Source: a virus
DNA length: 64,000 bases
Direction: 5' to 3' (one strand)
IMG/VR virus record: IMGVR_UViG_3300021379_000006
Location: 1 to 64,000 of that record
The position numbers and the translations under genes were made by a program. The notes below the pieces were generated by a model. The model was not told the origin of the DNA and made no database searches. It saw nothing but the letters and a program-made list of their open reading frames with translations. This document shows positions 1 to 64,000 of this stretch, one piece after another (position 1 is the first letter of the stretch; each line of letters begins with the position of its first letter).

Positions 1-97
1 TCAATTTAATTTAACCTACAAACCTAATTGGTTTCATCGTACTATGATGAGATTGTGTTTTGGATATAAATGGACAAACCTTTAACACCAAAGAGAA

Positions 98-328
98 ATG
101 AAAACACCAATGCAAGAGTTGATTGAGATAATCAAGAAGCGTCAAGAAGATGATGATGCAATGCCTTTTATGTACAATGATAGGATAATTGAGTTGGCAG
201 AATCACTACTTGAGAAAGAGAAAAAGCAGATTATGGATGCATATATGGAAGGCGGAGATTGGGAATCATTACCTCAACCACGATTTGATAATTACTACAA
301 CATAACCCTTAACACCAAAGAAAAATGA
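98..328 (+). CDS. Hypothetical phage protein
   Basis: 76-aa ORF; MKTPMQELIE...LEKEKKQIMDAY pattern typical of small Bacteroidota-phage proteins. Confidence 0.6.
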   Translation: MKTPMQELIEIIKKRQEDDDAMPFMYNDRIIELAESLLEKEKKQIMDAYMEGGDWESLPQPRFDNYYNITLNTKEK

Positions 329-403
329 TAGAGTTTAAATGGATGATAGTGATACTAACTCTTGTAGTTAGTGTATTGTTTATCTACCTAACTGGAAAAG
401 AGA

Positions 404-568
404 ATGAGTGAAAACCTCAACATAGCCTGGTGGCATGAGAAGCTAATGCTTTGTGCTTTGAAAAGGTATAAGACACAAGAAGAAGCTGCAGATGCTTTGG
501 GTATTAGTAGTAGAACACTTATTAGAATGAAAAAGGATTATAATGAAAGACATAATACAACTTTGTAA
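404..568 (+). CDS. Small Fis-like helix-turn-helix protein (54 aa, not in ORF track)
   Basis: Manual translation MSENLNIAWWHEKLMLCALKRYKTQEEAADALGISSRTLIRMKKDYNERHNTTL; TQEEAADALGISSRTL fits an HTH pattern. Confidence 0.65.
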   Translation: MSENLNIAWWHEKLMLCALKRYKTQEEAADALGISSRTLIRMKKDYNERHNTTL

Positions 569-585
569 AAGAGATTTAGAAGATT

Positions 586-846
586 ATGGTATTGAACAAG
601 ATTAAACTTTTGTTTTTGGTTTTACTAAGCAGTTGCGTTAGTAGTACTTATGTACAGCAATCTGATATTGCTATATCATCATGGGATGAGACCATTGTTT
701 TTATACAGGAAACAGAACTTGGTAAACAATTATATAATAACTGGACGAGTGGATATTGGGGTGATAGCACCATAGTAATTCTACTAGACAGTACAGAATT
801 CATTAAGCTATATGAAAAATCATATACATCTAGACGCAGTAATTAA
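586..846 (+). CDS. Putative lipoprotein
   Basis: Basic N-terminus, hydrophobic stretch and lipobox-like LLSSC. Confidence 0.5.
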   Translation: MVLNKIKLLFLVLLSSCVSSTYVQQSDIAISSWDETIVFIQETELGKQLYNNWTSGYWGDSTIVILLDSTEFIKLYEKSYTSRRSN

Positions 847-1198
847 AGATGGTACGTTCAGTTACCCTATAAAGGCTAATGAATCTAGATTAAAAAACTT
901 CTTAGCTAATGCACCAGAAGGTGCAAAAGTTGAGATGTTTATCAGTATATCTGATGAAAAGAAAGGTAGCAATGCTCAGCTGGCAAGAATTCATGCTATG
1001 TGCAGGGAGATTGCAAATGAGTTAGGTTATACATTTGAGGAGGTAAAACTCCAAGTTAAAAGACAAGCAGGACTCTGTTTTATGAAAAATAATTCAGAGT
1101 ACTGCAAGTCTTTTGCTGCATGTGACAGGGCAGAGTTAAATCTTGCTATACAAGCATGTATAGAAATAGGAGACTTTAGTAATATGAACCTAAGATGA
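812..1198 (+). CDS. NinB/YbcN-like recombination accessory protein (putative)
   Basis: SNAQLARIHAMCREIANELGYTFEEVK resembles the NinB/Orf core. Confidence 0.45.
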   Translation: MKNHIHLDAVIKDGTFSYPIKANESRLKNFLANAPEGAKVEMFISISDEKKGSNAQLARIHAMCREIANELGYTFEEVKLQVKRQAGLCFMKNNSEYCKSFAACDRAELNLAIQACIEIGDFSNMNLR

Positions 1199-1612
1199 TT
1201 TAGGTGTCATAAGAGATTCTATTTTTTTCAGTTTTTCTTCAGCAGAAGAGTCATCATTCATGACTGCCTTCATATATGCAGTAACATCTTCTTTTGTTAC
1301 TTTAGATTCAACTGGAATCTCAAGGTTTTGTTCTCTTGCTTTTGCTTTTAGCAATTGCTGAAGAGCAAACAATGTATAGAGTTGTCTCTCTATGTAATCT
1401 AATTCAATTGGATTTTCTTCAGTGTCTTCTCCCTTTATGATACCCTCAAATTTTTTAAAGGTAACAGGTAGTGTAGAAGGATCCTCAACAATATTAGCAA
1501 CATAATACATTAAAATTGCATCTAGACCAAGTATAAAACTAGTATTGATTTCAATATCTTTGATGTTCTTGGTTAGATCATAAGTGTGTGTTGCTTCTAA
1601 GTAATCAGCCAT
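1190..1612 (-). CDS. Hypothetical protein, lone minus-strand gene in the replication block
   Basis: 140-aa acidic ORF with its own TATATTTG box upstream. Confidence 0.7.
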   Translation of the reverse strand: MADYLEATHTYDLTKNIKDIEINTSFILGLDAILMYYVANIVEDPSTLPVTFKKFEGIIKGEDTEENPIELDYIERQLYTLFALQQLLKAKAREQNLEIPVESKVTKEDVTAYMKAVMNDDSSAEEKLKKIESLMTPKSS

Positions 1613-1630
1613 AACGTATCATTTAATAAA

Positions 1631-1638
1631 CAAATATA
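1631..1638 (-). promoter_or_regulatory. Bacteroidota sigma70 -7 promoter element
   Basis: caaatata is TATATTTG on the minus strand (TAnnTTTG consensus), about 20 nt upstream of the ATG at 1612. Confidence 0.6.
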
Positions 1639-1656
1639 ATAAAAATTGTATCATTA

Positions 1657-2352
1657 ATGAAAACAGTCATTATACCGGATAAAATAGAAGCCTTAAAAGA
1701 AAAATTAAAAGGTACAGGATGGGAACCTACTATATATCCATATTTAGATTCAGAAAGCTTTTACAACACACTAAAAAAGCTAGTAGATTTTGTTCAGGAT
1801 GGACAAAGATTTACACCAAAGATGAAAGATTGGTTTAGAACATTTGAAGTTTGTCCCTATGATAAACTTAATGTTGTGTTTATTGGACAAGATCCATATC
1901 CACAAATTGATGTTGCTGATGGTGTCTCCTTTAGTTGTAGTTACACAATGAAAGAACAACCATCTCTTAGACATATCTTCAATTCGTTAGAGAAGCAGTA
2001 TCCAGGATATGAACGTAATCCAGATCTCACTAGATGGTCAGAACAAGGTGTTCTTATGCTTAATACTGCACTAACTGTAGAAATAAACAAGATTGGATCG
2101 CATTATTCTTTATGGGATACCTTCACTAAGGGATTATTAAACTCCTTAAATAACAATAAAGATAATTTGATTGTTGTATTACTTGGTAAGAAAGCACAAC
2201 AATGGGCTAAGTTCCTTACAAATCACACTATAATAGAAGTTGAGCATCCAGCAGCAGCTGCTTATAAAGGTGGTGTATGGAATGATCAAAACTTATTTAT
2301 CAGAATCAATGACATGCTCAAAGAGCAAAATAAATCCTTGATTAACTGGTAG
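1657..2352 (+). CDS. ung: Uracil-DNA glycosylase, family 1
   Basis: GQDPYP catalytic motif, QGVLMLN, HP motif, ends in INW. Confidence 0.95.
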   Translation: MKTVIIPDKIEALKEKLKGTGWEPTIYPYLDSESFYNTLKKLVDFVQDGQRFTPKMKDWFRTFEVCPYDKLNVVFIGQDPYPQIDVADGVSFSCSYTMKEQPSLRHIFNSLEKQYPGYERNPDLTRWSEQGVLMLNTALTVEINKIGSHYSLWDTFTKGLLNSLNNNKDNLIVVLLGKKAQQWAKFLTNHTIIEVEHPAAAAYKGGVWNDQNLFIRINDMLKEQNKSLINW

Positions 2353-2368
2353 AAATTAATTATCTTTG
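2337..2368 (+). promoter_or_regulatory. Bacteroidota-type promoter
   Basis: TATCTTTG at 2361-2368 with cTTG about 20 nt upstream; precedes the replication operon. Confidence 0.6.
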
Positions 2369-2389
2369 TTAATATTCAATAAGAAATAA

Positions 2390-2911
2390 ATGACTGATAA
2401 TCAAGAACTTGATATACTACAAGAGGTAAGAAACTTCAAGATGAAGTTGAATAACAAGTACGGTATAGATATCCATGTATTTATAAAAAATGACACAGAA
2501 AGATTATCTTTAGAAGCAATAGAAGCAGCTTGTGTTAGAGTATTTAATAAATCATTTCCGTTGCTTGATAATGTAGATACTATATCAGGTAGAACAAGGG
2601 TAAGGCAGTTTGTAATGCTTAGACAAATCTTTTGTTATATTGCTGTAAATGAATACTCTTATGGTAAATCAGAGACAGGAAGATATATGTTAAGAGATCA
2701 TGCTACTGTTATTCACTCTATAAAAGCTTGCAATAACTATATGTTCCAAAATCATAGAGAGTTTATGGATACTATGATGAGCGTTAAACAAGAACTACAA
2801 AAATATGTGGGAAATATTTCAAAAGATAACGCAGGAGAAAATAACTCCGAATCAGATGCTGTTGTTGTACAGCATGAAAGAGAAGACTTCAGTACCCATA
2901 CTAAAGACTGA
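2390..2911 (+). CDS. DnaA C-terminal (domain IV) HTH-like protein
   Basis: RTRVRQFVMLRQIFCY...ETGRYMLRDHATVIHS matches the DnaA domain IV signature (RQ...RDHxTV). Confidence 0.8.
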   Translation: MTDNQELDILQEVRNFKMKLNNKYGIDIHVFIKNDTERLSLEAIEAACVRVFNKSFPLLDNVDTISGRTRVRQFVMLRQIFCYIAVNEYSYGKSETGRYMLRDHATVIHSIKACNNYMFQNHREFMDTMMSVKQELQKYVGNISKDNAGENNSESDAVVVQHEREDFSTHTKD

Positions 2912-3398
2912 TCTTGAAATACCTAGTTTAGTAACAGAAGGATTCCTTACAAAGAGTGAATCTACATATACATTAACTGATAAGGCAAAGAAGCTTATCA
3001 CTAAACTGGATAACTATTTTGTTAAGGCTAAAAAGAAAACCAACATTCAATTGATGGGTAAAGATTACAGCCAAATGGTTGATCAGTATAGAACTATATT
3101 TCCTGCTGGTAAATTACCGTCAGGAAAACCTGCAAGACAAAATGTAAAAGCATTGGGTGAATCATTTAGATGGTTCTTTGAGACTTATGATCATGATTGG
3201 GAAACTATTATTAAAGCAACCAAGATGTATGTGAATGAGTATAGAGCTAAAGATTATTTATATATGATGACAAGTCAATACTTTATCTCAAAACAAGATA
3301 AGAACAAAGTGAAACACAGTGGGCTTGCAGATTATTGTGACATGATTAAAGATGGTGTTCAAACAGAAACCCATCACTTTAAAGAGAAAGTTGTATGA
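2805..3398 (+). CDS. Hypothetical protein, possible replication initiator or helicase loader
   Basis: 197 aa, wHTH-like N-terminus, ATGA-coupled to the helicase. Confidence 0.45.
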   Translation: MWEIFQKITQEKITPNQMLLLYSMKEKTSVPILKTDLEIPSLVTEGFLTKSESTYTLTDKAKKLITKLDNYFVKAKKKTNIQLMGKDYSQMVDQYRTIFPAGKLPSGKPARQNVKALGESFRWFFETYDHDWETIIKATKMYVNEYRAKDYLYMMTSQYFISKQDKNKVKHSGLADYCDMIKDGVQTETHHFKEKVV

Positions 3399-4351
3399 GT
3401 AAATCAGAAGAAGCATGGGTTGGGCAGTATGCTGCCTTTAATGATGCCCTTAAATACATGGTTAAACGCGCCAATGGTGAAGAAAAGTCAATCTATACAC
3501 CATGGCCTAAGTTTAATGATGCATGTACTGATGGTTTAGAATGGAATACACTTACTGTTATTGGTGGAAGACCTGGTTCTGGTAAGACTTTGATTAAAGA
3601 TCAAATTATTAGAGAATCATTTACTCTTAATCCTAATGATGACTTTAGAGTCCTTGAGTTTCAATTTGAGATGGTTGGTAGAACCTCAGCATTGCGTGAG
3701 TTCTCATCTATCACAGGTAAAACCTATAAAGAATTATGTAGTGCAGGTAGTGTGTTAACTACTGATGTATTAAATACATGTCACCAGTATGCTAAAGAAC
3801 GTGTAAAGTATCCAGTTGATATCATATCAAGACCTATGACTGTTAATCAAATGCGTGAGCAGATTGATAAGTATATGGACTTGCATAAAGGTAAAAAGAC
3901 TATTATCACACTGGATCATACGATGCTTGTTAAGAGAGCGCCTTACCAAAATAATACATTAGATATGTTATTTGAATTAGGTGAATTCTTTACACAATGT
4001 AAAAGGGATTACCCTTGCATGTTTATAGCATTATCACAGCTTAATAGAAATATTGATAATCCAGAACGTGCACAACAAGGTAAGTACGGTAACTATATTC
4101 TTGAATCAGATATATTTGGATCAGATGCAATGTTGCAACATGCTGATACTCTAATAGGTATTAACAGGCCAGCAAAGCAGAAGATTAGACTATACGGTCC
4201 AGATAGATACATCATAGAAGATGATAGAACATTAGTATTGCACTTCCTTAAAGCTCGTAATGGTGATACAAGAATGAGTTTCTTTAAAGCTATGTTTGAG
4301 CGTATGGAAATTATGGAGATGAATACTCCAGCAACAGAAGCACCAAGATGA
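3395..4351 (+). CDS. dnaB: DnaB-like replicative helicase
   Basis: Walker A GGRPGSGKT, FEM, LSQLNR, KARNG motifs. Confidence 0.92.
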   Translation: MSKSEEAWVGQYAAFNDALKYMVKRANGEEKSIYTPWPKFNDACTDGLEWNTLTVIGGRPGSGKTLIKDQIIRESFTLNPNDDFRVLEFQFEMVGRTSALREFSSITGKTYKELCSAGSVLTTDVLNTCHQYAKERVKYPVDIISRPMTVNQMREQIDKYMDLHKGKKTIITLDHTMLVKRAPYQNNTLDMLFELGEFFTQCKRDYPCMFIALSQLNRNIDNPERAQQGKYGNYILESDIFGSDAMLQHADTLIGINRPAKQKIRLYGPDRYIIEDDRTLVLHFLKARNGDTRMSFFKAMFERMEIMEMNTPATEAPR

Positions 4352-4887
4352 TAACAACAAAACATTATGAAGTAAAATCTTTTAAAATGACTCCCGAAGA
4401 AAGAAAAAAGAAAGTAAATGAGTTGAGACAACAGCATGAGGATTATTTTAATTCTAATGAGTTGTCTGATGCTGCTTATATACCTAAGATGGCGTATAGA
4501 CCACCAGGTAAAGATGATTTGCATATTAGTTTTTTCCCAAGTGAGCTAGAAAGAAATGGAGACATCTACACAGAATTTGTAAGCATTGACTATAATGCTG
4601 AAGATCCTAAAAGAACTCTGTATCTTTATAGATATAACCCGCATTGGAAAGATGAGTATGAGTTAGTTGAAAGTAGTAGTGGTTTTCAAAGACACCTTGT
4701 TCCTGTATCAGAACTTAAAGTTGTAAGTGATGCAGTAGCAAGACATGGGAAAAATACTATTTTTGAAAGCTTAGATGATATTGCAAATCTTCCAAACCCT
4801 GATGAAACCTTTTCACCAAGAGGTATGGTAGAAGCACTTAATAGAATAGCAGACGTATTAGAAAAAATAGAAAATAAATTAAAGTAG
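4348..4887 (+). CDS. Hypothetical protein
   Basis: 179-aa ORF coupled between the helicase and the ATPase. Confidence 0.7.
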   Translation: MITTKHYEVKSFKMTPEERKKKVNELRQQHEDYFNSNELSDAAYIPKMAYRPPGKDDLHISFFPSELERNGDIYTEFVSIDYNAEDPKRTLYLYRYNPHWKDEYELVESSSGFQRHLVPVSELKVVSDAVARHGKNTIFESLDDIANLPNPDETFSPRGMVEALNRIADVLEKIENKLK

Positions 4888-5574
4888 ATGGCACAAAGTG
4901 TTTTAGTAATTGCTGAGTCAGGCTCAGGTAAATCAACGTCCATTAGGAATCTTGATCCTAAAGAGACAGTAATCATTAATATTGCTAATAAACCTTTACC
5001 TTTTAGAGGTTGGAAAAGCAAATACACTCCTTTGGATAAAGCAAATCCAGGTGGTAATTTGATCAGTGTATCAAGTGGTCCAGGAGTTTATAAAGCCATG
5101 CAGCATGTAAGTGAAAAGATGCCGCATATCAAGAACTTAGTTATTGATGATTGGCAATACATGTCAAGCTTTGAGTACTTTGATAAAGCTACTGAGAAAG
5201 GCTATGATAAATTTACACAGATAGCTGCTAATCTTGCTCAGGTTGCTAAGCTTCCTAAAGACCTGAGAGATGATCTTTATGTTTTCTTCTTGACACACTC
5301 AGAAGAATCTACAGATATCAATGGTCATCGTAAGATTAAAGCTAAAACAGTGGGTAAGATGATTGATAATGCTCTTACTCTAGAAGGACTATTCTCAATT
5401 GTACTATTTGGTAAAGTCCGTAAAGAAGATGATGGTAGTCTACACTATGGTTTTGAAACACAAAACAATGGTGAGAATACTTGTAAGTCACCAATGGATA
5501 TGTTTGACAGTGAATTTATACCAAATGATCTGCAATATGTCAAAGATGCAATCTATGCATACGAAAATGAATAA
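4888..5574 (+). CDS. Sak4-like / AAA_24 ATPase (ssDNA-annealing recombinase)
   Basis: ESGSGKSTS Walker A, LVIDD Walker B, KTVGKMID and CKSPMDMF; adjacent to the SSB. Confidence 0.8.
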   Translation: MAQSVLVIAESGSGKSTSIRNLDPKETVIINIANKPLPFRGWKSKYTPLDKANPGGNLISVSSGPGVYKAMQHVSEKMPHIKNLVIDDWQYMSSFEYFDKATEKGYDKFTQIAANLAQVAKLPKDLRDDLYVFFLTHSEESTDINGHRKIKAKTVGKMIDNALTLEGLFSIVLFGKVRKEDDGSLHYGFETQNNGENTCKSPMDMFDSEFIPNDLQYVKDAIYAYENE

Positions 5575-5600
5575 TAAGTCTAATTTAAAATCAACAAGAA

Positions 5601-6284
5601 ATGTTAAGTACTAAAGACATGTCAGCCGGTAGCGGCAAAGTAAAACCAGTTATTGATGCAGGTAATCAAGAACTAAAGATTAACTCTATTACATTACACA
5701 CTCCTCCTTATGATCAAAATGCTTATGATCTACACTTGAACGTAGAATCTAAGCCGGTTGGTGGAGAGTTTGAAGGTTTTCTTCATGACATGAATAATCC
5801 TAATGGACCACGTTATGAAGGTCAAGTAGGTAGAGTATCTTTCCAACGTTATGCTTTTGCTGATACCACATTACCAAGTGGTAGAGAAATTAACCGTGAT
5901 GCAGAGATCATGAAATCTTTGATTTTCTTGGCAGAACAACAAAATAAGCGTAGTGAACTAGATTCTATTCAAGCTCAAACAATTGAAGAGTTTGTATCAT
6001 CTGCAAGTGCTATCTTGAGTGGTGATACATATTACAACTTCTGTATTGCAGGACGTGAGTGGGAAAACAAAGATGGTTACATTAACCTACAATTGTTCTT
6101 ACCTAAGCGTACTGGAGCAGGTGTTCCATTTGAAAGAGTAGATGTAGAAAACTCTAATATGGTTACATTCAATAGAGATGAGCATATCATCCCTGTAAAG
6201 AATAGAACACAAGCTGCACCAAGCAGCAACGGAAGCTTTGAGCCTGTAGCGGGTACAGTTTCTGGAGATGATTTTGATCTTTAA
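5601..6284 (+). CDS. Putative single-stranded DNA-binding protein
   Basis: Lies between recombinase and primase; flexible tail ending in acidic-hydrophobic GDDFDL. Confidence 0.55.
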   Translation: MLSTKDMSAGSGKVKPVIDAGNQELKINSITLHTPPYDQNAYDLHLNVESKPVGGEFEGFLHDMNNPNGPRYEGQVGRVSFQRYAFADTTLPSGREINRDAEIMKSLIFLAEQQNKRSELDSIQAQTIEEFVSSASAILSGDTYYNFCIAGREWENKDGYINLQLFLPKRTGAGVPFERVDVENSNMVTFNRDEHIIPVKNRTQAAPSSNGSFEPVAGTVSGDDFDL

Positions 6285-6292
6285 TTAAATAT

Positions 6293-6318
6293 GGGGAGGG
6301 CTATGGCTCTCCCCTTTT
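6293..6318 (+). terminator. Intrinsic terminator
   Basis: GGGGAGGGC-TATG-GCTCTCCCC followed by TTTT. Confidence 0.75.
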
Positions 6319-6321
6319 ATT

Positions 6322-7299
6322 ATGTTCAGTACTAAGAATTTTGTAATAAAAATAGATGATATACCAAGTTACTGGGTGTTCCAATATTATTTGGACTTAC
6401 CAGAAAAGCTAACTGGACAAGATGTAAAAATTAAATCAATCTTTAATCCCACAGAGAGAACTCCAAGCTTTGTTATTTATGTAGATACAAGAATAAAGCA
6501 ATATAAATTTAAAGATTTTTCTACTGGGGTATCTGGTAGTAAGGTTGACCTTATACAAAAGATGTATAATCTTAATTATACTCAGGCCATAAATAAAATC
6601 ATTGAAGACTACAATGAATATGTTAAGAATGGTGAGGTTGAACTTATTACATTAAAACCAAGTGCTAAGTGGTCCATTGATCATGTTCAAACAAGAGAGT
6701 GGAATAACTCAGATGCACAGTATTGGTTGTCATTTAGAATTGGTTCCAGTATGCTTAATGAGTATAATGTAAAGCCAATTGACTATTTCACTATGATTAA
6801 AGATGAAGATGGTCAGATAAATAAAGCTAAGTTTAGGAAACCTATGGCGTATGGTTACTTTAATAAAGATGGAGACGTCATTAAAATGTACCAGCCACAT
6901 GATGATAAACATAAGTTTTATAATATCACCAGCTATCTTCAGGGCTATGACCAATTACAATATAATCAACCCTATCTGGTAATTTGCTCCTCACTTAAAG
7001 ACGCAATGTGCCTGAAAGGATTTGGTTATAATATAGAAGTCTTAGCTCCAAGTAGTGAGAATACATTAATCAAACCTTACATCATTAACAACTTAAAGAG
7101 TAAATACAAAAAGATCATAACTCTATTTGATAATGATGAAGCTGGTAACAAAGCCATTGAAAGATATGCAAACACATATAATATTCAAGGATGTGCCCTA
7201 TCTATATGCAAAGACATATCAGATGCAGTGCAAACTCACGGCTTTGAAACAGTTCATAAGGAACTAAAACCCTTACTAAGGGAAACATTAAATAAGTAA
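6322..7299 (+). CDS. DNA primase (TOPRIM), crAss-like
   Basis: N-terminal SIFNPTERTPSF...FKDFSTG; TOPRIM DxD in LFDNDEAG; KDISD. Confidence 0.85.
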   Translation: MFSTKNFVIKIDDIPSYWVFQYYLDLPEKLTGQDVKIKSIFNPTERTPSFVIYVDTRIKQYKFKDFSTGVSGSKVDLIQKMYNLNYTQAINKIIEDYNEYVKNGEVELITLKPSAKWSIDHVQTREWNNSDAQYWLSFRIGSSMLNEYNVKPIDYFTMIKDEDGQINKAKFRKPMAYGYFNKDGDVIKMYQPHDDKHKFYNITSYLQGYDQLQYNQPYLVICSSLKDAMCLKGFGYNIEVLAPSSENTLIKPYIINNLKSKYKKIITLFDNDEAGNKAIERYANTYNIQGCALSICKDISDAVQTHGFETVHKELKPLLRETLNK

Positions 7300-7300
7300 T

Positions 7301-7765
7301 ATGAAGTGGTTTATACCCGGCAATGTACCAAGCTCAAAAAATGGGCGCAGATGGACAGGTAAGTATTTTATAGCAAGTAAGACTGTTGTAAACTACCGTA
7401 AGAATACAAAAGAGTATTATCAGAAATATGCTCCTGAGTTTCAAAAGGAACTTAAGAAGTATAAACTTCCTGTCAAGATTGGCTTTACATTTATTAGGGG
7501 AACCCGTCATAAGTTTGATTATATCAATCCAGCACAAACTGTGCAAGATGATATGGTTAAACATGAGTGGATTGTTGATGACAATGCTGAAAATATAATA
7601 CCTGTATTTAATCAGTATGAATATGACAAAGGCAATCCTGGTGTTTATATAGAGATTTTAAAAGAAAACAAAAAGAAAAATGGAACACAAAAGCGAAGCA
7701 CAGCAAAGTCTAAGACGGGTCCTAACACTAACAAAACTAAAGGATCTGGGGGTAGAAAGAGTTGA
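7301..7765 (+). CDS. RusA-like Holliday junction resolvase (putative)
   Basis: VPSSKN and FDYINPAQTVQDDM...IVDDN acidic pattern. Confidence 0.65.
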   Translation: MKWFIPGNVPSSKNGRRWTGKYFIASKTVVNYRKNTKEYYQKYAPEFQKELKKYKLPVKIGFTFIRGTRHKFDYINPAQTVQDDMVKHEWIVDDNAENIIPVFNQYEYDKGNPGVYIEILKENKKKNGTQKRSTAKSKTGPNTNKTKGSGGRKS

Positions 7766-8060
7766 GATTAATTTCTCTGGATCTGGTGATAGCGGTGACA
7801 TAGATGAAGTACTATGTCTAGTAAAAGAATCTGAAGATATTACCAATTCTATAGAGAATTTTAAGCCTATAGAAAATGCATTAGCTGATTGGGCCTATGA
7901 TATTATTGGAAGGAAAGTAAATACAGTAGGTGATTGGGTTAACAATGAAGGCGGTTATGGTACTATTATGATAGATGTCTATGATAAAAACTATACATTA
8001 AACTATCATCAACGTACAACAGAAGATTATGATTGGTCTGATGAAATGCTTTTTGTATAA
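7680..8060 (+). CDS. DUF6878-like protein
   Basis: FSGSGDSGDI and WVNNEGGYG motifs. Confidence 0.65.
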   Translation: MEHKSEAQQSLRRVLTLTKLKDLGVERVEINFSGSGDSGDIDEVLCLVKESEDITNSIENFKPIENALADWAYDIIGRKVNTVGDWVNNEGGYGTIMIDVYDKNYTLNYHQRTTEDYDWSDEMLFV

Positions 8061-8407
8061 TGGCTCATCCAGAAGTTCACTCTAAAAGTTCAGTTAGAAA
8101 ATGGGGAGGACAAGTTGAAGACTATTCAGCTATTCATGATTGGTTTGATGAAACCAAGAGTTGGGTAGGTCATAGTATTCATAGAATGTTCCGTCATCAT
8201 TCTGAAGGAATTTTTCAAGCAGAAAAAATATTTGGTAAGAGTTTTACTAATTCAGATGGTAAAACTGTATATACAAGATATGTTGGAGAACAACATGTAA
8301 AGGAAGATTGCAATGGGTATATCCCTACAGCAAAAGAGTGGTTGGTTCATATGAACAAAGAAAACAAACCACATTGGATGATTAAAACTTTAAAGATAGA
8401 AGACTAA
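8060..8407 (+). CDS. DUF6915-like His-rich protein
   Basis: AHPxxHxxSSVRKWGG...IHDWFD...HRMFRHH...GEQHVKED. Confidence 0.7.
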   Translation: MAHPEVHSKSSVRKWGGQVEDYSAIHDWFDETKSWVGHSIHRMFRHHSEGIFQAEKIFGKSFTNSDGKTVYTRYVGEQHVKEDCNGYIPTAKEWLVHMNKENKPHWMIKTLKIED

Positions 8408-8841
8408 TGGAAACAACAACTCAATTATCAGTTCCAGATTTCATGAATCTAAAAAGAATGCTAAACTCTACAACGGAAGATTATAGCATTGCTATTGAGA
8501 ATATAAAGAACCTTGAATTAGAAGGAATCTATATTTTATTATTGGCTAAAGCATCTGGTGTTTCTGTGAGAAATGAAATGCTAGAGGAATTTAAAGATAT
8601 ATTTATTGGTGATCCTTATACATCATTTGTAAAAACAGTTAGTAGATATTGGGGAGGAGATATGCAAGTACATGATCTTAGCTATGATAATATACATAAA
8701 TGCATTTCTAATAACTTTTCAAATGATATTTCTTTAAGACAAGTATTTGAATTACAATTTACAAATGAGTTAAAGTCTGATATACTTACTGCAATTAATT
8801 ATTCTTTTTTAGATGATATTAATATTAAAGTCAAATGGTAA
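8407..8841 (+). CDS. Hypothetical helical protein sharing a motif with 11273 and 12322
   Basis: FMNLKRMLNSTTEDYSIAIENIKN. Confidence 0.65.
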   Translation: METTTQLSVPDFMNLKRMLNSTTEDYSIAIENIKNLELEGIYILLLAKASGVSVRNEMLEEFKDIFIGDPYTSFVKTVSRYWGGDMQVHDLSYDNIHKCISNNFSNDISLRQVFELQFTNELKSDILTAINYSFLDDINIKVKW

Positions 8842-10001
8842 TAAACGTTACTGAACAACTTGCTAAGGCAAGTAAGACACTAATACTAGACGAGCCCTTT
8901 TACGGGCTCTTTTTAGTTGGTCTAAACAAAACATTTAGAAATGATATCCCAACAGCAGGTGTAAGTAAACATGGCATTGGAGTACAGCTGGCAGTTAATC
9001 CAGAATTTTTTGAGGGTCTATCTCTTGAACATAGAATTGGACTACTAAAGCATGAGTTACTTCACATTAGTTTTGGACACTTAGTTGTTAGGGATCTATA
9101 CGCAGATAAAAAGTTATTTAACATTGCTGCAGATCTGGAGATTAATCAATATATAGATGCTGATTACTTACCAGAAGGTGGTTTAACGTTAGATACTTTT
9201 CCTGAGCTAAACCTACCAGTAAAAGCAGGTACTAAAGAGTATTATGATTTATTGCAGGAAGCAAAGGATGAGGGTAAATCTCCATCACTTGATAATTTAT
9301 TAAATCAAATGGATGGTGATAGTCCTTATGATCATACAACTTGGGATGAACTTGATGAATTATCTGAAGCAGATAAAAAATTAATTCAGAAACAAATAGA
9401 ACATCAACTAAAAGAAGTTGCAGATCAAACAGAGAAAAGATGCGGTAATATTCCTGGAGAATTAGCTGATCTTATCTCTAGACTTAGACATGTAGAACCA
9501 CCAAAGTTTGATTGGAAAGGTTATCTCAGACGATTTGTTGGGAATTCTTCTATTATCTATACTAAGAAGCTTAGAAGAAAATACAATAAGCGTTACATAG
9601 AGAATCCAGGTCTCAAGATTAAATTCAAGAATCATATACTTGTTGGTATAGACACATCTGGTTCTGTATCAAGAGATGAACTAAAGGAGTTTATGAATGA
9701 ACTTGTGCATATGCATAAGACCGGACATAAGATTACTATAGCTCAGTGTGATACTAATCTAAATTCAGTAGAAGAATTTAATCCAAGAAAAGATCTTGAA
9801 ATTAAAGGTAGAGGTGGTACATCATTTCAACCTGTAGTTGACCATTTTAATGAAAAGAAGGGGCATTATACAGCTCTAATATATTTAACAGACGGTGAAG
9901 CATATAATCCAGAGAACTGTCCTGCTAATACTTTATGGGTATTGAGCAGCAGATCGCACATGAATAATGAATTACCAGGAAAAGTAATACAGTTAAACTA
10001 A
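8835..10001 (+). CDS. Metallopeptidase-VWA protein (DUF2201-like)
   Basis: HELLH zincin motif, NIAADLEIN, MIDAS DTSGS, GRGGT, LTDG. Confidence 0.9.
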   Translation: MVINVTEQLAKASKTLILDEPFYGLFLVGLNKTFRNDIPTAGVSKHGIGVQLAVNPEFFEGLSLEHRIGLLKHELLHISFGHLVVRDLYADKKLFNIAADLEINQYIDADYLPEGGLTLDTFPELNLPVKAGTKEYYDLLQEAKDEGKSPSLDNLLNQMDGDSPYDHTTWDELDELSEADKKLIQKQIEHQLKEVADQTEKRCGNIPGELADLISRLRHVEPPKFDWKGYLRRFVGNSSIIYTKKLRRKYNKRYIENPGLKIKFKNHILVGIDTSGSVSRDELKEFMNELVHMHKTGHKITIAQCDTNLNSVEEFNPRKDLEIKGRGGTSFQPVVDHFNEKKGHYTALIYLTDGEAYNPENCPANTLWVLSSRSHMNNELPGKVIQLN

Positions 10002-10007
10002 ACAATT

Positions 10008-11273
10008 ATGGCACAAGTAAATTTAAACATTGATGAAGTAAAAGATTTTGTAAACCACATCATCAATAACAACAGATTCCTGCAAGAGCAAGGTAAACCA
10101 CCAGTAGCAATTGAGGTTGTAGGTGAATCAGGTATCGGTAAGACATCTACAGTTGTAGAACTTGCTAAGGAAAACAATTTAAATTTTGTTAAGCTTAACC
10201 TTGCTCAGATAGAAGAGCTTGGTGACTTGGTTGGTTTCCCTGTACGTCAGTTTCAGATGTACAAGGAGAAAACAATTAAGAAAGTAGATGATCTTAATTA
10301 TACAGCTGCTCAAAGATCTGCAGCAGCTGGTGATCTTGCATCAATGGCTGGCACAGTAACGAAGAAAGTTGGTCAGTGGGTTGATGAACTTGCAGTAAGT
10401 GAGTATCTGAAGAATGGTTATAAGATGACTGGTAAGAATAGAATGTCTTACTGTGCACCAGAATGGATTGCTGATAAGAAAGATGGTGGTATTCTATTGC
10501 TAGATGACTGGAATCGTGCTGATGTGCGTTTCATTCAAGCAGTTATGGAATTGATTGACCGTCAGACTTACATCTCTTGGACTTTACCTAAAGATTGGCA
10601 CATCATTCTAACATCAAATCCTGATAACGGTGATTATATGGTTAACTCTGTGGATGCTGCACAGAAGACCAGATATATTACCGCTAATCTAAAGTTTGAT
10701 GTGAATGTATGGGCACGCTGGGCAGAAGAAGCAGGAATTGATACTCGCTGTATCAACTTTTTGCTTCTCCACCCAGAGCTTGTAACACAAGAAACAAATG
10801 CAAGATCTATTACCACATTCTTTAATGCTATCTCTAGCTTTGATAGCTTTGAAGATAACCTTACACTAATCCAAATGATTGGTGAGGGTTCTGTTGGTGA
10901 TGCGTTTGCTAGTATGTTTACCACCTTTATTAATAACAAACTTGACAAGCTTGTCACTCCTAAAGATTTATTGACTCATGAAAATGAATCATACATCTTA
11001 GGTGAGCTTAGAGGTTGTATTGGTAAAGATGATGCGTACCGTGCAGATATTGCATCTACTCTTGCAACTCGTTTGGCTAATTTCTCAGTAGTATACTCTA
11101 AAGAGAATACAATTACTCAGAAGCTTACAGATCGTTTGATTGCATTGTGTACTAAAGATTACTTTACTAATGACTTGAAGTATCTAATTGTACGTACAAT
11201 CTTCAACGGTAACAAACAGAAGTTTAATAAAATGATGATGAATCCAGAAATCATCAAAATGACAATGAAATAA
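10008..11273 (+). CDS. MoxR-like AAA+ ATPase
   Basis: GESGIGKT Walker A, LLLDDWNRA Walker B, TSNP sensor; adjacent to the VWA gene. Confidence 0.88.
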   Translation: MAQVNLNIDEVKDFVNHIINNNRFLQEQGKPPVAIEVVGESGIGKTSTVVELAKENNLNFVKLNLAQIEELGDLVGFPVRQFQMYKEKTIKKVDDLNYTAAQRSAAAGDLASMAGTVTKKVGQWVDELAVSEYLKNGYKMTGKNRMSYCAPEWIADKKDGGILLLDDWNRADVRFIQAVMELIDRQTYISWTLPKDWHIILTSNPDNGDYMVNSVDAAQKTRYITANLKFDVNVWARWAEEAGIDTRCINFLLLHPELVTQETNARSITTFFNAISSFDSFEDNLTLIQMIGEGSVGDAFASMFTTFINNKLDKLVTPKDLLTHENESYILGELRGCIGKDDAYRADIASTLATRLANFSVVYSKENTITQKLTDRLIALCTKDYFTNDLKYLIVRTIFNGNKQKFNKMMMNPEIIKMTMK

Positions 11274-12322
11274 TGGCAAGTAAATCAGTATACCAAGAGT
11301 ATAATACTGATGCACTAGACCACTTTGGATTAGAGACAGCCTCATATTATGGGGTTGTCTCGTCCAGTGGTGTGGACACAGTATTGTTTACAGATTCAGA
11401 AACAACATATGATAAAATTAAGGACTTACTTAAAACTAATACTTTAACAGGTAATACTTTTAAAAATAAGAAGAAAGCATTTTTGCTACCTAAAAGTCCT
11501 GTATCTATAGATAGAGTGAAAGCTGCATGTAAAGAGCATAAGATTACATTGACAAATGATTATGAGGCAGCTGATTTAATTATATCTCACAGTAATTTCT
11601 CACAAAGATTTGATCATGGTGAAACCATCAAATCAACAATAATGATGGGTAAGTTTTGGAACTATCATACTGCGGTTGATAGTGGAACCGGATCAAAAAA
11701 CTTTGTAGATGAATACGTTGAAACATCCGGCAATGACGTTATAATTGATGAGAGAGCAGAAGAATATATAAATAGATGGAGCTGTACTAATGGTGAGGCT
11801 TTATATGATTCTTGGATGATCACCGGTATGGCTCTTAATCTTGGTTATAAGATTGATACGGGAGAGGTTGATGTAATAGATGTTGAAGTTGTAGTATCAG
11901 AATCTGCAAATAAACAACAGTTTACAAAAGATTTAATGCAAACATTGATATCTCAGATCGACTCATACAATGAAGATGATCATGCTTTAGCAGGAATGGT
12001 TATTCCTACTATTGATTATTCAACTAATCATCATTTGTTGTGGGAATTTGCTCAAGAATGTCATCATAAAATGTACAAGTTTAATAGAAATAAAGATGTA
12101 CAATATTGGTTGTCCGCATCTAATCTTCACAAATTTGGGAATATGACTGCGGAACAAATGATTAAATGGCTGGAGGAAAATGAACTATTGAGTACTGAAA
12201 ACTTTAGATATTTAGAACCTATTGTAAGAAAACAAATTACTATTTACAATAGAGACCTATATGTATTTAAAGTTGAGGTTAAACCAGAATACAGAAAATA
12301 TTTAAAAAAAAGTAAATCATAA
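11273..12322 (+). CDS. Hypothetical protein with BRCT-like segment
   Basis: AFLLPKSPVSIDRVK...KITLTNDYEAADLII; paralogous to the next gene. Confidence 0.6.
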   Translation: MASKSVYQEYNTDALDHFGLETASYYGVVSSSGVDTVLFTDSETTYDKIKDLLKTNTLTGNTFKNKKKAFLLPKSPVSIDRVKAACKEHKITLTNDYEAADLIISHSNFSQRFDHGETIKSTIMMGKFWNYHTAVDSGTGSKNFVDEYVETSGNDVIIDERAEEYINRWSCTNGEALYDSWMITGMALNLGYKIDTGEVDVIDVEVVVSESANKQQFTKDLMQTLISQIDSYNEDDHALAGMVIPTIDYSTNHHLLWEFAQECHHKMYKFNRNKDVQYWLSASNLHKFGNMTAEQMIKWLEENELLSTENFRYLEPIVRKQITIYNRDLYVFKVEVKPEYRKYLKKSKS

Positions 12323-13446
12323 TGAGAAAAGTACATAGATATAAACTTGATTGTAACTTTGACCATAATAAGAATGGTAGTTATACTACTGTACGTAATC
12401 TAGGTGAAAGAGTTTTCTTATACGGAGGTACTACGACATCAGATAGTATATATCAATCTCTTCAATTAGTGGATTTAGATAAGAGTAAATTACAAGATGC
12501 TTGTTTTTATAGATATCCTAAGCTAAATCTACCCAGAATGAAAGTAGATATACTAAAAGAAAATTATAACATTAAAATCACAAGGTTAATAGATAATGCT
12601 GATTATAGTATTATTTCTAAAAAATATATTAATTCTTTTTCAGAGTATAGTTGGGATGATATTTATCATGTAGATACAATCAAGAAATTTTTGAATACTA
12701 GTAATCTCTTTAACGATGGTATGAAAGAGTTATTAAGAAATGATATGGAACATATGAATTATGATGATTTCATATCATTTCAATTTCAAAATTATTATTA
12801 CGGTAATATACAACGTATAGCTGATGTAATAGATAGAGCACATGGTAGTTACACTTATATTAAAGACTCTTGTGTTTCTGATTACATTGATCTATTGAAT
12901 AGTACTAATTTAGTTACAGATGAAAGTCTAAATGATTTTATCTACGAGGATCTGCATGTGTTAACCAAAGAAGAGTATAATAGCTGTAGAAGCATGCTAA
13001 AATCAGATGATCTAGACAATAGAGCAATAGCACTAGAAATGATGGCTAATTGTAATTTGAATAAATCATTTGATTATGTTTCTTTATTATTCTACTTTTA
13101 TTATGATTACTTAAAAGATTGTAAGAATTGGAATAACATTAATGTTAAAACACTTAGGAGTGCATTATTTAATTTTACACCTATGAGTAATTCTGCTTAT
13201 GGTCATTATTATGATAACTATTTAAAAAACCTTTTAAAGGCAAATCATTTAACAGAATTTGCATTTAAGGAATGTGCTAGATATGTATTTCATAATGTAG
13301 TTAAAAGATCATTGGGTATGCATAATGAAAGTGTATTTACGGTTGATTTAGAAGCAATTAAAATCAATCCAAAATACATTGATAAAATTAAAGCAGAACC
13401 TGAGTTTCTTTTATCAAATATAGATGAAGCCGTATTAAACTTTTAA
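12322..13446 (+). CDS. Hypothetical protein with BRCT-like segment
   Basis: CFYRYPKLNLPRMKV...NIKITRLIDNADYSII; MLKSDDLDNRAIALEMMAN. Confidence 0.6.
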   Translation: MRKVHRYKLDCNFDHNKNGSYTTVRNLGERVFLYGGTTTSDSIYQSLQLVDLDKSKLQDACFYRYPKLNLPRMKVDILKENYNIKITRLIDNADYSIISKKYINSFSEYSWDDIYHVDTIKKFLNTSNLFNDGMKELLRNDMEHMNYDDFISFQFQNYYYGNIQRIADVIDRAHGSYTYIKDSCVSDYIDLLNSTNLVTDESLNDFIYEDLHVLTKEEYNSCRSMLKSDDLDNRAIALEMMANCNLNKSFDYVSLLFYFYYDYLKDCKNWNNINVKTLRSALFNFTPMSNSAYGHYYDNYLKNLLKANHLTEFAFKECARYVFHNVVKRSLGMHNESVFTVDLEAIKINPKYIDKIKAEPEFLLSNIDEAVLNF

Positions 13447-13467
13447 GGAGAAATTTGCCATAATTGT

Positions 13468-13499
13468 GGGGGCTCTTCGGAGTCCCCCTCCTTATTTTA
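13468..13499 (+). terminator. cUUCGg-capped hairpin, probable terminator
   Basis: GGGGGCTC-TTCG-GAGTCCCC followed by a pyrimidine/T-rich tract. Confidence 0.65.
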
Positions 13500-13507
13500 T
13501 TTATATT

Positions 13508-14491
13508 ATGATAGATAAACAAAAAGAAATGAAGTTTTATGAGAAACCATTCTCATTTAGCTACTCATCATTAAACAAATTATTGTTTTCACCGTCCTTA
13601 TTTTATAAGGATTATATACTAGGAGATAGAGAAATAAAGACAGATAAATATCTTATAGAAGGTAAGCTTGTACACTGTCTAATATTTGAACCAGAAAATC
13701 TAAAAGAAAAGTTTAAGATTGTTCCTGGCAAAACTCCAACAGATAATGTAAGAAAGGTCCTGCAAAACCTAACTCTTTATACAGATTCAGATACTATTAA
13801 AGGTATAGAAGATGAACTTATACTTGATTCACTCAAGGAGTTTAATCTTTATCAATCTTTAAAAGCAGACGAATCTAGAATTGCTAAAATTAAAGTAGAT
13901 GATTATGAACCTTATTGGGAGTTCTTATCTAATAGCAATGTAGATGTAATTGATCAAGATACTCTGGCTAAATGTACAGATTACGCTGAGATTATTAAAT
14001 CAAATAAAGATGTCACTGATTTGTTTGCAGGGCAACAAACAGATTTTGATCTTGATCCTATTCAAACATATGCAGAACAACCTTTGGAATGTGGTTTAAA
14101 GGATAAACCATTTGGCTTAAAAGGTATCATTGACTTCTACAAAGTAGATGATGATGAGAAGCTTGTTACTGTATGTGACTTGAAGACAACCAGTAAATCT
14201 TTATCTGATTTTAAAGAGACTATAGATTACTACAATTACTGGCTTCAAGCAGCTATATATTGTAAGTTGGTCTTTGAGAATTTAGATGAGTCTCAGCAAG
14301 ATTACAATTTTATTTATAAATTTGTTGTCATTGACAGTCAGAAGCAGGTATATGTCTTTGATGTATCACCAGAAACTCTGTCAATCTGGACGCAAGGGTT
14401 GGAAGAAACAATCAAGATCGCAGAATACCACTATAGTAAAAGAGAGTATACCTTGCCTTATGAATTTTTAGTAGAAAAGGTTATCTTGTAA
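13508..14491 (+). CDS. PD-(D/E)XK exonuclease (RecE/Cas4-like)
   Basis: SYSSLNK, GKLVH, KGIID...DLKTT, YWLQAAIY; start moved to ATG 13508, downstream of the hairpin. Confidence 0.85.
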   Translation: MIDKQKEMKFYEKPFSFSYSSLNKLLFSPSLFYKDYILGDREIKTDKYLIEGKLVHCLIFEPENLKEKFKIVPGKTPTDNVRKVLQNLTLYTDSDTIKGIEDELILDSLKEFNLYQSLKADESRIAKIKVDDYEPYWEFLSNSNVDVIDQDTLAKCTDYAEIIKSNKDVTDLFAGQQTDFDLDPIQTYAEQPLECGLKDKPFGLKGIIDFYKVDDDEKLVTVCDLKTTSKSLSDFKETIDYYNYWLQAAIYCKLVFENLDESQQDYNFIYKFVVIDSQKQVYVFDVSPETLSIWTQGLEETIKIAEYHYSKREYTLPYEFLVEKVIL

Positions 14492-14492
14492 T

Positions 14493-15074
14493 ATGGCAGG
14501 TATATACACACAATATTTTCAGAAGAGTAAAGTATTTCTATATCCCCTTTTAAAATTAAAGAAGGGTATTGACTTTGTCCCCGCGCAAACTTATGTGTTG
14601 TGGGACAAGCTTTACTTACCTGAAGATATGAAGTTTATGTGTTTATACAATGCAGAAGCGTCTACCAAATATTTAAAATTTGAACATAAGTATTTAAAAT
14701 CACACCCACTCTTAGAAGCACACTTTGTATTAGATGATGATAGGCATGTATATGTATTTGACTTTTCACAGTATAAATACGATCATAAAGCCTTTTTAGA
14801 AGGAAAGTATTCCAAGTTTAGCATTAAATCTAAAGAGATCATACAAGATTTCTTTGGAACAGTAGGTAATATATCTGAATATGTAATGAGTTTTTTATAT
14901 CCGGATGACTACCATGAGCTATATGCTGATTCACTTGGTGTAGACTTAAATGTAATTGAAGATGTATATGAATTATGCTCACCGCCAAACTTAGAAAAAG
15001 AAACTATATTTGAAAATATCCCACAAGAGATTGAACTTTTTAACAACAATTCAATATCTTTGGATAAACTTTAA
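14493..15074 (+). CDS. Hypothetical protein
   Basis: 193-aa ORF in operon context. Confidence 0.7.
   Translation: MAGIYTQYFQKSKVFLYPLLKLKKGIDFVPAQTYVLWDKLYLPEDMKFMCLYNAEASTKYLKFEHKYLKSHPLLEAHFVLDDDRHVYVFDFSQYKYDHKAFLEGKYSKFSIKSKEIIQDFFGTVGNISEYVMSFLYPDDYHELYADSLGVDLNVIEDVYELCSPPNLEKETIFENIPQEIELFNNNSISLDKL
15055..15062 (+). promoter_or_regulatory. Bacteroidota -7 promoter element
   Basis: TATCTTTG ending 18 nt before the ATG at 15080. Confidence 0.5.
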
Positions 15075-15079
15075 AATCA

Positions 15080-15502
15080 ATGGCAACAAATTTAGGTAAC
15101 AACATGATGCTTGTAAACTCTGTATTTAGAGGAGCAAGATCGTTTAGTTTAATTCCAGTGAGCAATGACTCACCATATGTGGAAGCAATGTTTGATCCAG
15201 CATCAAGCATCTTAGCAATCATTGGTAAAGAGAGAAAGGAATCATTTCATATGATGCCACGCCTTGATGACAATGGACAACCACAAAAACTTAAAGTACC
15301 AAATAATGCTACAGGTAAAACTGTAAAGGAACAACGTGTTAGTCTTAACACATTCCAGGAGTACTATATCAATGATAAAGCAGACATTGAAACATTTATT
15401 GAACTGTTTGCAATTAACGCTTCATCATTTGACTATAAAGAATTTTTAGAAGTAAAAGTTGAAGAAACAAAAGTTTCTAATATTATAATGCCGGGTCAGT
15501 AA
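15080..15502 (+). CDS. Hypothetical protein
   Basis: 140-aa ORF bracketed by a promoter box and a terminator. Confidence 0.7.
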   Translation: MATNLGNNMMLVNSVFRGARSFSLIPVSNDSPYVEAMFDPASSILAIIGKERKESFHMMPRLDDNGQPQKLKVPNNATGKTVKEQRVSLNTFQEYYINDKADIETFIELFAINASSFDYKEFLEVKVEETKVSNIIMPGQ

Positions 15503-15524
15503 GCTTACACTCACCCTAACAAAG

Positions 15525-15547
15525 AAAGCCCCTTGTGGGCTTTTTTT
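15525..15547 (+). terminator. Intrinsic terminator
   Basis: AAAGCCC-CTTGT-GGGC followed by T7. Confidence 0.7.
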
Positions 15548-15567
15548 GGCACTATTAAAATGCAATT

Positions 15568-17559
15568 ATGAATCACTGGGTAATGGACTATGAAACATTA
15601 TCAAATTGCTTTACCGCAGTGTTTGAACATTACAAGACTCAAGAAACAAAAGTCTTTGTTGTTCATGACTTACGTAATGACTTTGATGATTTCATAGATT
15701 TCTTAAAACAAAATACAGATAACCGAGAGTGGCATATCTCTTATAATGGTTTAGCGTTTGATGCACAAATCACACACTATATCATAGAAAACTATCAACT
15801 CTGGGAGAATCTAAGTGCTGGTGAAATAGCCGGTATTATATATCAGTATGCTAATAAATGCATAGCCCGCAGTGATGCTAAAGACTTTCAGGATTATCCT
15901 CAATGGAAAATGTGTATAGGTCAAATTGATCTATTCAAAATGCATCACTGGGATAACCCTGCAAAGAGATCTAGTTTAAAGTGGATACAATATAGTATGG
16001 ATTGGGATAACATGCTTGACATGCCGATCCATCACAGTGTTGAAATAACTACACTAGAGCAGATTGATACAGTACTTAATTACAATATCAATGATGTGCG
16101 TTCTACTAAAGCAATATTTGAAAGATCTAAGGATCTCATTGCTCTTAGAAAGCAGCTTACAAATACTTATAAAATTAATCTTTATAGTGCTAGTGAGCCA
16201 CGTATCAGTAAAGAACTGTTTGCTTACTATATGTCAGAAAAACTAAACATTCCAAAACGAGACCTCAAACAAATGAGAACTCACAGGAATGTAATTAAGT
16301 TTGCTGATATCATACTACCTTACATTAAGTTTGTATCTCCGGAGTTCAACCAGTTGCTTAATAGATTTAAAGCTGTTGAGTTAAATCCTGAAAACCTGAA
16401 GGGCGCTTTTAAGTACTCTGTTACATATAAAGGTGTGAAAACAGACTTTGGTGTAGGTGGTGTTCATGGTGCCAATGTAAACGGCATATATGAATCTGAT
16501 GAAGACTCAGTTATCATGTCATCAGATGTTACTAGTTTCTATCCTAATCTTGTAATTAGAAACAAGTGGGCACCTGGTCATTTTCCAGCAGAAGAATTCT
16601 GTGATCAATATGAGTGGTTCTTTGAAGAAAGAAAGAAGATACCTAAGAGTAATCCTATGAACTATGTCTATAAGATTATTCTTAATTCAACTTTCGGTCT
16701 CAGCAATGATAGAAATAGTTTCTTCTATGATCCTGAGCTAACTATGAGAATTACAATTAACGGTCAGCTTAGTCTTATGATGCTTTATGAAATGATTATG
16801 GAGCGTATACCAAATGCTATGGCAATTATGCATAACACAGATGGTCTAGAGACAAAAATCCCAAGAGAATATGTAGATGAATATATGTCTATATGTAAAG
16901 AATGGGAAGGCCTAACTAATCTACAGTTAGAACATGATGAATATCAGAAACTTGTATCTGCAGGTTGTAACAACTACATAGGTCTAAATAATGATAGAGA
17001 AGTTGATATAACAACCTGGAGAGAGATTAAAAGAAAGAATCCACACTATAAGTTTAAGGTACAGAATGACAAGTTCTACTATGCACCTGTAAAACTAAAA
17101 GGTAGATTTGATTTCTTTGGTCTTCAGTTGCATAAGAATAAATCCAAATTGATTGTACCTAAAGCAATCTTTAATTATTTCATTCATGATAAGATGCCTC
17201 ACGACTATCTTGAAGAGAATAGAAATATTTTAGATTATTGCATAGGTGGTAAGTCAAAAGGAGACTGGCAACAGGTTGCAAGATATATTAAAGACAAGCA
17301 GTATGCTGAAGAGAAACTTCAGAAGATCAATAGATATTATATCTCTAAATCTGGCGTGAAGATTATTAAAGTAAATAAGAAAGACGGCAGAGAAATACAG
17401 TTAGAATCCGGACAATGGCTTCAAACTATTTTTAATAAAATGAAAATAGAGCCAAAGTGGGAGAGCTATAATATCAATAAGTCATATTATCTAGATGCTA
17501 TAGAACAGGAGATAGATAATATTATGAATGTGAGTAGCAATCAACTAACTCTATTTTAA
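15568..17559 (+). CDS. polB: Family B DNA polymerase
   Basis: Exonuclease motifs DYE, YNGLAFD, YNINDV; polymerase motifs DVTSFYP, KIILNSTFG, NTDG. Confidence 0.93.
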   Translation: MNHWVMDYETLSNCFTAVFEHYKTQETKVFVVHDLRNDFDDFIDFLKQNTDNREWHISYNGLAFDAQITHYIIENYQLWENLSAGEIAGIIYQYANKCIARSDAKDFQDYPQWKMCIGQIDLFKMHHWDNPAKRSSLKWIQYSMDWDNMLDMPIHHSVEITTLEQIDTVLNYNINDVRSTKAIFERSKDLIALRKQLTNTYKINLYSASEPRISKELFAYYMSEKLNIPKRDLKQMRTHRNVIKFADIILPYIKFVSPEFNQLLNRFKAVELNPENLKGAFKYSVTYKGVKTDFGVGGVHGANVNGIYESDEDSVIMSSDVTSFYPNLVIRNKWAPGHFPAEEFCDQYEWFFEERKKIPKSNPMNYVYKIILNSTFGLSNDRNSFFYDPELTMRITINGQLSLMMLYEMIMERIPNAMAIMHNTDGLETKIPREYVDEYMSICKEWEGLTNLQLEHDEYQKLVSAGCNNYIGLNNDREVDITTWREIKRKNPHYKFKVQNDKFYYAPVKLKGRFDFFGLQLHKNKSKLIVPKAIFNYFIHDKMPHDYLEENRNILDYCIGGKSKGDWQQVARYIKDKQYAEEKLQKINRYYISKSGVKIIKVNKKDGREIQLESGQWLQTIFNKMKIEPKWESYNINKSYYLDAIEQEIDNIMNVSSNQLTLF

Positions 17560-17560
17560 T

Positions 17561-17737
17561 ATGGAGAATCATTGGGTAGCAAGAATAGCATGGAAGGATA
17601 TGACAGATGATGATGTAAATCACACGTTTTTTACTGACTGGATTTACTGTAAGGAATATGTGCTTCCCTTAAACAGAGAACTTGGTCTTCATAGGATCAA
17701 TAAACAAGACAACATTAAAAACATACCAGGTAGATAA
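17561..17737 (+). CDS. Small hypothetical protein (58 aa, not in track)
   Basis: MENHWVARIAWKDM...; fills the gap directly after polB. Confidence 0.45.
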   Translation: MENHWVARIAWKDMTDDDVNHTFFTDWIYCKEYVLPLNRELGLHRINKQDNIKNIPGR

Positions 17738-17758
17738 CATGAATTATTTTGAATTAGA

Positions 17759-18592
17759 ATGGTAAAACAGCAAGAGACTAAAACTCTTGTTACTAAAGAC
17801 AATAACAATAGTGCTAACTGCATTGCTCCTAACCTAATTTATGGTTGCTTTGGAGGATGTGTTAGCACTTATTGTTATATGTCTAGGTATAATGACAAGA
17901 GAGTTTACGTGAATACAAACGTAGATGACATATTTCAGTCCGTTGTTGAATGGGAAAAGACCTATGTTAAAGTACCAGATCAACAAGACCCTATATACAC
18001 TATGGTAGATATTGCATGTAATACAGATTTAGTCTTGATGCAGAAACATTTACCAGAACCATTGATGGATTATCTTAAAAGGTATGATGATCACCCACAG
18101 CTAAACAGTACTATGGCTACTAAATATCCTAACTTGTTAAAATTAGATGTTAATCATTTTAATAAGAAACCTAGAGTACGTGTAAGTCTAATGCCTCAGA
18201 AGTATTCTAAAATTCTTGAACCTAAAATGCAATTAGTAAGACATAGAATTTATGATATAAATAGACTAAAGCAACTAGGATGGGAAGTACATATAAATTA
18301 TAGTCCTCTGATCTTTTATCCAGGTTGGAAAGAAGAGTATAATTATTTGTTTAGAAAGGTTAAAGAGATAGCCGGTGAGAATAAGTGTGAAGTCATAGCA
18401 CTTACTAATCATAGATTTCAAATGGTTAGATCATCTGCTGAGGCTCAAGAGCTTATGAAGTATAGTTCAGAAGTGAAAAACAAAAGTGGAGTACTAAGAT
18501 ATCCCTTAGCACACAAGACAAGATTACTTAATGAGTTTAAGTCTATTTATGCTAAGTACTTTGATCTTAATACAATTAGATACATTTTTTAA
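17759..18592 (+). CDS. Spore photoproduct lyase-like radical SAM protein
   Basis: GCFGGCVSTYCY cluster motif, IACNTD (SPL H-donor Cys region), ATKY, RVRVSLMP, EP. Confidence 0.8.
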   Translation: MVKQQETKTLVTKDNNNSANCIAPNLIYGCFGGCVSTYCYMSRYNDKRVYVNTNVDDIFQSVVEWEKTYVKVPDQQDPIYTMVDIACNTDLVLMQKHLPEPLMDYLKRYDDHPQLNSTMATKYPNLLKLDVNHFNKKPRVRVSLMPQKYSKILEPKMQLVRHRIYDINRLKQLGWEVHINYSPLIFYPGWKEEYNYLFRKVKEIAGENKCEVIALTNHRFQMVRSSAEAQELMKYSSEVKNKSGVLRYPLAHKTRLLNEFKSIYAKYFDLNTIRYIF

Positions 18593-18594
18593 TT

Positions 18595-18957
18595 ATGATA
18601 ACAGTAGTAGAAAGAAACTCAGGTCAACAGTTTGAATCAAAGAAACTTGCTTCTGAGTATTTTAGAATACCTCTTTGGCTGGTTAATAAAAGTATTACAG
18701 GAAATGTTCAAGTTCAATATAGACATGATATCCCCAACAGAGAACCAGTAATACGAAAGTATTTGTTTGTGCAGAAAAGCTATTCTGATGGTGGCACAAA
18801 AGTATTTAAAAGAAAATCAACAATGCCATTTGGTAAATATAAAGGTAAAGAACCTCGTGAAGTACCTCTTGGCTATTTAATGTGGTTAGCCAAAAAGGAT
18901 AACTGTCCGCAATGTGTGCTCACTGCCCTAAAGGAAGTGAAGGATTTATTAAGTTAA
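18595..18957 (+). CDS. Protein with DUF3820-like (MPFGKYKG) C-terminal domain
   Basis: MPFGKYKG...VPLGYLMWL. Confidence 0.7.
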   Translation: MITVVERNSGQQFESKKLASEYFRIPLWLVNKSITGNVQVQYRHDIPNREPVIRKYLFVQKSYSDGGTKVFKRKSTMPFGKYKGKEPREVPLGYLMWLAKKDNCPQCVLTALKEVKDLLS

Positions 18958-19007
18958 TTTGGTTTCTTAAGCTAGATTAATTATATTTACACTTATAAAA
19001 TTTACAT

Positions 19008-19859
19008 ATGCCAAAGTTAATTAAAGAGTCTACCAGACACTATTTGGAGAACGCTCCACTACCATCTCATGGAGATACATATACTGTAATTCCACACAGA
19101 GATGTTATAGAAAATACACTTAACATGCTGAATGCCAGCGGTTTTAATGTTATTAGACAATTATACAGAGCAAATGTTAATGCTAATGTTGCTCAAGGTA
19201 TATATCATATTAAACCTAGCAATCCTATTGATGATAAAATCAAAACGGAAAATGAATTAGGGATGATGTTTGCCTGGACTAACTCATATGATAAAAGCAC
19301 GCGCTTCCAATGTGCTATTGGTGGTTACGTTATGGTATGTCATAATGGTATGGTGGCAGGTGATATGATGTCTTTTGCCAGAAAGCACACAGGATCAGCT
19401 GATTATGAAATTAGAATGCAAATTTCTAATCAAATCAAGAATGCTGAGAAACATTATAGAAAAATCATTGATGATAAAAACAATCTTAGAACTGTTAGTT
19501 TATCAATGAAGGAGCAAGCAGAGTTACTTGGTCGTCTATATGCACAAGAAGAAATTCTTGATGTGTCTCAGATTGTTACTGTGAAAGAAGAAATGGCTAA
19601 ACCTTCTTATGATTATGAAGCTGACCAGGAAAATGCTTGGGCTTTTTACAATCATGTCACACATGCACTTAAAAAGTCACATCCACGTTCTTGGTTAAGT
19701 GATTCTCAAAAGTTCCATGACTTTATTGTTGCAGACCTACTTGGTCAAATGGGTCTTAATACCAAAGATCAAGTAGAAGAGATTGTTGAAAATCAACTAG
19801 ACTTGTTTGATAAAGATATAGAAGAAATTGAAGAATCAAAGTATACCTTTACTATATGA
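19008..19859 (+). CDS. DUF932/DUF945-like phage/plasmid protein
   Basis: YTVIPH, NSYDKS, VCHNGM, RKHTG, AWAFYNHVT motifs. Confidence 0.75.
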   Translation: MPKLIKESTRHYLENAPLPSHGDTYTVIPHRDVIENTLNMLNASGFNVIRQLYRANVNANVAQGIYHIKPSNPIDDKIKTENELGMMFAWTNSYDKSTRFQCAIGGYVMVCHNGMVAGDMMSFARKHTGSADYEIRMQISNQIKNAEKHYRKIIDDKNNLRTVSLSMKEQAELLGRLYAQEEILDVSQIVTVKEEMAKPSYDYEADQENAWAFYNHVTHALKKSHPRSWLSDSQKFHDFIVADLLGQMGLNTKDQVEEIVENQLDLFDKDIEEIEESKYTFTI

Positions 19860-20215
19860 TAGACGTTGCATCATTTATGAAAGAGAACGAGACTCTATTA
19901 AAAGAGTTAAGATCTACATTTGAGAATAATGGAATAGCAATAAAAACATCATTAGGAAGCACAGAGATGCCTTCTGTTGGGTCATCTTTAGTAAATGGTA
20001 TAAAGGGTTTATACTTTAAAGTTAAGTACTCAGACTACTTATCTAGATTTCAAAAGAATCAGATAAAAGATTTATTTCCTATTAAGATAGTAGACAATGA
20101 TGATATATATAGTGCTCATTTACTATCTATATCTGATTACGATTGGGATGATGATAGAGATTGGCCGCCGTCTATACTATTTACACTAACTAAAAATGGT
20201 AAAGACTTGCTATGA
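19856..20215 (+). CDS. Hypothetical protein
   Basis: 119-aa ORF, ATGA overlap. Confidence 0.6.
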   Translation: MIDVASFMKENETLLKELRSTFENNGIAIKTSLGSTEMPSVGSSLVNGIKGLYFKVKYSDYLSRFQKNQIKDLFPIKIVDNDDIYSAHLLSISDYDWDDDRDWPPSILFTLTKNGKDLL

Positions 20216-20280
20216 TTAAAACGGTTTTAATACTCATATTAGGACTAGTTTTAATAAGCCTAGCCGTAAACAATTAGTAT

Positions 20281-20336
20281 AAGAAGGGAACCAACCCCAC
20301 AGTTTTTGCATTTTCTGTGGGCCCTTCTTCTTTTTT
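20281..20336 (+). terminator. Bulged hairpin with T-tract
   Basis: AAGAAGGG..CCCACAG / CTGTGGG CCCTTCTT followed by CTTTTTT. Confidence 0.6.
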
Positions 20337-20350
20337 AAAAACAAAATTAT

Positions 20351-20647
20351 ATGAAACGTCAAATATTTGTAGAAGGCAAACATGATTATGATTATGAAGA
20401 AGTAACAACATCTCAAGGCATATTGCATACTTTATCAAGAAGTCATAGTGAAGAATGGTCTGAAGAACATAGAGGAGAACTTTTATATTCTGTATTAGAC
20501 AATGGTGATGGTTTTAAGTTTGATCAAAAAATCAAAAAAAGAATGGATTATCATGAAGCATTTAGTCTAAGTGTATTATTAAAGAAAATATCTTTTAATG
20601 AGTGCACTGTGGAAATATCAACAATTCCCAAGATTGAAGCTTTATAA
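20351..20647 (+). CDS. Hypothetical protein
   Basis: 98-aa ORF. Confidence 0.65.
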   Translation: MKRQIFVEGKHDYDYEEVTTSQGILHTLSRSHSEEWSEEHRGELLYSVLDNGDGFKFDQKIKKRMDYHEAFSLSVLLKKISFNECTVEISTIPKIEAL

Positions 20648-21045
20648 TGCAGTTAATAACAACACACCCGATCAAAAAGTCAGACCTTGGCTTCCACGCT
20701 AATCTCTTTGGGGGTAAGTTGCTTGCTTGGTTAGACGCTGCAGGCGCTGCTTATGCTATGGAAGTATGTGATACTCCTCGCATGGTAACAGTAATGATAG
20801 ATAAGTGTATCTTTAAGAAGCCAGCCAAAGAAGGTCAGCTCATAAAGATATATGGTAAGGTTGTTCATGTAGGTAATACATCTATTACATTCTATTTAGA
20901 AGCTAGGGCACATAATGTGTATTCTGGTAACCAGACTGTAGTATTACAAACTAATATTAGATTTGTAAGAATAGATGAGAACGGGGATCCTGTCCCCATA
21001 TCACAGAGAGTAAAGGATAAGTATGGACAAAACGAATTGGAATAA
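20647..21045 (+). CDS. Hot-dog fold acyl-CoA thioesterase (YciA-like)
   Basis: DLGFHANLFGGKLLAWLD, FKKPA, VGNTS, FVRIDENGDPVP. Confidence 0.88.
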   Translation: MQLITTHPIKKSDLGFHANLFGGKLLAWLDAAGAAYAMEVCDTPRMVTVMIDKCIFKKPAKEGQLIKIYGKVVHVGNTSITFYLEARAHNVYSGNQTVVLQTNIRFVRIDENGDPVPISQRVKDKYGQNELE

Positions 21046-21133
21046 ATGTAACTCTTGTGGTAAACCTATACCGCCGGGACTAAGAATGACTAAAATTTGT
21101 CCTGAGTGTTTAATTAAAAGACCTAAAAAATGA
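21023..21133 (+). CDS. Small zinc-ribbon protein (36 aa, not in track)
   Basis: MDKTNWNKCNSCGKPIPPGLRMTKICPECLIKRPKK, two CxxC motifs. Confidence 0.5.
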   Translation: MDKTNWNKCNSCGKPIPPGLRMTKICPECLIKRPKK

Positions 21134-21202
21134 TTGATTGGTTTATTGTTATAACAATCACCGTAGCATTCTTTGGCTATCTAACTTATAAAATGATTAA
21201 AG

Positions 21203-21520
21203 ATGACCGAACAGGAAATACATAAGCTAATGGAAGTGCAGTATCTAAAAGGACGATTAGATGAACTACATAAAGCACTACCCACTATAACAAACTTAGA
21301 AAGATCTAGAAAGATAGATCAGCGTATTGATAAGTATTACAAAAAACTAAAGAATACGTCAGAGGAGGCGTACCATCTATATCAGGTGGAAAGAATAAAT
21401 AGTAAACTATCAAAGGATAAATCTAAAGCTTTTATGAAAGCATTGCTCCAGGAGTTTGTTCCACTAACTAAAGATGAGGAGTTGCTAGATAAATTAAGAA
21501 AACAAATAAATAAGTATTAG
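21203..21520 (+). CDS. Hypothetical protein
   Basis: 105-aa helical ORF. Confidence 0.6.
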   Translation: MTEQEIHKLMEVQYLKGRLDELHKALPTITNLERSRKIDQRIDKYYKKLKNTSEEAYHLYQVERINSKLSKDKSKAFMKALLQEFVPLTKDEELLDKLRKQINKY

Positions 21521-21521
21521 T

Positions 21522-21941
21522 ATGAATAATTACGATCCCTTTGGAAATCACTTTGAAGATAATCCATCTTCTGTAGATTCAGTGAGAGATGAGCAGAGCC
21601 CTCAATACGGAGACCCTGTCGCCATCTGTGAAGCAAAGTATCCTGAGACAACTGCCGAGTTTAAAAAGATTCAGCAGGCACAGTATGAATTGTTCTGTAA
21701 GAAACAACTAGACTATGGTCCGGAGAATATAACTCTTGGTAAAGACACAGAGAAAGCTGAGAACCGTAAGTTGAGTCTAATGGGTTTGTGGTTTAGAATG
21801 AATGACAAGATCCAACGCATCTTGAATATCGTCAACAACCAAGTTGAACCTAATAATGAGAGTCTTGAAGATTCGTGGACTGACCTATCAAACTACTCAA
21901 TCATCTCTATCTTAGTTCATCGTGGAAAGTGGGCTAAGTAA
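21522..21941 (+). CDS. DUF1599 / nucleotide-modification-associated domain 1 protein
   Basis: KKQLDYG, RMNDKIQR, ESLEDSWTDLSNY. Confidence 0.8.
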   Translation: MNNYDPFGNHFEDNPSSVDSVRDEQSPQYGDPVAICEAKYPETTAEFKKIQQAQYELFCKKQLDYGPENITLGKDTEKAENRKLSLMGLWFRMNDKIQRILNIVNNQVEPNNESLEDSWTDLSNYSIISILVHRGKWAK

Positions 21942-21960
21942 TCGTTAATCAATAAACGTA

Positions 21961-22110
21961 ATGAAAGTAGAAGTATACAGTATGGATCGTTGGTACATAA
22001 CACCCGCAATCGTACATTATAATGACTTTGATTGGCACGGATATAATAGTATAGACCTCGTCTGGTTAAAATGGGGCATTGGTATTATATGGAATAAGAA
22101 AGGGGAGTAA
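21961..22110 (+). CDS. Small hypothetical protein (not in track)
   Basis: MKVEVYSMDRWYITPAI...WLKWGIGIIW; ends at the terminator. Confidence 0.5.
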   Translation: MKVEVYSMDRWYITPAIVHYNDFDWHGYNSIDLVWLKWGIGIIWNKKGE

Positions 22111-22126
22111 TTACACTCCCCTCTTC
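22098..22126. terminator. Hairpin between convergent blocks, likely bidirectional terminator
   Basis: AGGGGAGT-AATTAC-ACTCCCCT. Confidence 0.65.
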
Positions 22127-22149
22127 AAACTAGATAACTCTTATTAAGA

Positions 22150-22680
22150 TTAAACCTCTATCAAATTAAATTTATATTTTTTTCCTGAAGTATTATTAAT
22201 TAAGAATAAATTTTCATCTCCTTCTTGGAATGTCCAAGAACCTCTTGTACCATCTACACTATTTGCTGATTTATTAATATTACTTAAATGTAAATCACCT
22301 GTTTGAAGTTCTTGTGTTTTAATCACATTACCTTCAGAACTAATAGTTGCATCACCCAAATAAATAGTATTAGATGATAAATATAAATCTCTAAATTTAT
22401 ATTCAGCACTACCAAGATCATATGTAGAATTTGTATCAGGTATAATAGCTGTGTTTAGATTACTATTAAGATATGAAGCAACATCCGTGTCTCCATAACT
22501 TGATCCACCACCTATAAAAGCAGCAAGATCAGAAACTCTAACAAGTTTCATCTCAATAGCATCAGGTTCTCCTATTGCCGTGTTTGATTTATCTACACCA
22601 ATAGGAATCATATCTTTTCCTTTTGGTGTAGCAAATTTTTTTCTTTTAAATAAACCTAATAAGTCTTGTAATATATTCAT
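22150..22680 (-). CDS. Putative virion / tail-fibre-associated protein
   Basis: YDLGSAEYKFRDLYL and GDLHLSN...GSWTFQEG...GKKYKF resemble phage fibre C-terminal modules; shared N-terminal module. Confidence 0.6.
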   Translation of the reverse strand: MNILQDLLGLFKRKKFATPKGKDMIPIGVDKSNTAIGEPDAIEMKLVRVSDLAAFIGGGSSYGDTDVASYLNSNLNTAIIPDTNSTYDLGSAEYKFRDLYLSSNTIYLGDATISSEGNVIKTQELQTGDLHLSNINKSANSVDGTRGSWTFQEGDENLFLINNTSGKKYKFNLIEV

Positions 22681-22684
22681 AAGT

Positions 22685-22996
22685 TCATCCTTTTTTCCAT
22701 TTAGTACTCTTAGACTTTGTTTTACTAGGAGACCATTTTACTTTGTCAGCCCAATAAGCTGCAGACATTTTACCCTTTTTAATGTTCTTAGCATGTCTGC
22801 TTTTAAAAGCTTTGCGCTGTCCTACAGTTTGATTAGTCTTAACACCTTGCTGACCAAAACGTATAGTCTTAACCTTATCACCTTCCTTAGCCACAACAAT
22901 ATGTGACTTAGTAGGGTGAGAAGGGGTTCTCTTAGGTTTATTATACCCAGAGACCCCTGCTCTTGTTAATCTACTATCTTTTTTCTTTTGAGCCAT
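22685..22996 (-). CDS. Small highly basic phage protein
   Basis: K/R-rich; KTIRFGQQG...FKSRH...SAAYWA..KW pattern. Confidence 0.75.
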   Translation of the reverse strand: MAQKKKDSRLTRAGVSGYNKPKRTPSHPTKSHIVVAKEGDKVKTIRFGQQGVKTNQTVGQRKAFKSRHAKNIKKGKMSAAYWADKVKWSPSKTKSKSTKWKKG

Positions 22997-22999
22997 TTA

Positions 23000-25900
23000 T
23001 TAGTTTCTTGGATCTAATAATCGTACATCATCAGCGTCTAATGAATCACAAGTTACATCAACAACACTCAAATGAGCTTTTACAATTTCAAGAGCTGAAT
23101 TACCAGATACCTGAATTTCAAGTGTATTTCCATGTGGAATAGGCCCAGTAGTATATGTATAAGTACGACTAAAATCAAGCTCACTAACACTATACTGAGA
23201 ATCATTCCATTCTATTAAACCAGCAGGTGCTGATTGAGAGTTTTGAACAACTCTATAATCAAACCCTTTTACACCAGTACCATTTGTACCATTATCAGAT
23301 AATTGAACAGTCCATGTTAATACATATCTTCTGTCTTCATTGGAATTATTTCTAAATCCTAATGGGAAATTAGGTGTTCCTTGACCAATTACAAAAAACC
23401 CACTTTGTAAAGTTTGTGCACCATTCGGTTGGAAATTCACACCAAACATACATGCTTCACCAGAATCAGGTAAAGTAACAGTTTTTACATTAACACCTGT
23501 AACGTGACCAGTTGCATTAGTTGTTACACTATCTACAGCAGTAAATGTTCCTGCATGAGCAGGTGCTGCACTAGAAGTACTATCACTTCTTGTAGTAGAA
23601 TCATGATTTACAGTACCACCTGCTTCAGTTAAATAAGTACCAAAGGTATATGAAGAACCACCACCTGCGGCATCAATTGTAAATACATTTGATCCATTAT
23701 CAGTTAACGTAATATTGGTACCAGCTTGTACTGTTACTACATCATTAGTAGAATCTGAACCACCCAAAGCAATAGCAATGTTACCTGTACCTGGAAGTTC
23801 AGCAGCACCTAAGTCATATGTAGTGTTAGTATCTATACCACCTGTGGCATCAATTGTAACTTGATTAGAACCATTATCACTTAATGTAATATTAGTACCT
23901 GCAACTAATGTGAAACCAGTTGCTGTACCATCTGATCCATCTAATGTAATATCAACATCATTACCATTTTGTGCTGAACCTGCAACATAAGTAGTATCTG
24001 TATCAAGTAAATCTGATAAATCCAAATCAAATGTAGTAGCATCATCTCTTGTGAATGTAGCAATACCTGTGCTTCCATTTAATGTACCACTAACTAATCT
24101 AGCAAGATTCGTATCATCTAAGTAAAGACTTAAATCAATGTCAGTATCAGCACCATTTTCGTCAGTGTAAGTAAGAACATTTGCATTAATACTTAGACTT
24201 GTTACTGTTTCTGGAACATTAGCGTAAGTAGATAAATCAATGCTACCAGTAAAAGCATTACCAATGCCAGTAAAGTCTAAACTATTAGCATTTAAGACCA
24301 CATTACTGATGTAGTCAATGTCATTAGTATCAGTTACAGTGTTAGTAATAAATACTTTTTTCTGAAGAGTATTTGTTTGCAATTGAATTCCAGCACCCGC
24401 AACAAATTCTAATGTATCTGTTGTAGTGTTAGCTGTAATTGTTTGTTGACCTGCAACAGCAATATTAGCCCATAAGTTTTGATCTGGATTATCATAGTCA
24501 GATAAATCAACATTAGTTACACTACCGTTCTCATCTGAATAAAGAAGCAAATCACCACTTCTTGATAATGATGTAACTGTTTCTGTATCTGCTAAAGCAG
24601 CAAGGTTAATACTACCATTAAAACCACCATTAGATCCAGTAAAGTCTAATACACTAGTATTAGAATCAAAAGTTACATTTGTAATAACACCATCAGCACC
24701 AGTTCCTGAAGCAGGAAGAGTAACAGTCTTAACGTTTACATTAGTTACTTGACCTTTACTGTTTGTGGTAATATCATCAATTACAGTAAATGAATCCGTA
24801 TGACTTGGAGTTGCTGTACTAGAACTATTAGTTCTTGTAACATCTGTTAAACTAAACTCATTAGTATTAAGATCTAAACCATCTCCTGCTGTATAAACTG
24901 CGGAACCACTGGCAGGCATTGTAAATGTTTTTGTGTCATAACCAGTGATATGACCATAAGCATCGTGGGTAATATCAACAATAGCATCAAATGTACCACT
25001 GTGTGATAAAATAGTAGAACTTGTAGCTGGTGTAGTTGTAGTTGTTTGGTGAGATATAGTAACTGTTCCCGCAACACCATTAACGCTTACAAGCATTTTA
25101 TCACCAGCAACAATATCAGATAGTGCCATACCGCCGCTACCACCTAGTGCTGAAAGATCTACTGTTCCAGAGAATCCATTACCTACTCCAGTAAACTGAA
25201 GATCAGTTCCTGAAAGTTGTACATCAGAAACGTAATCAATATCATTTGTATCTGTATCGGCAAGACTTGATAAATCAATACTAATAGTGCTTGCATCATC
25301 TCTAGTTAAGATTAGCTCTGTACCAGACAGTGCACCACTTATAATTCTTGCTAAGTTTGTATCATCCAACAATGAACTTAGATCAATAGTTCCTGTAAAT
25401 GCGTCAACTGTACCTGTAAATTCTAAGTCAGTACCATTTAAAGCTACTTGACTAATATAGCCATCAGCACCAGCAAGAGGCATAATACTAATAATACCTT
25501 CCTCATCAACATGACCTAAAATATTTTGATCAGGGTTATATGCAACATCAGTAATTGTTTCATCAAATCCAATACTATTACCACTTGCATCAACAAGACA
25601 TTCTTCTTTACCTGCCATGTCTAAAGTAACAATTGCTTGTGCCGATTGAGGAGCCCAACCAGTACCTTTTTGCTGACCTTCAATCCAAGGAATTACAAAT
25701 TGATCTGCACCTTGCATTCTAACTTCTAAACTTCTGCTATCAATGGTACAAATAAGATCTGGATCACCTGTTGCTGGTGCAGCTGCAGGATTAGTAAAGC
25801 TTACAATATCTTTATTCCAGCTTTGTGAAGCATCATCCCAATTTGAAATGTAACCAAATGAACCAGAAGGTAAATTATCAAACTCAGTTCTTTCCATGTA

Positions 25901-27268
25901 ATAACCACCACCGGCTATTGTTGTCATAGATGAGTTAAGATAAATTGTAAATGGATCAGCTAAAGGTGGATTAAATGTAACGTATCCTGGATTACTAAAT
26001 GCTGTTGCTAAAGCTTTAGGATCATCAATTGGCTCATTTGCAAAACTCAAACCAGAACCTGACATAACAGGTGTTTGAATTGTTTGACCAACTACATCGG
26101 GGTGAACATATACAGTTGCATACACAGCTCCTTGTCCACCTTGTTTAATTGCATCTGAAGATGAGCTCCATACTATTTGTATAGGAACACCAGGACCACC
26201 ATCATCACCAGTAGATCCTTGTGTAGGATTTAAATTAGGTGTTGTTCCATCCCAAGGAAGGCAATTAACTCCTAAAAATTCAATATTACAAGGATTAAAA
26301 TACTGAGCATTATAGTTAATCCAAGGATCAGCTTTATCTGCAGTAAATAAACCAAATGGTTTTTTACCAGGTGAATATAAAATTGTTTCTAAGGCGTATC
26401 TTCTATTATTATTGTTAAGGTCAAGCCAACTCATGTATATTTCATCAGTAGCTTGGTTAAATATTAATTGACCAGCTCCTGCCTGTGTTAAACCTGGATC
26501 TGTTGTATAAATTACTTCATATTCTGCTTTATCTACACCGTTTACACCAGTGCCAGAACCACCACCAGTTGAATTATTTACATAGTCAATAATTGCAGCT
26601 ACGGTTGCTAAAGATTCATCATTATCTTGTGATAATAAACCTTCAGCTTCATTAACAACATTCACTAGGTTTTCACCATCCATTCTAAGTGCACCAGAAA
26701 TATTGGCATCTCGTGTAGCCATATCTTCACCAAAAGTTGACCACAAACCGCGTGCATCATTCCATGCCCAAGTTTTAATACCGGCAGGAACAACTACTTC
26801 AATACCAGAATCAAGAGGAGCACCAGTAGAGTTAATACGGAAAATATTATCAGCTACCTGTACTACAGTTGACTCAACAATAGTTTGAGTACCTAATACT
26901 AATAAGTCACCTTCAAGCACGGTGTTACCACTAACTCTAAAGTCACCACTTACCAAACCTTCAGTTGCTCCTGCGTCTTGACTAAAGATCGAATCAACCA
27001 TAGTTTGAACATTACAGTTTGTTGGATCTGTTTCATCCCACATTGGCAATGTATATCTCGTACCCGTCCCTTGTACTAGGCCAGTAATAATCTCACACTT
27101 TAAATCATCAAATCTAATAGCATGAGGTGTCATTTTAGGTGAATAAAGTGGATTACCCACACTGCTAGGTTTAGTTCTACCGAACTCAAACCAGTCTCTT
27201 TTGAGGTCTAATGTCTTTTTGTTTTGCTTTCTTTCAAGCAAACTCAAGACTTCTTGTATAAAATTCAT
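23000..27268 (-). CDS. Long tail fibre / receptor-binding protein
   Basis: 1422 aa, rich in T/G/D/S, with several internal repeat families. Confidence 0.8.
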   Translation of the reverse strand: MNFIQEVLSLLERKQNKKTLDLKRDWFEFGRTKPSSVGNPLYSPKMTPHAIRFDDLKCEIITGLVQGTGTRYTLPMWDETDPTNCNVQTMVDSIFSQDAGATEGLVSGDFRVSGNTVLEGDLLVLGTQTIVESTVVQVADNIFRINSTGAPLDSGIEVVVPAGIKTWAWNDARGLWSTFGEDMATRDANISGALRMDGENLVNVVNEAEGLLSQDNDESLATVAAIIDYVNNSTGGGSGTGVNGVDKAEYEVIYTTDPGLTQAGAGQLIFNQATDEIYMSWLDLNNNNRRYALETILYSPGKKPFGLFTADKADPWINYNAQYFNPCNIEFLGVNCLPWDGTTPNLNPTQGSTGDDGGPGVPIQIVWSSSSDAIKQGGQGAVYATVYVHPDVVGQTIQTPVMSGSGLSFANEPIDDPKALATAFSNPGYVTFNPPLADPFTIYLNSSMTTIAGGGYYMERTEFDNLPSGSFGYISNWDDASQSWNKDIVSFTNPAAAPATGDPDLICTIDSRSLEVRMQGADQFVIPWIEGQQKGTGWAPQSAQAIVTLDMAGKEECLVDASGNSIGFDETITDVAYNPDQNILGHVDEEGIISIMPLAGADGYISQVALNGTDLEFTGTVDAFTGTIDLSSLLDDTNLARIISGALSGTELILTRDDASTISIDLSSLADTDTNDIDYVSDVQLSGTDLQFTGVGNGFSGTVDLSALGGSGGMALSDIVAGDKMLVSVNGVAGTVTISHQTTTTTPATSSTILSHSGTFDAIVDITHDAYGHITGYDTKTFTMPASGSAVYTAGDGLDLNTNEFSLTDVTRTNSSSTATPSHTDSFTVIDDITTNSKGQVTNVNVKTVTLPASGTGADGVITNVTFDSNTSVLDFTGSNGGFNGSINLAALADTETVTSLSRSGDLLLYSDENGSVTNVDLSDYDNPDQNLWANIAVAGQQTITANTTTDTLEFVAGAGIQLQTNTLQKKVFITNTVTDTNDIDYISNVVLNANSLDFTGIGNAFTGSIDLSTYANVPETVTSLSINANVLTYTDENGADTDIDLSLYLDDTNLARLVSGTLNGSTGIATFTRDDATTFDLDLSDLLDTDTTYVAGSAQNGNDVDITLDGSDGTATGFTLVAGTNITLSDNGSNQVTIDATGGIDTNTTYDLGAAELPGTGNIAIALGGSDSTNDVVTVQAGTNITLTDNGSNVFTIDAAGGGSSYTFGTYLTEAGGTVNHDSTTRSDSTSSAAPAHAGTFTAVDSVTTNATGHVTGVNVKTVTLPDSGEACMFGVNFQPNGAQTLQSGFFVIGQGTPNFPLGFRNNSNEDRRYVLTWTVQLSDNGTNGTGVKGFDYRVVQNSQSAPAGLIEWNDSQYSVSELDFSRTYTYTTGPIPHGNTLEIQVSGNSALEIVKAHLSVVDVTCDSLDADDVRLLDPRN

Positions 27269-27284
27269 AATTATCTAGTTTATA

Positions 27285-27527
27285 TTATCGTTTTTTGCCT
27301 TTATGTAATCCATGCTTAGCATGTTGTTTACCTTTTTTAGTTGCAGCTCTTTTCTTTTTATTAGCTGCTGCTAATTTTTTTCTACCTGCTGCAGTACTCT
27401 TAAGTTTAGATATTGTTTTAGATGGAGCATATACTTCACCTGTTTCAGATGACTTTTTACCAGAAGGGGTTCTCCACTTCTGTTTAGTCCATCTATCTAA
27501 ACTTTTTTGTCTCTTGGTTTTAGCCAT
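27285..27527 (-). CDS. Basic protein, C-terminal half of a DUF5872-like protein
   Basis: QKSLDRWTKQKWRT...TGEVYAP. Confidence 0.7.
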   Translation of the reverse strand: MAKTKRQKSLDRWTKQKWRTPSGKKSSETGEVYAPSKTISKLKSTAAGRKKLAAANKKKRAATKKGKQHAKHGLHKGKKR

Positions 27528-27733
27528 TACTTTTTACTTTTATAGCCCCCACCTTTTGCTTTGTACTGTTTAGCAAGCATTTGAGCCTTACGTGCTGACC
27601 ACTGACCAGGACGCCCACCTTTACTACCAGCTTTAATTCTTTCAAACAAAGCTTTACGCATTCCAGGTTTTGTATAATTACCTGATGCGTTAACAGTACT
27701 TTTCTTTTTGGTTGTTTTTTTCTTTGCAGGCAT
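27527..27733 (-). CDS. Basic protein, N-terminal half of a DUF5872-like protein
   Basis: YTKPGMRK...KGGRPGQWSARKAQMLAKQYKAKGGGY. Confidence 0.75.
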   Translation of the reverse strand: MPAKKKTTKKKSTVNASGNYTKPGMRKALFERIKAGSKGGRPGQWSARKAQMLAKQYKAKGGGYKSKK

Positions 27734-27735
27734 AA

Positions 27736-28701
27736 TTATAATTTATTTATAAAGAAGATTACATCTCCTATTTTAATATCACCACCGTCTGCTCCAATAT
27801 TAACTTGCAATCCATCTGAAACTAGATCTTCATCTACATAGAATTGGAACATCTCATGAAAGTTTTGAATAGTCTCATTCCCTTTATAGAAGCCTATACT
27901 CTTTCCTAAACGAGCATAATCACCTTGAGCTGTAAATGCTATATCAACATGAGTTTGATTTGCATTTGCTGCAGATGACTTAAATACTACAGTAAATGTA
28001 TATACATGATTTAAATCTGAGTTAGTAAACTCAAACTTACCAATTGCTTGATTAAAATTTGGAGTAGTTCCTTGACTTACAACAGTCGGACTAGTCATTG
28101 GTTGAACAAAAGCACCATCGGTTATAGTTACAAAAGCATCACCATCAAAAGATGATGCACCATTGTAACGGGCCCAGTTAATTGCAGAACCACTAGACTG
28201 ACTAGAGCATACTATATCTATTTCTTGATCCCCTTCTGTTATAGTAACCGAGTTATCAGATGAAGTTAATGTTCTAAACCTAAGATTCTCACCAACTTTA
28301 TTTTCAAATACTCTTGATCCTAAGCCAATGTTTACACCATTGTTTGGTTCACCTGTTGTGGAGATCTCTATTTCATTAGCATTTTTGATAACAGAAATAT
28401 TATTACCTGTTCCACATATGCTCCTTAAATTAATAGAGCAAGACGGATCTGTTGTCTTGCTTGCAAAAATTCCAACTGGATTTGTTCCTGTTCCATTATC
28501 AAGGTTTGTGTATGCACATGTGCTTTCAGATATTAAATCTTTAACCTTAATTAGTTTAACACTTTTATAAGGAATAGGAGATGCAATACCTAACATATCA
28601 GGTTCTTCATGTCTACCAAGCACAACAAGATCATCTGGTGTTGCATCAGTTACAAATTGTTTTCTCTTAAAGAGACTTAATATGTCAGTAAGTATTTGCA
28701 T
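27736..28701 (-). CDS. Putative virion fibre / structural protein
   Basis: Shared N-terminal module; duplicated LRSICG / FRTLTS fibre-like segments; beta-rich C-terminus. Confidence 0.65.
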   Translation of the reverse strand: MQILTDILSLFKRKQFVTDATPDDLVVLGRHEEPDMLGIASPIPYKSVKLIKVKDLISESTCAYTNLDNGTGTNPVGIFASKTTDPSCSINLRSICGTGNNISVIKNANEIEISTTGEPNNGVNIGLGSRVFENKVGENLRFRTLTSSDNSVTITEGDQEIDIVCSSQSSGSAINWARYNGASSFDGDAFVTITDGAFVQPMTSPTVVSQGTTPNFNQAIGKFEFTNSDLNHVYTFTVVFKSSAANANQTHVDIAFTAQGDYARLGKSIGFYKGNETIQNFHEMFQFYVDEDLVSDGLQVNIGADGGDIKIGDVIFFINKL

Positions 28702-29004
28702 TTATTTCTTTTTTGCTTTTTTCTTTTTAGGTCCTGAGTATGTGCTTCTACCAGATGTACCACCCATTTTCATTTTTTGCTTAGAGCCACCATACATCAT
28801 TTTTTCTTTACCATAACCGTACTTTTCAGCACCGTATCTCATTTTATCTGCAGCCATCTCTACAAGATCCAACATGCCACCGGCTTTCATAAGTAGTTTT
28901 TCACCACCGGCTCTCATATAACCCATTTTGTTACGTACCGCAGTTGGGAGACCTCTTAGGCCATTGTATTTTTTACCTGCTGGTACTTTTTTCATATTTC
29001 CCAT
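28702..29004 (-). CDS. Basic Met/Gly-rich protein with repeated MxxGG motifs
   Basis: MRAGG, MKAGG, MRYGA, MMYGG, MKMGG; Lys-rich tail. Confidence 0.65.
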   Translation of the reverse strand: MGNMKKVPAGKKYNGLRGLPTAVRNKMGYMRAGGEKLLMKAGGMLDLVEMAADKMRYGAEKYGYGKEKMMYGGSKQKMKMGGTSGRSTYSGPKKKKAKKK

Positions 29005-29005
29005 T

Positions 29006-29155
29006 TTATTCTATATCTAATGTTAATGTCAAAATAAATAAATACAACTTAATTGTTGTATAATTAAATTCTTGTGTTGGTTCTATATAGTCCCAACCCA
29101 CAGCTAATCTATTATGAGGCCAATGAAGTGCCACTTCTAATTGCCAATTTCTCAT
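29006..29155 (-). CDS. Small hypothetical protein (49 aa, not in track)
   Basis: MRNWQLEVALHWPHNRLAVGWDYIEP...; tightly packed between neighbours. Confidence 0.55.
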   Translation of the reverse strand: MRNWQLEVALHWPHNRLAVGWDYIEPTQEFNYTTIKLYLFILTLTLDIE

Positions 29156-29286
29156 TTGCCTTGACCTCTATATCTTTTTTTATAATTAGTGCTGCTCTTG
29201 CTCTTACTTGATTTAGTTTTAGAGTGAACACCTGGTCGTTTGGTTTTGGGTTTTCTTTCATAAACCCCACCCACTAATTTTGCCAT
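29152..29286 (-). CDS. Small basic protein (44 aa, not in track)
   Basis: MAKLVGG...KRPGVHSKTKSSKSKSSTNYKKRYRGQGK; TAATG and ATGA overlaps. Confidence 0.6.
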   Translation of the reverse strand: MAKLVGGVYERKPKTKRPGVHSKTKSSKSKSSTNYKKRYRGQGK

Positions 29287-29531
29287 TACTCTTGGTCTTT
29301 TTTGTTACCCCAAATCTTATCTACAGAAGCAAGACCCAATGCACCAAATGCCAATGCTGCAACAGCATTAATTAAAACTGGTGATGGAGCTATATGTTCT
29401 TCTGTAAATTGATTTGCAAATAATGTTATACACAAAGATACCCCCGCAAGGATACCAATAAATCGTTTAGATGATGGTGTACCCTTTTCATCTTTTAGTA
29501 AACCGCTTAACCAACTAATAATCTTTTTCAT
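29286..29531 (-). CDS. Putative holin (2 TM)
   Basis: MKKIISW start; PSSKRFIG followed by two hydrophobic helices and a charged tail. Confidence 0.55.
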   Translation of the reverse strand: MKKIISWLSGLLKDEKGTPSSKRFIGILAGVSLCITLFANQFTEEHIAPSPVLINAVAALAFGALGLASVDKIWGNKKDQE

Positions 29532-29535
29532 TGTA

Positions 29536-29784
29536 TTATTTTTTCTTTGGTCTACCTCTACGCTTACCGCCTTTAGCTGCAGCAACAACATCTTTAGCTT
29601 GTTCTGCTACATCTTTCATTTCTTTTTTTACATCTTGGAGCTCTTCCTTAACTCTTTTGGCTCTGCGCTTTGTTTCTTTAACTACTTCAATTGCCTTCTC
29701 ATCAATCTCAGTTTTAGACCAAAGCCAGTCCCAGCCTTGCTTTAGAGAAAAATTCCAGATTTTTGTTAATACTTGCTTAATCAT
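29536..29784 (-). CDS. Hypothetical coiled-coil protein with basic tail
   Basis: 82 aa, ends GGKRRGRPKKK (AT-hook-like GRP). Confidence 0.6.
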   Translation of the reverse strand: MIKQVLTKIWNFSLKQGWDWLWSKTEIDEKAIEVVKETKRRAKRVKEELQDVKKEMKDVAEQAKDVVAAAKGGKRRGRPKKK

Positions 29785-29848
29785 TTTTGTATCTTAATGG
29801 TTACTCTATTAATATAATGAATAATTAAATTAATTCAAAATCATAGAG

Positions 29849-30157
29849 TTAGAGGTTTTTAAGTCTTTCGTTTTCTTTCTCAAGAAATTCCACCTTAACC
29901 CGTAAGGCATGAACTTCTGCAGTCAACGCTAATACTTGTTCTCTCATCTCATCTTTCTCTTCTGAAGACTTAGACAAGAGCTCTTCAAGATTGCGGACTC
30001 TGTGTTTTAAATCATCTCTGTATTGCACACCGTCACTATTTATATGGTCAAATTTTTCTTTTTCTTTCTTCTCTTTATATCTTGTGGATATAAATTGCCA
30101 CACACTAGCTGATCCTGCAACAGTTATGACCGTGATAATTATTTCCGTAAAATCCAT
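29849..30157 (-). CDS. Membrane-anchored coiled-coil protein, possibly lysis-related
   Basis: N-terminal TM helix followed by a heptad-rich region. Confidence 0.6.
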   Translation of the reverse strand: MDFTEIIITVITVAGSASVWQFISTRYKEKKEKEKFDHINSDGVQYRDDLKHRVRNLEELLSKSSEEKDEMREQVLALTAEVHALRVKVEFLEKENERLKNL

Positions 30158-30287
30158 TTGTCAAATGCTTATAAATAAAAAAGGATAGCTGGTTCAAATC
30201 ATTTATATTTGTACACTATCTATATATAATATACAAAATCTGTCTGAGATTTTGAAACTTTAAATCTGTAATCTTTAAATTTTAAAT

Positions 30288-30476
30288 ATGAAACCAACAA
30301 ACGTATCATTTAACCACAAAACAATGTGGACTATTCTACCCGGTCAACCTATGCTTGGATTTCAGTTGATCAACAATGAAGTTCTTTGTGAAGATGATCA
30401 GTGGAGACGTATGTATGGAATTGTCATTGGCTTGTTCTTTATCAAGTTTGAATACGCTCATATTATTTGGAAATAA
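30288..30476 (+). CDS. Small hypothetical protein
   Basis: 62-aa ORF, first gene of the plus-strand island. Confidence 0.55.
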   Translation: MKPTNVSFNHKTMWTILPGQPMLGFQLINNEVLCEDDQWRRMYGIVIGLFFIKFEYAHIIWK

Positions 30477-30533
30477 ATCCATTTCCTTTAGGAAGGCTTC
30501 TCAATTTTTCGTAAATTGATTATACATTCAACC

Positions 30534-30576
30534 GCTATGCAGAAGACATTACTTGTAGTCTGCATAGCTTTTTTTT
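30534..30576 (+). terminator. Strong intrinsic terminator just upstream of nrdB
   Basis: GCTATGCAGA...TCTGCATAGC 10-bp stem followed by T8. Confidence 0.75.
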
Positions 30577-30603
30577 CTCTAACTGATTTTAAATAAGAAC
30601 ATT

Positions 30604-31584
30604 ATGACAAGAAACATTTTTATGCCAAGGGAAAACATCCTTCCTTATGAATATCCATCTTTATTGGAATACAAAGATGCCATTAGACATTCTTACTGGA
30701 TTGATACTGAATATAACTTTACAACTGACATTAATGACTTCCATGTTAATGTGTCTGATGAAGAGCGTGAAGTTATTAAAAGAACCATGCTAGCCATTGC
30801 ACAAATAGAAGTAAATGTAAAAACCTTCTGGGCTGATCTTTATAAAAGAATGCCTATAACAGAAATTGGTGATGTTGGGATGACTTTTGCAGAATCAGAA
30901 GTAAGGCATAAAGATGCATATGCAAGACTACTTAGAATCTTAGGTCTTGAAGAAGAGTTTAAAACTGTAGTAGAAATCCCAGCCATCAAGAATAGAATTA
31001 AGTATTTAAAGAAATACTTAGATGGATCTCGTAGTAGAGATAATAAGATGTATACTAAATCAGTTTTATTATTTTCTTTATTCATTGAACATGTAAGTTT
31101 ATTTAGCCAGTTCTTGATCATGATGTCTTTCAACAAAGAAAAAAATATCTTTAAGGGTATTTCTAACGTTGTTGAAGCAACAAGCAAAGAAGAAGATATC
31201 CACGGTAACTTTGGTGTAGAGATTATTAATATCATCAAACAAGAAAATCCTGATTGGTTTGATAAAGAGTTTGAAGATTTAATTTACTCTGCTTGCAATA
31301 AAGCATATGTTGCTGAGTGTGGGATCTTAGATTGGATCTTTGAAAAAGGTGAACTAGAGTTCTTACCAAAAGATACAATTAAACATTTCATCATGAACCG
31401 CTTTAACAATTCACTACAAAAGATTGGAATGAATAAACATTTTGAAGTTGACAATGCTTTGTTAGCTTCAACAAAATGGTTTGATGTTGAAATTACAGCT
31501 ACTAAAGAAGGAGACTTCTTTTATAAGAAGCAAATTGATTACAACAAGAAAAGTAAAAGTATAACAGTTGATGATCTATTCTAA
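30604..31584 (+). CDS. nrdB: Ribonucleotide reductase class I, beta subunit
   Basis: ESEVRHKDAY (metal ligands and radical Tyr), IEHVSLFSQF, EEDIH, DFF. Confidence 0.95.
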   Translation: MTRNIFMPRENILPYEYPSLLEYKDAIRHSYWIDTEYNFTTDINDFHVNVSDEEREVIKRTMLAIAQIEVNVKTFWADLYKRMPITEIGDVGMTFAESEVRHKDAYARLLRILGLEEEFKTVVEIPAIKNRIKYLKKYLDGSRSRDNKMYTKSVLLFSLFIEHVSLFSQFLIMMSFNKEKNIFKGISNVVEATSKEEDIHGNFGVEIINIIKQENPDWFDKEFEDLIYSACNKAYVAECGILDWIFEKGELEFLPKDTIKHFIMNRFNNSLQKIGMNKHFEVDNALLASTKWFDVEITATKEGDFFYKKQIDYNKKSKSITVDDLF

Positions 31585-31588
31585 AAAG

Positions 31589-33214
31589 ATGAGCTATAAA
31601 AAATACTATTGGCTGAATGAAGACAGCCGCACCTTTTTATCAAGAGGTTATATAAATGAAAGCCCTGAGCAAAGAATTAAAGACATTGCAAATACTGCAG
31701 AAAAGTATTTAAAAATAGATGGGTTTGCACAAAAGTTTGAGGAGTATATGGCAAGGGGTTTTTACTCTTTGTCTACTCCTGTGTGGATTAACTTTGGTAA
31801 GCAGAAAGGTTTACCTATTAGTTGTTATGGTTCTAATGTAGATGATACTCTAGATAGTATCCTCAACGCTGGTCGTGAGATTGGCATGATGTCTAAGTAT
31901 GGTGGTGGTACTAGTGTTTATCTAGGTAACATTAGAGAGCGTGGTGCTACTATATCAACCGGTGGTACTGCAGATGGACCAGTTCACTATGCAAGAATGT
32001 ATGATACAGTTGTTGATGTCTGCAAACAATCAGAAGCAAGACGTGGTGCTTGTGCTGCTTGGTTACCAGTAGAACATCCTGATATCATAGAGTTCTTAGA
32101 TATTGGCAGTGAAGGAAATCCAATTCAAAATCTTCAATATGGTATTACAGTAACTGATGCCTGGTTGCAAGAAATGAAAGATGGAGACGCTGATAAACGT
32201 AAGATATGGGCAAAGATCATTCAAAGACGTAATGAGTTTGGCTTCCCTTATATTATGTTTAAAGATAACTCTAATAACAACTCTCCTTACAAAGAGTTAG
32301 GTCTAGAGATTACAGCATCAAACCTTTGTTCTGAAATACAACTTCCAACAGATAGTTATAACTCTTTTGTTTGTTGTCTTGGTTCTATGAACTTATTGCA
32401 TTGGGATGAGATCAAAGAAACAGACGCAATTGAAACATACGTTCTGTTTCTTAACGCAGTAATGGATGAGTTTATTACTAAGTCTTCTACTTTACCCGGC
32501 TTAAAAAGAGCTCATAGATTTGCAAGTCAACATAGAGCTATTGGCTTAGGTGTATTGGGATACCACTCATACTTTCAATCTAAGCTAATTGAGTTTGAAT
32601 CTCTTGAAGCTAAGATGCTTAACAATCAGATTTTCAGTACACTAAAGAAAAGAAGTGAAGAAGCATCTCAATGGTTGCATCAATTCAAAGGATATCAATG
32701 TTTAAGAGAAGGATTTGCTAATACAACATTGTTAGCCATTGCTCCTACAAAATCAAGTAGTTTTATTCATGGTCAAGTATCTATGGGTATTGAACCCATC
32801 AAGTCTAATTACTTTATTAAAGATTTAGCTAAGAGTAAAACAGTATATAAGAATCCTTTCTTAGAAGCTGAACTTGAGAAGTATGATCTAAATACAGAAG
32901 AAGTTTGGGAAGATATCTTAAAGAAAGATGGATCTGTTCAGCATTTAGATTTTCCAACCAAAGCTGTATTTAAATCTTTTATTGAGATTAGTCCAAAAGA
33001 ACTTGTTCTGCAGGCAGCTCAAAGACAAAAGTATATTGATCAGGCACAGTCATTAAATCTAATGATTCACCCTAGTGTATCTGCTAAAGATATAAATCAA
33101 TTATATCTGTACGCTCATGAAGAAGGTGTGAAGACTTTATACTATCAGTTTAGTCAAAGTTCTGCTCAAGCATTCTCTAGAAATATTCTTGAGTGTGCTA
33201 GTTGTGAAGGATAA
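31589..33214 (+). CDS. nrdA: Ribonucleotide reductase class I, alpha subunit (short, no ATP cone)
   Basis: PISC, RRGA, SNLCSEI, VCCL, APT, TLYY, C-terminal CASC; probable start ATG 31589. Confidence 0.95.
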   Translation: MSYKKYYWLNEDSRTFLSRGYINESPEQRIKDIANTAEKYLKIDGFAQKFEEYMARGFYSLSTPVWINFGKQKGLPISCYGSNVDDTLDSILNAGREIGMMSKYGGGTSVYLGNIRERGATISTGGTADGPVHYARMYDTVVDVCKQSEARRGACAAWLPVEHPDIIEFLDIGSEGNPIQNLQYGITVTDAWLQEMKDGDADKRKIWAKIIQRRNEFGFPYIMFKDNSNNNSPYKELGLEITASNLCSEIQLPTDSYNSFVCCLGSMNLLHWDEIKETDAIETYVLFLNAVMDEFITKSSTLPGLKRAHRFASQHRAIGLGVLGYHSYFQSKLIEFESLEAKMLNNQIFSTLKKRSEEASQWLHQFKGYQCLREGFANTTLLAIAPTKSSSFIHGQVSMGIEPIKSNYFIKDLAKSKTVYKNPFLEAELEKYDLNTEEVWEDILKKDGSVQHLDFPTKAVFKSFIEISPKELVLQAAQRQKYIDQAQSLNLMIHPSVSAKDINQLYLYAHEEGVKTLYYQFSQSSAQAFSRNILECASCEG

Positions 33215-33249
33215 ATATATCATTAAATCTTAATGATGCACAAAACATC

Positions 33250-33288
33250 AAGGGGTCAGTCGCATAAGTGGCTGGCCCTTCTTGTTTT
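33250..33288 (+). terminator. Intrinsic terminator after nrdA
   Basis: GGGTCAGTCGC-ATAA-GTGGCTGGCCC (with G-U pairs) followed by TTCTTGTTTT. Confidence 0.7.
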
Positions 33289-33315
33289 AGAGGTATAAAA
33301 TTTGTATATTATTAT

Positions 33316-33426
33316 ATGGATGCACACAAATTTTTTAAAACTGAAGAATTTAAATCTTTAAGTTGGCCTAAAAGAATATGGCTACGCTTACAGGTGGCAT
33401 TCTTTGAAACTATACAAATGTTATGA
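33316..33426 (+). CDS. Small peptide (36 aa, not in track) heading the two-component operon
   Basis: MDAHKFFKTEEFKSLSWPKRIWLRLQVAFFETIQML; ATGA overlap with the next gene. Confidence 0.55.
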   Translation: MDAHKFFKTEEFKSLSWPKRIWLRLQVAFFETIQML

Positions 33427-33611
33427 AAAAGATTACCTCTGTAAGAGCAGTATATTTATTAATGTCTCTTGTTTTATTAGCTGGTTTTTTATTTAAAAAC
33501 TGGTATGTAATATTATTTGTAGTTGTTATGCTACAAGTAGGTGTATGGACAAAATTCTGTCCTAGCAAATGGCTCTTTGAAAAACTAGGATTCCGTAAGA
33601 GTGATTTGTAA
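33423..33611 (+). CDS. DUF2892 / YgaP-like small membrane protein
   Basis: Two TM helices followed by TKFCP...LG. Confidence 0.7.
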   Translation: MKKITSVRAVYLLMSLVLLAGFLFKNWYVILFVVVMLQVGVWTKFCPSKWLFEKLGFRKSDL

Positions 33612-34516
33612 TGAGTGTATTGGATGGAATATCTATAAGAAGTAGAATATGTCTGCTCTGTGCTACACTGATTATGTTGACATTCTTTGTCTTCAAAACA
33701 TTAGTAGTATTTAGATATATACATCATAGCACATTCACTCATTACTTTGAGTGGTTATCTGTTATTGCTTTCATGCCTCCTTTCTTTGTTGTAGTTCGTG
33801 AGTTTCTGCAAAACAAAGAACAGATTAAAGATAGCCTATCTCAGAAGAACATATACCTAGAACATGCCGCAAAAATCATTAGACATGATATGCACAGTGG
33901 TATCAATACTTACTTACCGAGAGGGATCAAGTCCCTTAACCGCAGACTTACTGAAGAAAGTATTGAAGAACTCAGAATTAAAGCACCATTGCAGTTAATA
34001 AGAGATGGTCTACACCATGCTCAAAAAGTGTATGCTGGTGTATATGAGTTTACCAATCTGGTAAAAGAGAACGCTGTTTTAAACACAAAGCCTTGTAATC
34101 CTAAAGAGATTTTAGAAGATTATTTAAAGCTGACAGCATATAAAAATCAAGTAATAATTGATGACTCTGTACCAGAACGGCTGGAATTAAATGAAGCTTT
34201 GTTCTGTACAGCCATAGATAACTTAATCCGTAATGGATTAAAATATAATGATAGTCCTACTAAATGGGTTAAGATTTATCATGAAGGGTCGTACCACAAA
34301 GGATCTTTTATTGTAGTAGAAGATAATGGGCGTGGTATCACACAAGAAGAATTTATAGAATTAAGCAAGCCTTATTCCAGAAAAGAAGGTCAAAAAGAAC
34401 AAGGTACTGGATTAGGTCTAAACATATGTATTGAAATATTAAAAGAACACGGATTTAAAATATCCGCAGAAAAGAAAGAAAAAGAAACCGGAACCAAAAT
34501 AAAAATTGAATTATGA
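33611..34516 (+). CDS. Sensor histidine kinase
   Basis: 2 TM; H-box IRHDMHS; N-box NLIRNGLKY; G1 EDNGRGI; G2 GTGLGLNIC. Confidence 0.93.
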   Translation: MSVLDGISIRSRICLLCATLIMLTFFVFKTLVVFRYIHHSTFTHYFEWLSVIAFMPPFFVVVREFLQNKEQIKDSLSQKNIYLEHAAKIIRHDMHSGINTYLPRGIKSLNRRLTEESIEELRIKAPLQLIRDGLHHAQKVYAGVYEFTNLVKENAVLNTKPCNPKEILEDYLKLTAYKNQVIIDDSVPERLELNEALFCTAIDNLIRNGLKYNDSPTKWVKIYHEGSYHKGSFIVVEDNGRGITQEEFIELSKPYSRKEGQKEQGTGLGLNICIEILKEHGFKISAEKKEKETGTKIKIEL

Positions 34517-34950
34517 TTAATACACTTATGTTAATTGATGATGAGAACCTCTTCCACTTGGTGTTTGAAGATGCTTGCTCATTGTTGGATATGGCCCTAT
34601 CTATAGAAGCATTGGATAGCTCTGATGAAGCTGATGCTAAATTTAAAAAATGGTTTCCTGATGATCCAGATCATGAGAGACCAGAATGTGTATTTGTAGA
34701 CCTTAATATCATTGGATCTTCTTATGATGGCATTGAAATGATTCGTAAAGTAAATTATGAATATGGCAATGGATGTGTTATTGGTATTATATCAAGCTCA
34801 TCTGATACAGAAGAAATAGACAAAGCTAAAGCTGTTGGAGCGCAGTTTTGGATTATAAAGTCTGATGACATTGAACCACGTCTTGAAGAATTTATGAAAG
34901 ACTATGATGGTTATCTAAATAAGACCGCTCCGTTTAAAATATATAGGTGA
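34513..34950 (+). CDS. Single-domain response regulator (receiver only)
   Basis: LIDDE acidic pocket, FVDLN phospho-Asp, DGIE, ISSS, GAQFWIIK. Confidence 0.92.
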   Translation: MINTLMLIDDENLFHLVFEDACSLLDMALSIEALDSSDEADAKFKKWFPDDPDHERPECVFVDLNIIGSSYDGIEMIRKVNYEYGNGCVIGIISSSSDTEEIDKAKAVGAQFWIIKSDDIEPRLEEFMKDYDGYLNKTAPFKIYR

Positions 34951-35528
34951 TAGAGATTACAGAACATACAAGAAACATTTTATTAGAAGTTGCTAAGAAG
35001 AAAAAAATCTATGTAGAAGGCAGCTTTCTAAAACTATTACGTGCACCTAAAGATGATAAGGAGTTTGCAGAATATCTTGCTTTATGTAAAAAGAAAGATA
35101 CTGAAGCTCGTAAAAAAAGATTACAAGTAACCAAACAAGTTCAATCTCAAAATAAAGAATTAGAAGCAGCTGCTGCAGAGAATGAAAAGCTTATGGCTGA
35201 TCTCAAAGATGCATTAGAAGAATCTAATGAACTCAGAGCTCAAGCAGAACAAAGCATGGACAAAGCTTTACAAGATTTAGACTTGATGCAAAAACGTAGT
35301 CAGTTTGAACTTATAGGTACTATTGTAAGAGTAGCACTTGTTATAATTGTAGGTGTGGGTGTTCTTACTACTGTAATGTATGGCCTTGCTTTGGTGTCAG
35401 GCACTGATACTCAGATAATTGGAAGCACTTGGTCTAATATGTTTGGTATACTCTTAACTAATGCATTTTCTATTGTAGGTACTATAATGGGTGTAAAGTA
35501 TGCAACTGAAAAATCGGAGGAAAAATGA
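34947..35528 (+). CDS. Coiled-coil protein with two C-terminal TM helices
   Basis: Heptad-rich central region followed by two hydrophobic segments; overlaps the receiver gene. Confidence 0.7.
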   Translation: MIEITEHTRNILLEVAKKKKIYVEGSFLKLLRAPKDDKEFAEYLALCKKKDTEARKKRLQVTKQVQSQNKELEAAAAENEKLMADLKDALEESNELRAQAEQSMDKALQDLDLMQKRSQFELIGTIVRVALVIIVGVGVLTTVMYGLALVSGTDTQIIGSTWSNMFGILLTNAFSIVGTIMGVKYATEKSEEK

Positions 35529-36106
35529 AAAAGTATTTTAATAGTATACAATCTGTAGCAATAGCTGTATTGATTATTGTCATATTACTTATGAGATCTT
35601 GTGATAAGCAAGATCCTGTAGAGCCTATAATTATTACAAAGGTTGAAACCGTCTTTGATACAATCACTAAAGAAGTACCTGTTTACGTACCTAAATACGT
35701 ACAGAAAATAGAATACATTCATGACACTATTGTGGATAGCACGCCCATTGATACTGCATCTATACTAAAAGATTACTTTGCTACTTATGTATACCAAGAC
35801 AATCAGGAACTTGATAGTCTTACCTTAACTATAATTGATTCAGTATCACAAAATAAAATTTTTGCACGCACTATACAGTATGATCTTATCTATCCAACAA
35901 CTACAATCACAAAAGAAATCTATCTAAATCAAAGAGAGTTTTACTGGGGGATAGGAATGCAAGGTAGAACTGATCAACTTAACTATGTTGGTGGTGAATT
36001 ACTATATAGGAACAAAAAGAAACAAGCATATGGTCTTGGTGTAGGCATAAACCAAGATCTTCAGCCTGTAGTATCCGGAAAGCTTTACTGGAAAATAGGA
36101 AAGTAA
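35525..36106 (+). CDS. Membrane-anchored envelope protein, spanin-like (putative)
   Basis: Hydrophobic N-terminus ending LMRSC, DT-rich stalk, C-terminal amphipathic beta strands ending GKLYWKIGK. Confidence 0.5.
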   Translation: MKKYFNSIQSVAIAVLIIVILLMRSCDKQDPVEPIIITKVETVFDTITKEVPVYVPKYVQKIEYIHDTIVDSTPIDTASILKDYFATYVYQDNQELDSLTLTIIDSVSQNKIFARTIQYDLIYPTTTITKEIYLNQREFYWGIGMQGRTDQLNYVGGELLYRNKKKQAYGLGVGINQDLQPVVSGKLYWKIGK

Positions 36107-36177
36107 CGGCTAGGTTGCTAGAGGTTGGGGCTTCAACCCACTTGGCTTATCACTCCCTCTACAACCCAGCTCAAACA

Positions 36178-36198
36178 AATCACCGTCTATAGGTGATT
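36178..36198. terminator. Hairpin at the convergence point, terminator for the minus-strand block
   Basis: AATCACC-GTCTATA-GGTGATT with a T-rich tail on the minus strand. Confidence 0.55.
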
Positions 36199-39100
36199 AT
36201 TTAACATAAAACTCTCTTTCTTGATCAAAGTTCTGCCATCTCTGTATTGTGTACAAGAAAGGTAATACGTCATTCCATTCTTTAGACATTTTAAGATCGC
36301 CTTTTCTTTTACCTCTTTGATAGACAACCTCTTTATTTTTTCTAAACTCTTTATCATCTAAGAACAAACCATATATCGCAGTTTGTCCTGTTGAATATAC
36401 AGCTTCTGAGAACTGACCAAGAACGTTAGCTGATGCAATTGGATTCTTAATTAATTGATAAGCCTGTGGCCAACCAACAACTGGCCAGAAAGCATAAAGT
36501 TCTTTTGATGCTCTATCTGCATTGTACTTTAAAAGGTTTTTCAATCTCTTTTCAATTTCACCATCATCATCATCGGTTGCAAGTACACCACCTAAGAGCT
36601 CAGTTAATGCCCATATAGTTAATACTAAACCAATTTCTCCCATTGTAGTATAAGCACCTGTAATTTTATTTTTGATACGTTGCTCCACGTGACCATAGTT
36701 TATACCCTCTTCTCTTGCAAAATCTTCTGCAAGTTTTTCAGCATAAACCTTATTTAAGTTTTTGATATCTGATAGATTTTTAAACGCAAACGCAAAGAAA
36801 CTGGTAAAAGATCTATAACGTCCCTCTACCCAACCTAAGTTCTCATCGTATTGCTCTCTTCTCATTCTAGATTTGATTGAAGGAGCAACCCATTTTTTAA
36901 ACTGTACGGCAAGCTTACCAAGAAAATGTGATTGCATAACCATTCTATCTGCTCGTGCATAGCTACCATGAATTCTTTTATTAACCTCTCTAATTTGATT
37001 GCGTAGCTTATATCTATATTGATCATTCCACTCAACCTCATTACCATTCATATCATAGATTTTATATTTTGGATCTATGACAATTGTTTGATTTTTACTG
37101 TCCCATGTAGATGCTTCATAAAGGTTTACTTCATTTCCGTTTTCATCCACTGCTTTATGTGAGGCTACGATTGCCATACCAATTTTAGTTTGAACATTAT
37201 ATTCAAAACTATCATTAAGCAAATAGAACCAGCTACCAGCCTTTTGAAAGTAGCTATCTTGATCCGTTTCTCTGATCTCTGTTTTGCTATCCATCATACG
37301 GAGTACATCAACCCAACCCTCCCATTTAGTCATGGGTTTTTTAGGATCATAGTAACCTTTCTTACCATCAAGTATATACCCAGTTCTTCTAACTGATTTT
37401 GCTAGCACCTGCTCAACATTAAATTCTTTTTTCATCTGAAGGTATGCTCTCCTTTTAAAGAACCTACCACCCATGACTTCAATTGTGTTATTTAATAAAC
37501 CAATTGTAAGGTTATTAATGTTACCCAAAGGGTTTGTTGCTACATATGCAAAGGAAGAGTAACCCATTAATAGACCAGACATTTTTTCTAATGCAGTCTG
37601 AGTAAGATTTTCATTGTCATAGAAAACCATTCTAGCCCATTTTTTTATTCTCTTTTGAATATTGCTTTCAAGATCGTTTTCTCTATTACCAACAGGAACC
37701 ATCTTTCTAACCTTACTTGCACCAGAAACAATTGCATCTCCCACAACGCTAACAACATTATCTGATTTTGCTTCTGGAGCAAGAACTTCTCTTTTATCAG
37801 ACACCTTAATAAAAGAAGTAACAATATCTTCAATTGTAGACATGACTTCAAAGTTTTCAGCCATCGTATTAAACTTAAGAAGACTTGTTCCAAGATCAGT
37901 GTTTAGTGTTTCTCTTGTAGGTTTTTTTCTTAGTCTTTTTTCCTCTACATCTAAAATATCCATCTTATTTCTATATTCTGTTTTAGATATAGCTTTAGAA
38001 TCTAATCTGGTTTTTAGTAAAGTTCTCTTCTCTTCAATCTTTTCAAGATCTTTTTCTGTAGCTAAATTGCCTGTGTAATAAATAGGAAGAGTATTTACAA
38101 TTTCACCTTTCTCATTTACCACAACTCTTCTATAACTACCTGTTTCCTTAAAGAAGTCACCAACATTTCTCTTCATCTTAGCAAACATCTTAGCTACAAC
38201 AGGACCTTCTCTTTTGATTTTGTTTGCAAGAATTGTTGGTATTCTACCAGCCATTTGTTCCATTACATTAGGTGGAAGTTTTTTAGTTAGCTCCTCCATT
38301 GTCTCAACATAGAATTGATAGAACTCTCTTCTTGCAATAGATAACTCATCTTCTACTGCAGGATTCATTATAGCATCATACTTTTCATTAAGCATGCTGA
38401 CCTTTTTACCATTTACAGTAGCCTGAGCTTTTGCATATCTATATTTATTGTGGGGTACCCAAATTTGACCTGGTGATAAAGTTCCTGTAGGTTCACCATT
38501 TTTCTTATCCATAAAGAAAGTTTCTTTGTACTCACCATAGGTTTGTCTAAACTTTCTCCAAGATTTGGCATCTACAGATCGTTTCTTTTTCCAAATAACA
38601 AAACCACTTGCTGTTATTTCAGGTCTTTCATACTTTGCTCTTAAAGTTTTAAACTCTTCTGTGTATGCATGATAATTTCCATCTACAATATCACCTTCGC
38701 TAGTACCTCTCTCTGCTCTCCAGAATCTAGCATTTTCTTGTTTTAGCTCATAAAGCTTCTTATTATATGCTAACTCTTCTGGCGTAGCTTCATCCTCATT
38801 GAACTTTTCAATGTATTCCATTCTATTACCATCTTCATCAAACAGTAAGTCTCTAAGTTCTTTGATCTTATTATAGTATTGAGGACCCAATCTCTGAACA
38901 ATATATCCAGTTGGTAAACCAGCCTCATCAAACTCTAACATAAAGTTATAAAGATCTTCCGGTTTTGTACTTGGATCTAACTTAGCAAGCTTACCAGCAA
39001 CAGCTCTAATTTTATTTTCTCTTGCTTGTGCTTTATCTAAGTATTCTTGCTCTTTAGCTTTATATATCTTATCTAATACAGCAAGTAGGGTGTCTCTATT

Positions 39101-41845
39101 TGTAGCCATATCCCCACTTTGGTATTCAATAGCATTGATATCTCTAACAGATGTTAATATTTCATCCAGGTCTGCATCTGAAAATTCTGCTGATGACGCA
39201 ACTCTAACTGTTTCTTTAACAAAGTTGAAAATTGCCGTATCAACCAAGCCAGTTTCTGTTTGACTACCTCTTAGTTTTTGCAGTTTGGCTTGAAGTTGAA
39301 GAACTAAGTTGGCTTGTGTTTTAGATAAAGGTGTATTGTCTATAGTTGATAGTTCAATCAAACCATTAAAGGTTTGAGCATATCTGTCAAAATTTAATAC
39401 ATAATTGATGTATTCAGGCTTGCTTACATTCTCTGAATCTAGTATGTAATCCGTAAACTGTTGCAAGTCTTTGATACCCTGTCTAATTACACGGGTATAC
39501 TCTGCTCTAATTGCTTGTGGTCCTTGAGTAACTGCAACTTCTATACTAGCAATGGTATCATTGATTGCAGATATTGTACCTTCTTTAGTCATGTCAAGTA
39601 CAAGACCACCTTTTAGTTTTCTTAAAGCGTCTCTCCTTTTTACAAGACCAGCTGAGTATTCTTCTAAAGCACCAAGGTAATAATTGACCTCAGCATTAGA
39701 ATTATTATTATTTTCAGATTGAGCTTCATCTCCGCTTAGTTCTTCTTCTGCTATATTGTAGTCAGGAGAAGTTTTTCTAGCCTCATTAATTCTATCTTGT
39801 TGTTCTTGATCAAGGTTCTCTGGAATAATCTTGTCAACAACCTCTTCCATTTGAGAAACACTATGGCGGTAAATACCTTCTATCTGATAACCACCTTTCC
39901 AAACTTTCTTACCTTTTGCATCTTCCTCAATATTAACTTTAATATGGAAAGTGCTTATTGCATTAGGACCATCGGCTACAGTGTAACCCATGTTCTGTAA
40001 CATTCTTCTATAGATTGCTATCTGTAGATTGTGTTGTGCTTTTGTGCTAAGTGCTTTTTTATCTGTTTTTTGTTTTACCAAAGAATCATCTTGCAAAGGA
40101 TGAGGTTTCTCATATCTATCAGGATCTGTCTTTAGATAGTTTTGACTGGTCTTTAGGTCAAGAACTTTAATCTCACCGGCAGGTGTAATTAAAATCATAT
40201 CTGCAGTACCAGCTATACCACCATAAGTTTTACCATTAATTTCAATTGTTTGGTTATCAAACAAGACAACCTGCGGTATAGCAACAGAGCCATCAGAAGT
40301 AAGAGAATCTAAGTGAGATTGTAGATCAACATACACTTGTTCAACCTCCTCTTCAGAGAGTTTAGTTATGCCTTCTATATCCTCCACTAGAGTCTTTGAT
40401 ACAACAGCATTTAAGATTGCATCAAAGTCATTACCCACAGCAAGGTTAATTTCACGATCTTCTTTATTGAGCAGCTCTCCTTTGATTGCTCTGGTTGTAG
40501 AATAAAACTCTTCAGCTGTTTCTATGTCATAGTAGGTGTGATCTTCTTCATTCAGTACAACCAGGCTTGCAGAATCAAAAAGCTCAGGATTTTTGCCTAC
40601 ACTAAAACCGGTTATTTTTTTCTCAGTTTCTTTAGCTACATTAAGAAGTTTAGCAATAAGATCTTTTTGAACATCTGTTATTGCTTGATCCATTGCAACA
40701 TCCATTGCTACTTTGGTTTTGTCATCAAGAGAGTATCTTACTTGCCTATCTGCTTTAAACTCAAACTTAAATTTAATATCATCTGTGTTTAAAAGCTTTG
40801 CAACATCAGAAAGACTTGATGTCTCTTTGATATCACTTGTCTTAATTGCAAGATCTCTGTTTGTAATAAACTTATGTAAGTCTTTTAGAATATTAGAGAA
40901 CCATTGTAAAAACTCTTTAACCTTTTGCAAGAAACTCTTTGTTGGTTGAGTTTCGTATTCTTGTCTAAAGTGTCTTGTTAATGCTTGAGTAACTAATTCA
41001 AGGTCTCTGTGCATCTGATTAAAACCTCTATCATCACTATAAGCCTGATTAATTTGTTGTCTTAACTCACCAAAGGTTTCTTTGGCTTCCCTCAATAAAC
41101 CATCAAACAAAGGTTTATTCTCTTTATACAATGCATCTGTAAATGGGTGCAACACTTCTTCTATTGCTACATCACCATTAATTCTTTGACCAATGATATA
41201 TGCTTGACCATTTGCATAAAAAGATTTTACTTGAGAAAAAGGAATCTTAGCTTTTTGGTTTGCTGGTAAGCTATTATATATTTTCTGTGCCTCTGCTCTA
41301 GTTACATTGTTAATTGTAACTTGAGGAAACATTCTATTCAAATGATTTAGAATTGCTCTAACAGGACCTTTGACATCTTCACGTGCTTCAGGAATAACAT
41401 CTCTCATTGTAAACAAGTCTTCATTGATTACAATCTTATATGTATTATCTGTTTCTACAAATTCAACCATCTGCCTTGGACCATAAGAAATATTATTCTG
41501 ATCAAGGAAAGCTTGGATTCTCTGAATATTATTCTGAGCAATCTTTTTGTTTGATATTCTAGTACCCTTTGCTGTATTGTTTACATAGATAACATCATTG
41601 TATCTACTAGCTCGTCTTGTACCAATAATATTCTTTTCAAGAGCTTCTCTAAAATCTAATTTCTTTGCAGACAAAGCAGCCTTCTGATCTTTCAGATAGG
41701 TTTTAGCTTGAGCAACAGTCGGTATATCCTCTGTATTATTAATCTCCTGATAAACATTTATAATGTTATCTGTTTTAATATTTGTACCAAACTCTGCTTG
41801 TAGAGCTTTATATTCTGCTGTATTTCTATTTGGACACTTAGCCAT
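36197..41845 (-). CDS. Large virion cargo protein with PD-(D/E)XK nuclease and degenerate zincin domains
   Basis: Likely start MAKCPN; IEEVLHPF...ELVT; GTADM...DLKT...HNLQIAIY; adjacent to the vRNAP as in crAss-like phages. Confidence 0.75.
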   Translation of the reverse strand: MAKCPNRNTAEYKALQAEFGTNIKTDNIINVYQEINNTEDIPTVAQAKTYLKDQKAALSAKKLDFREALEKNIIGTRRASRYNDVIYVNNTAKGTRISNKKIAQNNIQRIQAFLDQNNISYGPRQMVEFVETDNTYKIVINEDLFTMRDVIPEAREDVKGPVRAILNHLNRMFPQVTINNVTRAEAQKIYNSLPANQKAKIPFSQVKSFYANGQAYIIGQRINGDVAIEEVLHPFTDALYKENKPLFDGLLREAKETFGELRQQINQAYSDDRGFNQMHRDLELVTQALTRHFRQEYETQPTKSFLQKVKEFLQWFSNILKDLHKFITNRDLAIKTSDIKETSSLSDVAKLLNTDDIKFKFEFKADRQVRYSLDDKTKVAMDVAMDQAITDVQKDLIAKLLNVAKETEKKITGFSVGKNPELFDSASLVVLNEEDHTYYDIETAEEFYSTTRAIKGELLNKEDREINLAVGNDFDAILNAVVSKTLVEDIEGITKLSEEEVEQVYVDLQSHLDSLTSDGSVAIPQVVLFDNQTIEINGKTYGGIAGTADMILITPAGEIKVLDLKTSQNYLKTDPDRYEKPHPLQDDSLVKQKTDKKALSTKAQHNLQIAIYRRMLQNMGYTVADGPNAISTFHIKVNIEEDAKGKKVWKGGYQIEGIYRHSVSQMEEVVDKIIPENLDQEQQDRINEARKTSPDYNIAEEELSGDEAQSENNNNSNAEVNYYLGALEEYSAGLVKRRDALRKLKGGLVLDMTKEGTISAINDTIASIEVAVTQGPQAIRAEYTRVIRQGIKDLQQFTDYILDSENVSKPEYINYVLNFDRYAQTFNGLIELSTIDNTPLSKTQANLVLQLQAKLQKLRGSQTETGLVDTAIFNFVKETVRVASSAEFSDADLDEILTSVRDINAIEYQSGDMATNRDTLLAVLDKIYKAKEQEYLDKAQARENKIRAVAGKLAKLDPSTKPEDLYNFMLEFDEAGLPTGYIVQRLGPQYYNKIKELRDLLFDEDGNRMEYIEKFNEDEATPEELAYNKKLYELKQENARFWRAERGTSEGDIVDGNYHAYTEEFKTLRAKYERPEITASGFVIWKKKRSVDAKSWRKFRQTYGEYKETFFMDKKNGEPTGTLSPGQIWVPHNKYRYAKAQATVNGKKVSMLNEKYDAIMNPAVEDELSIARREFYQFYVETMEELTKKLPPNVMEQMAGRIPTILANKIKREGPVVAKMFAKMKRNVGDFFKETGSYRRVVVNEKGEIVNTLPIYYTGNLATEKDLEKIEEKRTLLKTRLDSKAISKTEYRNKMDILDVEEKRLRKKPTRETLNTDLGTSLLKFNTMAENFEVMSTIEDIVTSFIKVSDKREVLAPEAKSDNVVSVVGDAIVSGASKVRKMVPVGNRENDLESNIQKRIKKWARMVFYDNENLTQTALEKMSGLLMGYSSFAYVATNPLGNINNLTIGLLNNTIEVMGGRFFKRRAYLQMKKEFNVEQVLAKSVRRTGYILDGKKGYYDPKKPMTKWEGWVDVLRMMDSKTEIRETDQDSYFQKAGSWFYLLNDSFEYNVQTKIGMAIVASHKAVDENGNEVNLYEASTWDSKNQTIVIDPKYKIYDMNGNEVEWNDQYRYKLRNQIREVNKRIHGSYARADRMVMQSHFLGKLAVQFKKWVAPSIKSRMRREQYDENLGWVEGRYRSFTSFFAFAFKNLSDIKNLNKVYAEKLAEDFAREEGINYGHVEQRIKNKITGAYTTMGEIGLVLTIWALTELLGGVLATDDDDGEIEKRLKNLLKYNADRASKELYAFWPVVGWPQAYQLIKNPIASANVLGQFSEAVYSTGQTAIYGLFLDDKEFRKNKEVVYQRGKRKGDLKMSKEWNDVLPFLYTIQRWQNFDQEREFYVK

Positions 41846-41847
41846 AA

Positions 41848-44800
41848 TTACAATATACAAGATTTAATATTATCTAAGAAGTCTTCGTCACTATTATAGT
41901 TCAGATCTGGATCATTTCTTTGGGCAATAAAGTCTTCAAGGTCATTTATGTTTTGATCACGTAGTTTTTCTCTAGCTTCTGGATTTGTTTGTACATTCTC
42001 ATCCCAGAAATCAACAAGAGCTGGATACTCTTCTTCTAAGTTTGTTTCTTCAAGTTGATCAAACAAACTTAAACTTACTGCAGGTGCCTCAGAAGCATCA
42101 ACCTCTTGAGAAGTTACATCGGCTTCAACTCCACCTCCACCACCTGGAGCATATTCGTCAAAGTCTTCTGCAGTAAGACCTAAATCATTTTCCTCAAGCA
42201 TCTCCATTGTTAGATCAGATACCTTAACTAAGTTTTTTCCAACGCCTGCTGGAGCAAATGAATTAAGATCAACGTATACAGTATTGCCTATGTAATCAAT
42301 ATCATAACCCATAATTTTTGCTTGAGATAAAGCAGCTTGTTCTGATACAGGTAAGAACCCTTCTTCAAAACCACCTTCTTTTTCTAACTTTTCAACAAAG
42401 GTACGGATATCAGTATAAGCAGGACGTTCAAATCCACCACCATCAAACATAAAACCAATACCATTTTGGTAGTTAGAACCTTTCATCTTAATCTCTTCAT
42501 ATACACCAGCATTACCAATAGACACACCCTCTGAAGAGTTAATAATATTATCCTCTGTTACCGTAACAGGTGTATAGGTTTCTTTAAGTCTAAAATATCT
42601 AACCGTTTTATTTTTCTTGCCGGTAACAACTTTAAGAACTGCAGGTAATTCTACCACAAAGGTGCGCTTACCATTTATGATTATATCTTTTTTAATTACA
42701 AAGCCTTTTCTTTCTAGTTGGCTTATGTTTTTTGCAAGTTTCTTAAATTGATTTTCATTAAATCTGTCACCAAACTTTCTGGTGTTTTGAGTATTTCCAC
42801 TTCTCTTAAATGGTTTTACACCTTTATATATATCAACAATAAATACGTTTTCTTCATTTGTCAAGCTCATTGCAATAGGAGCTACGTTGATTGCTCTTTG
42901 TGTTGTACTACCCGTTTCGGTAAGCACCCCTTTTGTAAGAGAGTAACCAAACTCTTGACGTAATTTTTGCTCAATATAATTGTAAATATCTTTGCTTGCG
43001 GACTTTAGTTTCTTACGTTGCTTTTTGTCCAATAGTTGTTTAGGGAATACAATCGGTTTACCTGACTCTAAGATATCATTAACCTCTGTATCAAAACGCT
43101 CAACAAATGAATCAAGATCTTCACTATCAAACATTGTAGTAAGATCATACATTAAAGTTAATGGTAATGCATTTTCCATTCCTCTAACAGTAGAAGATCC
43201 AACTGTACCCAATTGTTTTGCGTTATCAACATAAACATATACCTTATCAGGATTTGCTTCTACAATCTTTTTATTAACCTGACCACGAAGAACTTCTGTT
43301 TCTTCAAATACTTGTTTGTAGAAAGGTATATTGCTTACTCTATTAAGAAGTATATTATTCTTGTTTGACTGCAAGTATCCAAGGACAAAGTCATTTAATA
43401 GTTCACGATAGCTCATACCAAACTTAGACTCAAACAAATCTAGTCTATCCTTTTTCATCATATCATGGATATCCTCAATACTTGTACTAAATGTATCAAG
43501 CAATGCTGGGGTAACAGCTTCAAGTAAAGAACCCGCACCAAACTGCAAACCATCTTTAACCATCATGTAATGGATAAGGTGTGTTGCCTCTAGTCTATTA
43601 TTAGAAAAGATTTCAATAAATGAATTCTGAATTCTAAGCTTATCAATATCACTTCTCTTACCAAACGTGTTTGATTCTGCCTTATGAATACCAGACTTAT
43701 TGTCAAGATCTCTAGCATTCTCATTAAAAATAAACTCATTTAAGAAGAAGTTATCAGGATAAATCTCTCTTAACTGATCTACCAATCCGTTTATATTTAA
43801 CGCAGCTCCAGATTGAGGATAAATAAACGCATTATTCAAAGAACCAAGAGACATTTGTGATCCCTTCTTATCTAAAGAATGCATATATGCTTTAATAGTT
43901 AAGTAAGAAAGCAAGTCTTTACCAATCTTATCTTTTTGTTCTGCGTCTAGTACATAATCATTGCTAGTTAAGTTACGTAGAGTAGCAGAAAGCAATCTAT
44001 CAAATGCAGGAGTCTTAGAAACAAATACATTAGGAAGAATAACATTACTAAAGTGATTTAGTACTTTAACCATGTTTGCTTGCCATGCATCTGATTTGAA
44101 TATAGGTCTAACATCTATAGGTACAGGTGCACCCTTAAACTCTAGATCTGCAAACTCTTTATCAGACAATCCAACACCTAGATTTTTTATCTCTGTAAGT
44201 TTTTGATTTACGTCTGCAAAAGTTCTACCTGGTCCCTTACTGATATTCATGACACTACTCATATTAGATAAGAAGCTCTTCACGTTATGAGCAGCCATAA
44301 ATTGTTTGAGTATAGAGTATATAGCAGAAGCTTCTTCAAAATCCATTTCTGGGTTAACTACTAAATCGTCTCCCTTTCTAATTTGTTCTTTTAGCAATTC
44401 ATCTGAAACCTGTACTGTATTTGTTCTAATTCCATTATCTGCAAAATCCAATTCTAAAGTTTTAATTATAGATTGAATTCTTGTAGCAATACCAGGATCT
44501 GTTGCTCTTCTTTTGTTATTAGCAGCAAAGTATTCTTCTCTAATTATAGGATGATTAACCAAAAGAATAGAAGTCTTAATTGGTACACCTAATTTAGTAA
44601 GAGTGGTAACTACAGCAAGAGCATCTCTATTCAAACCAAGCTTAGCTGCAAGACGTTCTTTAGCGTTATCCGTCATTGCTGTAATCAATGCTGAAATAAT
44701 AAACTGAGTTCTATTCCCTTGCGTTTCTTTACCATCTTTGGCTAGTCTTTCATATTGCTCATTAAACTTATTGTATCTAATACCATTAAATTCAATTTGA

Positions 44801-47800
44801 GGAATTGTTTGACCACCAACAACTTTACTACGGATTTCAATATCAAATTCTCCTAATAGGTTTAAGTATAAGTTTGGTAGTACGGCAGCACCAATTGCAC
44901 CGGCACCTTCTTTATTATTCTTAAATGCTCTTCCTTTACCAAATAGGTTGTCTACGTCTATGCCTTCTTCTTCAACCAATTGAGCTAGTTCTGGCAATTC
45001 TTTTTGAATATCCTCCCATACATCAGTTAATGGTGTAAGTACAGCAGGATCATAAGCAATAGGATTTTCTCCATCTTTTCTTGCAACCGTATTACCTTCA
45101 TTACCCCACAAAGCAAACTTATAATCTAATAATTGATTGTTTAATGCTGCTTCATATGGATAACCAAACTCATCTCTATAAGCAACAAACTCTTCTACTG
45201 TTGTTGGTAAGCCTAAAACTTTTAATGCAGTGGTAATTCCTTTGCCAATACGTTTTGCTTCTTCGTCTGTAAAACGCCCTTGCTCTCTTAATCTTCTTTT
45301 ACCTTTTTCAAGAGCTTTTGCATATACAGATGATGGAGAGTTTATTTCTTTTCCAACATAGTGTATGTAGTCATCAAACTGTTCTTGATCAGTTCTTGTG
45401 GTATCACCATACTCAATGAACTTACCATTTTTAATATACCACTCTTTCATTTGAGTGTATACCTTATCAATATCAAAGTCAGCTCCTGATATTTCAATAA
45501 GTTCTTTTGAGAATATTGCAGTGGAACCATAAGATGATGGTAAGAAGTCAACCACCTTTGTAGCCAATGCAGAGTGCTTATCCTGTGAAGGAATACGTAC
45601 AGCAAACATTTTAGCAAATACGTCTGGCATAGCCTTGGCTGTTTCCTCTATCATCTCCATAATTTCTTCAGAGAACGCAGGCATTATAGATTCCGTGTAT
45701 CTTACCCCAGTAAAGTTTCCATCTTGATCATACTCTTTAAGATTGTGTCTTAGTTCATCTCTAACAATAACACCTTTACCATTTGATCTTTCAATTGCAT
45801 CTGCTAATCCTACAAGATTACCCTCAGAGTCTATGTCAATTTCTATTGGTAATGGATTGCTGTTATAAACTTTATCTCTAATGACTTCAAACTTATCTGG
45901 AACACCGTTTTCATCTACAGAGAAAACACGTCTTACAACCTTCACACCACTATCAGACATAAGAGCTAAAGCATCTCCGGCTACTTTTTCTGACATTGTT
46001 TCTTTGGTAAAGTATGATAAGAATAGTTGCTCAAACTTATCAATCACCATAGGGTTATTCAAATCATATTGACCGCTTGGATCAAAGAACTCAATAACAT
46101 TACTAGACGCTTGACTTGCTTTAAGACCTTCTTGAGCAAATTGTAAAAAGTCTCTTAACTCTATTGTCAAAGACCCCAGCTTTTTACTATCACCTAATGA
46201 TCTCATTGCAGTTTCTAAACTGAAATCAGCAATAAGATTCACCTTATTATGATATTTAAGATTTAGTCTAGCAGCTGTTCCTCTATTATAGAATTCTCTT
46301 AGTTCACCTAAAGTTTTAGATACATAACCATCTAGAGTTTTAATCATCACCTCTACGTCATCTGCCTGTTCTGAAGTAATCAAACTTCTTAGCTGTGTTG
46401 GATCTGTAATCTTTTGCTTATTAGAAGGGTTCACCAATTGCAATCCCATAAATCTAGCATTAAGCATTGTGTGTGGCAATGCTTGAGCATTAGAATTAAA
46501 CTGACCAAATGCTGCTTCATTGCTAACAACATTTGGTTTCATCATTTTACTTGCACTAGCTGGTGCAGCCATTGCTATTGTTTGATCTCCATCAGCTTCA
46601 ATCTTTTCAAGCTTCAACCTTAAGTTATGTAGCTCTTCATATTGAACTTTGGCTGTTCCATCTTTTCTTGTCGTAAGTTCTGGAGTTAAAACAACCGCAG
46701 ACATTTTAAGGAATGTTTGACCATCACCATAAACAAGTTTTAGTGAGTTAAATACACTTCCTTGTTTGATATGACCACCAGCGGCATAGTATTCTTTTGC
46801 TGTTACCTTTTCACCTCTTTCTAATTTATCTAATAGTTCTGCTTTATCTTGTGTAAGCTCTGCAAAACCAAATAGCATATGACGCAATGCTTTGGTAGTA
46901 ATATAAACCTGAGCATCTGTTCTCTCACCTTGACCACCAGAATACTTTCTATCAAATAAAGTATCACTAAATGTAACAAGAGATATATTTTCAGTTGCAT
47001 GATAAACACCACGACTTTCATCAATAACAGGTGTGTAAGCACTCTTATATGATGCATTTTGCATCTTAGCTCTTTTAACCTTATCAACAGAATCTTTTAG
47101 AGATATAGCTTGATCACCAAGTAATAATTGATTAATTGCTTTTGTATTTAACCAATCATTAAAGAAGATCTGCATTAAGTTATAATCTTCATTATCTCTA
47201 ACAAGATTTAACTGTTCCATTGCGGCATCACCTTGTGCTACACCATTGTCATCAGTAATACCATTTAATATATCTGAAGAAATTAAATCTTTAACACGCA
47301 GGTTATCCAGTTCTTGAGCAAATCTTTCATACTCTGACATCAATCTAGTTTTAAGTAATTCTTTGAAACTAGTAAGTGTTATTGATGATTCATTAAGCAT
47401 ACCAACAGCTTGTTCTAAAGAAATGTCTGGATTATTTATTGCTATTTGTTCTAACTCTTCTTTAAAATCAAATTCTGTTTGAAGGGCAATTTCTTCCTTA
47501 AATTCATCAATAGGAACAAGTTCATAACCAAATCTGGTCTTTTTCCCTTCCAAGAAATCCTTCATTACTTTAGTCTCAACATATAGTGTAGTGTCACCAA
47601 CATTTACAGCAAAGTTAAATTGCTTAGACTTTTCTAGTTGAACTGCATCCCCCATTGATTTAACAATGTTAGATATATTGGTATTATCAACTTTTGTTTG
47701 ACCCAACGCTCTTAAAACAAAAACACCTTCTTGTTCTCCAGATCTAACTGTAACATTTGCTCTTGTATTTTTTAGCGTTAAACCTATTGTTTTAGATTGA

Positions 47801-50800
47801 GCATCACTTACATATACTGTCTTTTGTGTACCATCTAATACTCTATTTCCAATTTCTGAAGTAAACTTAGGATCTTTAGCATCAACTCTTGTTTCTTCTT
47901 CTCTGGTTGTTTTAAGCAAAGAAGCTGTGTCATTAAACTGGTAAGCTCTACCTTCATTATCAGTGAGAACACCATTCTTAGCATTGTATCCTTCTATTGG
48001 TACTTTATCTTCATCAGCTTTGCTTGATTCTCTTTGAATTCTTGAAAACTCTCTTCTAAGTTCTTCAAAGAATAAATCAACAGTAGGTTCTGTAATTGTA
48101 GGTTGACCACTTGCATCAAATTCAACAGTCTTAATAATAGGTAAACCAAGTAAATCACCAGTATTAGATGCTTCAATAACTCTAATAAGAACAGGAGCCA
48201 ACGCAGTTTCTACAATCTCACCTTCTTCATTTGTAAATACAACAGTTTTATTCTGTTGTTTAAATGCCTGGTAATTAGCTAAATAGGAATTCACTAAAGT
48301 TGCAGTAAACTCTGCACCAGTTAGACTACCATATGTTTTACCATCTTTATCTAGAGCTACCCCACCATTTTCATCTAATGCATTTTCATCAGTAGATCCT
48401 AATGCACTTTCTTTTGTACCAGCAATTCTAAGAACGCTTAACCTTTCTTCTTCTGACAACTGCATGAAAGCAGGACTGTTCAAAAGAATATTAGTTAGAT
48501 TATATCCTTCCTGACCTTGTCTTAAATCTTCAAGGAAGGTTGCATCATTTAATTGTTGTACCATTTTTAGATGATACGTTGGCATTTGGTGAGCATAAAC
48601 AAAATTACCCTCTGCATTTAAGAATACACTTTGTCCAATTGTCTCATCAAACAAGGCATTATTCTTTGCAAGCAACTGCAATCTAGATTTAATACCACCT
48701 TTTCTTGTAAACAAGTAAGCTGATTTTCTTCTTGATGTTTTATTTAGCTGTAGTTGTTTTGTGAACTCTATGATTGTATCTCTACTAATCCCCTCAGCTT
48801 GTTTGTTACTTTCAACTAAAGATTGTTGATACTGAGTTCTGTTTTGAATGTTCTCAGCAATAGTAAATTCAATGTAAGCGGGGGATAGTTTTATACCTAC
48901 AGTCTCATATATATCATTAGATATCTGAGCAGCAACAGATGAAAGCTTAGAGTCTTCCATTGCTTCCATGGTTTCCAAGTAAGGTAACAAGCTTTCAAGA
49001 GCATCTACTGCATTGAGCATGTCAACTTCACTTTCCTTGATAGCTTTAAATCTTTCATTATGTGACTGTTTCCATATATCAATCTGATTAGCCGCATCGT
49101 CTCTATTAGCTGCATTGTACAACAATAGTTTTCTACCTTGAACGCCTCTTTTTGTATTAACGTGAGCAAATAAATAATCTACTCTAAAGTTTTCAAGACC
49201 TTTATACAACTCATTAAAGAATACACGGTTTGTGATACTATCAAGTATTTCTTCTCTTGTTCCAGTTAATACAATCTCTTCTGATGTACCCAATGTTCTA
49301 AAGATCTTATCTACAACAGCTGCTGTTTGTCTGTTACCTTTAGAAAATGAAAGCATTGCTCTAAGAATACTAATCTCATCTGTTAGATTTTTCACAGACT
49401 TAAGAAGACCATTATAAGCACTCTGATAATCTACAGGAATAAATATTGCACCCTTGCCGTCTAGTAATTCTACATTACCAAACTCATCAGCTGCTTCTAT
49501 CTTGGTTGTGCCTATAAATGCTCTAAATGCAACAGGCAAGCTAGAGAAACCACCAATCATTGATTGATCAGTATTCCAATCACCAACACCTCTTAAACCT
49601 TGATCATATTCTATTTCCTCATTCGCGTACTCCTCATCTTTTATTTGTCTATCAAATAAAGAAATATATTGAGCAACTGCATCGTATGTATTTTTCTCAT
49701 ACTCTGCTTTCTTAATTGTCTTTTCTACAGTTTCTTCACCAATCACACCACCCAGTGCAGTGTAAATTTTGATCATCTTTTCAATTTGATCTCCAGACTT
49801 ATTGCTATTGTGATCTGCCATAGGATCATAGAGTTCTCTAAAATCCTTAATGACTCTCATAACAAGTTCTTGTCTAGTTTCTTGATCTTCTATTTCACCA
49901 CCCTGTAGTCTTGTCAAGTATGTACCAGTCATGGTTCTGATTAAAGTATCAGCTGTATCAGGATCAAGATATTTTTTAGCAACACCTTTCTCTAATTCTA
50001 TTTCATCATAAGCAAGAACCTTAAATGCTTCTAATGTAATACCAGGCTTGAGACCTTGTGTAAACATATTATTCTGTACACCGGCTGATTTATATTTACC
50101 AGCATCAATGTTTCTGAATAACTTTTGTAATTCACTAACGCTATATGTACCAAATACATTCTTAATCCACTCAATAAGTCTATTAAAGAATGACTTAATT
50201 ACAGAACTAGTTTGTGTTGACTTAGGATTAGCTTTAAACTTCTCAAACTCATCAGCCATGTATTCTTCATAGTACTCTTTCTTGAGTTGCTTTTCGGACA
50301 TGTTCTGATATTTCTCAGCAGAGTTTTTGAACTTCTGTAGTTCTTCTGCAAGGGTTTTGCCTTCTGCTTTAAGCTTAGCTCTTACTTCATCGGCCGCTAT
50401 AGCCAAGTATTTAGCTTGCTCTTCTTCGCTAAGTAATAATCTAAACACTGCATGAAAAGCTTCATGGTATCTAAAACCTTTTGAACCTACATATACAGTA
50501 CCACCTATTTCTAGTTGACCAGCAAGATTTCTAAGATGCATAGCAAACAAACCAACAGGTACACCATTAGTTTTTAGTCTTTCTGCTACTTCACTAATAT
50601 CTCTAATCTGTACAAACTCAGGTAGATTTTCTGCAGCCCAGGTAATAAATGTATCAATATCTTCAACATCTTCAGCTGAGAAGTCTTCATCTACAATCTT
50701 AGGAGCAAAGCTATTTAAGATTCTTTCTCTTTTCTTGAACTCTTCATTAAGTTCATTGTAAGCTTGATCTACACCCCCAACTAAAATGTTGGTTAAATCT

Positions 50801-53800
50801 TTATTTGTTAGTTTACCAGCATCAACTTTTGCTTTTAAATCAGCAACGTAAGCCTCTCTAGCAGCTTTAGCTTTATCATATTCATTCTTAGCTTGAACAT
50901 AATCATCATCTGCTTTAGTCTGACTCTTTAATTGAGACGCTTTAAACTCAATCATGTTGGTAAGTACATTATATACTACACCCTCTCTTTCAGAAAGAGC
51001 TTCACCAACGGCATACTTAGCAGCAATAGCATCTAAGAATTCAGAATCAATACCTTCAAAGTTGTTTGCTCTAAGTTCTTCAAACTCTTCTTCACTCAGT
51101 TCATCAACAGTAGCTGCAGACAATTGATTATTTAAGTTGTCTAATGTTTGTTGAGCATTTGAGTTATCTGCAACATCATCATCAGCTACACTATCTAGAG
51201 CTCTTTGAGCACCAATATATTCTTCTACAGAAGCGTCATCTACAGAGTAATCTAAGTATACATCATAAAATGCTTCAGGATTAATATTAGTGGTTGTAAT
51301 GTATCTAATTGCTTGTGCTGAAATCTCGGTAGGTATATTCTTTCTAAATGAATCAGAGGTTGCTTTTAACTTCAGACTTTTTACAGTTGCATCTGCATTC
51401 ATTGCAGCATTTAAAGCACTCATTAATTTATCAAAAGAATCAACTTGTGTTGTAGATGGGTCTATAAATGCGGAGAATAGCTTTTTATCATTTACTGTAT
51501 CAATAAGTACTAGCTCTAAGGCACCACGAGCACTTACCTTTAATTGAGCATCATAACCAGATCTCAATGAAATATAAAACTTATCATTGAACTCATCATT
51601 AAAGGTGTCGTTGTATCCTTTAGACTTAACTACTTTTTTACCTTCTACAATATCAACGTTTTCTTCAACTGTTTTAGCAGCCCGGTCAAGCATCTCTTGT
51701 AAAAGTCCATCCTTGCTTTCTTGATCAAGAGCTGTTGGTTTTAATGGAGCAAATATAATATTGCCGTTAGGCATTTTAATTACAGCATTATATCTATCAT
51801 TTTTACTCTTAAGAAAATCTAATAATGATGTACCATTCTGTAATGTCTTATTATTAAGTTCAGCTAAAACTTTATTTCTTAATTCCTTGTGTTCTTTAGA
51901 ACCTTTGGGATAATTTGTTTTAACATCTACAATTCTATTTCTTTTCTTAGTTTGAGGATCTAATCTATAACTATAATCAATTACAACAAATTCTCCATCA
52001 TAAGTACTGTATGGTAAAGATTCTACTGCGGTTTGAACATCACTATAAAGCTTGCCGAATCCTTGTCCAAACCTCAGCATTTCTACAAAATCAGATAAGA
52101 ACATGTTTTCAACGTCATCTGTTCTATCTAAAATTCTTTTTCTTATTATTTGCTGAGTTGCTAAGTCTCTAATACCTTTAACAGGATCTGAGAAATATTT
52201 TTTTGCCTCTTCTTTTGAAAGAGTAAATGGATTTACTTCTGAACCATCTTCTGCAAAAAACTTTAAATTACCAGAAGGCAATTGAATATCTATAGAGTCT
52301 AGGGAACCCTCCTGCCCAGCATCTCTTAATATCTTATTTATTTTATTTCTAAGCTCAGGATCAGCTATAACAAGTCTAAAGCTGTGAGATTCGTCAGTAT
52401 ACTTAATTAATGGATTTGTCTTACCATTGGTACCATTGGTACCATTAAAGTCAGATAGATTAGAAGATTTTTTATTTTCGCTAACAACTACTCTAATGTT
52501 TTGCAAATCTTCTTGAGAAAGATTTTGAAGTAATACAGATAGTATTGTCTCACCTTGTTCTCTATCAAGAGTATCTGACATTGGATATATACCCAAGATG
52601 CTTTTAGCACCAGCTCTTGGCATATCTTTAGTAACAAGGGTGTCAGCAAATGACTCTTCCAATACAGAGAATTTAGACTTAAATTCATCAGCAGTTACTC
52701 TGATAGCAGCTTTCTCTCTTTGCTTGGTTGTTTTGTATTTCTCTATATCTTCCTCTGGTACTATAAATAGGGTGCCGTTAGATTCTACTTTAGCTGGTGT
52801 ACCTAAAGAAACATATCTCTTACCTTTCTTATCTACTACAATATCACCATAGTGAAGGGTTTGTCCCGCAAACTCAAAAGGATCTGTTTCTGGTACTGTG
52901 CTTAATAATGATCTCCAAACTTTTTTAGCATCTGAGATCTTAGAGTATGATGCTCTAATTTTGCTTTTGTCTATACCAGCTGCTTCATAGAGTTCATCAG
53001 AAATCTCTGTACCGTTAGAAAGCTCAACAATATATTGATCTACAAGCTTACCCTCTACCTTAGCTTTAGTTTTTCTAATTCTAACTCCAGCACGCTCTTC
53101 AACAATTTTATCTTTGCTGTTTGCAGGAGTAGATTGTTTTTGATCAGAAAGAACTTCAAATGATAAACCAACGCTTTCACCAGCATCTATAACTAGTTCA
53201 CGCACTTGGTCATTATCTTTATTAGCCTGGATCCATTCTTTGAATCCTCTCTCTTCTTTAATTACATCACCTATATTTGGTTTACTCTGATCTAAAGAAG
53301 CAACCCATAATGCTTTTAAGTCCGTAAGAATAGAAGCAACCTTCTGTCCTTCTTTAGATGCACTATATTGTTCAAGAGATAATCTTTGCTTACCAGTTGC
53401 TGTTCTTGCAGCGTTTACACCTTTGTGTATTCTTCTAAGTATACCTTTTGCAAAAGCATTTACAGACTCGTCATTGTTGATGACCTTTGCCGCTTTATCA
53501 GAGTCAGGTGCATCCTCATCAAGTTCTTCTTCTAGATCTTCTGTATCTTGTACTTCTTCTGGCTGAGTTAATTTGATATAGTTATTTTTGATTCTCTCAA
53601 TCTCCATAACTTTATCTGCATCAACTGTTTTTTCAACAAGACCGTTTTCTGTGTAAAAAGTTTGAAGAAACTCTGGGTTACCGGTTTCTAAGAATAATTC
53701 TGCTTCAGCTGGATCAGGTACAATACCTAATTCATCTAAGTCTTTTAAAACTTGTGCTGCTTCTTCCTTATTTATTGCAGCATCAATTCTTTCTCTTACT

Positions 53801-56800
53801 GCTTTTCTGTCTTGCTCATACTGCTGTTTAAAGAAAGCAGCGCCTCTTTCTACAATTGATTCATAGTTACCAGGATTAGCCATAAACTCAACAGCTTTAT
53901 CATAAGCTCTTGTTCTATATTGTAGCTCACCATAGTCAACCATTTTCTTTAAGACCTCTTTTACTTTAGCTTTGTTTGCATAAGCTCCATTTTCTTCTGC
54001 TAAGAATTCAATGTAAGCAACAAATGCTTTTTCTAAAGTTGATGTTTCAGTTGACTTAAGAATCTTTTCTCCATTAACTTCTTCAAGCTCACTTGCAATG
54101 GTTGTAAGACTACCAATCTTTCTTTTATCAAATCTAGTTGCACCGTCTTTGCCTTTAGTTGATATTTGATTCTTGGGATCTGTTAATACCTTACGATAAT
54201 TATTAAGGAGCTTAAGTTTCTTTTCTTTTTTAGCCAACAACTCTGCATCAGCTTCAGATTCTTTTAATGCTATAATCTCCGCTTGTAGTAAAGAAATCTC
54301 TCTTTGTATAGTATCTGGATCCAGAAGAGTTGTTAGATCACTTGCGCCTAACTTAGATATATTAATACCACCCTCTGTTCCAGGAACATATACTAAATCA
54401 CTTGATGATAGTTCATTAGCAATTGTTTGCATCCTTTTTAAAGAATCTTCAAATGCTGTTCTAGTAAACATTGCTAGGTATCTTGCATGATTCCAAGCTA
54501 TTTGTTTGTATAACTCATTATTATACTCTCTAGATCCTTTCTTATAAGCATTTGCATCATATGGATTTGGGAACTTATCATTAAGATCATTGTAGTTATC
54601 TTCTATCTTATATGATTTATCTAAGAAATCTTGCAATCTCTTTCTAACCTTACCACTCTTTGCATCTTTAGCTGCATTAGGAAAAGCTTGAGCAAGTTCT
54701 TCATCTGATAGGTTCATTAAATCTTTTAGTTGTTTTCTAAAAGGTTCAATCATATCATTCTGCAGCAAAGATTCTAATTGAGCAAACTCTAAGTAATCTT
54801 GGTTATCTTTAAAACCAAGAGGATCTTGCTCATATGCAGATCTTTGTTGTTCTGCAGCAGCTTGTCTTACCTTAACAAAGTTTAAGTTTGCTGTATCAAA
54901 TAAAGAATTTAGTTCTGCTTGTTGATCCCATTTTTCATTTGCAGTCTTTACAAGAGTGTTTAAAAGATTTTCTCTATCCTGCTTGTTCTTCTGGAACTCC
55001 TCCTTATTAAAGATTCTATTATACGTATCTGGTACTGTATTATAGATAAGTTTAGATCCACCACCTAGGATACCCCCGGTAGCAAACCCAGACATAAAGA
55101 CCTCAAAACCTTGAGCTGAGTATTGACTATCAACAGCATTATTTAATGCAGCATTAAGTGCAACACGAGTGTCTGTTGCTGGATCCTTAAGCAGTTCGCT
55201 ATAGTAATCTACAACACCAACTTGTAAACCTTCTTGGTAAAGTTCCTGAACACCTTCTGCAATATTAGCTGCAAAGAATCTTAAAGCACCGTGGGCACCT
55301 TTCATCACATAATCCCCAAAACTATATGCATTTCTTCTTTGTTGTCTACCAGCTTTGGTCCAAATGCTTTTCTTTACTTCAAAAGGACTTCTTGCTATCT
55401 TACCATCAACACCAACTGTTTTCTTAGTTTGGAGTATTTTTTTACCGAGTTTGCCAGTACTATTGTCAAGTGCTCTAGCCAATCCTCTACTAAAAGGACT
55501 AACAACAGCGCCTAAACTAATTCTATTAGTCAAATAAATTACAGGAGCGTTTGCCCAAGTTGTAGTTGAACTGGCTTTAACCGCTTGTTCTTGAATTGAT
55601 GCAAGCTGAGCATCTGTTAGATTTTTTTGACCTGTTCTATCTCTTTCAATTTGAATACCATTAGACATCATGGTATTATAAACAAACCCAGACTCAAGAC
55701 GGCTTTCATCAAGAGCTAGATCAATCATTCTGATATCTCTGTAAAAACCACCAAAAGCAGCATACCCTTTACCAAGTTTATGTATTGCAGTACCTACATC
55801 TTTTGTTTTATCAAAGCTTCTTAGGGCTTGCATTGTTTCAGGTAAGAATATTCTTCCTGCTAGATTTTCTCCTGATTTAATTCCTGTCCAAAAATCACGG
55901 GCTTTATCAGTATTTCTTAAAGCACCAACAATAGATCTCCCACCTTTAAAAGCTCTACCAATAGCAAATGCATCGCCCATTCTGTTAAACATCCTTGTAA
56001 GTCTGGCCATATTATAAGCAGTTCTTGCAGTTGAAGCTGCTGCTGCTCCTGCAGCTGCTACACCAGATGCGCCACCTGTTACAGGTGTTGCAGCAGCTAG
56101 TGCTGCCGTTCCTGCCCACATTGCAATTTCTTCTGCTGCAATGCTTGACATAATACTAATACTATATGCGGAGTTCAATGCAAATCTGTTAAATGCTGCA
56201 CCAAATCCTTCACGAGTATCATTACCAATTCTCAGGGCTTCTTCCATTTTTACAGCAGATTCTGTGTCTGGATCTCCATCAAATAAATCAAATACACCTT
56301 GATTATTATTATCAAACAGTGCATCTGATAAACCAAAGAAACTAAAACCGGGTGAAAAGTTTTCACCAAATTGGCTCATTGCTCTACTAAAGTTATCATA
56401 CCATGTAGAGTTCTCATTGTAATAAGTCTCATTGTCTCTATATGGATTAAAGCCTAAGTCTGCAAATTTTGGATGAGCATAAAAATGATCAAAGTTTGTT
56501 TCTCTAATACTAAAAGATGTTCTTGGCTTAATATCTCTTTGACTAGTTGGTTCAGAAAATGTTTGTTTAACATCAAACCACGTGTTCGCAAAATCTACAG
56601 GCTTTTGTTGAGGAACTCCTTGAGCAGATCCAGGAACACCATTGATATAAGGACTTATGGTAGTAACCATATTAAGATACTCATCATCTACAGTTTGTAG
56701 ATAATCAGGATCATATCCTAAATCTAAAATATCAACTGGTTCATATTCTCTATTTGCTTGTGATGAATTTGAAAACCCCTGTTGATCTAGTGGTTTGTTT

Positions 56801-56814
56801 AAATTATTATCCAT
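41848..56814 (-). CDS. Giant virion-packaged RNA polymerase (crAss-like), with zincin domain
   Basis: RIPSQ and GADFDIDK (DFDID at 45466-45480), MTDNAKE; HEAFH...EEYMAD zincin. Confidence 0.9.
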   Translation of the reverse strand: MDNNLNKPLDQQGFSNSSQANREYEPVDILDLGYDPDYLQTVDDEYLNMVTTISPYINGVPGSAQGVPQQKPVDFANTWFDVKQTFSEPTSQRDIKPRTSFSIRETNFDHFYAHPKFADLGFNPYRDNETYYNENSTWYDNFSRAMSQFGENFSPGFSFFGLSDALFDNNNQGVFDLFDGDPDTESAVKMEEALRIGNDTREGFGAAFNRFALNSAYSISIMSSIAAEEIAMWAGTAALAAATPVTGGASGVAAAGAAAASTARTAYNMARLTRMFNRMGDAFAIGRAFKGGRSIVGALRNTDKARDFWTGIKSGENLAGRIFLPETMQALRSFDKTKDVGTAIHKLGKGYAAFGGFYRDIRMIDLALDESRLESGFVYNTMMSNGIQIERDRTGQKNLTDAQLASIQEQAVKASSTTTWANAPVIYLTNRISLGAVVSPFSRGLARALDNSTGKLGKKILQTKKTVGVDGKIARSPFEVKKSIWTKAGRQQRRNAYSFGDYVMKGAHGALRFFAANIAEGVQELYQEGLQVGVVDYYSELLKDPATDTRVALNAALNNAVDSQYSAQGFEVFMSGFATGGILGGGSKLIYNTVPDTYNRIFNKEEFQKNKQDRENLLNTLVKTANEKWDQQAELNSLFDTANLNFVKVRQAAAEQQRSAYEQDPLGFKDNQDYLEFAQLESLLQNDMIEPFRKQLKDLMNLSDEELAQAFPNAAKDAKSGKVRKRLQDFLDKSYKIEDNYNDLNDKFPNPYDANAYKKGSREYNNELYKQIAWNHARYLAMFTRTAFEDSLKRMQTIANELSSSDLVYVPGTEGGINISKLGASDLTTLLDPDTIQREISLLQAEIIALKESEADAELLAKKEKKLKLLNNYRKVLTDPKNQISTKGKDGATRFDKRKIGSLTTIASELEEVNGEKILKSTETSTLEKAFVAYIEFLAEENGAYANKAKVKEVLKKMVDYGELQYRTRAYDKAVEFMANPGNYESIVERGAAFFKQQYEQDRKAVRERIDAAINKEEAAQVLKDLDELGIVPDPAEAELFLETGNPEFLQTFYTENGLVEKTVDADKVMEIERIKNNYIKLTQPEEVQDTEDLEEELDEDAPDSDKAAKVINNDESVNAFAKGILRRIHKGVNAARTATGKQRLSLEQYSASKEGQKVASILTDLKALWVASLDQSKPNIGDVIKEERGFKEWIQANKDNDQVRELVIDAGESVGLSFEVLSDQKQSTPANSKDKIVEERAGVRIRKTKAKVEGKLVDQYIVELSNGTEISDELYEAAGIDKSKIRASYSKISDAKKVWRSLLSTVPETDPFEFAGQTLHYGDIVVDKKGKRYVSLGTPAKVESNGTLFIVPEEDIEKYKTTKQREKAAIRVTADEFKSKFSVLEESFADTLVTKDMPRAGAKSILGIYPMSDTLDREQGETILSVLLQNLSQEDLQNIRVVVSENKKSSNLSDFNGTNGTNGKTNPLIKYTDESHSFRLVIADPELRNKINKILRDAGQEGSLDSIDIQLPSGNLKFFAEDGSEVNPFTLSKEEAKKYFSDPVKGIRDLATQQIIRKRILDRTDDVENMFLSDFVEMLRFGQGFGKLYSDVQTAVESLPYSTYDGEFVVIDYSYRLDPQTKKRNRIVDVKTNYPKGSKEHKELRNKVLAELNNKTLQNGTSLLDFLKSKNDRYNAVIKMPNGNIIFAPLKPTALDQESKDGLLQEMLDRAAKTVEENVDIVEGKKVVKSKGYNDTFNDEFNDKFYISLRSGYDAQLKVSARGALELVLIDTVNDKKLFSAFIDPSTTQVDSFDKLMSALNAAMNADATVKSLKLKATSDSFRKNIPTEISAQAIRYITTTNINPEAFYDVYLDYSVDDASVEEYIGAQRALDSVADDDVADNSNAQQTLDNLNNQLSAATVDELSEEEFEELRANNFEGIDSEFLDAIAAKYAVGEALSEREGVVYNVLTNMIEFKASQLKSQTKADDDYVQAKNEYDKAKAAREAYVADLKAKVDAGKLTNKDLTNILVGGVDQAYNELNEEFKKRERILNSFAPKIVDEDFSAEDVEDIDTFITWAAENLPEFVQIRDISEVAERLKTNGVPVGLFAMHLRNLAGQLEIGGTVYVGSKGFRYHEAFHAVFRLLLSEEEQAKYLAIAADEVRAKLKAEGKTLAEELQKFKNSAEKYQNMSEKQLKKEYYEEYMADEFEKFKANPKSTQTSSVIKSFFNRLIEWIKNVFGTYSVSELQKLFRNIDAGKYKSAGVQNNMFTQGLKPGITLEAFKVLAYDEIELEKGVAKKYLDPDTADTLIRTMTGTYLTRLQGGEIEDQETRQELVMRVIKDFRELYDPMADHNSNKSGDQIEKMIKIYTALGGVIGEETVEKTIKKAEYEKNTYDAVAQYISLFDRQIKDEEYANEEIEYDQGLRGVGDWNTDQSMIGGFSSLPVAFRAFIGTTKIEAADEFGNVELLDGKGAIFIPVDYQSAYNGLLKSVKNLTDEISILRAMLSFSKGNRQTAAVVDKIFRTLGTSEEIVLTGTREEILDSITNRVFFNELYKGLENFRVDYLFAHVNTKRGVQGRKLLLYNAANRDDAANQIDIWKQSHNERFKAIKESEVDMLNAVDALESLLPYLETMEAMEDSKLSSVAAQISNDIYETVGIKLSPAYIEFTIAENIQNRTQYQQSLVESNKQAEGISRDTIIEFTKQLQLNKTSRRKSAYLFTRKGGIKSRLQLLAKNNALFDETIGQSVFLNAEGNFVYAHQMPTYHLKMVQQLNDATFLEDLRQGQEGYNLTNILLNSPAFMQLSEEERLSVLRIAGTKESALGSTDENALDENGGVALDKDGKTYGSLTGAEFTATLVNSYLANYQAFKQQNKTVVFTNEEGEIVETALAPVLIRVIEASNTGDLLGLPIIKTVEFDASGQPTITEPTVDLFFEELRREFSRIQRESSKADEDKVPIEGYNAKNGVLTDNEGRAYQFNDTASLLKTTREEETRVDAKDPKFTSEIGNRVLDGTQKTVYVSDAQSKTIGLTLKNTRANVTVRSGEQEGVFVLRALGQTKVDNTNISNIVKSMGDAVQLEKSKQFNFAVNVGDTTLYVETKVMKDFLEGKKTRFGYELVPIDEFKEEIALQTEFDFKEELEQIAINNPDISLEQAVGMLNESSITLTSFKELLKTRLMSEYERFAQELDNLRVKDLISSDILNGITDDNGVAQGDAAMEQLNLVRDNEDYNLMQIFFNDWLNTKAINQLLLGDQAISLKDSVDKVKRAKMQNASYKSAYTPVIDESRGVYHATENISLVTFSDTLFDRKYSGGQGERTDAQVYITTKALRHMLFGFAELTQDKAELLDKLERGEKVTAKEYYAAGGHIKQGSVFNSLKLVYGDGQTFLKMSAVVLTPELTTRKDGTAKVQYEELHNLRLKLEKIEADGDQTIAMAAPASASKMMKPNVVSNEAAFGQFNSNAQALPHTMLNARFMGLQLVNPSNKQKITDPTQLRSLITSEQADDVEVMIKTLDGYVSKTLGELREFYNRGTAARLNLKYHNKVNLIADFSLETAMRSLGDSKKLGSLTIELRDFLQFAQEGLKASQASSNVIEFFDPSGQYDLNNPMVIDKFEQLFLSYFTKETMSEKVAGDALALMSDSGVKVVRRVFSVDENGVPDKFEVIRDKVYNSNPLPIEIDIDSEGNLVGLADAIERSNGKGVIVRDELRHNLKEYDQDGNFTGVRYTESIMPAFSEEIMEMIEETAKAMPDVFAKMFAVRIPSQDKHSALATKVVDFLPSSYGSTAIFSKELIEISGADFDIDKVYTQMKEWYIKNGKFIEYGDTTRTDQEQFDDYIHYVGKEINSPSSVYAKALEKGKRRLREQGRFTDEEAKRIGKGITTALKVLGLPTTVEEFVAYRDEFGYPYEAALNNQLLDYKFALWGNEGNTVARKDGENPIAYDPAVLTPLTDVWEDIQKELPELAQLVEEEGIDVDNLFGKGRAFKNNKEGAGAIGAAVLPNLYLNLLGEFDIEIRSKVVGGQTIPQIEFNGIRYNKFNEQYERLAKDGKETQGNRTQFIISALITAMTDNAKERLAAKLGLNRDALAVVTTLTKLGVPIKTSILLVNHPIIREEYFAANNKRRATDPGIATRIQSIIKTLELDFADNGIRTNTVQVSDELLKEQIRKGDDLVVNPEMDFEEASAIYSILKQFMAAHNVKSFLSNMSSVMNISKGPGRTFADVNQKLTEIKNLGVGLSDKEFADLEFKGAPVPIDVRPIFKSDAWQANMVKVLNHFSNVILPNVFVSKTPAFDRLLSATLRNLTSNDYVLDAEQKDKIGKDLLSYLTIKAYMHSLDKKGSQMSLGSLNNAFIYPQSGAALNINGLVDQLREIYPDNFFLNEFIFNENARDLDNKSGIHKAESNTFGKRSDIDKLRIQNSFIEIFSNNRLEATHLIHYMMVKDGLQFGAGSLLEAVTPALLDTFSTSIEDIHDMMKKDRLDLFESKFGMSYRELLNDFVLGYLQSNKNNILLNRVSNIPFYKQVFEETEVLRGQVNKKIVEANPDKVYVYVDNAKQLGTVGSSTVRGMENALPLTLMYDLTTMFDSEDLDSFVERFDTEVNDILESGKPIVFPKQLLDKKQRKKLKSASKDIYNYIEQKLRQEFGYSLTKGVLTETGSTTQRAINVAPIAMSLTNEENVFIVDIYKGVKPFKRSGNTQNTRKFGDRFNENQFKKLAKNISQLERKGFVIKKDIIINGKRTFVVELPAVLKVVTGKKNKTVRYFRLKETYTPVTVTEDNIINSSEGVSIGNAGVYEEIKMKGSNYQNGIGFMFDGGGFERPAYTDIRTFVEKLEKEGGFEEGFLPVSEQAALSQAKIMGYDIDYIGNTVYVDLNSFAPAGVGKNLVKVSDLTMEMLEENDLGLTAEDFDEYAPGGGGGVEADVTSQEVDASEAPAVSLSLFDQLEETNLEEEYPALVDFWDENVQTNPEAREKLRDQNINDLEDFIAQRNDPDLNYNSDEDFLDNIKSCIL

Positions 56815-56832
56815 GCCTAGATATTATATTCT

Positions 56833-59800
56833 TTATTTTTGTGTCTTGTTATATAAAGCTTCTGCAGCTTGATTTTTTTCTAAAATCTCCTGCATCTTTA
56901 TAAACTCAATATAGTCAGCAATTTGTTGTATTCCATTTGCTTTAACAGGTTGACCAGCTAATTCTCCGTATACAGATGGATCCATTGGATATCTTATCAT
57001 TTCCATTGGGCGTGTTATTTCAACGTAATGATTTTCTGTACCTGCAGTTGGATCAAATGATCTCTCTGTTAAAGTTGTATAATATACACCATTATTTCTC
57101 CAAATTTTAAATTCTCCTGCGCCAGGAATTTCTCTGTGGTATTTACCATCAAATTGAATTTCAGTATCTACCATAGAATAATTATAATTGCTTTGTGAGT
57201 AACCACTTATATCTTGATCTGGATTTACCATAAGTGTAATTGTAGAAAATTTATCTTTTTCTATTTTTTCAAGAATACCATAACCAGGATCATCTGTATC
57301 ACCCGTTGCTAATTTCTTTAAATAATCTTGATCAAATGTAATTACATATGCCCCATCTTTTGAAGGGGAGTCTATTGCTCCATATGCATCTATATAGCTG
57401 ACACTAAATAAAGCTTTATCTTTTATACTAGAACCTTGACTACCAGCATCAAGATCCATTAACGCTTGCCCAACAACACGTCTTGCTTTATCACCATCTT
57501 TTTCAACTTTTTTGGTAACGTCTGAACTTTCAAACTCTCTAACATCACCGGGGATATATTGAACACCACCTGTGCTAACTTGATTAATTAAATCAACAAG
57601 AACATTTTCTTGTTCTGTAGTTAAACCATTAATGTTACTAGGAACAATAACCCCTGAGTTATATGAGTTAGACATAAATGCAGAACCATCTGACATATTT
57701 TTTACAGAACCACCTCTTAGAACTTGATATACATCAAACACTTCATATGGTCTTTCTGCTCCAGCATCTGTATCTGCTTCAGTTGTAGCATAATAGTTAT
57801 AGTATCCATTTAAGGTTCTATTTAGCACGTTATATTGTTTTTCATAAGCTTTAGTAGCTTCTTCTGTAACCCAGTCTTCATCAAGGGTTTCCTCCATATT
57901 GCCGCTCCATCCATAGGTACCCATAGGTGTAACCACACGCTCCGTACCTTTTGTATAGAAATCTTCATCAAGCCGTACCCAATCTGTATATTCTCTTCTT
58001 CTTGCTTTTTCTATGGCTACATCAATAAATTCTTCTTTAGACAAAATCTTACCATCTTGAACAATGGATGGAGCACCATAACTCATATCATAAAGAACTT
58101 CTTCTACTCCAACCGCGTCTTTAAAGTTAAGTATCTGTCCCCAGTTAGCTACTGCTTTTGTTTCTAGTAACTCTCTACCACGCTCAGTTCGCATTGCTAA
58201 ACCTTGCATATCGCTCATCCTATTTTTAAACAAAGTAGCTTGAGCGTTTGTAATATTTGGTGCTTTCTCTGTCCTAGAGTCTTGAGTTGCAAGAGCTTCA
58301 TCAATTTTCTCATATTCTTTTGCAACCCACTCTTTATATTGAGGTTTTTGTAATTCTACTCTAGCTTCATCTAAAGTAAATACTTTATCACCACCTTGAG
58401 TTGGAAGAGTTATAGTTTCAGGAGTACCAGCTTGACCTCTACTTGCCTGGTCAATTTGATAGTAATCTAATACTACACCAACTGTTTCATTATAGATTTT
58501 GTCATCTGCATCTTTGAATTCTGTTTCTGCTAATTTTAGAGCATCAAAATCAGCTTGTGGTTCGCCATCTGCATTTGCAACATACGATACATCTTGTTGA
58601 CCTGTACTAAGCTTACCCAAAGCATTACCTAATCTACTTTCAGGTGATAATAAACCTGCTTTTATTCTTGCAGCTTCTAGCTCATTTGCTCTGTTTAATG
58701 CATTTTGTTCAGCTCTAAATTTTCTATCTGCTGCATCACGGATCATATCAAGCTTGTGCTTTTCTATGTCTCTTTGAAAATCATTAATTTCAATATCTCT
58801 ACTAGCACTTTGCATAGAATAACTTCTAGCTGCTGCTCTTAGATCATCATTAATATTCCAGTTCATTAACATAGCATAAGCTTTGTTAATCAATGCTTCT
58901 TCATCTGGGGTAGGTTGACTAACAGATCCCAATAAAGCTCTATTAGATTCTGTTTCTAACTCCATTTCTTCAAGAGCTAATACAACTTGCTCATAAGCAG
59001 ATCTTTGAGCTGGTGATAATCTATCTTCTCCAACATCAGTAATTTTTGCTTCATGCTTCTCTCTTAGTTCTTTTAACTCTTTTAATTTTCCTTGTTGAGT
59101 TAATTCTAATTCTGCTGCTTTAAAGTTAATATCTGCTATTAAACTTTGTGCCCATTGTACTCTACCTTCATTTATTGATTGATATTTACCAGCAGCTACA
59201 CCATCTTCAGCATGTCTTCTTGCTTTTACATATGCATCAGCAGAATAGGCTCTTTGAACATTTGCATTATTAGCCAATGCTCTTCTGACTCTTTCAAATG
59301 ATGCATCATATACAAGCTCACCATTCTTTTGTTTTATAATAAACTTGTTATCTTTTGTAAAATAAAAATCCTCAACTTCTAAACCCGATTCTTCCAAATA
59401 GTTTAATGCCATATCATATAGATTGACATTAGGTATATAAGTAGGTAGAGGTTTATTTGCAGCGTCTTCGGGAGATGCTTCTATAAAATCTTGCATTTGA
59501 TAGTTTAGGTAATCAATACCTGTCTGCCAATACTTATTACTAGCATCTGAGTTTGGAGCATTTAATAAGCTTTGAGCTCGTTGTAATTCTCCTTTATATC
59601 TTGCTGTTCTATAGATATCCTGTTGAACTAGTTTATTTTCTATAAATGGATTAAAGACACCACGTGCTTGATCTACGTTTGCACCAATAGATAAATCTAA
59701 TTCAGCTATTTGATTAATACGTGGAACCAATTGCTGAGCAAATTGATCTCTAATTTGTTGAGTATCTTGTCTTGATAAATCTGCATAGACAACACTACCA

Positions 59801-59940
59801 TACAAATCATTTATTGCTTTATAGTTTGTATCGTATCTATCCTGACGTGTAGAAAGTACCGCTTGAGCAAATTTAAAATCTGGTTCAAACGGTTCATACG
59901 TGGGGATGTAACTATCTATTCCTGGTATATAAGTTGCCAT
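56833..59940 (-). CDS. Putative virion cargo / ejection protein
   Basis: 1035 aa, helical N-terminal half, directly upstream of the vRNAP. Confidence 0.6.
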   Translation of the reverse strand: MATYIPGIDSYIPTYEPFEPDFKFAQAVLSTRQDRYDTNYKAINDLYGSVVYADLSRQDTQQIRDQFAQQLVPRINQIAELDLSIGANVDQARGVFNPFIENKLVQQDIYRTARYKGELQRAQSLLNAPNSDASNKYWQTGIDYLNYQMQDFIEASPEDAANKPLPTYIPNVNLYDMALNYLEESGLEVEDFYFTKDNKFIIKQKNGELVYDASFERVRRALANNANVQRAYSADAYVKARRHAEDGVAAGKYQSINEGRVQWAQSLIADINFKAAELELTQQGKLKELKELREKHEAKITDVGEDRLSPAQRSAYEQVVLALEEMELETESNRALLGSVSQPTPDEEALINKAYAMLMNWNINDDLRAAARSYSMQSASRDIEINDFQRDIEKHKLDMIRDAADRKFRAEQNALNRANELEAARIKAGLLSPESRLGNALGKLSTGQQDVSYVANADGEPQADFDALKLAETEFKDADDKIYNETVGVVLDYYQIDQASRGQAGTPETITLPTQGGDKVFTLDEARVELQKPQYKEWVAKEYEKIDEALATQDSRTEKAPNITNAQATLFKNRMSDMQGLAMRTERGRELLETKAVANWGQILNFKDAVGVEEVLYDMSYGAPSIVQDGKILSKEEFIDVAIEKARRREYTDWVRLDEDFYTKGTERVVTPMGTYGWSGNMEETLDEDWVTEEATKAYEKQYNVLNRTLNGYYNYYATTEADTDAGAERPYEVFDVYQVLRGGSVKNMSDGSAFMSNSYNSGVIVPSNINGLTTEQENVLVDLINQVSTGGVQYIPGDVREFESSDVTKKVEKDGDKARRVVGQALMDLDAGSQGSSIKDKALFSVSYIDAYGAIDSPSKDGAYVITFDQDYLKKLATGDTDDPGYGILEKIEKDKFSTITLMVNPDQDISGYSQSNYNYSMVDTEIQFDGKYHREIPGAGEFKIWRNNGVYYTTLTERSFDPTAGTENHYVEITRPMEMIRYPMDPSVYGELAGQPVKANGIQQIADYIEFIKMQEILEKNQAAEALYNKTQK

Positions 59941-59999
59941 AAATCTAAATTACTAAAATTTTCTAAGTTTTAAAAGCTTTATGCTTACACTCTTTAAGT

Positions 60000-62795
60000 T
60001 TATGAACCCATCTTTCCTGTGTAAAAAGGCACTGCAAACTTCTTAATTTCTTTTCCTTTTTTTCCTTGACCATTTGCTAAACTCATTGTCGCAAGTACTT
60101 CTGGTGTAAGACCATACATTTCTGCATAATTCCCACTAAGCATTGGATTCTCTGCTTGAGTTGTTCCTGAAGTATAGTAATCTATCATAGCTTTGTTGAC
60201 ACCATCTTCACCAAACATGTTATACAAATCTTGTAGATCTTGCATACGTTGTTGTTTAGCAACTCTAGGATCTCCTTGCTTACTTGGAATAGGTCTTCTA
60301 CCATTTACAAAATCAATGGTACCACCTGTTACAGGATTAATATTAAATTGATCATAAAGACTACTTAAATTGTAAGCGCCCACTGCATTTGTAAGAGCAT
60401 CTGCCTGCCAGTTCATGAAATCATTCATGTCAGCATTCTTTTCATTATCATACATTTGCAATGTAGCTTGTGTTGCATCATACAATTGATCAGTTCTTTC
60501 AGCATTTAATCTGTTAACCGCAAAGTCTAATTGAGCCTGACGTGTTAAACCAGAATTAACTGTATTAATATTTCTACCATGAACTCTTGCAAATGCGTTA
60601 GCGGCTTGCGTCATTGCATCACCAGACATTTTACTTAACCTAGCACTTGTGCTTTGAGGACCCGCAAAAGCACCTACTGCCTGCGCAGCTATATTATATT
60701 TCTCATTTACATCTGCAAGCTGTCTTGTAGGTTCTTCTAGTACATAATCTATTCTTGGTCTTTCAATAGGCTGTCTGAACGGCATGTACATATTTCTATC
60801 TCTAAGAGCAATTGCTGCTCCCTTATATAGATCTTGTGTGTAGAAGTCAAGATCAGGATCTCTATATGTTTGTATATCTCCTGGTTCATCACAGCATTCT
60901 AATGAATATGTACCATCGGGACAAAGACATCCTTCTTCTTCTTTTTCTTTTTCTGGTTCTGGCTCTGCTACTTGTAAGAATTGATTCAAAGTATTATTAC
61001 CGTAGAATCCATCTTTCTTAGAAATCTTCTTATTTACAGCCCAGTTAGTATTTTGATTTGGTCCAGTTGCTGTATATGATAAGTATGGCTCAGCATTATC
61101 CTTATCTGCTATAGTAACAGCTTGGAAGAATAATTGATTTAATTGTGTTGTTTTGTCATCAATGTTATAACCACCATAAAGATCTGGATAAAGTTCTGCT
61201 GCTCTATCAAATAAAGCTTGAGTGTTTTTATTTTTTCTATCTCCTCTACCTCTATCTAACTCTTTTGCATATCTCATGTCTTCAGGCATAAGATCTGCAA
61301 TCATATAGTTATTCTTTTGGTAGTCTAGGAATGTTTGAACCATCTCAGCCTTAGATGGGATATCAGATTCAGGAATACCTTGCGCCTTTGCGTTAGCAAC
61401 AAAAGCAACATAAGCTCTATCAATTGTAGTTTCCCACATAGGATCACCAGAAGTAAATAGTCTTTCTAGTTCTTGATATTGTGAATAGTTATCACCTAAC
61501 CCTCTACCACCTTCAATCTCTGAAACATCTAAGGTTGTTCTACCACCTCTTCTTGAAGCAGCAGGTGCCGCAGCAGGTGCCGCAGCAGGAGAAGGTGTAG
61601 GAGAAGGTGGTGCAGAAGCTCCAGCAGCTGAACCAGAAATAGTTGTAGCAGGAATAGTTGTAGCAGGAGGAGTAGGATCAAGAGGACCGGATGCTTTAAC
61701 ATATGCTTGTGCATCACCACTCCAAACCCAGCCTGCATTTTCCATTGTTGTATTATACTGAGTACCAGCATGTGGATTTCCTGTTGGAATAAGACTTCCT
61801 ACAGGATTACCCTCTGTATCTACCGCATGTTTTCCTATTTCTACATACTTGCCGTTTGTAAATTGATATGCTGTACCGTTTGCTGGATTAAAATAATAAA
61901 CACCTTCTTGAGCATCTGCTGTAAATGGTATACCATATCTACCATTAGACATTTTTTGATATTCAATACCATTTTGGGCTCTTGGTAATTCCATACCATA
62001 AGCAGCCATAGGTTGTGACATTTGACCAGCTTGTTCCATTATCTGTCTTAATGCCATTACCTGAGCTTGTTGCTCTGGAGATAATCCTTCAAACATTCTT
62101 TGTGCAGCTTGCTCTCTTGTGATATTCTCTACTTTCTGAGTAAACTCAATAGGATTAATACCTTGAGAAATCAAATAAGGATGAGCAGTTGCTGGAACAC
62201 CATCTGAAAATTGTTTCTTTGCTTCTTGTCCAAATGCTAATTTTGATAAACTCATTTGATTTTTATCTATCATTAATTCAGCACTTTTGGTTGTAATGTT
62301 ATCTGCAAAAGGATCTGCCATTGCTCCTATGTATTCATTGAGCTGGTATTTTTTAGAAACCTTAGCTGGAGTCATTTTCTTTCTTGATTCAATACCAAAC
62401 TCTGCAAGCTCTTGTCTATTAAACTTCATTTTAGCTGTATCAGAAAATACAAATGATTGCTCTGGCAAATACATTGGTACGCCACCACTACTGTGTCTAG
62501 GACCTTTAATGTCATACAAACCAAATCTACCATCATTATTAAGATCTGTCAATACAGTCTCACCACCTTCTGCTTCTATATTAGCAACTTCTCTAGGTAC
62601 GGATGATAAAGAGTATCTAACATCTACGTCATTGGTATTGTTAAATTGGTCATTACCAAAATTATAAGGAGATGTAACAAGACCATAACCAGATTGATCT
62701 CCGGTCATCATACCGCCATGTTTCATCTTTTTTGTAACCTTACCGTTTTTAATTTCAAAACCATCAGGTAATTTTTTTAATCTAATCTTTGCCAT
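60000..62795 (-). CDS. Putative virion cargo protein
   Basis: NIEAEGGETV...GPRHSSGG segment, Q/A-rich helices, Pro/Ala linker, KMKHGG motif. Confidence 0.6.
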   Translation of the reverse strand: MAKIRLKKLPDGFEIKNGKVTKKMKHGGMMTGDQSGYGLVTSPYNFGNDQFNNTNDVDVRYSLSSVPREVANIEAEGGETVLTDLNNDGRFGLYDIKGPRHSSGGVPMYLPEQSFVFSDTAKMKFNRQELAEFGIESRKKMTPAKVSKKYQLNEYIGAMADPFADNITTKSAELMIDKNQMSLSKLAFGQEAKKQFSDGVPATAHPYLISQGINPIEFTQKVENITREQAAQRMFEGLSPEQQAQVMALRQIMEQAGQMSQPMAAYGMELPRAQNGIEYQKMSNGRYGIPFTADAQEGVYYFNPANGTAYQFTNGKYVEIGKHAVDTEGNPVGSLIPTGNPHAGTQYNTTMENAGWVWSGDAQAYVKASGPLDPTPPATTIPATTISGSAAGASAPPSPTPSPAAAPAAAPAASRRGGRTTLDVSEIEGGRGLGDNYSQYQELERLFTSGDPMWETTIDRAYVAFVANAKAQGIPESDIPSKAEMVQTFLDYQKNNYMIADLMPEDMRYAKELDRGRGDRKNKNTQALFDRAAELYPDLYGGYNIDDKTTQLNQLFFQAVTIADKDNAEPYLSYTATGPNQNTNWAVNKKISKKDGFYGNNTLNQFLQVAEPEPEKEKEEEGCLCPDGTYSLECCDEPGDIQTYRDPDLDFYTQDLYKGAAIALRDRNMYMPFRQPIERPRIDYVLEEPTRQLADVNEKYNIAAQAVGAFAGPQSTSARLSKMSGDAMTQAANAFARVHGRNINTVNSGLTRQAQLDFAVNRLNAERTDQLYDATQATLQMYDNEKNADMNDFMNWQADALTNAVGAYNLSSLYDQFNINPVTGGTIDFVNGRRPIPSKQGDPRVAKQQRMQDLQDLYNMFGEDGVNKAMIDYYTSGTTQAENPMLSGNYAEMYGLTPEVLATMSLANGQGKKGKEIKKFAVPFYTGKMGS
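61558..61667. repeat. Short tandem repeats encoding a Pro/Ala/Thr linker
   Basis: 12-nt unit gcagcaggtgcc (PAAA) and 15-nt unit aatagttgtagcagg (PATTI). Confidence 0.7.
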
Positions 62796-62797
62796 AA

Positions 62798-64000
62798 TTA
62801 TAACATTTCTATGTCTGCTCCAGCAGCTATTAATGCAGCAAGAGTATCATTATCTACTTCTAGTTCTCCACCATATTCACGTTCTATCTTTCCTGCAGAT
62901 GTATAACCTTGTCTAACAGCCTCAGTAACTAAGGCCGCAGCTTCTTCTGGAGTATTTGTAGTTGCACCAATTATAGAACCCAAAAAGTTATTATACATAT
63001 CCATTCCAGATTCCTTAGCCTTTGTCATAAAAGGTCTTTCATCCTTACCAAATGCGGAAGCTTCGTGACCGGCGCCCAAAATATTTGCACCAATAGCACC
63101 TATTATTTCATCATGAGGAAGATAATCTGAAAAAGGAATATAAGCTCCTGCTTTATCTGCTATTGTTTGAGCAGTAACAGCTGATGAATAACCATGTCTT
63201 AATGGATCTGAGTTTATATCTCTAAACTCCATCAAAGCTTCAAGACTCTTATAAGCATCAGAATTCTTTTTAGTTTCCCAAATTTCTGTTAAACGATTCA
63301 ACTCTGCTATTTCTTCATCAGTAAATTTGCTTTTATCATAGTCATGTATACGCATTAACCTGTCTTCATATCTATATAACTCGTCTTGAGCGCCATCAAT
63401 GTCATCTATTATCATTTGTTGTTCCTTCGTATATGGGAAGTCATAACGCATAGAACCAAGAGAATTATCTACTTGATCTTCTAAATATCCTAAAAGATTA
63501 CCTTTATTGTATGCATATTTAAGATCAGAATAATTTTCTTCTGGAGGATCTCCACCATTTTGCATTTCCTCTTTATGCAAATATCCCATCTTAGCCATTC
63601 TTTCATGATCAGCTGGTACTTTAGCTTTATAACCTTTACCGCTTTCAGGATCATACATCATGTGTGGTTCAAACTCACCGCCTTTTTTATACATTTCTTT
63701 ACCGTACATAGCAGGTGCATAATAATCAACAAGATTGTCTGGTTCAGCTAATCCAGTGTTCACGTCAAATGTTCCTCTCTTATTTGCAGGATTTTCTACA
63801 GCTCTATAAATTCTATCAGCCATAGTAGAGTTTCTCAATTCATTTTTGTAGTTAAAGTAATCTTGCTCTGCAAAAAACTCATTAGCAAAGTTTGCTCCCA
63901 TTACAGCAAAGTTTGAAACATCTCCATATGCTTGCATGTATGGGTTATCTTGTATAAATGTAGATATCTGTTTTGGTATGTTTTTTAACTGTCTTCTTCT
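62798..64000 (-). CDS. Putative virion cargo protein, 5'-truncated by the window edge, with DUF6973-like domain
   Basis: Frame stays open from 63937 to 64000; LRHGYSSA...GHE...ESGMDMYNNFLG; several xxxGG motifs. Confidence 0.65.
   Translation of the reverse strand, partial: RRRQLKNIPKQISTFIQDNPYMQAYGDVSNFAVMGANFANEFFAEQDYFNYKNELRNSTMADRIYRAVENPANKRGTFDVNTGLAEPDNLVDYYAPAMYGKEMYKKGGEFEPHMMYDPESGKGYKAKVPADHERMAKMGYLHKEEMQNGGDPPEENYSDLKYAYNKGNLLGYLEDQVDNSLGSMRYDFPYTKEQQMIIDDIDGAQDELYRYEDRLMRIHDYDKSKFTDEEIAELNRLTEIWETKKNSDAYKSLEALMEFRDINSDPLRHGYSSAVTAQTIADKAGAYIPFSDYLPHDEIIGAIGANILGAGHEASAFGKDERPFMTKAKESGMDMYNNFLGSIIGATTNTPEEAAALVTEAVRQGYTSAGKIEREYGGELEVDNDTLAALIAAGADIEML

Follow-up and report, generated by a model that had tools for sequence, protein, structure and literature searches.

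Gene content and neighborhoods incline us, by a small margin of belief, to the view that a marine phage carries a phosphorelay that gates a membrane hairpin protein rather than a promoter, probably timing lysis. The relay lies in the window studied here (the whole stretch of DNA analyzed, 64,000 nucleotides), part of a complete 118-kb record from an uncultured marine phage. TerL, portal, and major head protein, the three genes used to judge crAss-like membership, were all recognized elsewhere in the record by PHROG matches; kinship is distant, with TerL sharing 25–26% identity over 85–91% of its length with crAss-like and Flavobacterium phages. By these comparisons, the record is that of a phage distantly related to the crAss-like phages.

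The locus comprises six genes, all on the plus strand: p36 (33316–33426; 36 aa, starting at an ATG within a 52-aa GTG frame), TM62 (33423–33611; 62 aa), the histidine kinase (33611–34516; 301 aa), the receiver (34513–34950; 145 aa), the hairpin protein CCTM (34947–35528; 193 aa, GTG start), and p193 (35525–36106; 193 aa). The ORF list and the sequence bear out the co-directional, overlapping arrangement proposed in the earlier note, with successive start/stop overlaps of ATGA, TAATG, ATGA, GTGA, and ATGA. That note also placed the operon between two terminators, of which the upstream one stands: a terminator-like hairpin on the plus strand (33251–33280; 13-bp stem, then a T-rich tail), 3′ of the gene for the large subunit of RNR, marks the putative upstream edge. 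The downstream one was not recovered, as the scan reported none after 36106. Short hairpins are visible by eye in the sequence after this position. Across 33000–36400, the scan found 5 terminator-like sites versus 1.4 expected. Promoter-like sites were not enriched in the region (10 found versus 15.4 expected), and the sigma-70-like match directly 5′ of the first gene (33286–33315, plus strand) fits the consensus weakly, at 9 of 12 positions. Both flanks had been described as phage genes, and this is upheld by the small and large RNR subunits upstream and by a 4988-aa ORF downstream with a DFDID motif (45466–45480), which we take to be the mark of a virion RNA polymerase. The operon's surroundings in this phage are replication-type genes.

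The kinase sequence is that of a two-TM-anchored protein with a complete transmitter. Two TM helices with a ~15-residue external loop are followed by a probable DHp domain (H92) and a CA domain, and neither a HAMP nor a PAS domain was found in this phage's copy. HATPase_c is matched with an E value of 7.5e-16 (59 bits; Pfam cut-off 26.4), and the N, G1, and G2 boxes of a GHKL catalytic domain are present; a faint GHKL match to HATPase_c_5 (E 0.014) falls below cut-off. Conservation agrees with the initial reading of intact H, N, G1, and G2 boxes, as H92, D93, H95, N204, N208, D238, G240, G242, G267, and G269 are invariant in 65/65 distinct relatives and G265 is kept in 64 of them. The closest solved relative, the class I kinase HK853 of Thermotoga (3dge; E 9e-11, or 8e-15 with a profile), shares the two-gene logic with a receiver-only partner, RR468. 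Its alignment spans only DHp helix 2 and the CA domain, leaving the H-box helix unaligned by sequence search, and Pfam HisKA is not matched; choosing H92 over the equally invariant H95 therefore rests on motif, namely the resemblance of the stretch H-D-M-H-S-G-I to the H-box consensus H-E-L-R-T-P-L, which favors H92. The two TM helices also distinguish the kinase from LytS, whose sensor is multi-TM. Among the 65 relatives, the sensor part is variable (35 short, 27 PAS-bearing, and 3 other), whereas the transmitter, receiver, and hairpin are constant.

The receiver is a divergent branch of the CheY-like superfamily, as judged from its predicted fold and its residues. The Response_reg match (E 4.2e-6, 27.3 bits) lies under the Pfam cut-off of 30.2, no NCBIfam match was obtained, and phmmer retrieved no natural solved receiver at E ≤ 0.01. 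The predicted structure (pLDDT 90, pTM 0.85) contains five strand-helix units, corresponding to the (βα)5 fold, and 460 of its best 500 Foldseek matches in the PDB are at E ≤ 0.001, with all of the matches listed being receiver-type (CheY-like or response-regulator receiver domains, including an AI-designed one). The phytochrome response regulators Rcp1, RcpA, RPA3017, and DrBRR rank among the best of these matches (TM-scores 0.64–0.74) and are likewise single-domain proteins of ~140–150 aa with a C-terminal extension; in contrast, they are only 14–22% identical and are paired in cells with phytochrome kinases, and the phytochrome domain is absent here. The DD, D, S, and K residues first read as intact correspond to D9, D10, D63, S94–96, and K116, which, together with W113, are invariant in 60/60 receivers; D63 and K116 remain so in a wider 33-sequence family alignment. 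The protein is a single 145-aa domain with phospho-acceptor D63 and a conserved C-terminal strand, F-K-x-Y, and this strand and the β5–α5 face are invariant. Family searches and the model revealed no second or output domain, including LytTR for DNA binding, so that output through protein-protein contacts, already suggested in the earlier note, is the natural reading. Within the module, conservation is highest for the receiver, with 71–95% identity in viral loci and 79–92% among IMG/VR relatives, the latter compared with 50–60% for DNA polymerase and 27–35% for the large virion protein. Only 117 matches at E ≤ 1e-3 were found among 1.84 billion representatives, and by these searches the family, with its C-terminal F-K-x-Y strand, is small and isolated.

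We propose CCTM as the output of the relay. Its description as a membrane coiled-coil protein was confirmed by the model, in which a long helix (residues 38–151) continues into TM1 and is followed by TM2, and by a hydropathy scan, which detected two TM segments. A small, conserved N-terminal cytoplasmic domain precedes a coiled-coil stalk of variable length that is continuous with TM1; the outer loop is short, and TM2 is polar and highly conserved. The Atlas clusters of CCTM are 100% viral. A further 804 longer proteins match CCTM, and the domains in the 120 fusions listed of these 804 are of PAS families (114) and GAF (4). In two aligned fusions, the sensors stand in place of the N-domain, before the same stalk and hairpin. 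Within 5 kb of 12 full-length fusion loci from IMG/VR, no kinase or receiver was present, and in five an endolysin N-domain lies directly downstream, one confirmed as PG_binding_1 plus GH19. Such sensor–hairpin fusions, occurring without kinase or receiver, suggest that the hairpin is itself a signaling output. Contact between the receiver and the CCTM N-domain is weakly supported by a predicted complex of the receiver with CCTM residues 1–120, which scored 0.37 versus 0.16 for the best control, a score at which, by the tool's calibration, a prediction lacking a strong prior is wrong more often than it is right. In that calibration, 58 of 80 solved complexes passed the mark, as did 2 of 110 mismatched pairs, and scores of 0.60 or below comprised only 7 of the 80 solved complexes plus both passing mismatches. 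Contact agreement between runs was at least 96%, and partner pLDDT was at least 84.

The p36 protein is acidic at the N-terminus, and its C-terminal helix is basic and amphipathic; neither a TM segment nor a signal peptide was predicted, and it matched no family in Pfam, PHROG, or NCBIfam. Its 43 distinct sequences from 83 loci share a motif pattern; it is dispensable in some relatives, being absent from many modules ('11 HK RR CCTM' and others), and in many loci a holin gene lies between p36 and the kinase. TM62 contains two TM segments and an invariant C-P-S-K motif, and its C-terminus is charged. Its original designation as DUF2892-like survives as a resemblance, with 14 of 27 relatives matching PF11127 (YgaP-like_TM / DUF2892) at E ≤ 0.1 (best 1.9e-4), but not as an assignment, as TM62 itself reaches only 14 bits, below the cut-off of 25.3. 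Phage_holin_2_2 is weakly matched by 3 of the 27 (best E 0.022), and in relatives a PF05105 holin abuts the TM62 homologue. TM62 may serve the kinase as a membrane partner, either accessory or holin-like. None of the window's own proteins matched a holin family; the topologies of TM62 and CCTM are compatible with a holin. For p193, the label spanin-like is sustained only by an N-terminal TM segment or signal anchor (TM at 5–23): no family was matched above threshold in Pfam, PHROG, or NCBIfam, no spanin partner gene was seen, and the resemblance to DUF6808 comes from language-model (Atlas) features only. A 27%-identical p193 relative lies upstream of one sensor–hairpin fusion (L140).

Across viral collections, synteny is conserved for three genes rather than for the six-gene unit first proposed. 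In a set of 116 fetched viral loci, 115 encode the kinase and 114 each the receiver and the hairpin; the order is invariably kinase–receiver–hairpin, usually with a small 2-TM protein and the 36-aa protein in front; p193, present in 3 of the 116, is lineage-specific. Contrary to the expectation that such kinase–regulator pairs are uncommon, the pair is no rarity among phages of this group, given the 541 receiver relatives in IMG/VR and thousands of module protein clusters at 90% identity. Near-identical DNA occurs in runs from 17 studies, mostly labeled as seawater or marine metagenomes. Some carriers are kin of this phage, with TerL 69% identical in contig G005 and the major head protein 94% identical in G007. 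Others are T4-like myoviruses, recognized by Gp23 and Terminase_6N in G001–G003 and by a Gp23 fragment in G006; no relative of this phage's TerL was found in these four contigs, and the T4-like receivers are 80–88% identical to the one described here. By these marker genes, the module is carried by two unrelated virus lineages. A literature search found no published description of it.

Gene neighborhoods bear on what the relay might control. Among 78 distinct modules, the fetched locus contains a holin in 32, an endolysin in 19, and either in 36, and all 51 matches are on the module's strand; neither was found in the other 42. The holin abuts the 2-TM gene in 20 modules. PF05105 was above cut-off in 3/3 holins tested, and PG_binding_1 plus Amidase_2 endolysins occur within the holin-bearing loci. 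Either gene type was present in only 11 of the 35 loci with at least 4 kb available on both sides. The genome of this phage yielded a single endolysin homologue (G000 107246–108163), which lies ~71 kb away from the module and has no membrane-protein neighbors, and it yielded no homologue of the PF05105 holin. The loci are mutually related, and G006, the one lysis-adjacent contig with its lineage checked, is T4-like; the association may therefore count few independent events. Nevertheless, the frequent placement of the trio beside lysis genes in unrelated phage lineages suggests that it probably tunes lysis timing, and neighborhoods and sensor–hairpin fusions together point to lysis as the putative decision under control.

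In the mechanism we favor, a signal would reach the kinase, here probably by way of its own TM helices or the small membrane proteins encoded upstream and in relatives through inserted PAS or periplasmic domains. The kinase would autophosphorylate on H92 and pass the phosphate to D63 of the receiver, and the phosphorylated receiver would bind the N-domain of the hairpin protein. The resulting change would travel along the stalk and alter the behavior of the hairpin in the inner membrane, advancing or delaying holin-type hole formation and hence the moment of lysis. The hairpin may be a holin itself or an antiholin-like regulator of one.

Elements of this arrangement are found in known systems. 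T4 lysis inhibition, which involves holin T and the antiholins RI and RIII, likewise joins phage-encoded sensing to post-translational action on a membrane lysis protein, with a shift in lysis time, but there a periplasmic antiholin binds the holin directly, without a kinase or phosphorylation (PMC11413866, PMC8385771). The module described here, also found in T4-like phages, instead has a histidine kinase input whose sensors vary, and the contact proposed for it lies in the cytoplasm. In staphylococci, the two-component system LytSR responds to membrane state and governs the holin- and antiholin-like membrane proteins Cid and Lrg; it is cellular and LytR acts transcriptionally (PMC5717393), whereas the receiver here has no DNA-binding domain. 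Histidine kinases also occur in pelagiphage curli (T8SS) gene clusters, where they are noted as auxiliary genes with cross-family transfer among marine phages; these adjoin CsgF/G/A and FecR, and the available part of that report describes no receiver or hairpin (PMC9599517).

It is very unlikely that the operon was recently captured from a host, or arose as an assembly chimera, and has no phage-specific role. Two-component systems are typically cellular, and one relative lies on a 13.5-kb contig binned with a Verrucomicrobia MAG. That contig, however, is the only close relative in 185,579 species genomes and carries phage-type genes (T4-type topoisomerase II subunits), which supports the phage clade that the earlier note had set against recent capture. 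The small number of receiver matches given above also speaks against capture. Receiver pairs have pS values of 0.64–0.89 and dN values of 0.04–0.24 (5 pairs scorable); with synonymous sites saturated between phage copies, long and strong purifying selection is indicated rather than recent capture, and the kinase–receiver pair, with its invariant residues, was rightly called intact. Gene order and both junctions recur in related viral contigs from other samples (L003, L025, L099), which argues against chimeric assembly, and the gene borders are also spanned in contigs from other metagenomes. It is scarcely credible that the 36-aa product is a secreted signal for the kinase, in the manner of Agr or arbitrium. 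A small conserved ORF does come first in the operon, and the faint HATPase_c_5 match is to a GHKL domain typical of peptide-sensing kinases, but p36 lacks a predicted export signal or TM segment, is missing from many modules, and is often separated from the kinase by a holin, and the outer loop of the kinase is short.

Two further readings keep the relay and give it a different role. The pair could act on host proteins, the receiver binding a host target (much as CheY docks on a motor or an enzyme) or draining or feeding phosphate of a host two-component system, with the hairpin a neighbor of separate role. A conserved host target would explain why the receiver, with its invariant face and strand, is far more conserved than its surroundings, and the module here sits among replication-type genes; we nonetheless consider this rather unlikely, because 114 of 116 loci have the hairpin gene after that of the receiver, the fusions mark the hairpin as a signaling output, and the complex prediction weakly favors a receiver–hairpin contact. 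Alternatively, the relay could sense envelope disturbance by a second phage or a host defense, and the hairpin could alter the inner membrane so that incoming DNA is kept out or the infection is protected, with lysis time unaffected. Minimal two-TM kinases with small loops, such as this one, usually report membrane events, and the small upstream membrane proteins could be co-sensors. T4 ties superinfection sensing to its lysis proteins (PMC11413866, PMC8385771), so the readings overlap. This envelope role too seems improbable: many relatives and the listed fusions carry cytoplasmic PAS or GAF sensors, indicative of internal state rather than envelope events; defense-system models matched nothing in the module except for two weak coiled-coil hits on CCTM; and the module adjoins holins and endolysins rather than known exclusion genes.

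Lysis timing determines burst size and phage fitness and, T4-type lysis inhibition aside, is usually seen as a built-in holin clock. Building on the gating of the hairpin by the relay, we regard it as conceivable, at somewhat less than an even chance, that two or more unrelated lineages of marine phages have in common a "sensory lysis switch," in which a relay or a fused PAS/GAF sensor drives a new class of signal-gated hairpin (holin or antiholin), the near-invariant receiver serves as the hub, and bursting is set by sensed internal or membrane state rather than a fixed holin clock. The module would provide a two-component system that is compact and acts non-transcriptionally on a membrane output, along with a receiver family that stays ~80–90% identical between widely differing phages. 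Its naturally exchanged sensors (2-TM, PAS, GAF, and periplasmic) on one output would be useful for studies of signal transmission and for engineering controllable lysis. If the proposal is true, phages abundant in the sea match the killing of their hosts to the conditions they sense, which would bear on models of marine viral mortality.

The six co-directional ORFs at 33316-36106 (+ strand) are joined by start/stop overlaps that read, in order, ATGA, TAATG, ATGA, GTGA, and ATGA. ORF coordinates and overlap sequences thus bear out the translational coupling described in the earlier note, which had also placed the operon between two terminators. Only the upstream terminator was recovered: a terminator-like hairpin of 13 bp (33251-33280) closes the ribonucleotide reductase (RNR) genes just ahead of the operon, while the site scan reported none after 36106, where short hairpins are visible in the sequence. 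Because G+C is flat at ~0.33 throughout, the region is not marked as an island. The parent record (117,829 bases) is complete by CheckV and, outside the window (its bases 1-64,000), codes for a large terminase, portal, and major head protein, confirming its phage origin; the window contributes a DNA polymerase gene and another for a tail-fibre-like protein. As the terminase is merely 25-26% identical to crAss-like phage and Flavobacterium phage terminases, we call the studied phage distantly crAss-like; going by the hosts of these terminase relatives, it perhaps infects a marine member of Bacteroidota. The 4988-aa ORF at 41848-56814 (− strand) contains a HEAFH zincin-like motif near residue 2117 and, at 45466-45480, a DFDID motif, a catalytic hallmark in virion RNA polymerases of the crAss type; the ORF is much longer than such polymerases usually are. 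PHROGs assigned no family to neighboring proteins of 1887, 1035, 931, and 379 aa and, kinase-type families aside, gave no informative match for the six operon proteins.

Comparison with other viruses redrew the conserved unit. Across 116 fetched loci (78 distinct module sequences), the sensor kinase, the receiver, and a membrane protein with a coiled-coil stalk and two TM segments, here called the hairpin protein, are present in 115, 114, and 114 cases, respectively; their order is constant, and the few missing genes are cases at contig ends. The synteny conserved in viral collections is therefore that of a trio with accessory membrane genes, and not of a six-gene operon. The kinase–receiver pairing itself stood, but its supposed rarity did not: such pairs are common in this marine phage group, with 51 kinase and 541 receiver relatives in IMG/VR (the analysis covered the best 80 of the 541). 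A metagenome protein collection yielded thousands of clusters, with 4260 of 6045 candidates matching the kinase and 3842 of 3849 the receiver. The INPHARED collection of cultured phages gave no cultured representative: the 3-kb region found no counterpart at the DNA level, and the kinase three weak matches only (26-31% identity).

Of the accessory genes, p36 is conserved (83 loci, 43 distinct sequences), and its product lacks TM segments and family matches. In the 62-aa protein, first called DUF2892-like, two TM segments are accompanied by a charged tail and an invariant C-P-S-K motif; its resemblance to YgaP-like_TM (DUF2892) is below threshold only. Thiol or metal sensing via its Cys was considered and dropped. 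The sixth gene, p193, encodes one N-terminal TM segment with no family found, and its presence in just 3 of the 116 loci makes it a lineage-specific neighbor outside the module. A p193 relative (L140:3583-4107, 27% identical) is located upstream of a PAS-PAS-hairpin fusion, and p193-type proteins may accompany the hairpin beyond a single lineage.

The kinase (33611-34516, + strand) possesses two TM segments, an outer loop of ~15 residues, and no HAMP or PAS domain. Its HATPase_c domain is clear (E 7.5e-16), and its closest solved relative is Thermotoga HK853 (E 9e-11; 8e-15 using the family profile), in an alignment spanning DHp helix 2 and the CA domain only; Pfam HisKA gave no match. The boxes had been read as intact, and indeed 65 distinct relatives show no variation at H92, D93, H95, or the N, G1, and G2 residues, apart from one gap at G265. 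By motif, H92 is the likely phospho-acceptor, with H95 the remaining alternative. Among these 65 kinases, 35 are short as in the studied phage and 27 have PAS inserted behind the same two TM helices; one (L047) carries a signal peptide and a periplasmic domain, and another (L119) two PAS domains. Swappable sensors on a conserved transmitter, receiver, and output are the usual pattern of a signalling family. In two T4-like loci, a 241-aa soluble protein that by eye looks similar to a T4 gp55-type late sigma factor is encoded directly upstream of a PAS-bearing kinase (L101:2937-3662, L104:3779-4504).

The single-domain receiver (34513-34950, + strand) has a CheY-like fold. It scores 27.3 bits against Pfam Response_reg, below the 30.2 cut-off, and a phmmer search against solved structures matched no natural receiver at E≤0.01. 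A search of 1.84 billion representative proteins returned 117 matches at E≤1e-3, 52 at 1e-10, and 6 at 1e-30, many of them fragments and including receivers 30-49% identical; so few matches among so many representatives mark an isolated branch. The AlphaFold model (33 sequences; pLDDT 90, pTM 0.85) shows a (beta-alpha)5 fold with an extra C-terminal strand, and Foldseek matched it to receiver domains, with 460 of the best 500 matches reaching E≤0.001 and CheY4, EutV, and single-domain phytochrome regulators among the top ones. All 60 receivers compared keep D9, D10, D63, S94-96, W113, and K116, in agreement with the intact pocket proposed from the sequence. The wider family (140-160 aa, 23-49% identical) retains D63, K116, and a C-terminal F-K-x-Y tail.

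The hairpin protein (34947-35528, 193 aa) is the candidate output. It combines a conserved N-domain of ~70 residues, a coiled-coil stalk varying in length by up to ~45 residues, and a polar, very conserved TM2; its model features a single continuous helix (residues 38-151, 114 residues) entering TM1, and its Atlas clusters are 100% viral. Longer relatives number 804, with PAS families in 114 and GAF in 4 of the 120 listed. In two aligned fusions, the sensors precede the stalk and hairpin (matching residues 60-192 at 56-62% identity) and stand where the N-domain would be. No kinase or receiver was found within 5 kb of the 12 full-length IMG/VR fusion loci, and five of the 12 encode an endolysin N-domain directly downstream; at L132, a PG_binding_1 and GH19 enzyme lies 80 bases from the fusion. 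As fusions lacking a kinase and receiver share the stalk and hairpin, we propose one effector with either type of input: either a fused sensor would drive it with no intermediate or, in the module, the kinase and receiver would relay the signal. If the relay drives the hairpin, the receiver would most naturally dock on the N-domain. When the receiver was modelled together with hairpin residues 1-120, the predicted complex scored 0.37 (best control, 0.16), graded as weak support against a calibration in which 58 of the 80 solved complexes and 2 of the 110 mismatches reached the mark, those at 0.60 or under being seven of the 80 solved complexes and both passing mismatches. Agreement between runs extends to at least 96% of contacts, with a partner pLDDT of at least 84. 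An HPt-like role for the N-domain was dropped; there is no invariant His. A defence-system reading was also dropped, as PADLOC gave just two weak coiled-coil matches, both on the hairpin protein. Seven loci place a 163-166-aa ORF between receiver and hairpin (including L092:6075-6563 and L093:6435-6932), with several hydrophobic stretches by eye, weak coiled-coil-type Pfam matches at the C-terminus, and no family; in five loci, the gap holds a different, acidic ORF (109 aa, no family).

We weighed whether the module might be a recently captured host operon or an assembly artifact. Of 185,579 species genomes screened with a pattern-based method, one held a relative, on a 13.5-kb contig binned in a Verrucomicrobia MAG (L119). 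Its expanded module (3923-8618) comprises a 546-aa two-PAS kinase, a 245-aa coiled-coil ORF, a 407-aa second kinase, a receiver (68% identical), and a hairpin; G+C is 42.5% versus 33% in the studied phage. The two-kinase expansion and the adjoining T4-type topoisomerase II subunits indicate that the contig is most likely a mis-binned virus. Carriers include kin of the studied phage (G005, terminase 69% identical; G007, head protein 94%) as well as T4-like myoviruses (G001, 187 kb; G002; G003, 253 kb) with Gp23 and Terminase_6N and no relative of the studied phage's terminase; G006 has a Gp23 fragment. Receivers of the T4-like carriers are 80-88% identical to the studied one; in closer kin, by contrast, DNA polymerase is 50-60% and the large virion protein 27-35% identical. 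Transfer was not recent, since synonymous sites are saturated (pS 0.64-0.89, dN 0.04-0.24) in the five receiver pairs scored of 11 attempted, six being left out for differing lengths.

As for assembly, parts of the stretch occur in runs belonging to 17 studies, for the most part with seawater or marine metagenome labels. Short contigs (90-100% identity) from three DNA runs span the following borders: terminator-p36-62-aa gene, 62-aa gene-kinase, kinase-receiver, receiver-hairpin, hairpin-p193, and p193-intergenic region. The junctions raised in the earlier note are thus continuous in other samples. RNA run X23 supplied two contigs covering only the RNR part (32881-33241) and none of the module, and is uninformative either way on module expression. 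Run X2, labelled a freshwater metagenome, contains eight short contigs with 0 differences to 32800-36400, an odd label for near-identical DNA of a marine-type phage.

Gene neighborhoods link the module to lysis. Many loci have an additional ORF of 140-146 aa, placed between p36 and the 62-aa gene; it is a Phage_holin_4_1 (PF05105) holin (three of three tested above cut-off), and its stop often overlaps the 62-aa gene start. Endolysins combining PG_binding_1 with Amidase_2 either closely precede p36 or follow the hairpin gene. The 78 distinct modules include 32 with a holin, 19 with an endolysin, and 36 with either; the holin abuts the 62-aa gene in 20, and all 51 holin/endolysin matches are on the module's strand. 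Of the 35 loci that extend at least 4 kb to either side, 11 encode a holin or endolysin. Where the 62-aa gene is missing, a holin or another small single-TM protein often precedes the kinase. Two features of the studied phage count against a lysis reading: its only recognisable endolysin homologue is distant (107246-108163 of the full record, outside the window), and its whole genome has no PF05105 homologue. Near that endolysin, we found no membrane-protein or holin-like neighbor except a 160-aa ORF (108540-109022) with an N-terminal hydrophobic segment. Other neighbors of modules or fusions include PhoH, polyphosphate kinase 2, and a protein of ~400 aa that weakly matches EF-hand (L002:8055-8738, L132:3764-4864, L015:7910-9100, L042:8256-9500); these nutrient- or ion-related genes might hint at the sensed state.

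In a search of the openly accessible literature, no publication described a kinase-receiver-hairpin module in phages or phage two-component lysis control, and none linked DUF2892 with a holin. The term "two-component" does not occur in a 2026 phage-communication review (PMC13389391). Pelagiphage curli clusters carry phage kinases of a different kind (PMC9599517). The two closest working analogies are T4 lysis inhibition (PMC11413866, PMC8385771) and LytSR control of Cid/Lrg (PMC5717393).

Together, these results uphold the phosphorelay interpretation in outline with three corrections: the unit is a trio instead of six genes, it is common instead of rare in this marine phage group, and the decision it controls is most likely lysis. 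We consider it highly probable that the phage has a working relay whose output is the hairpin, and the odds lean slightly toward a full chain that ends in lysis timing.
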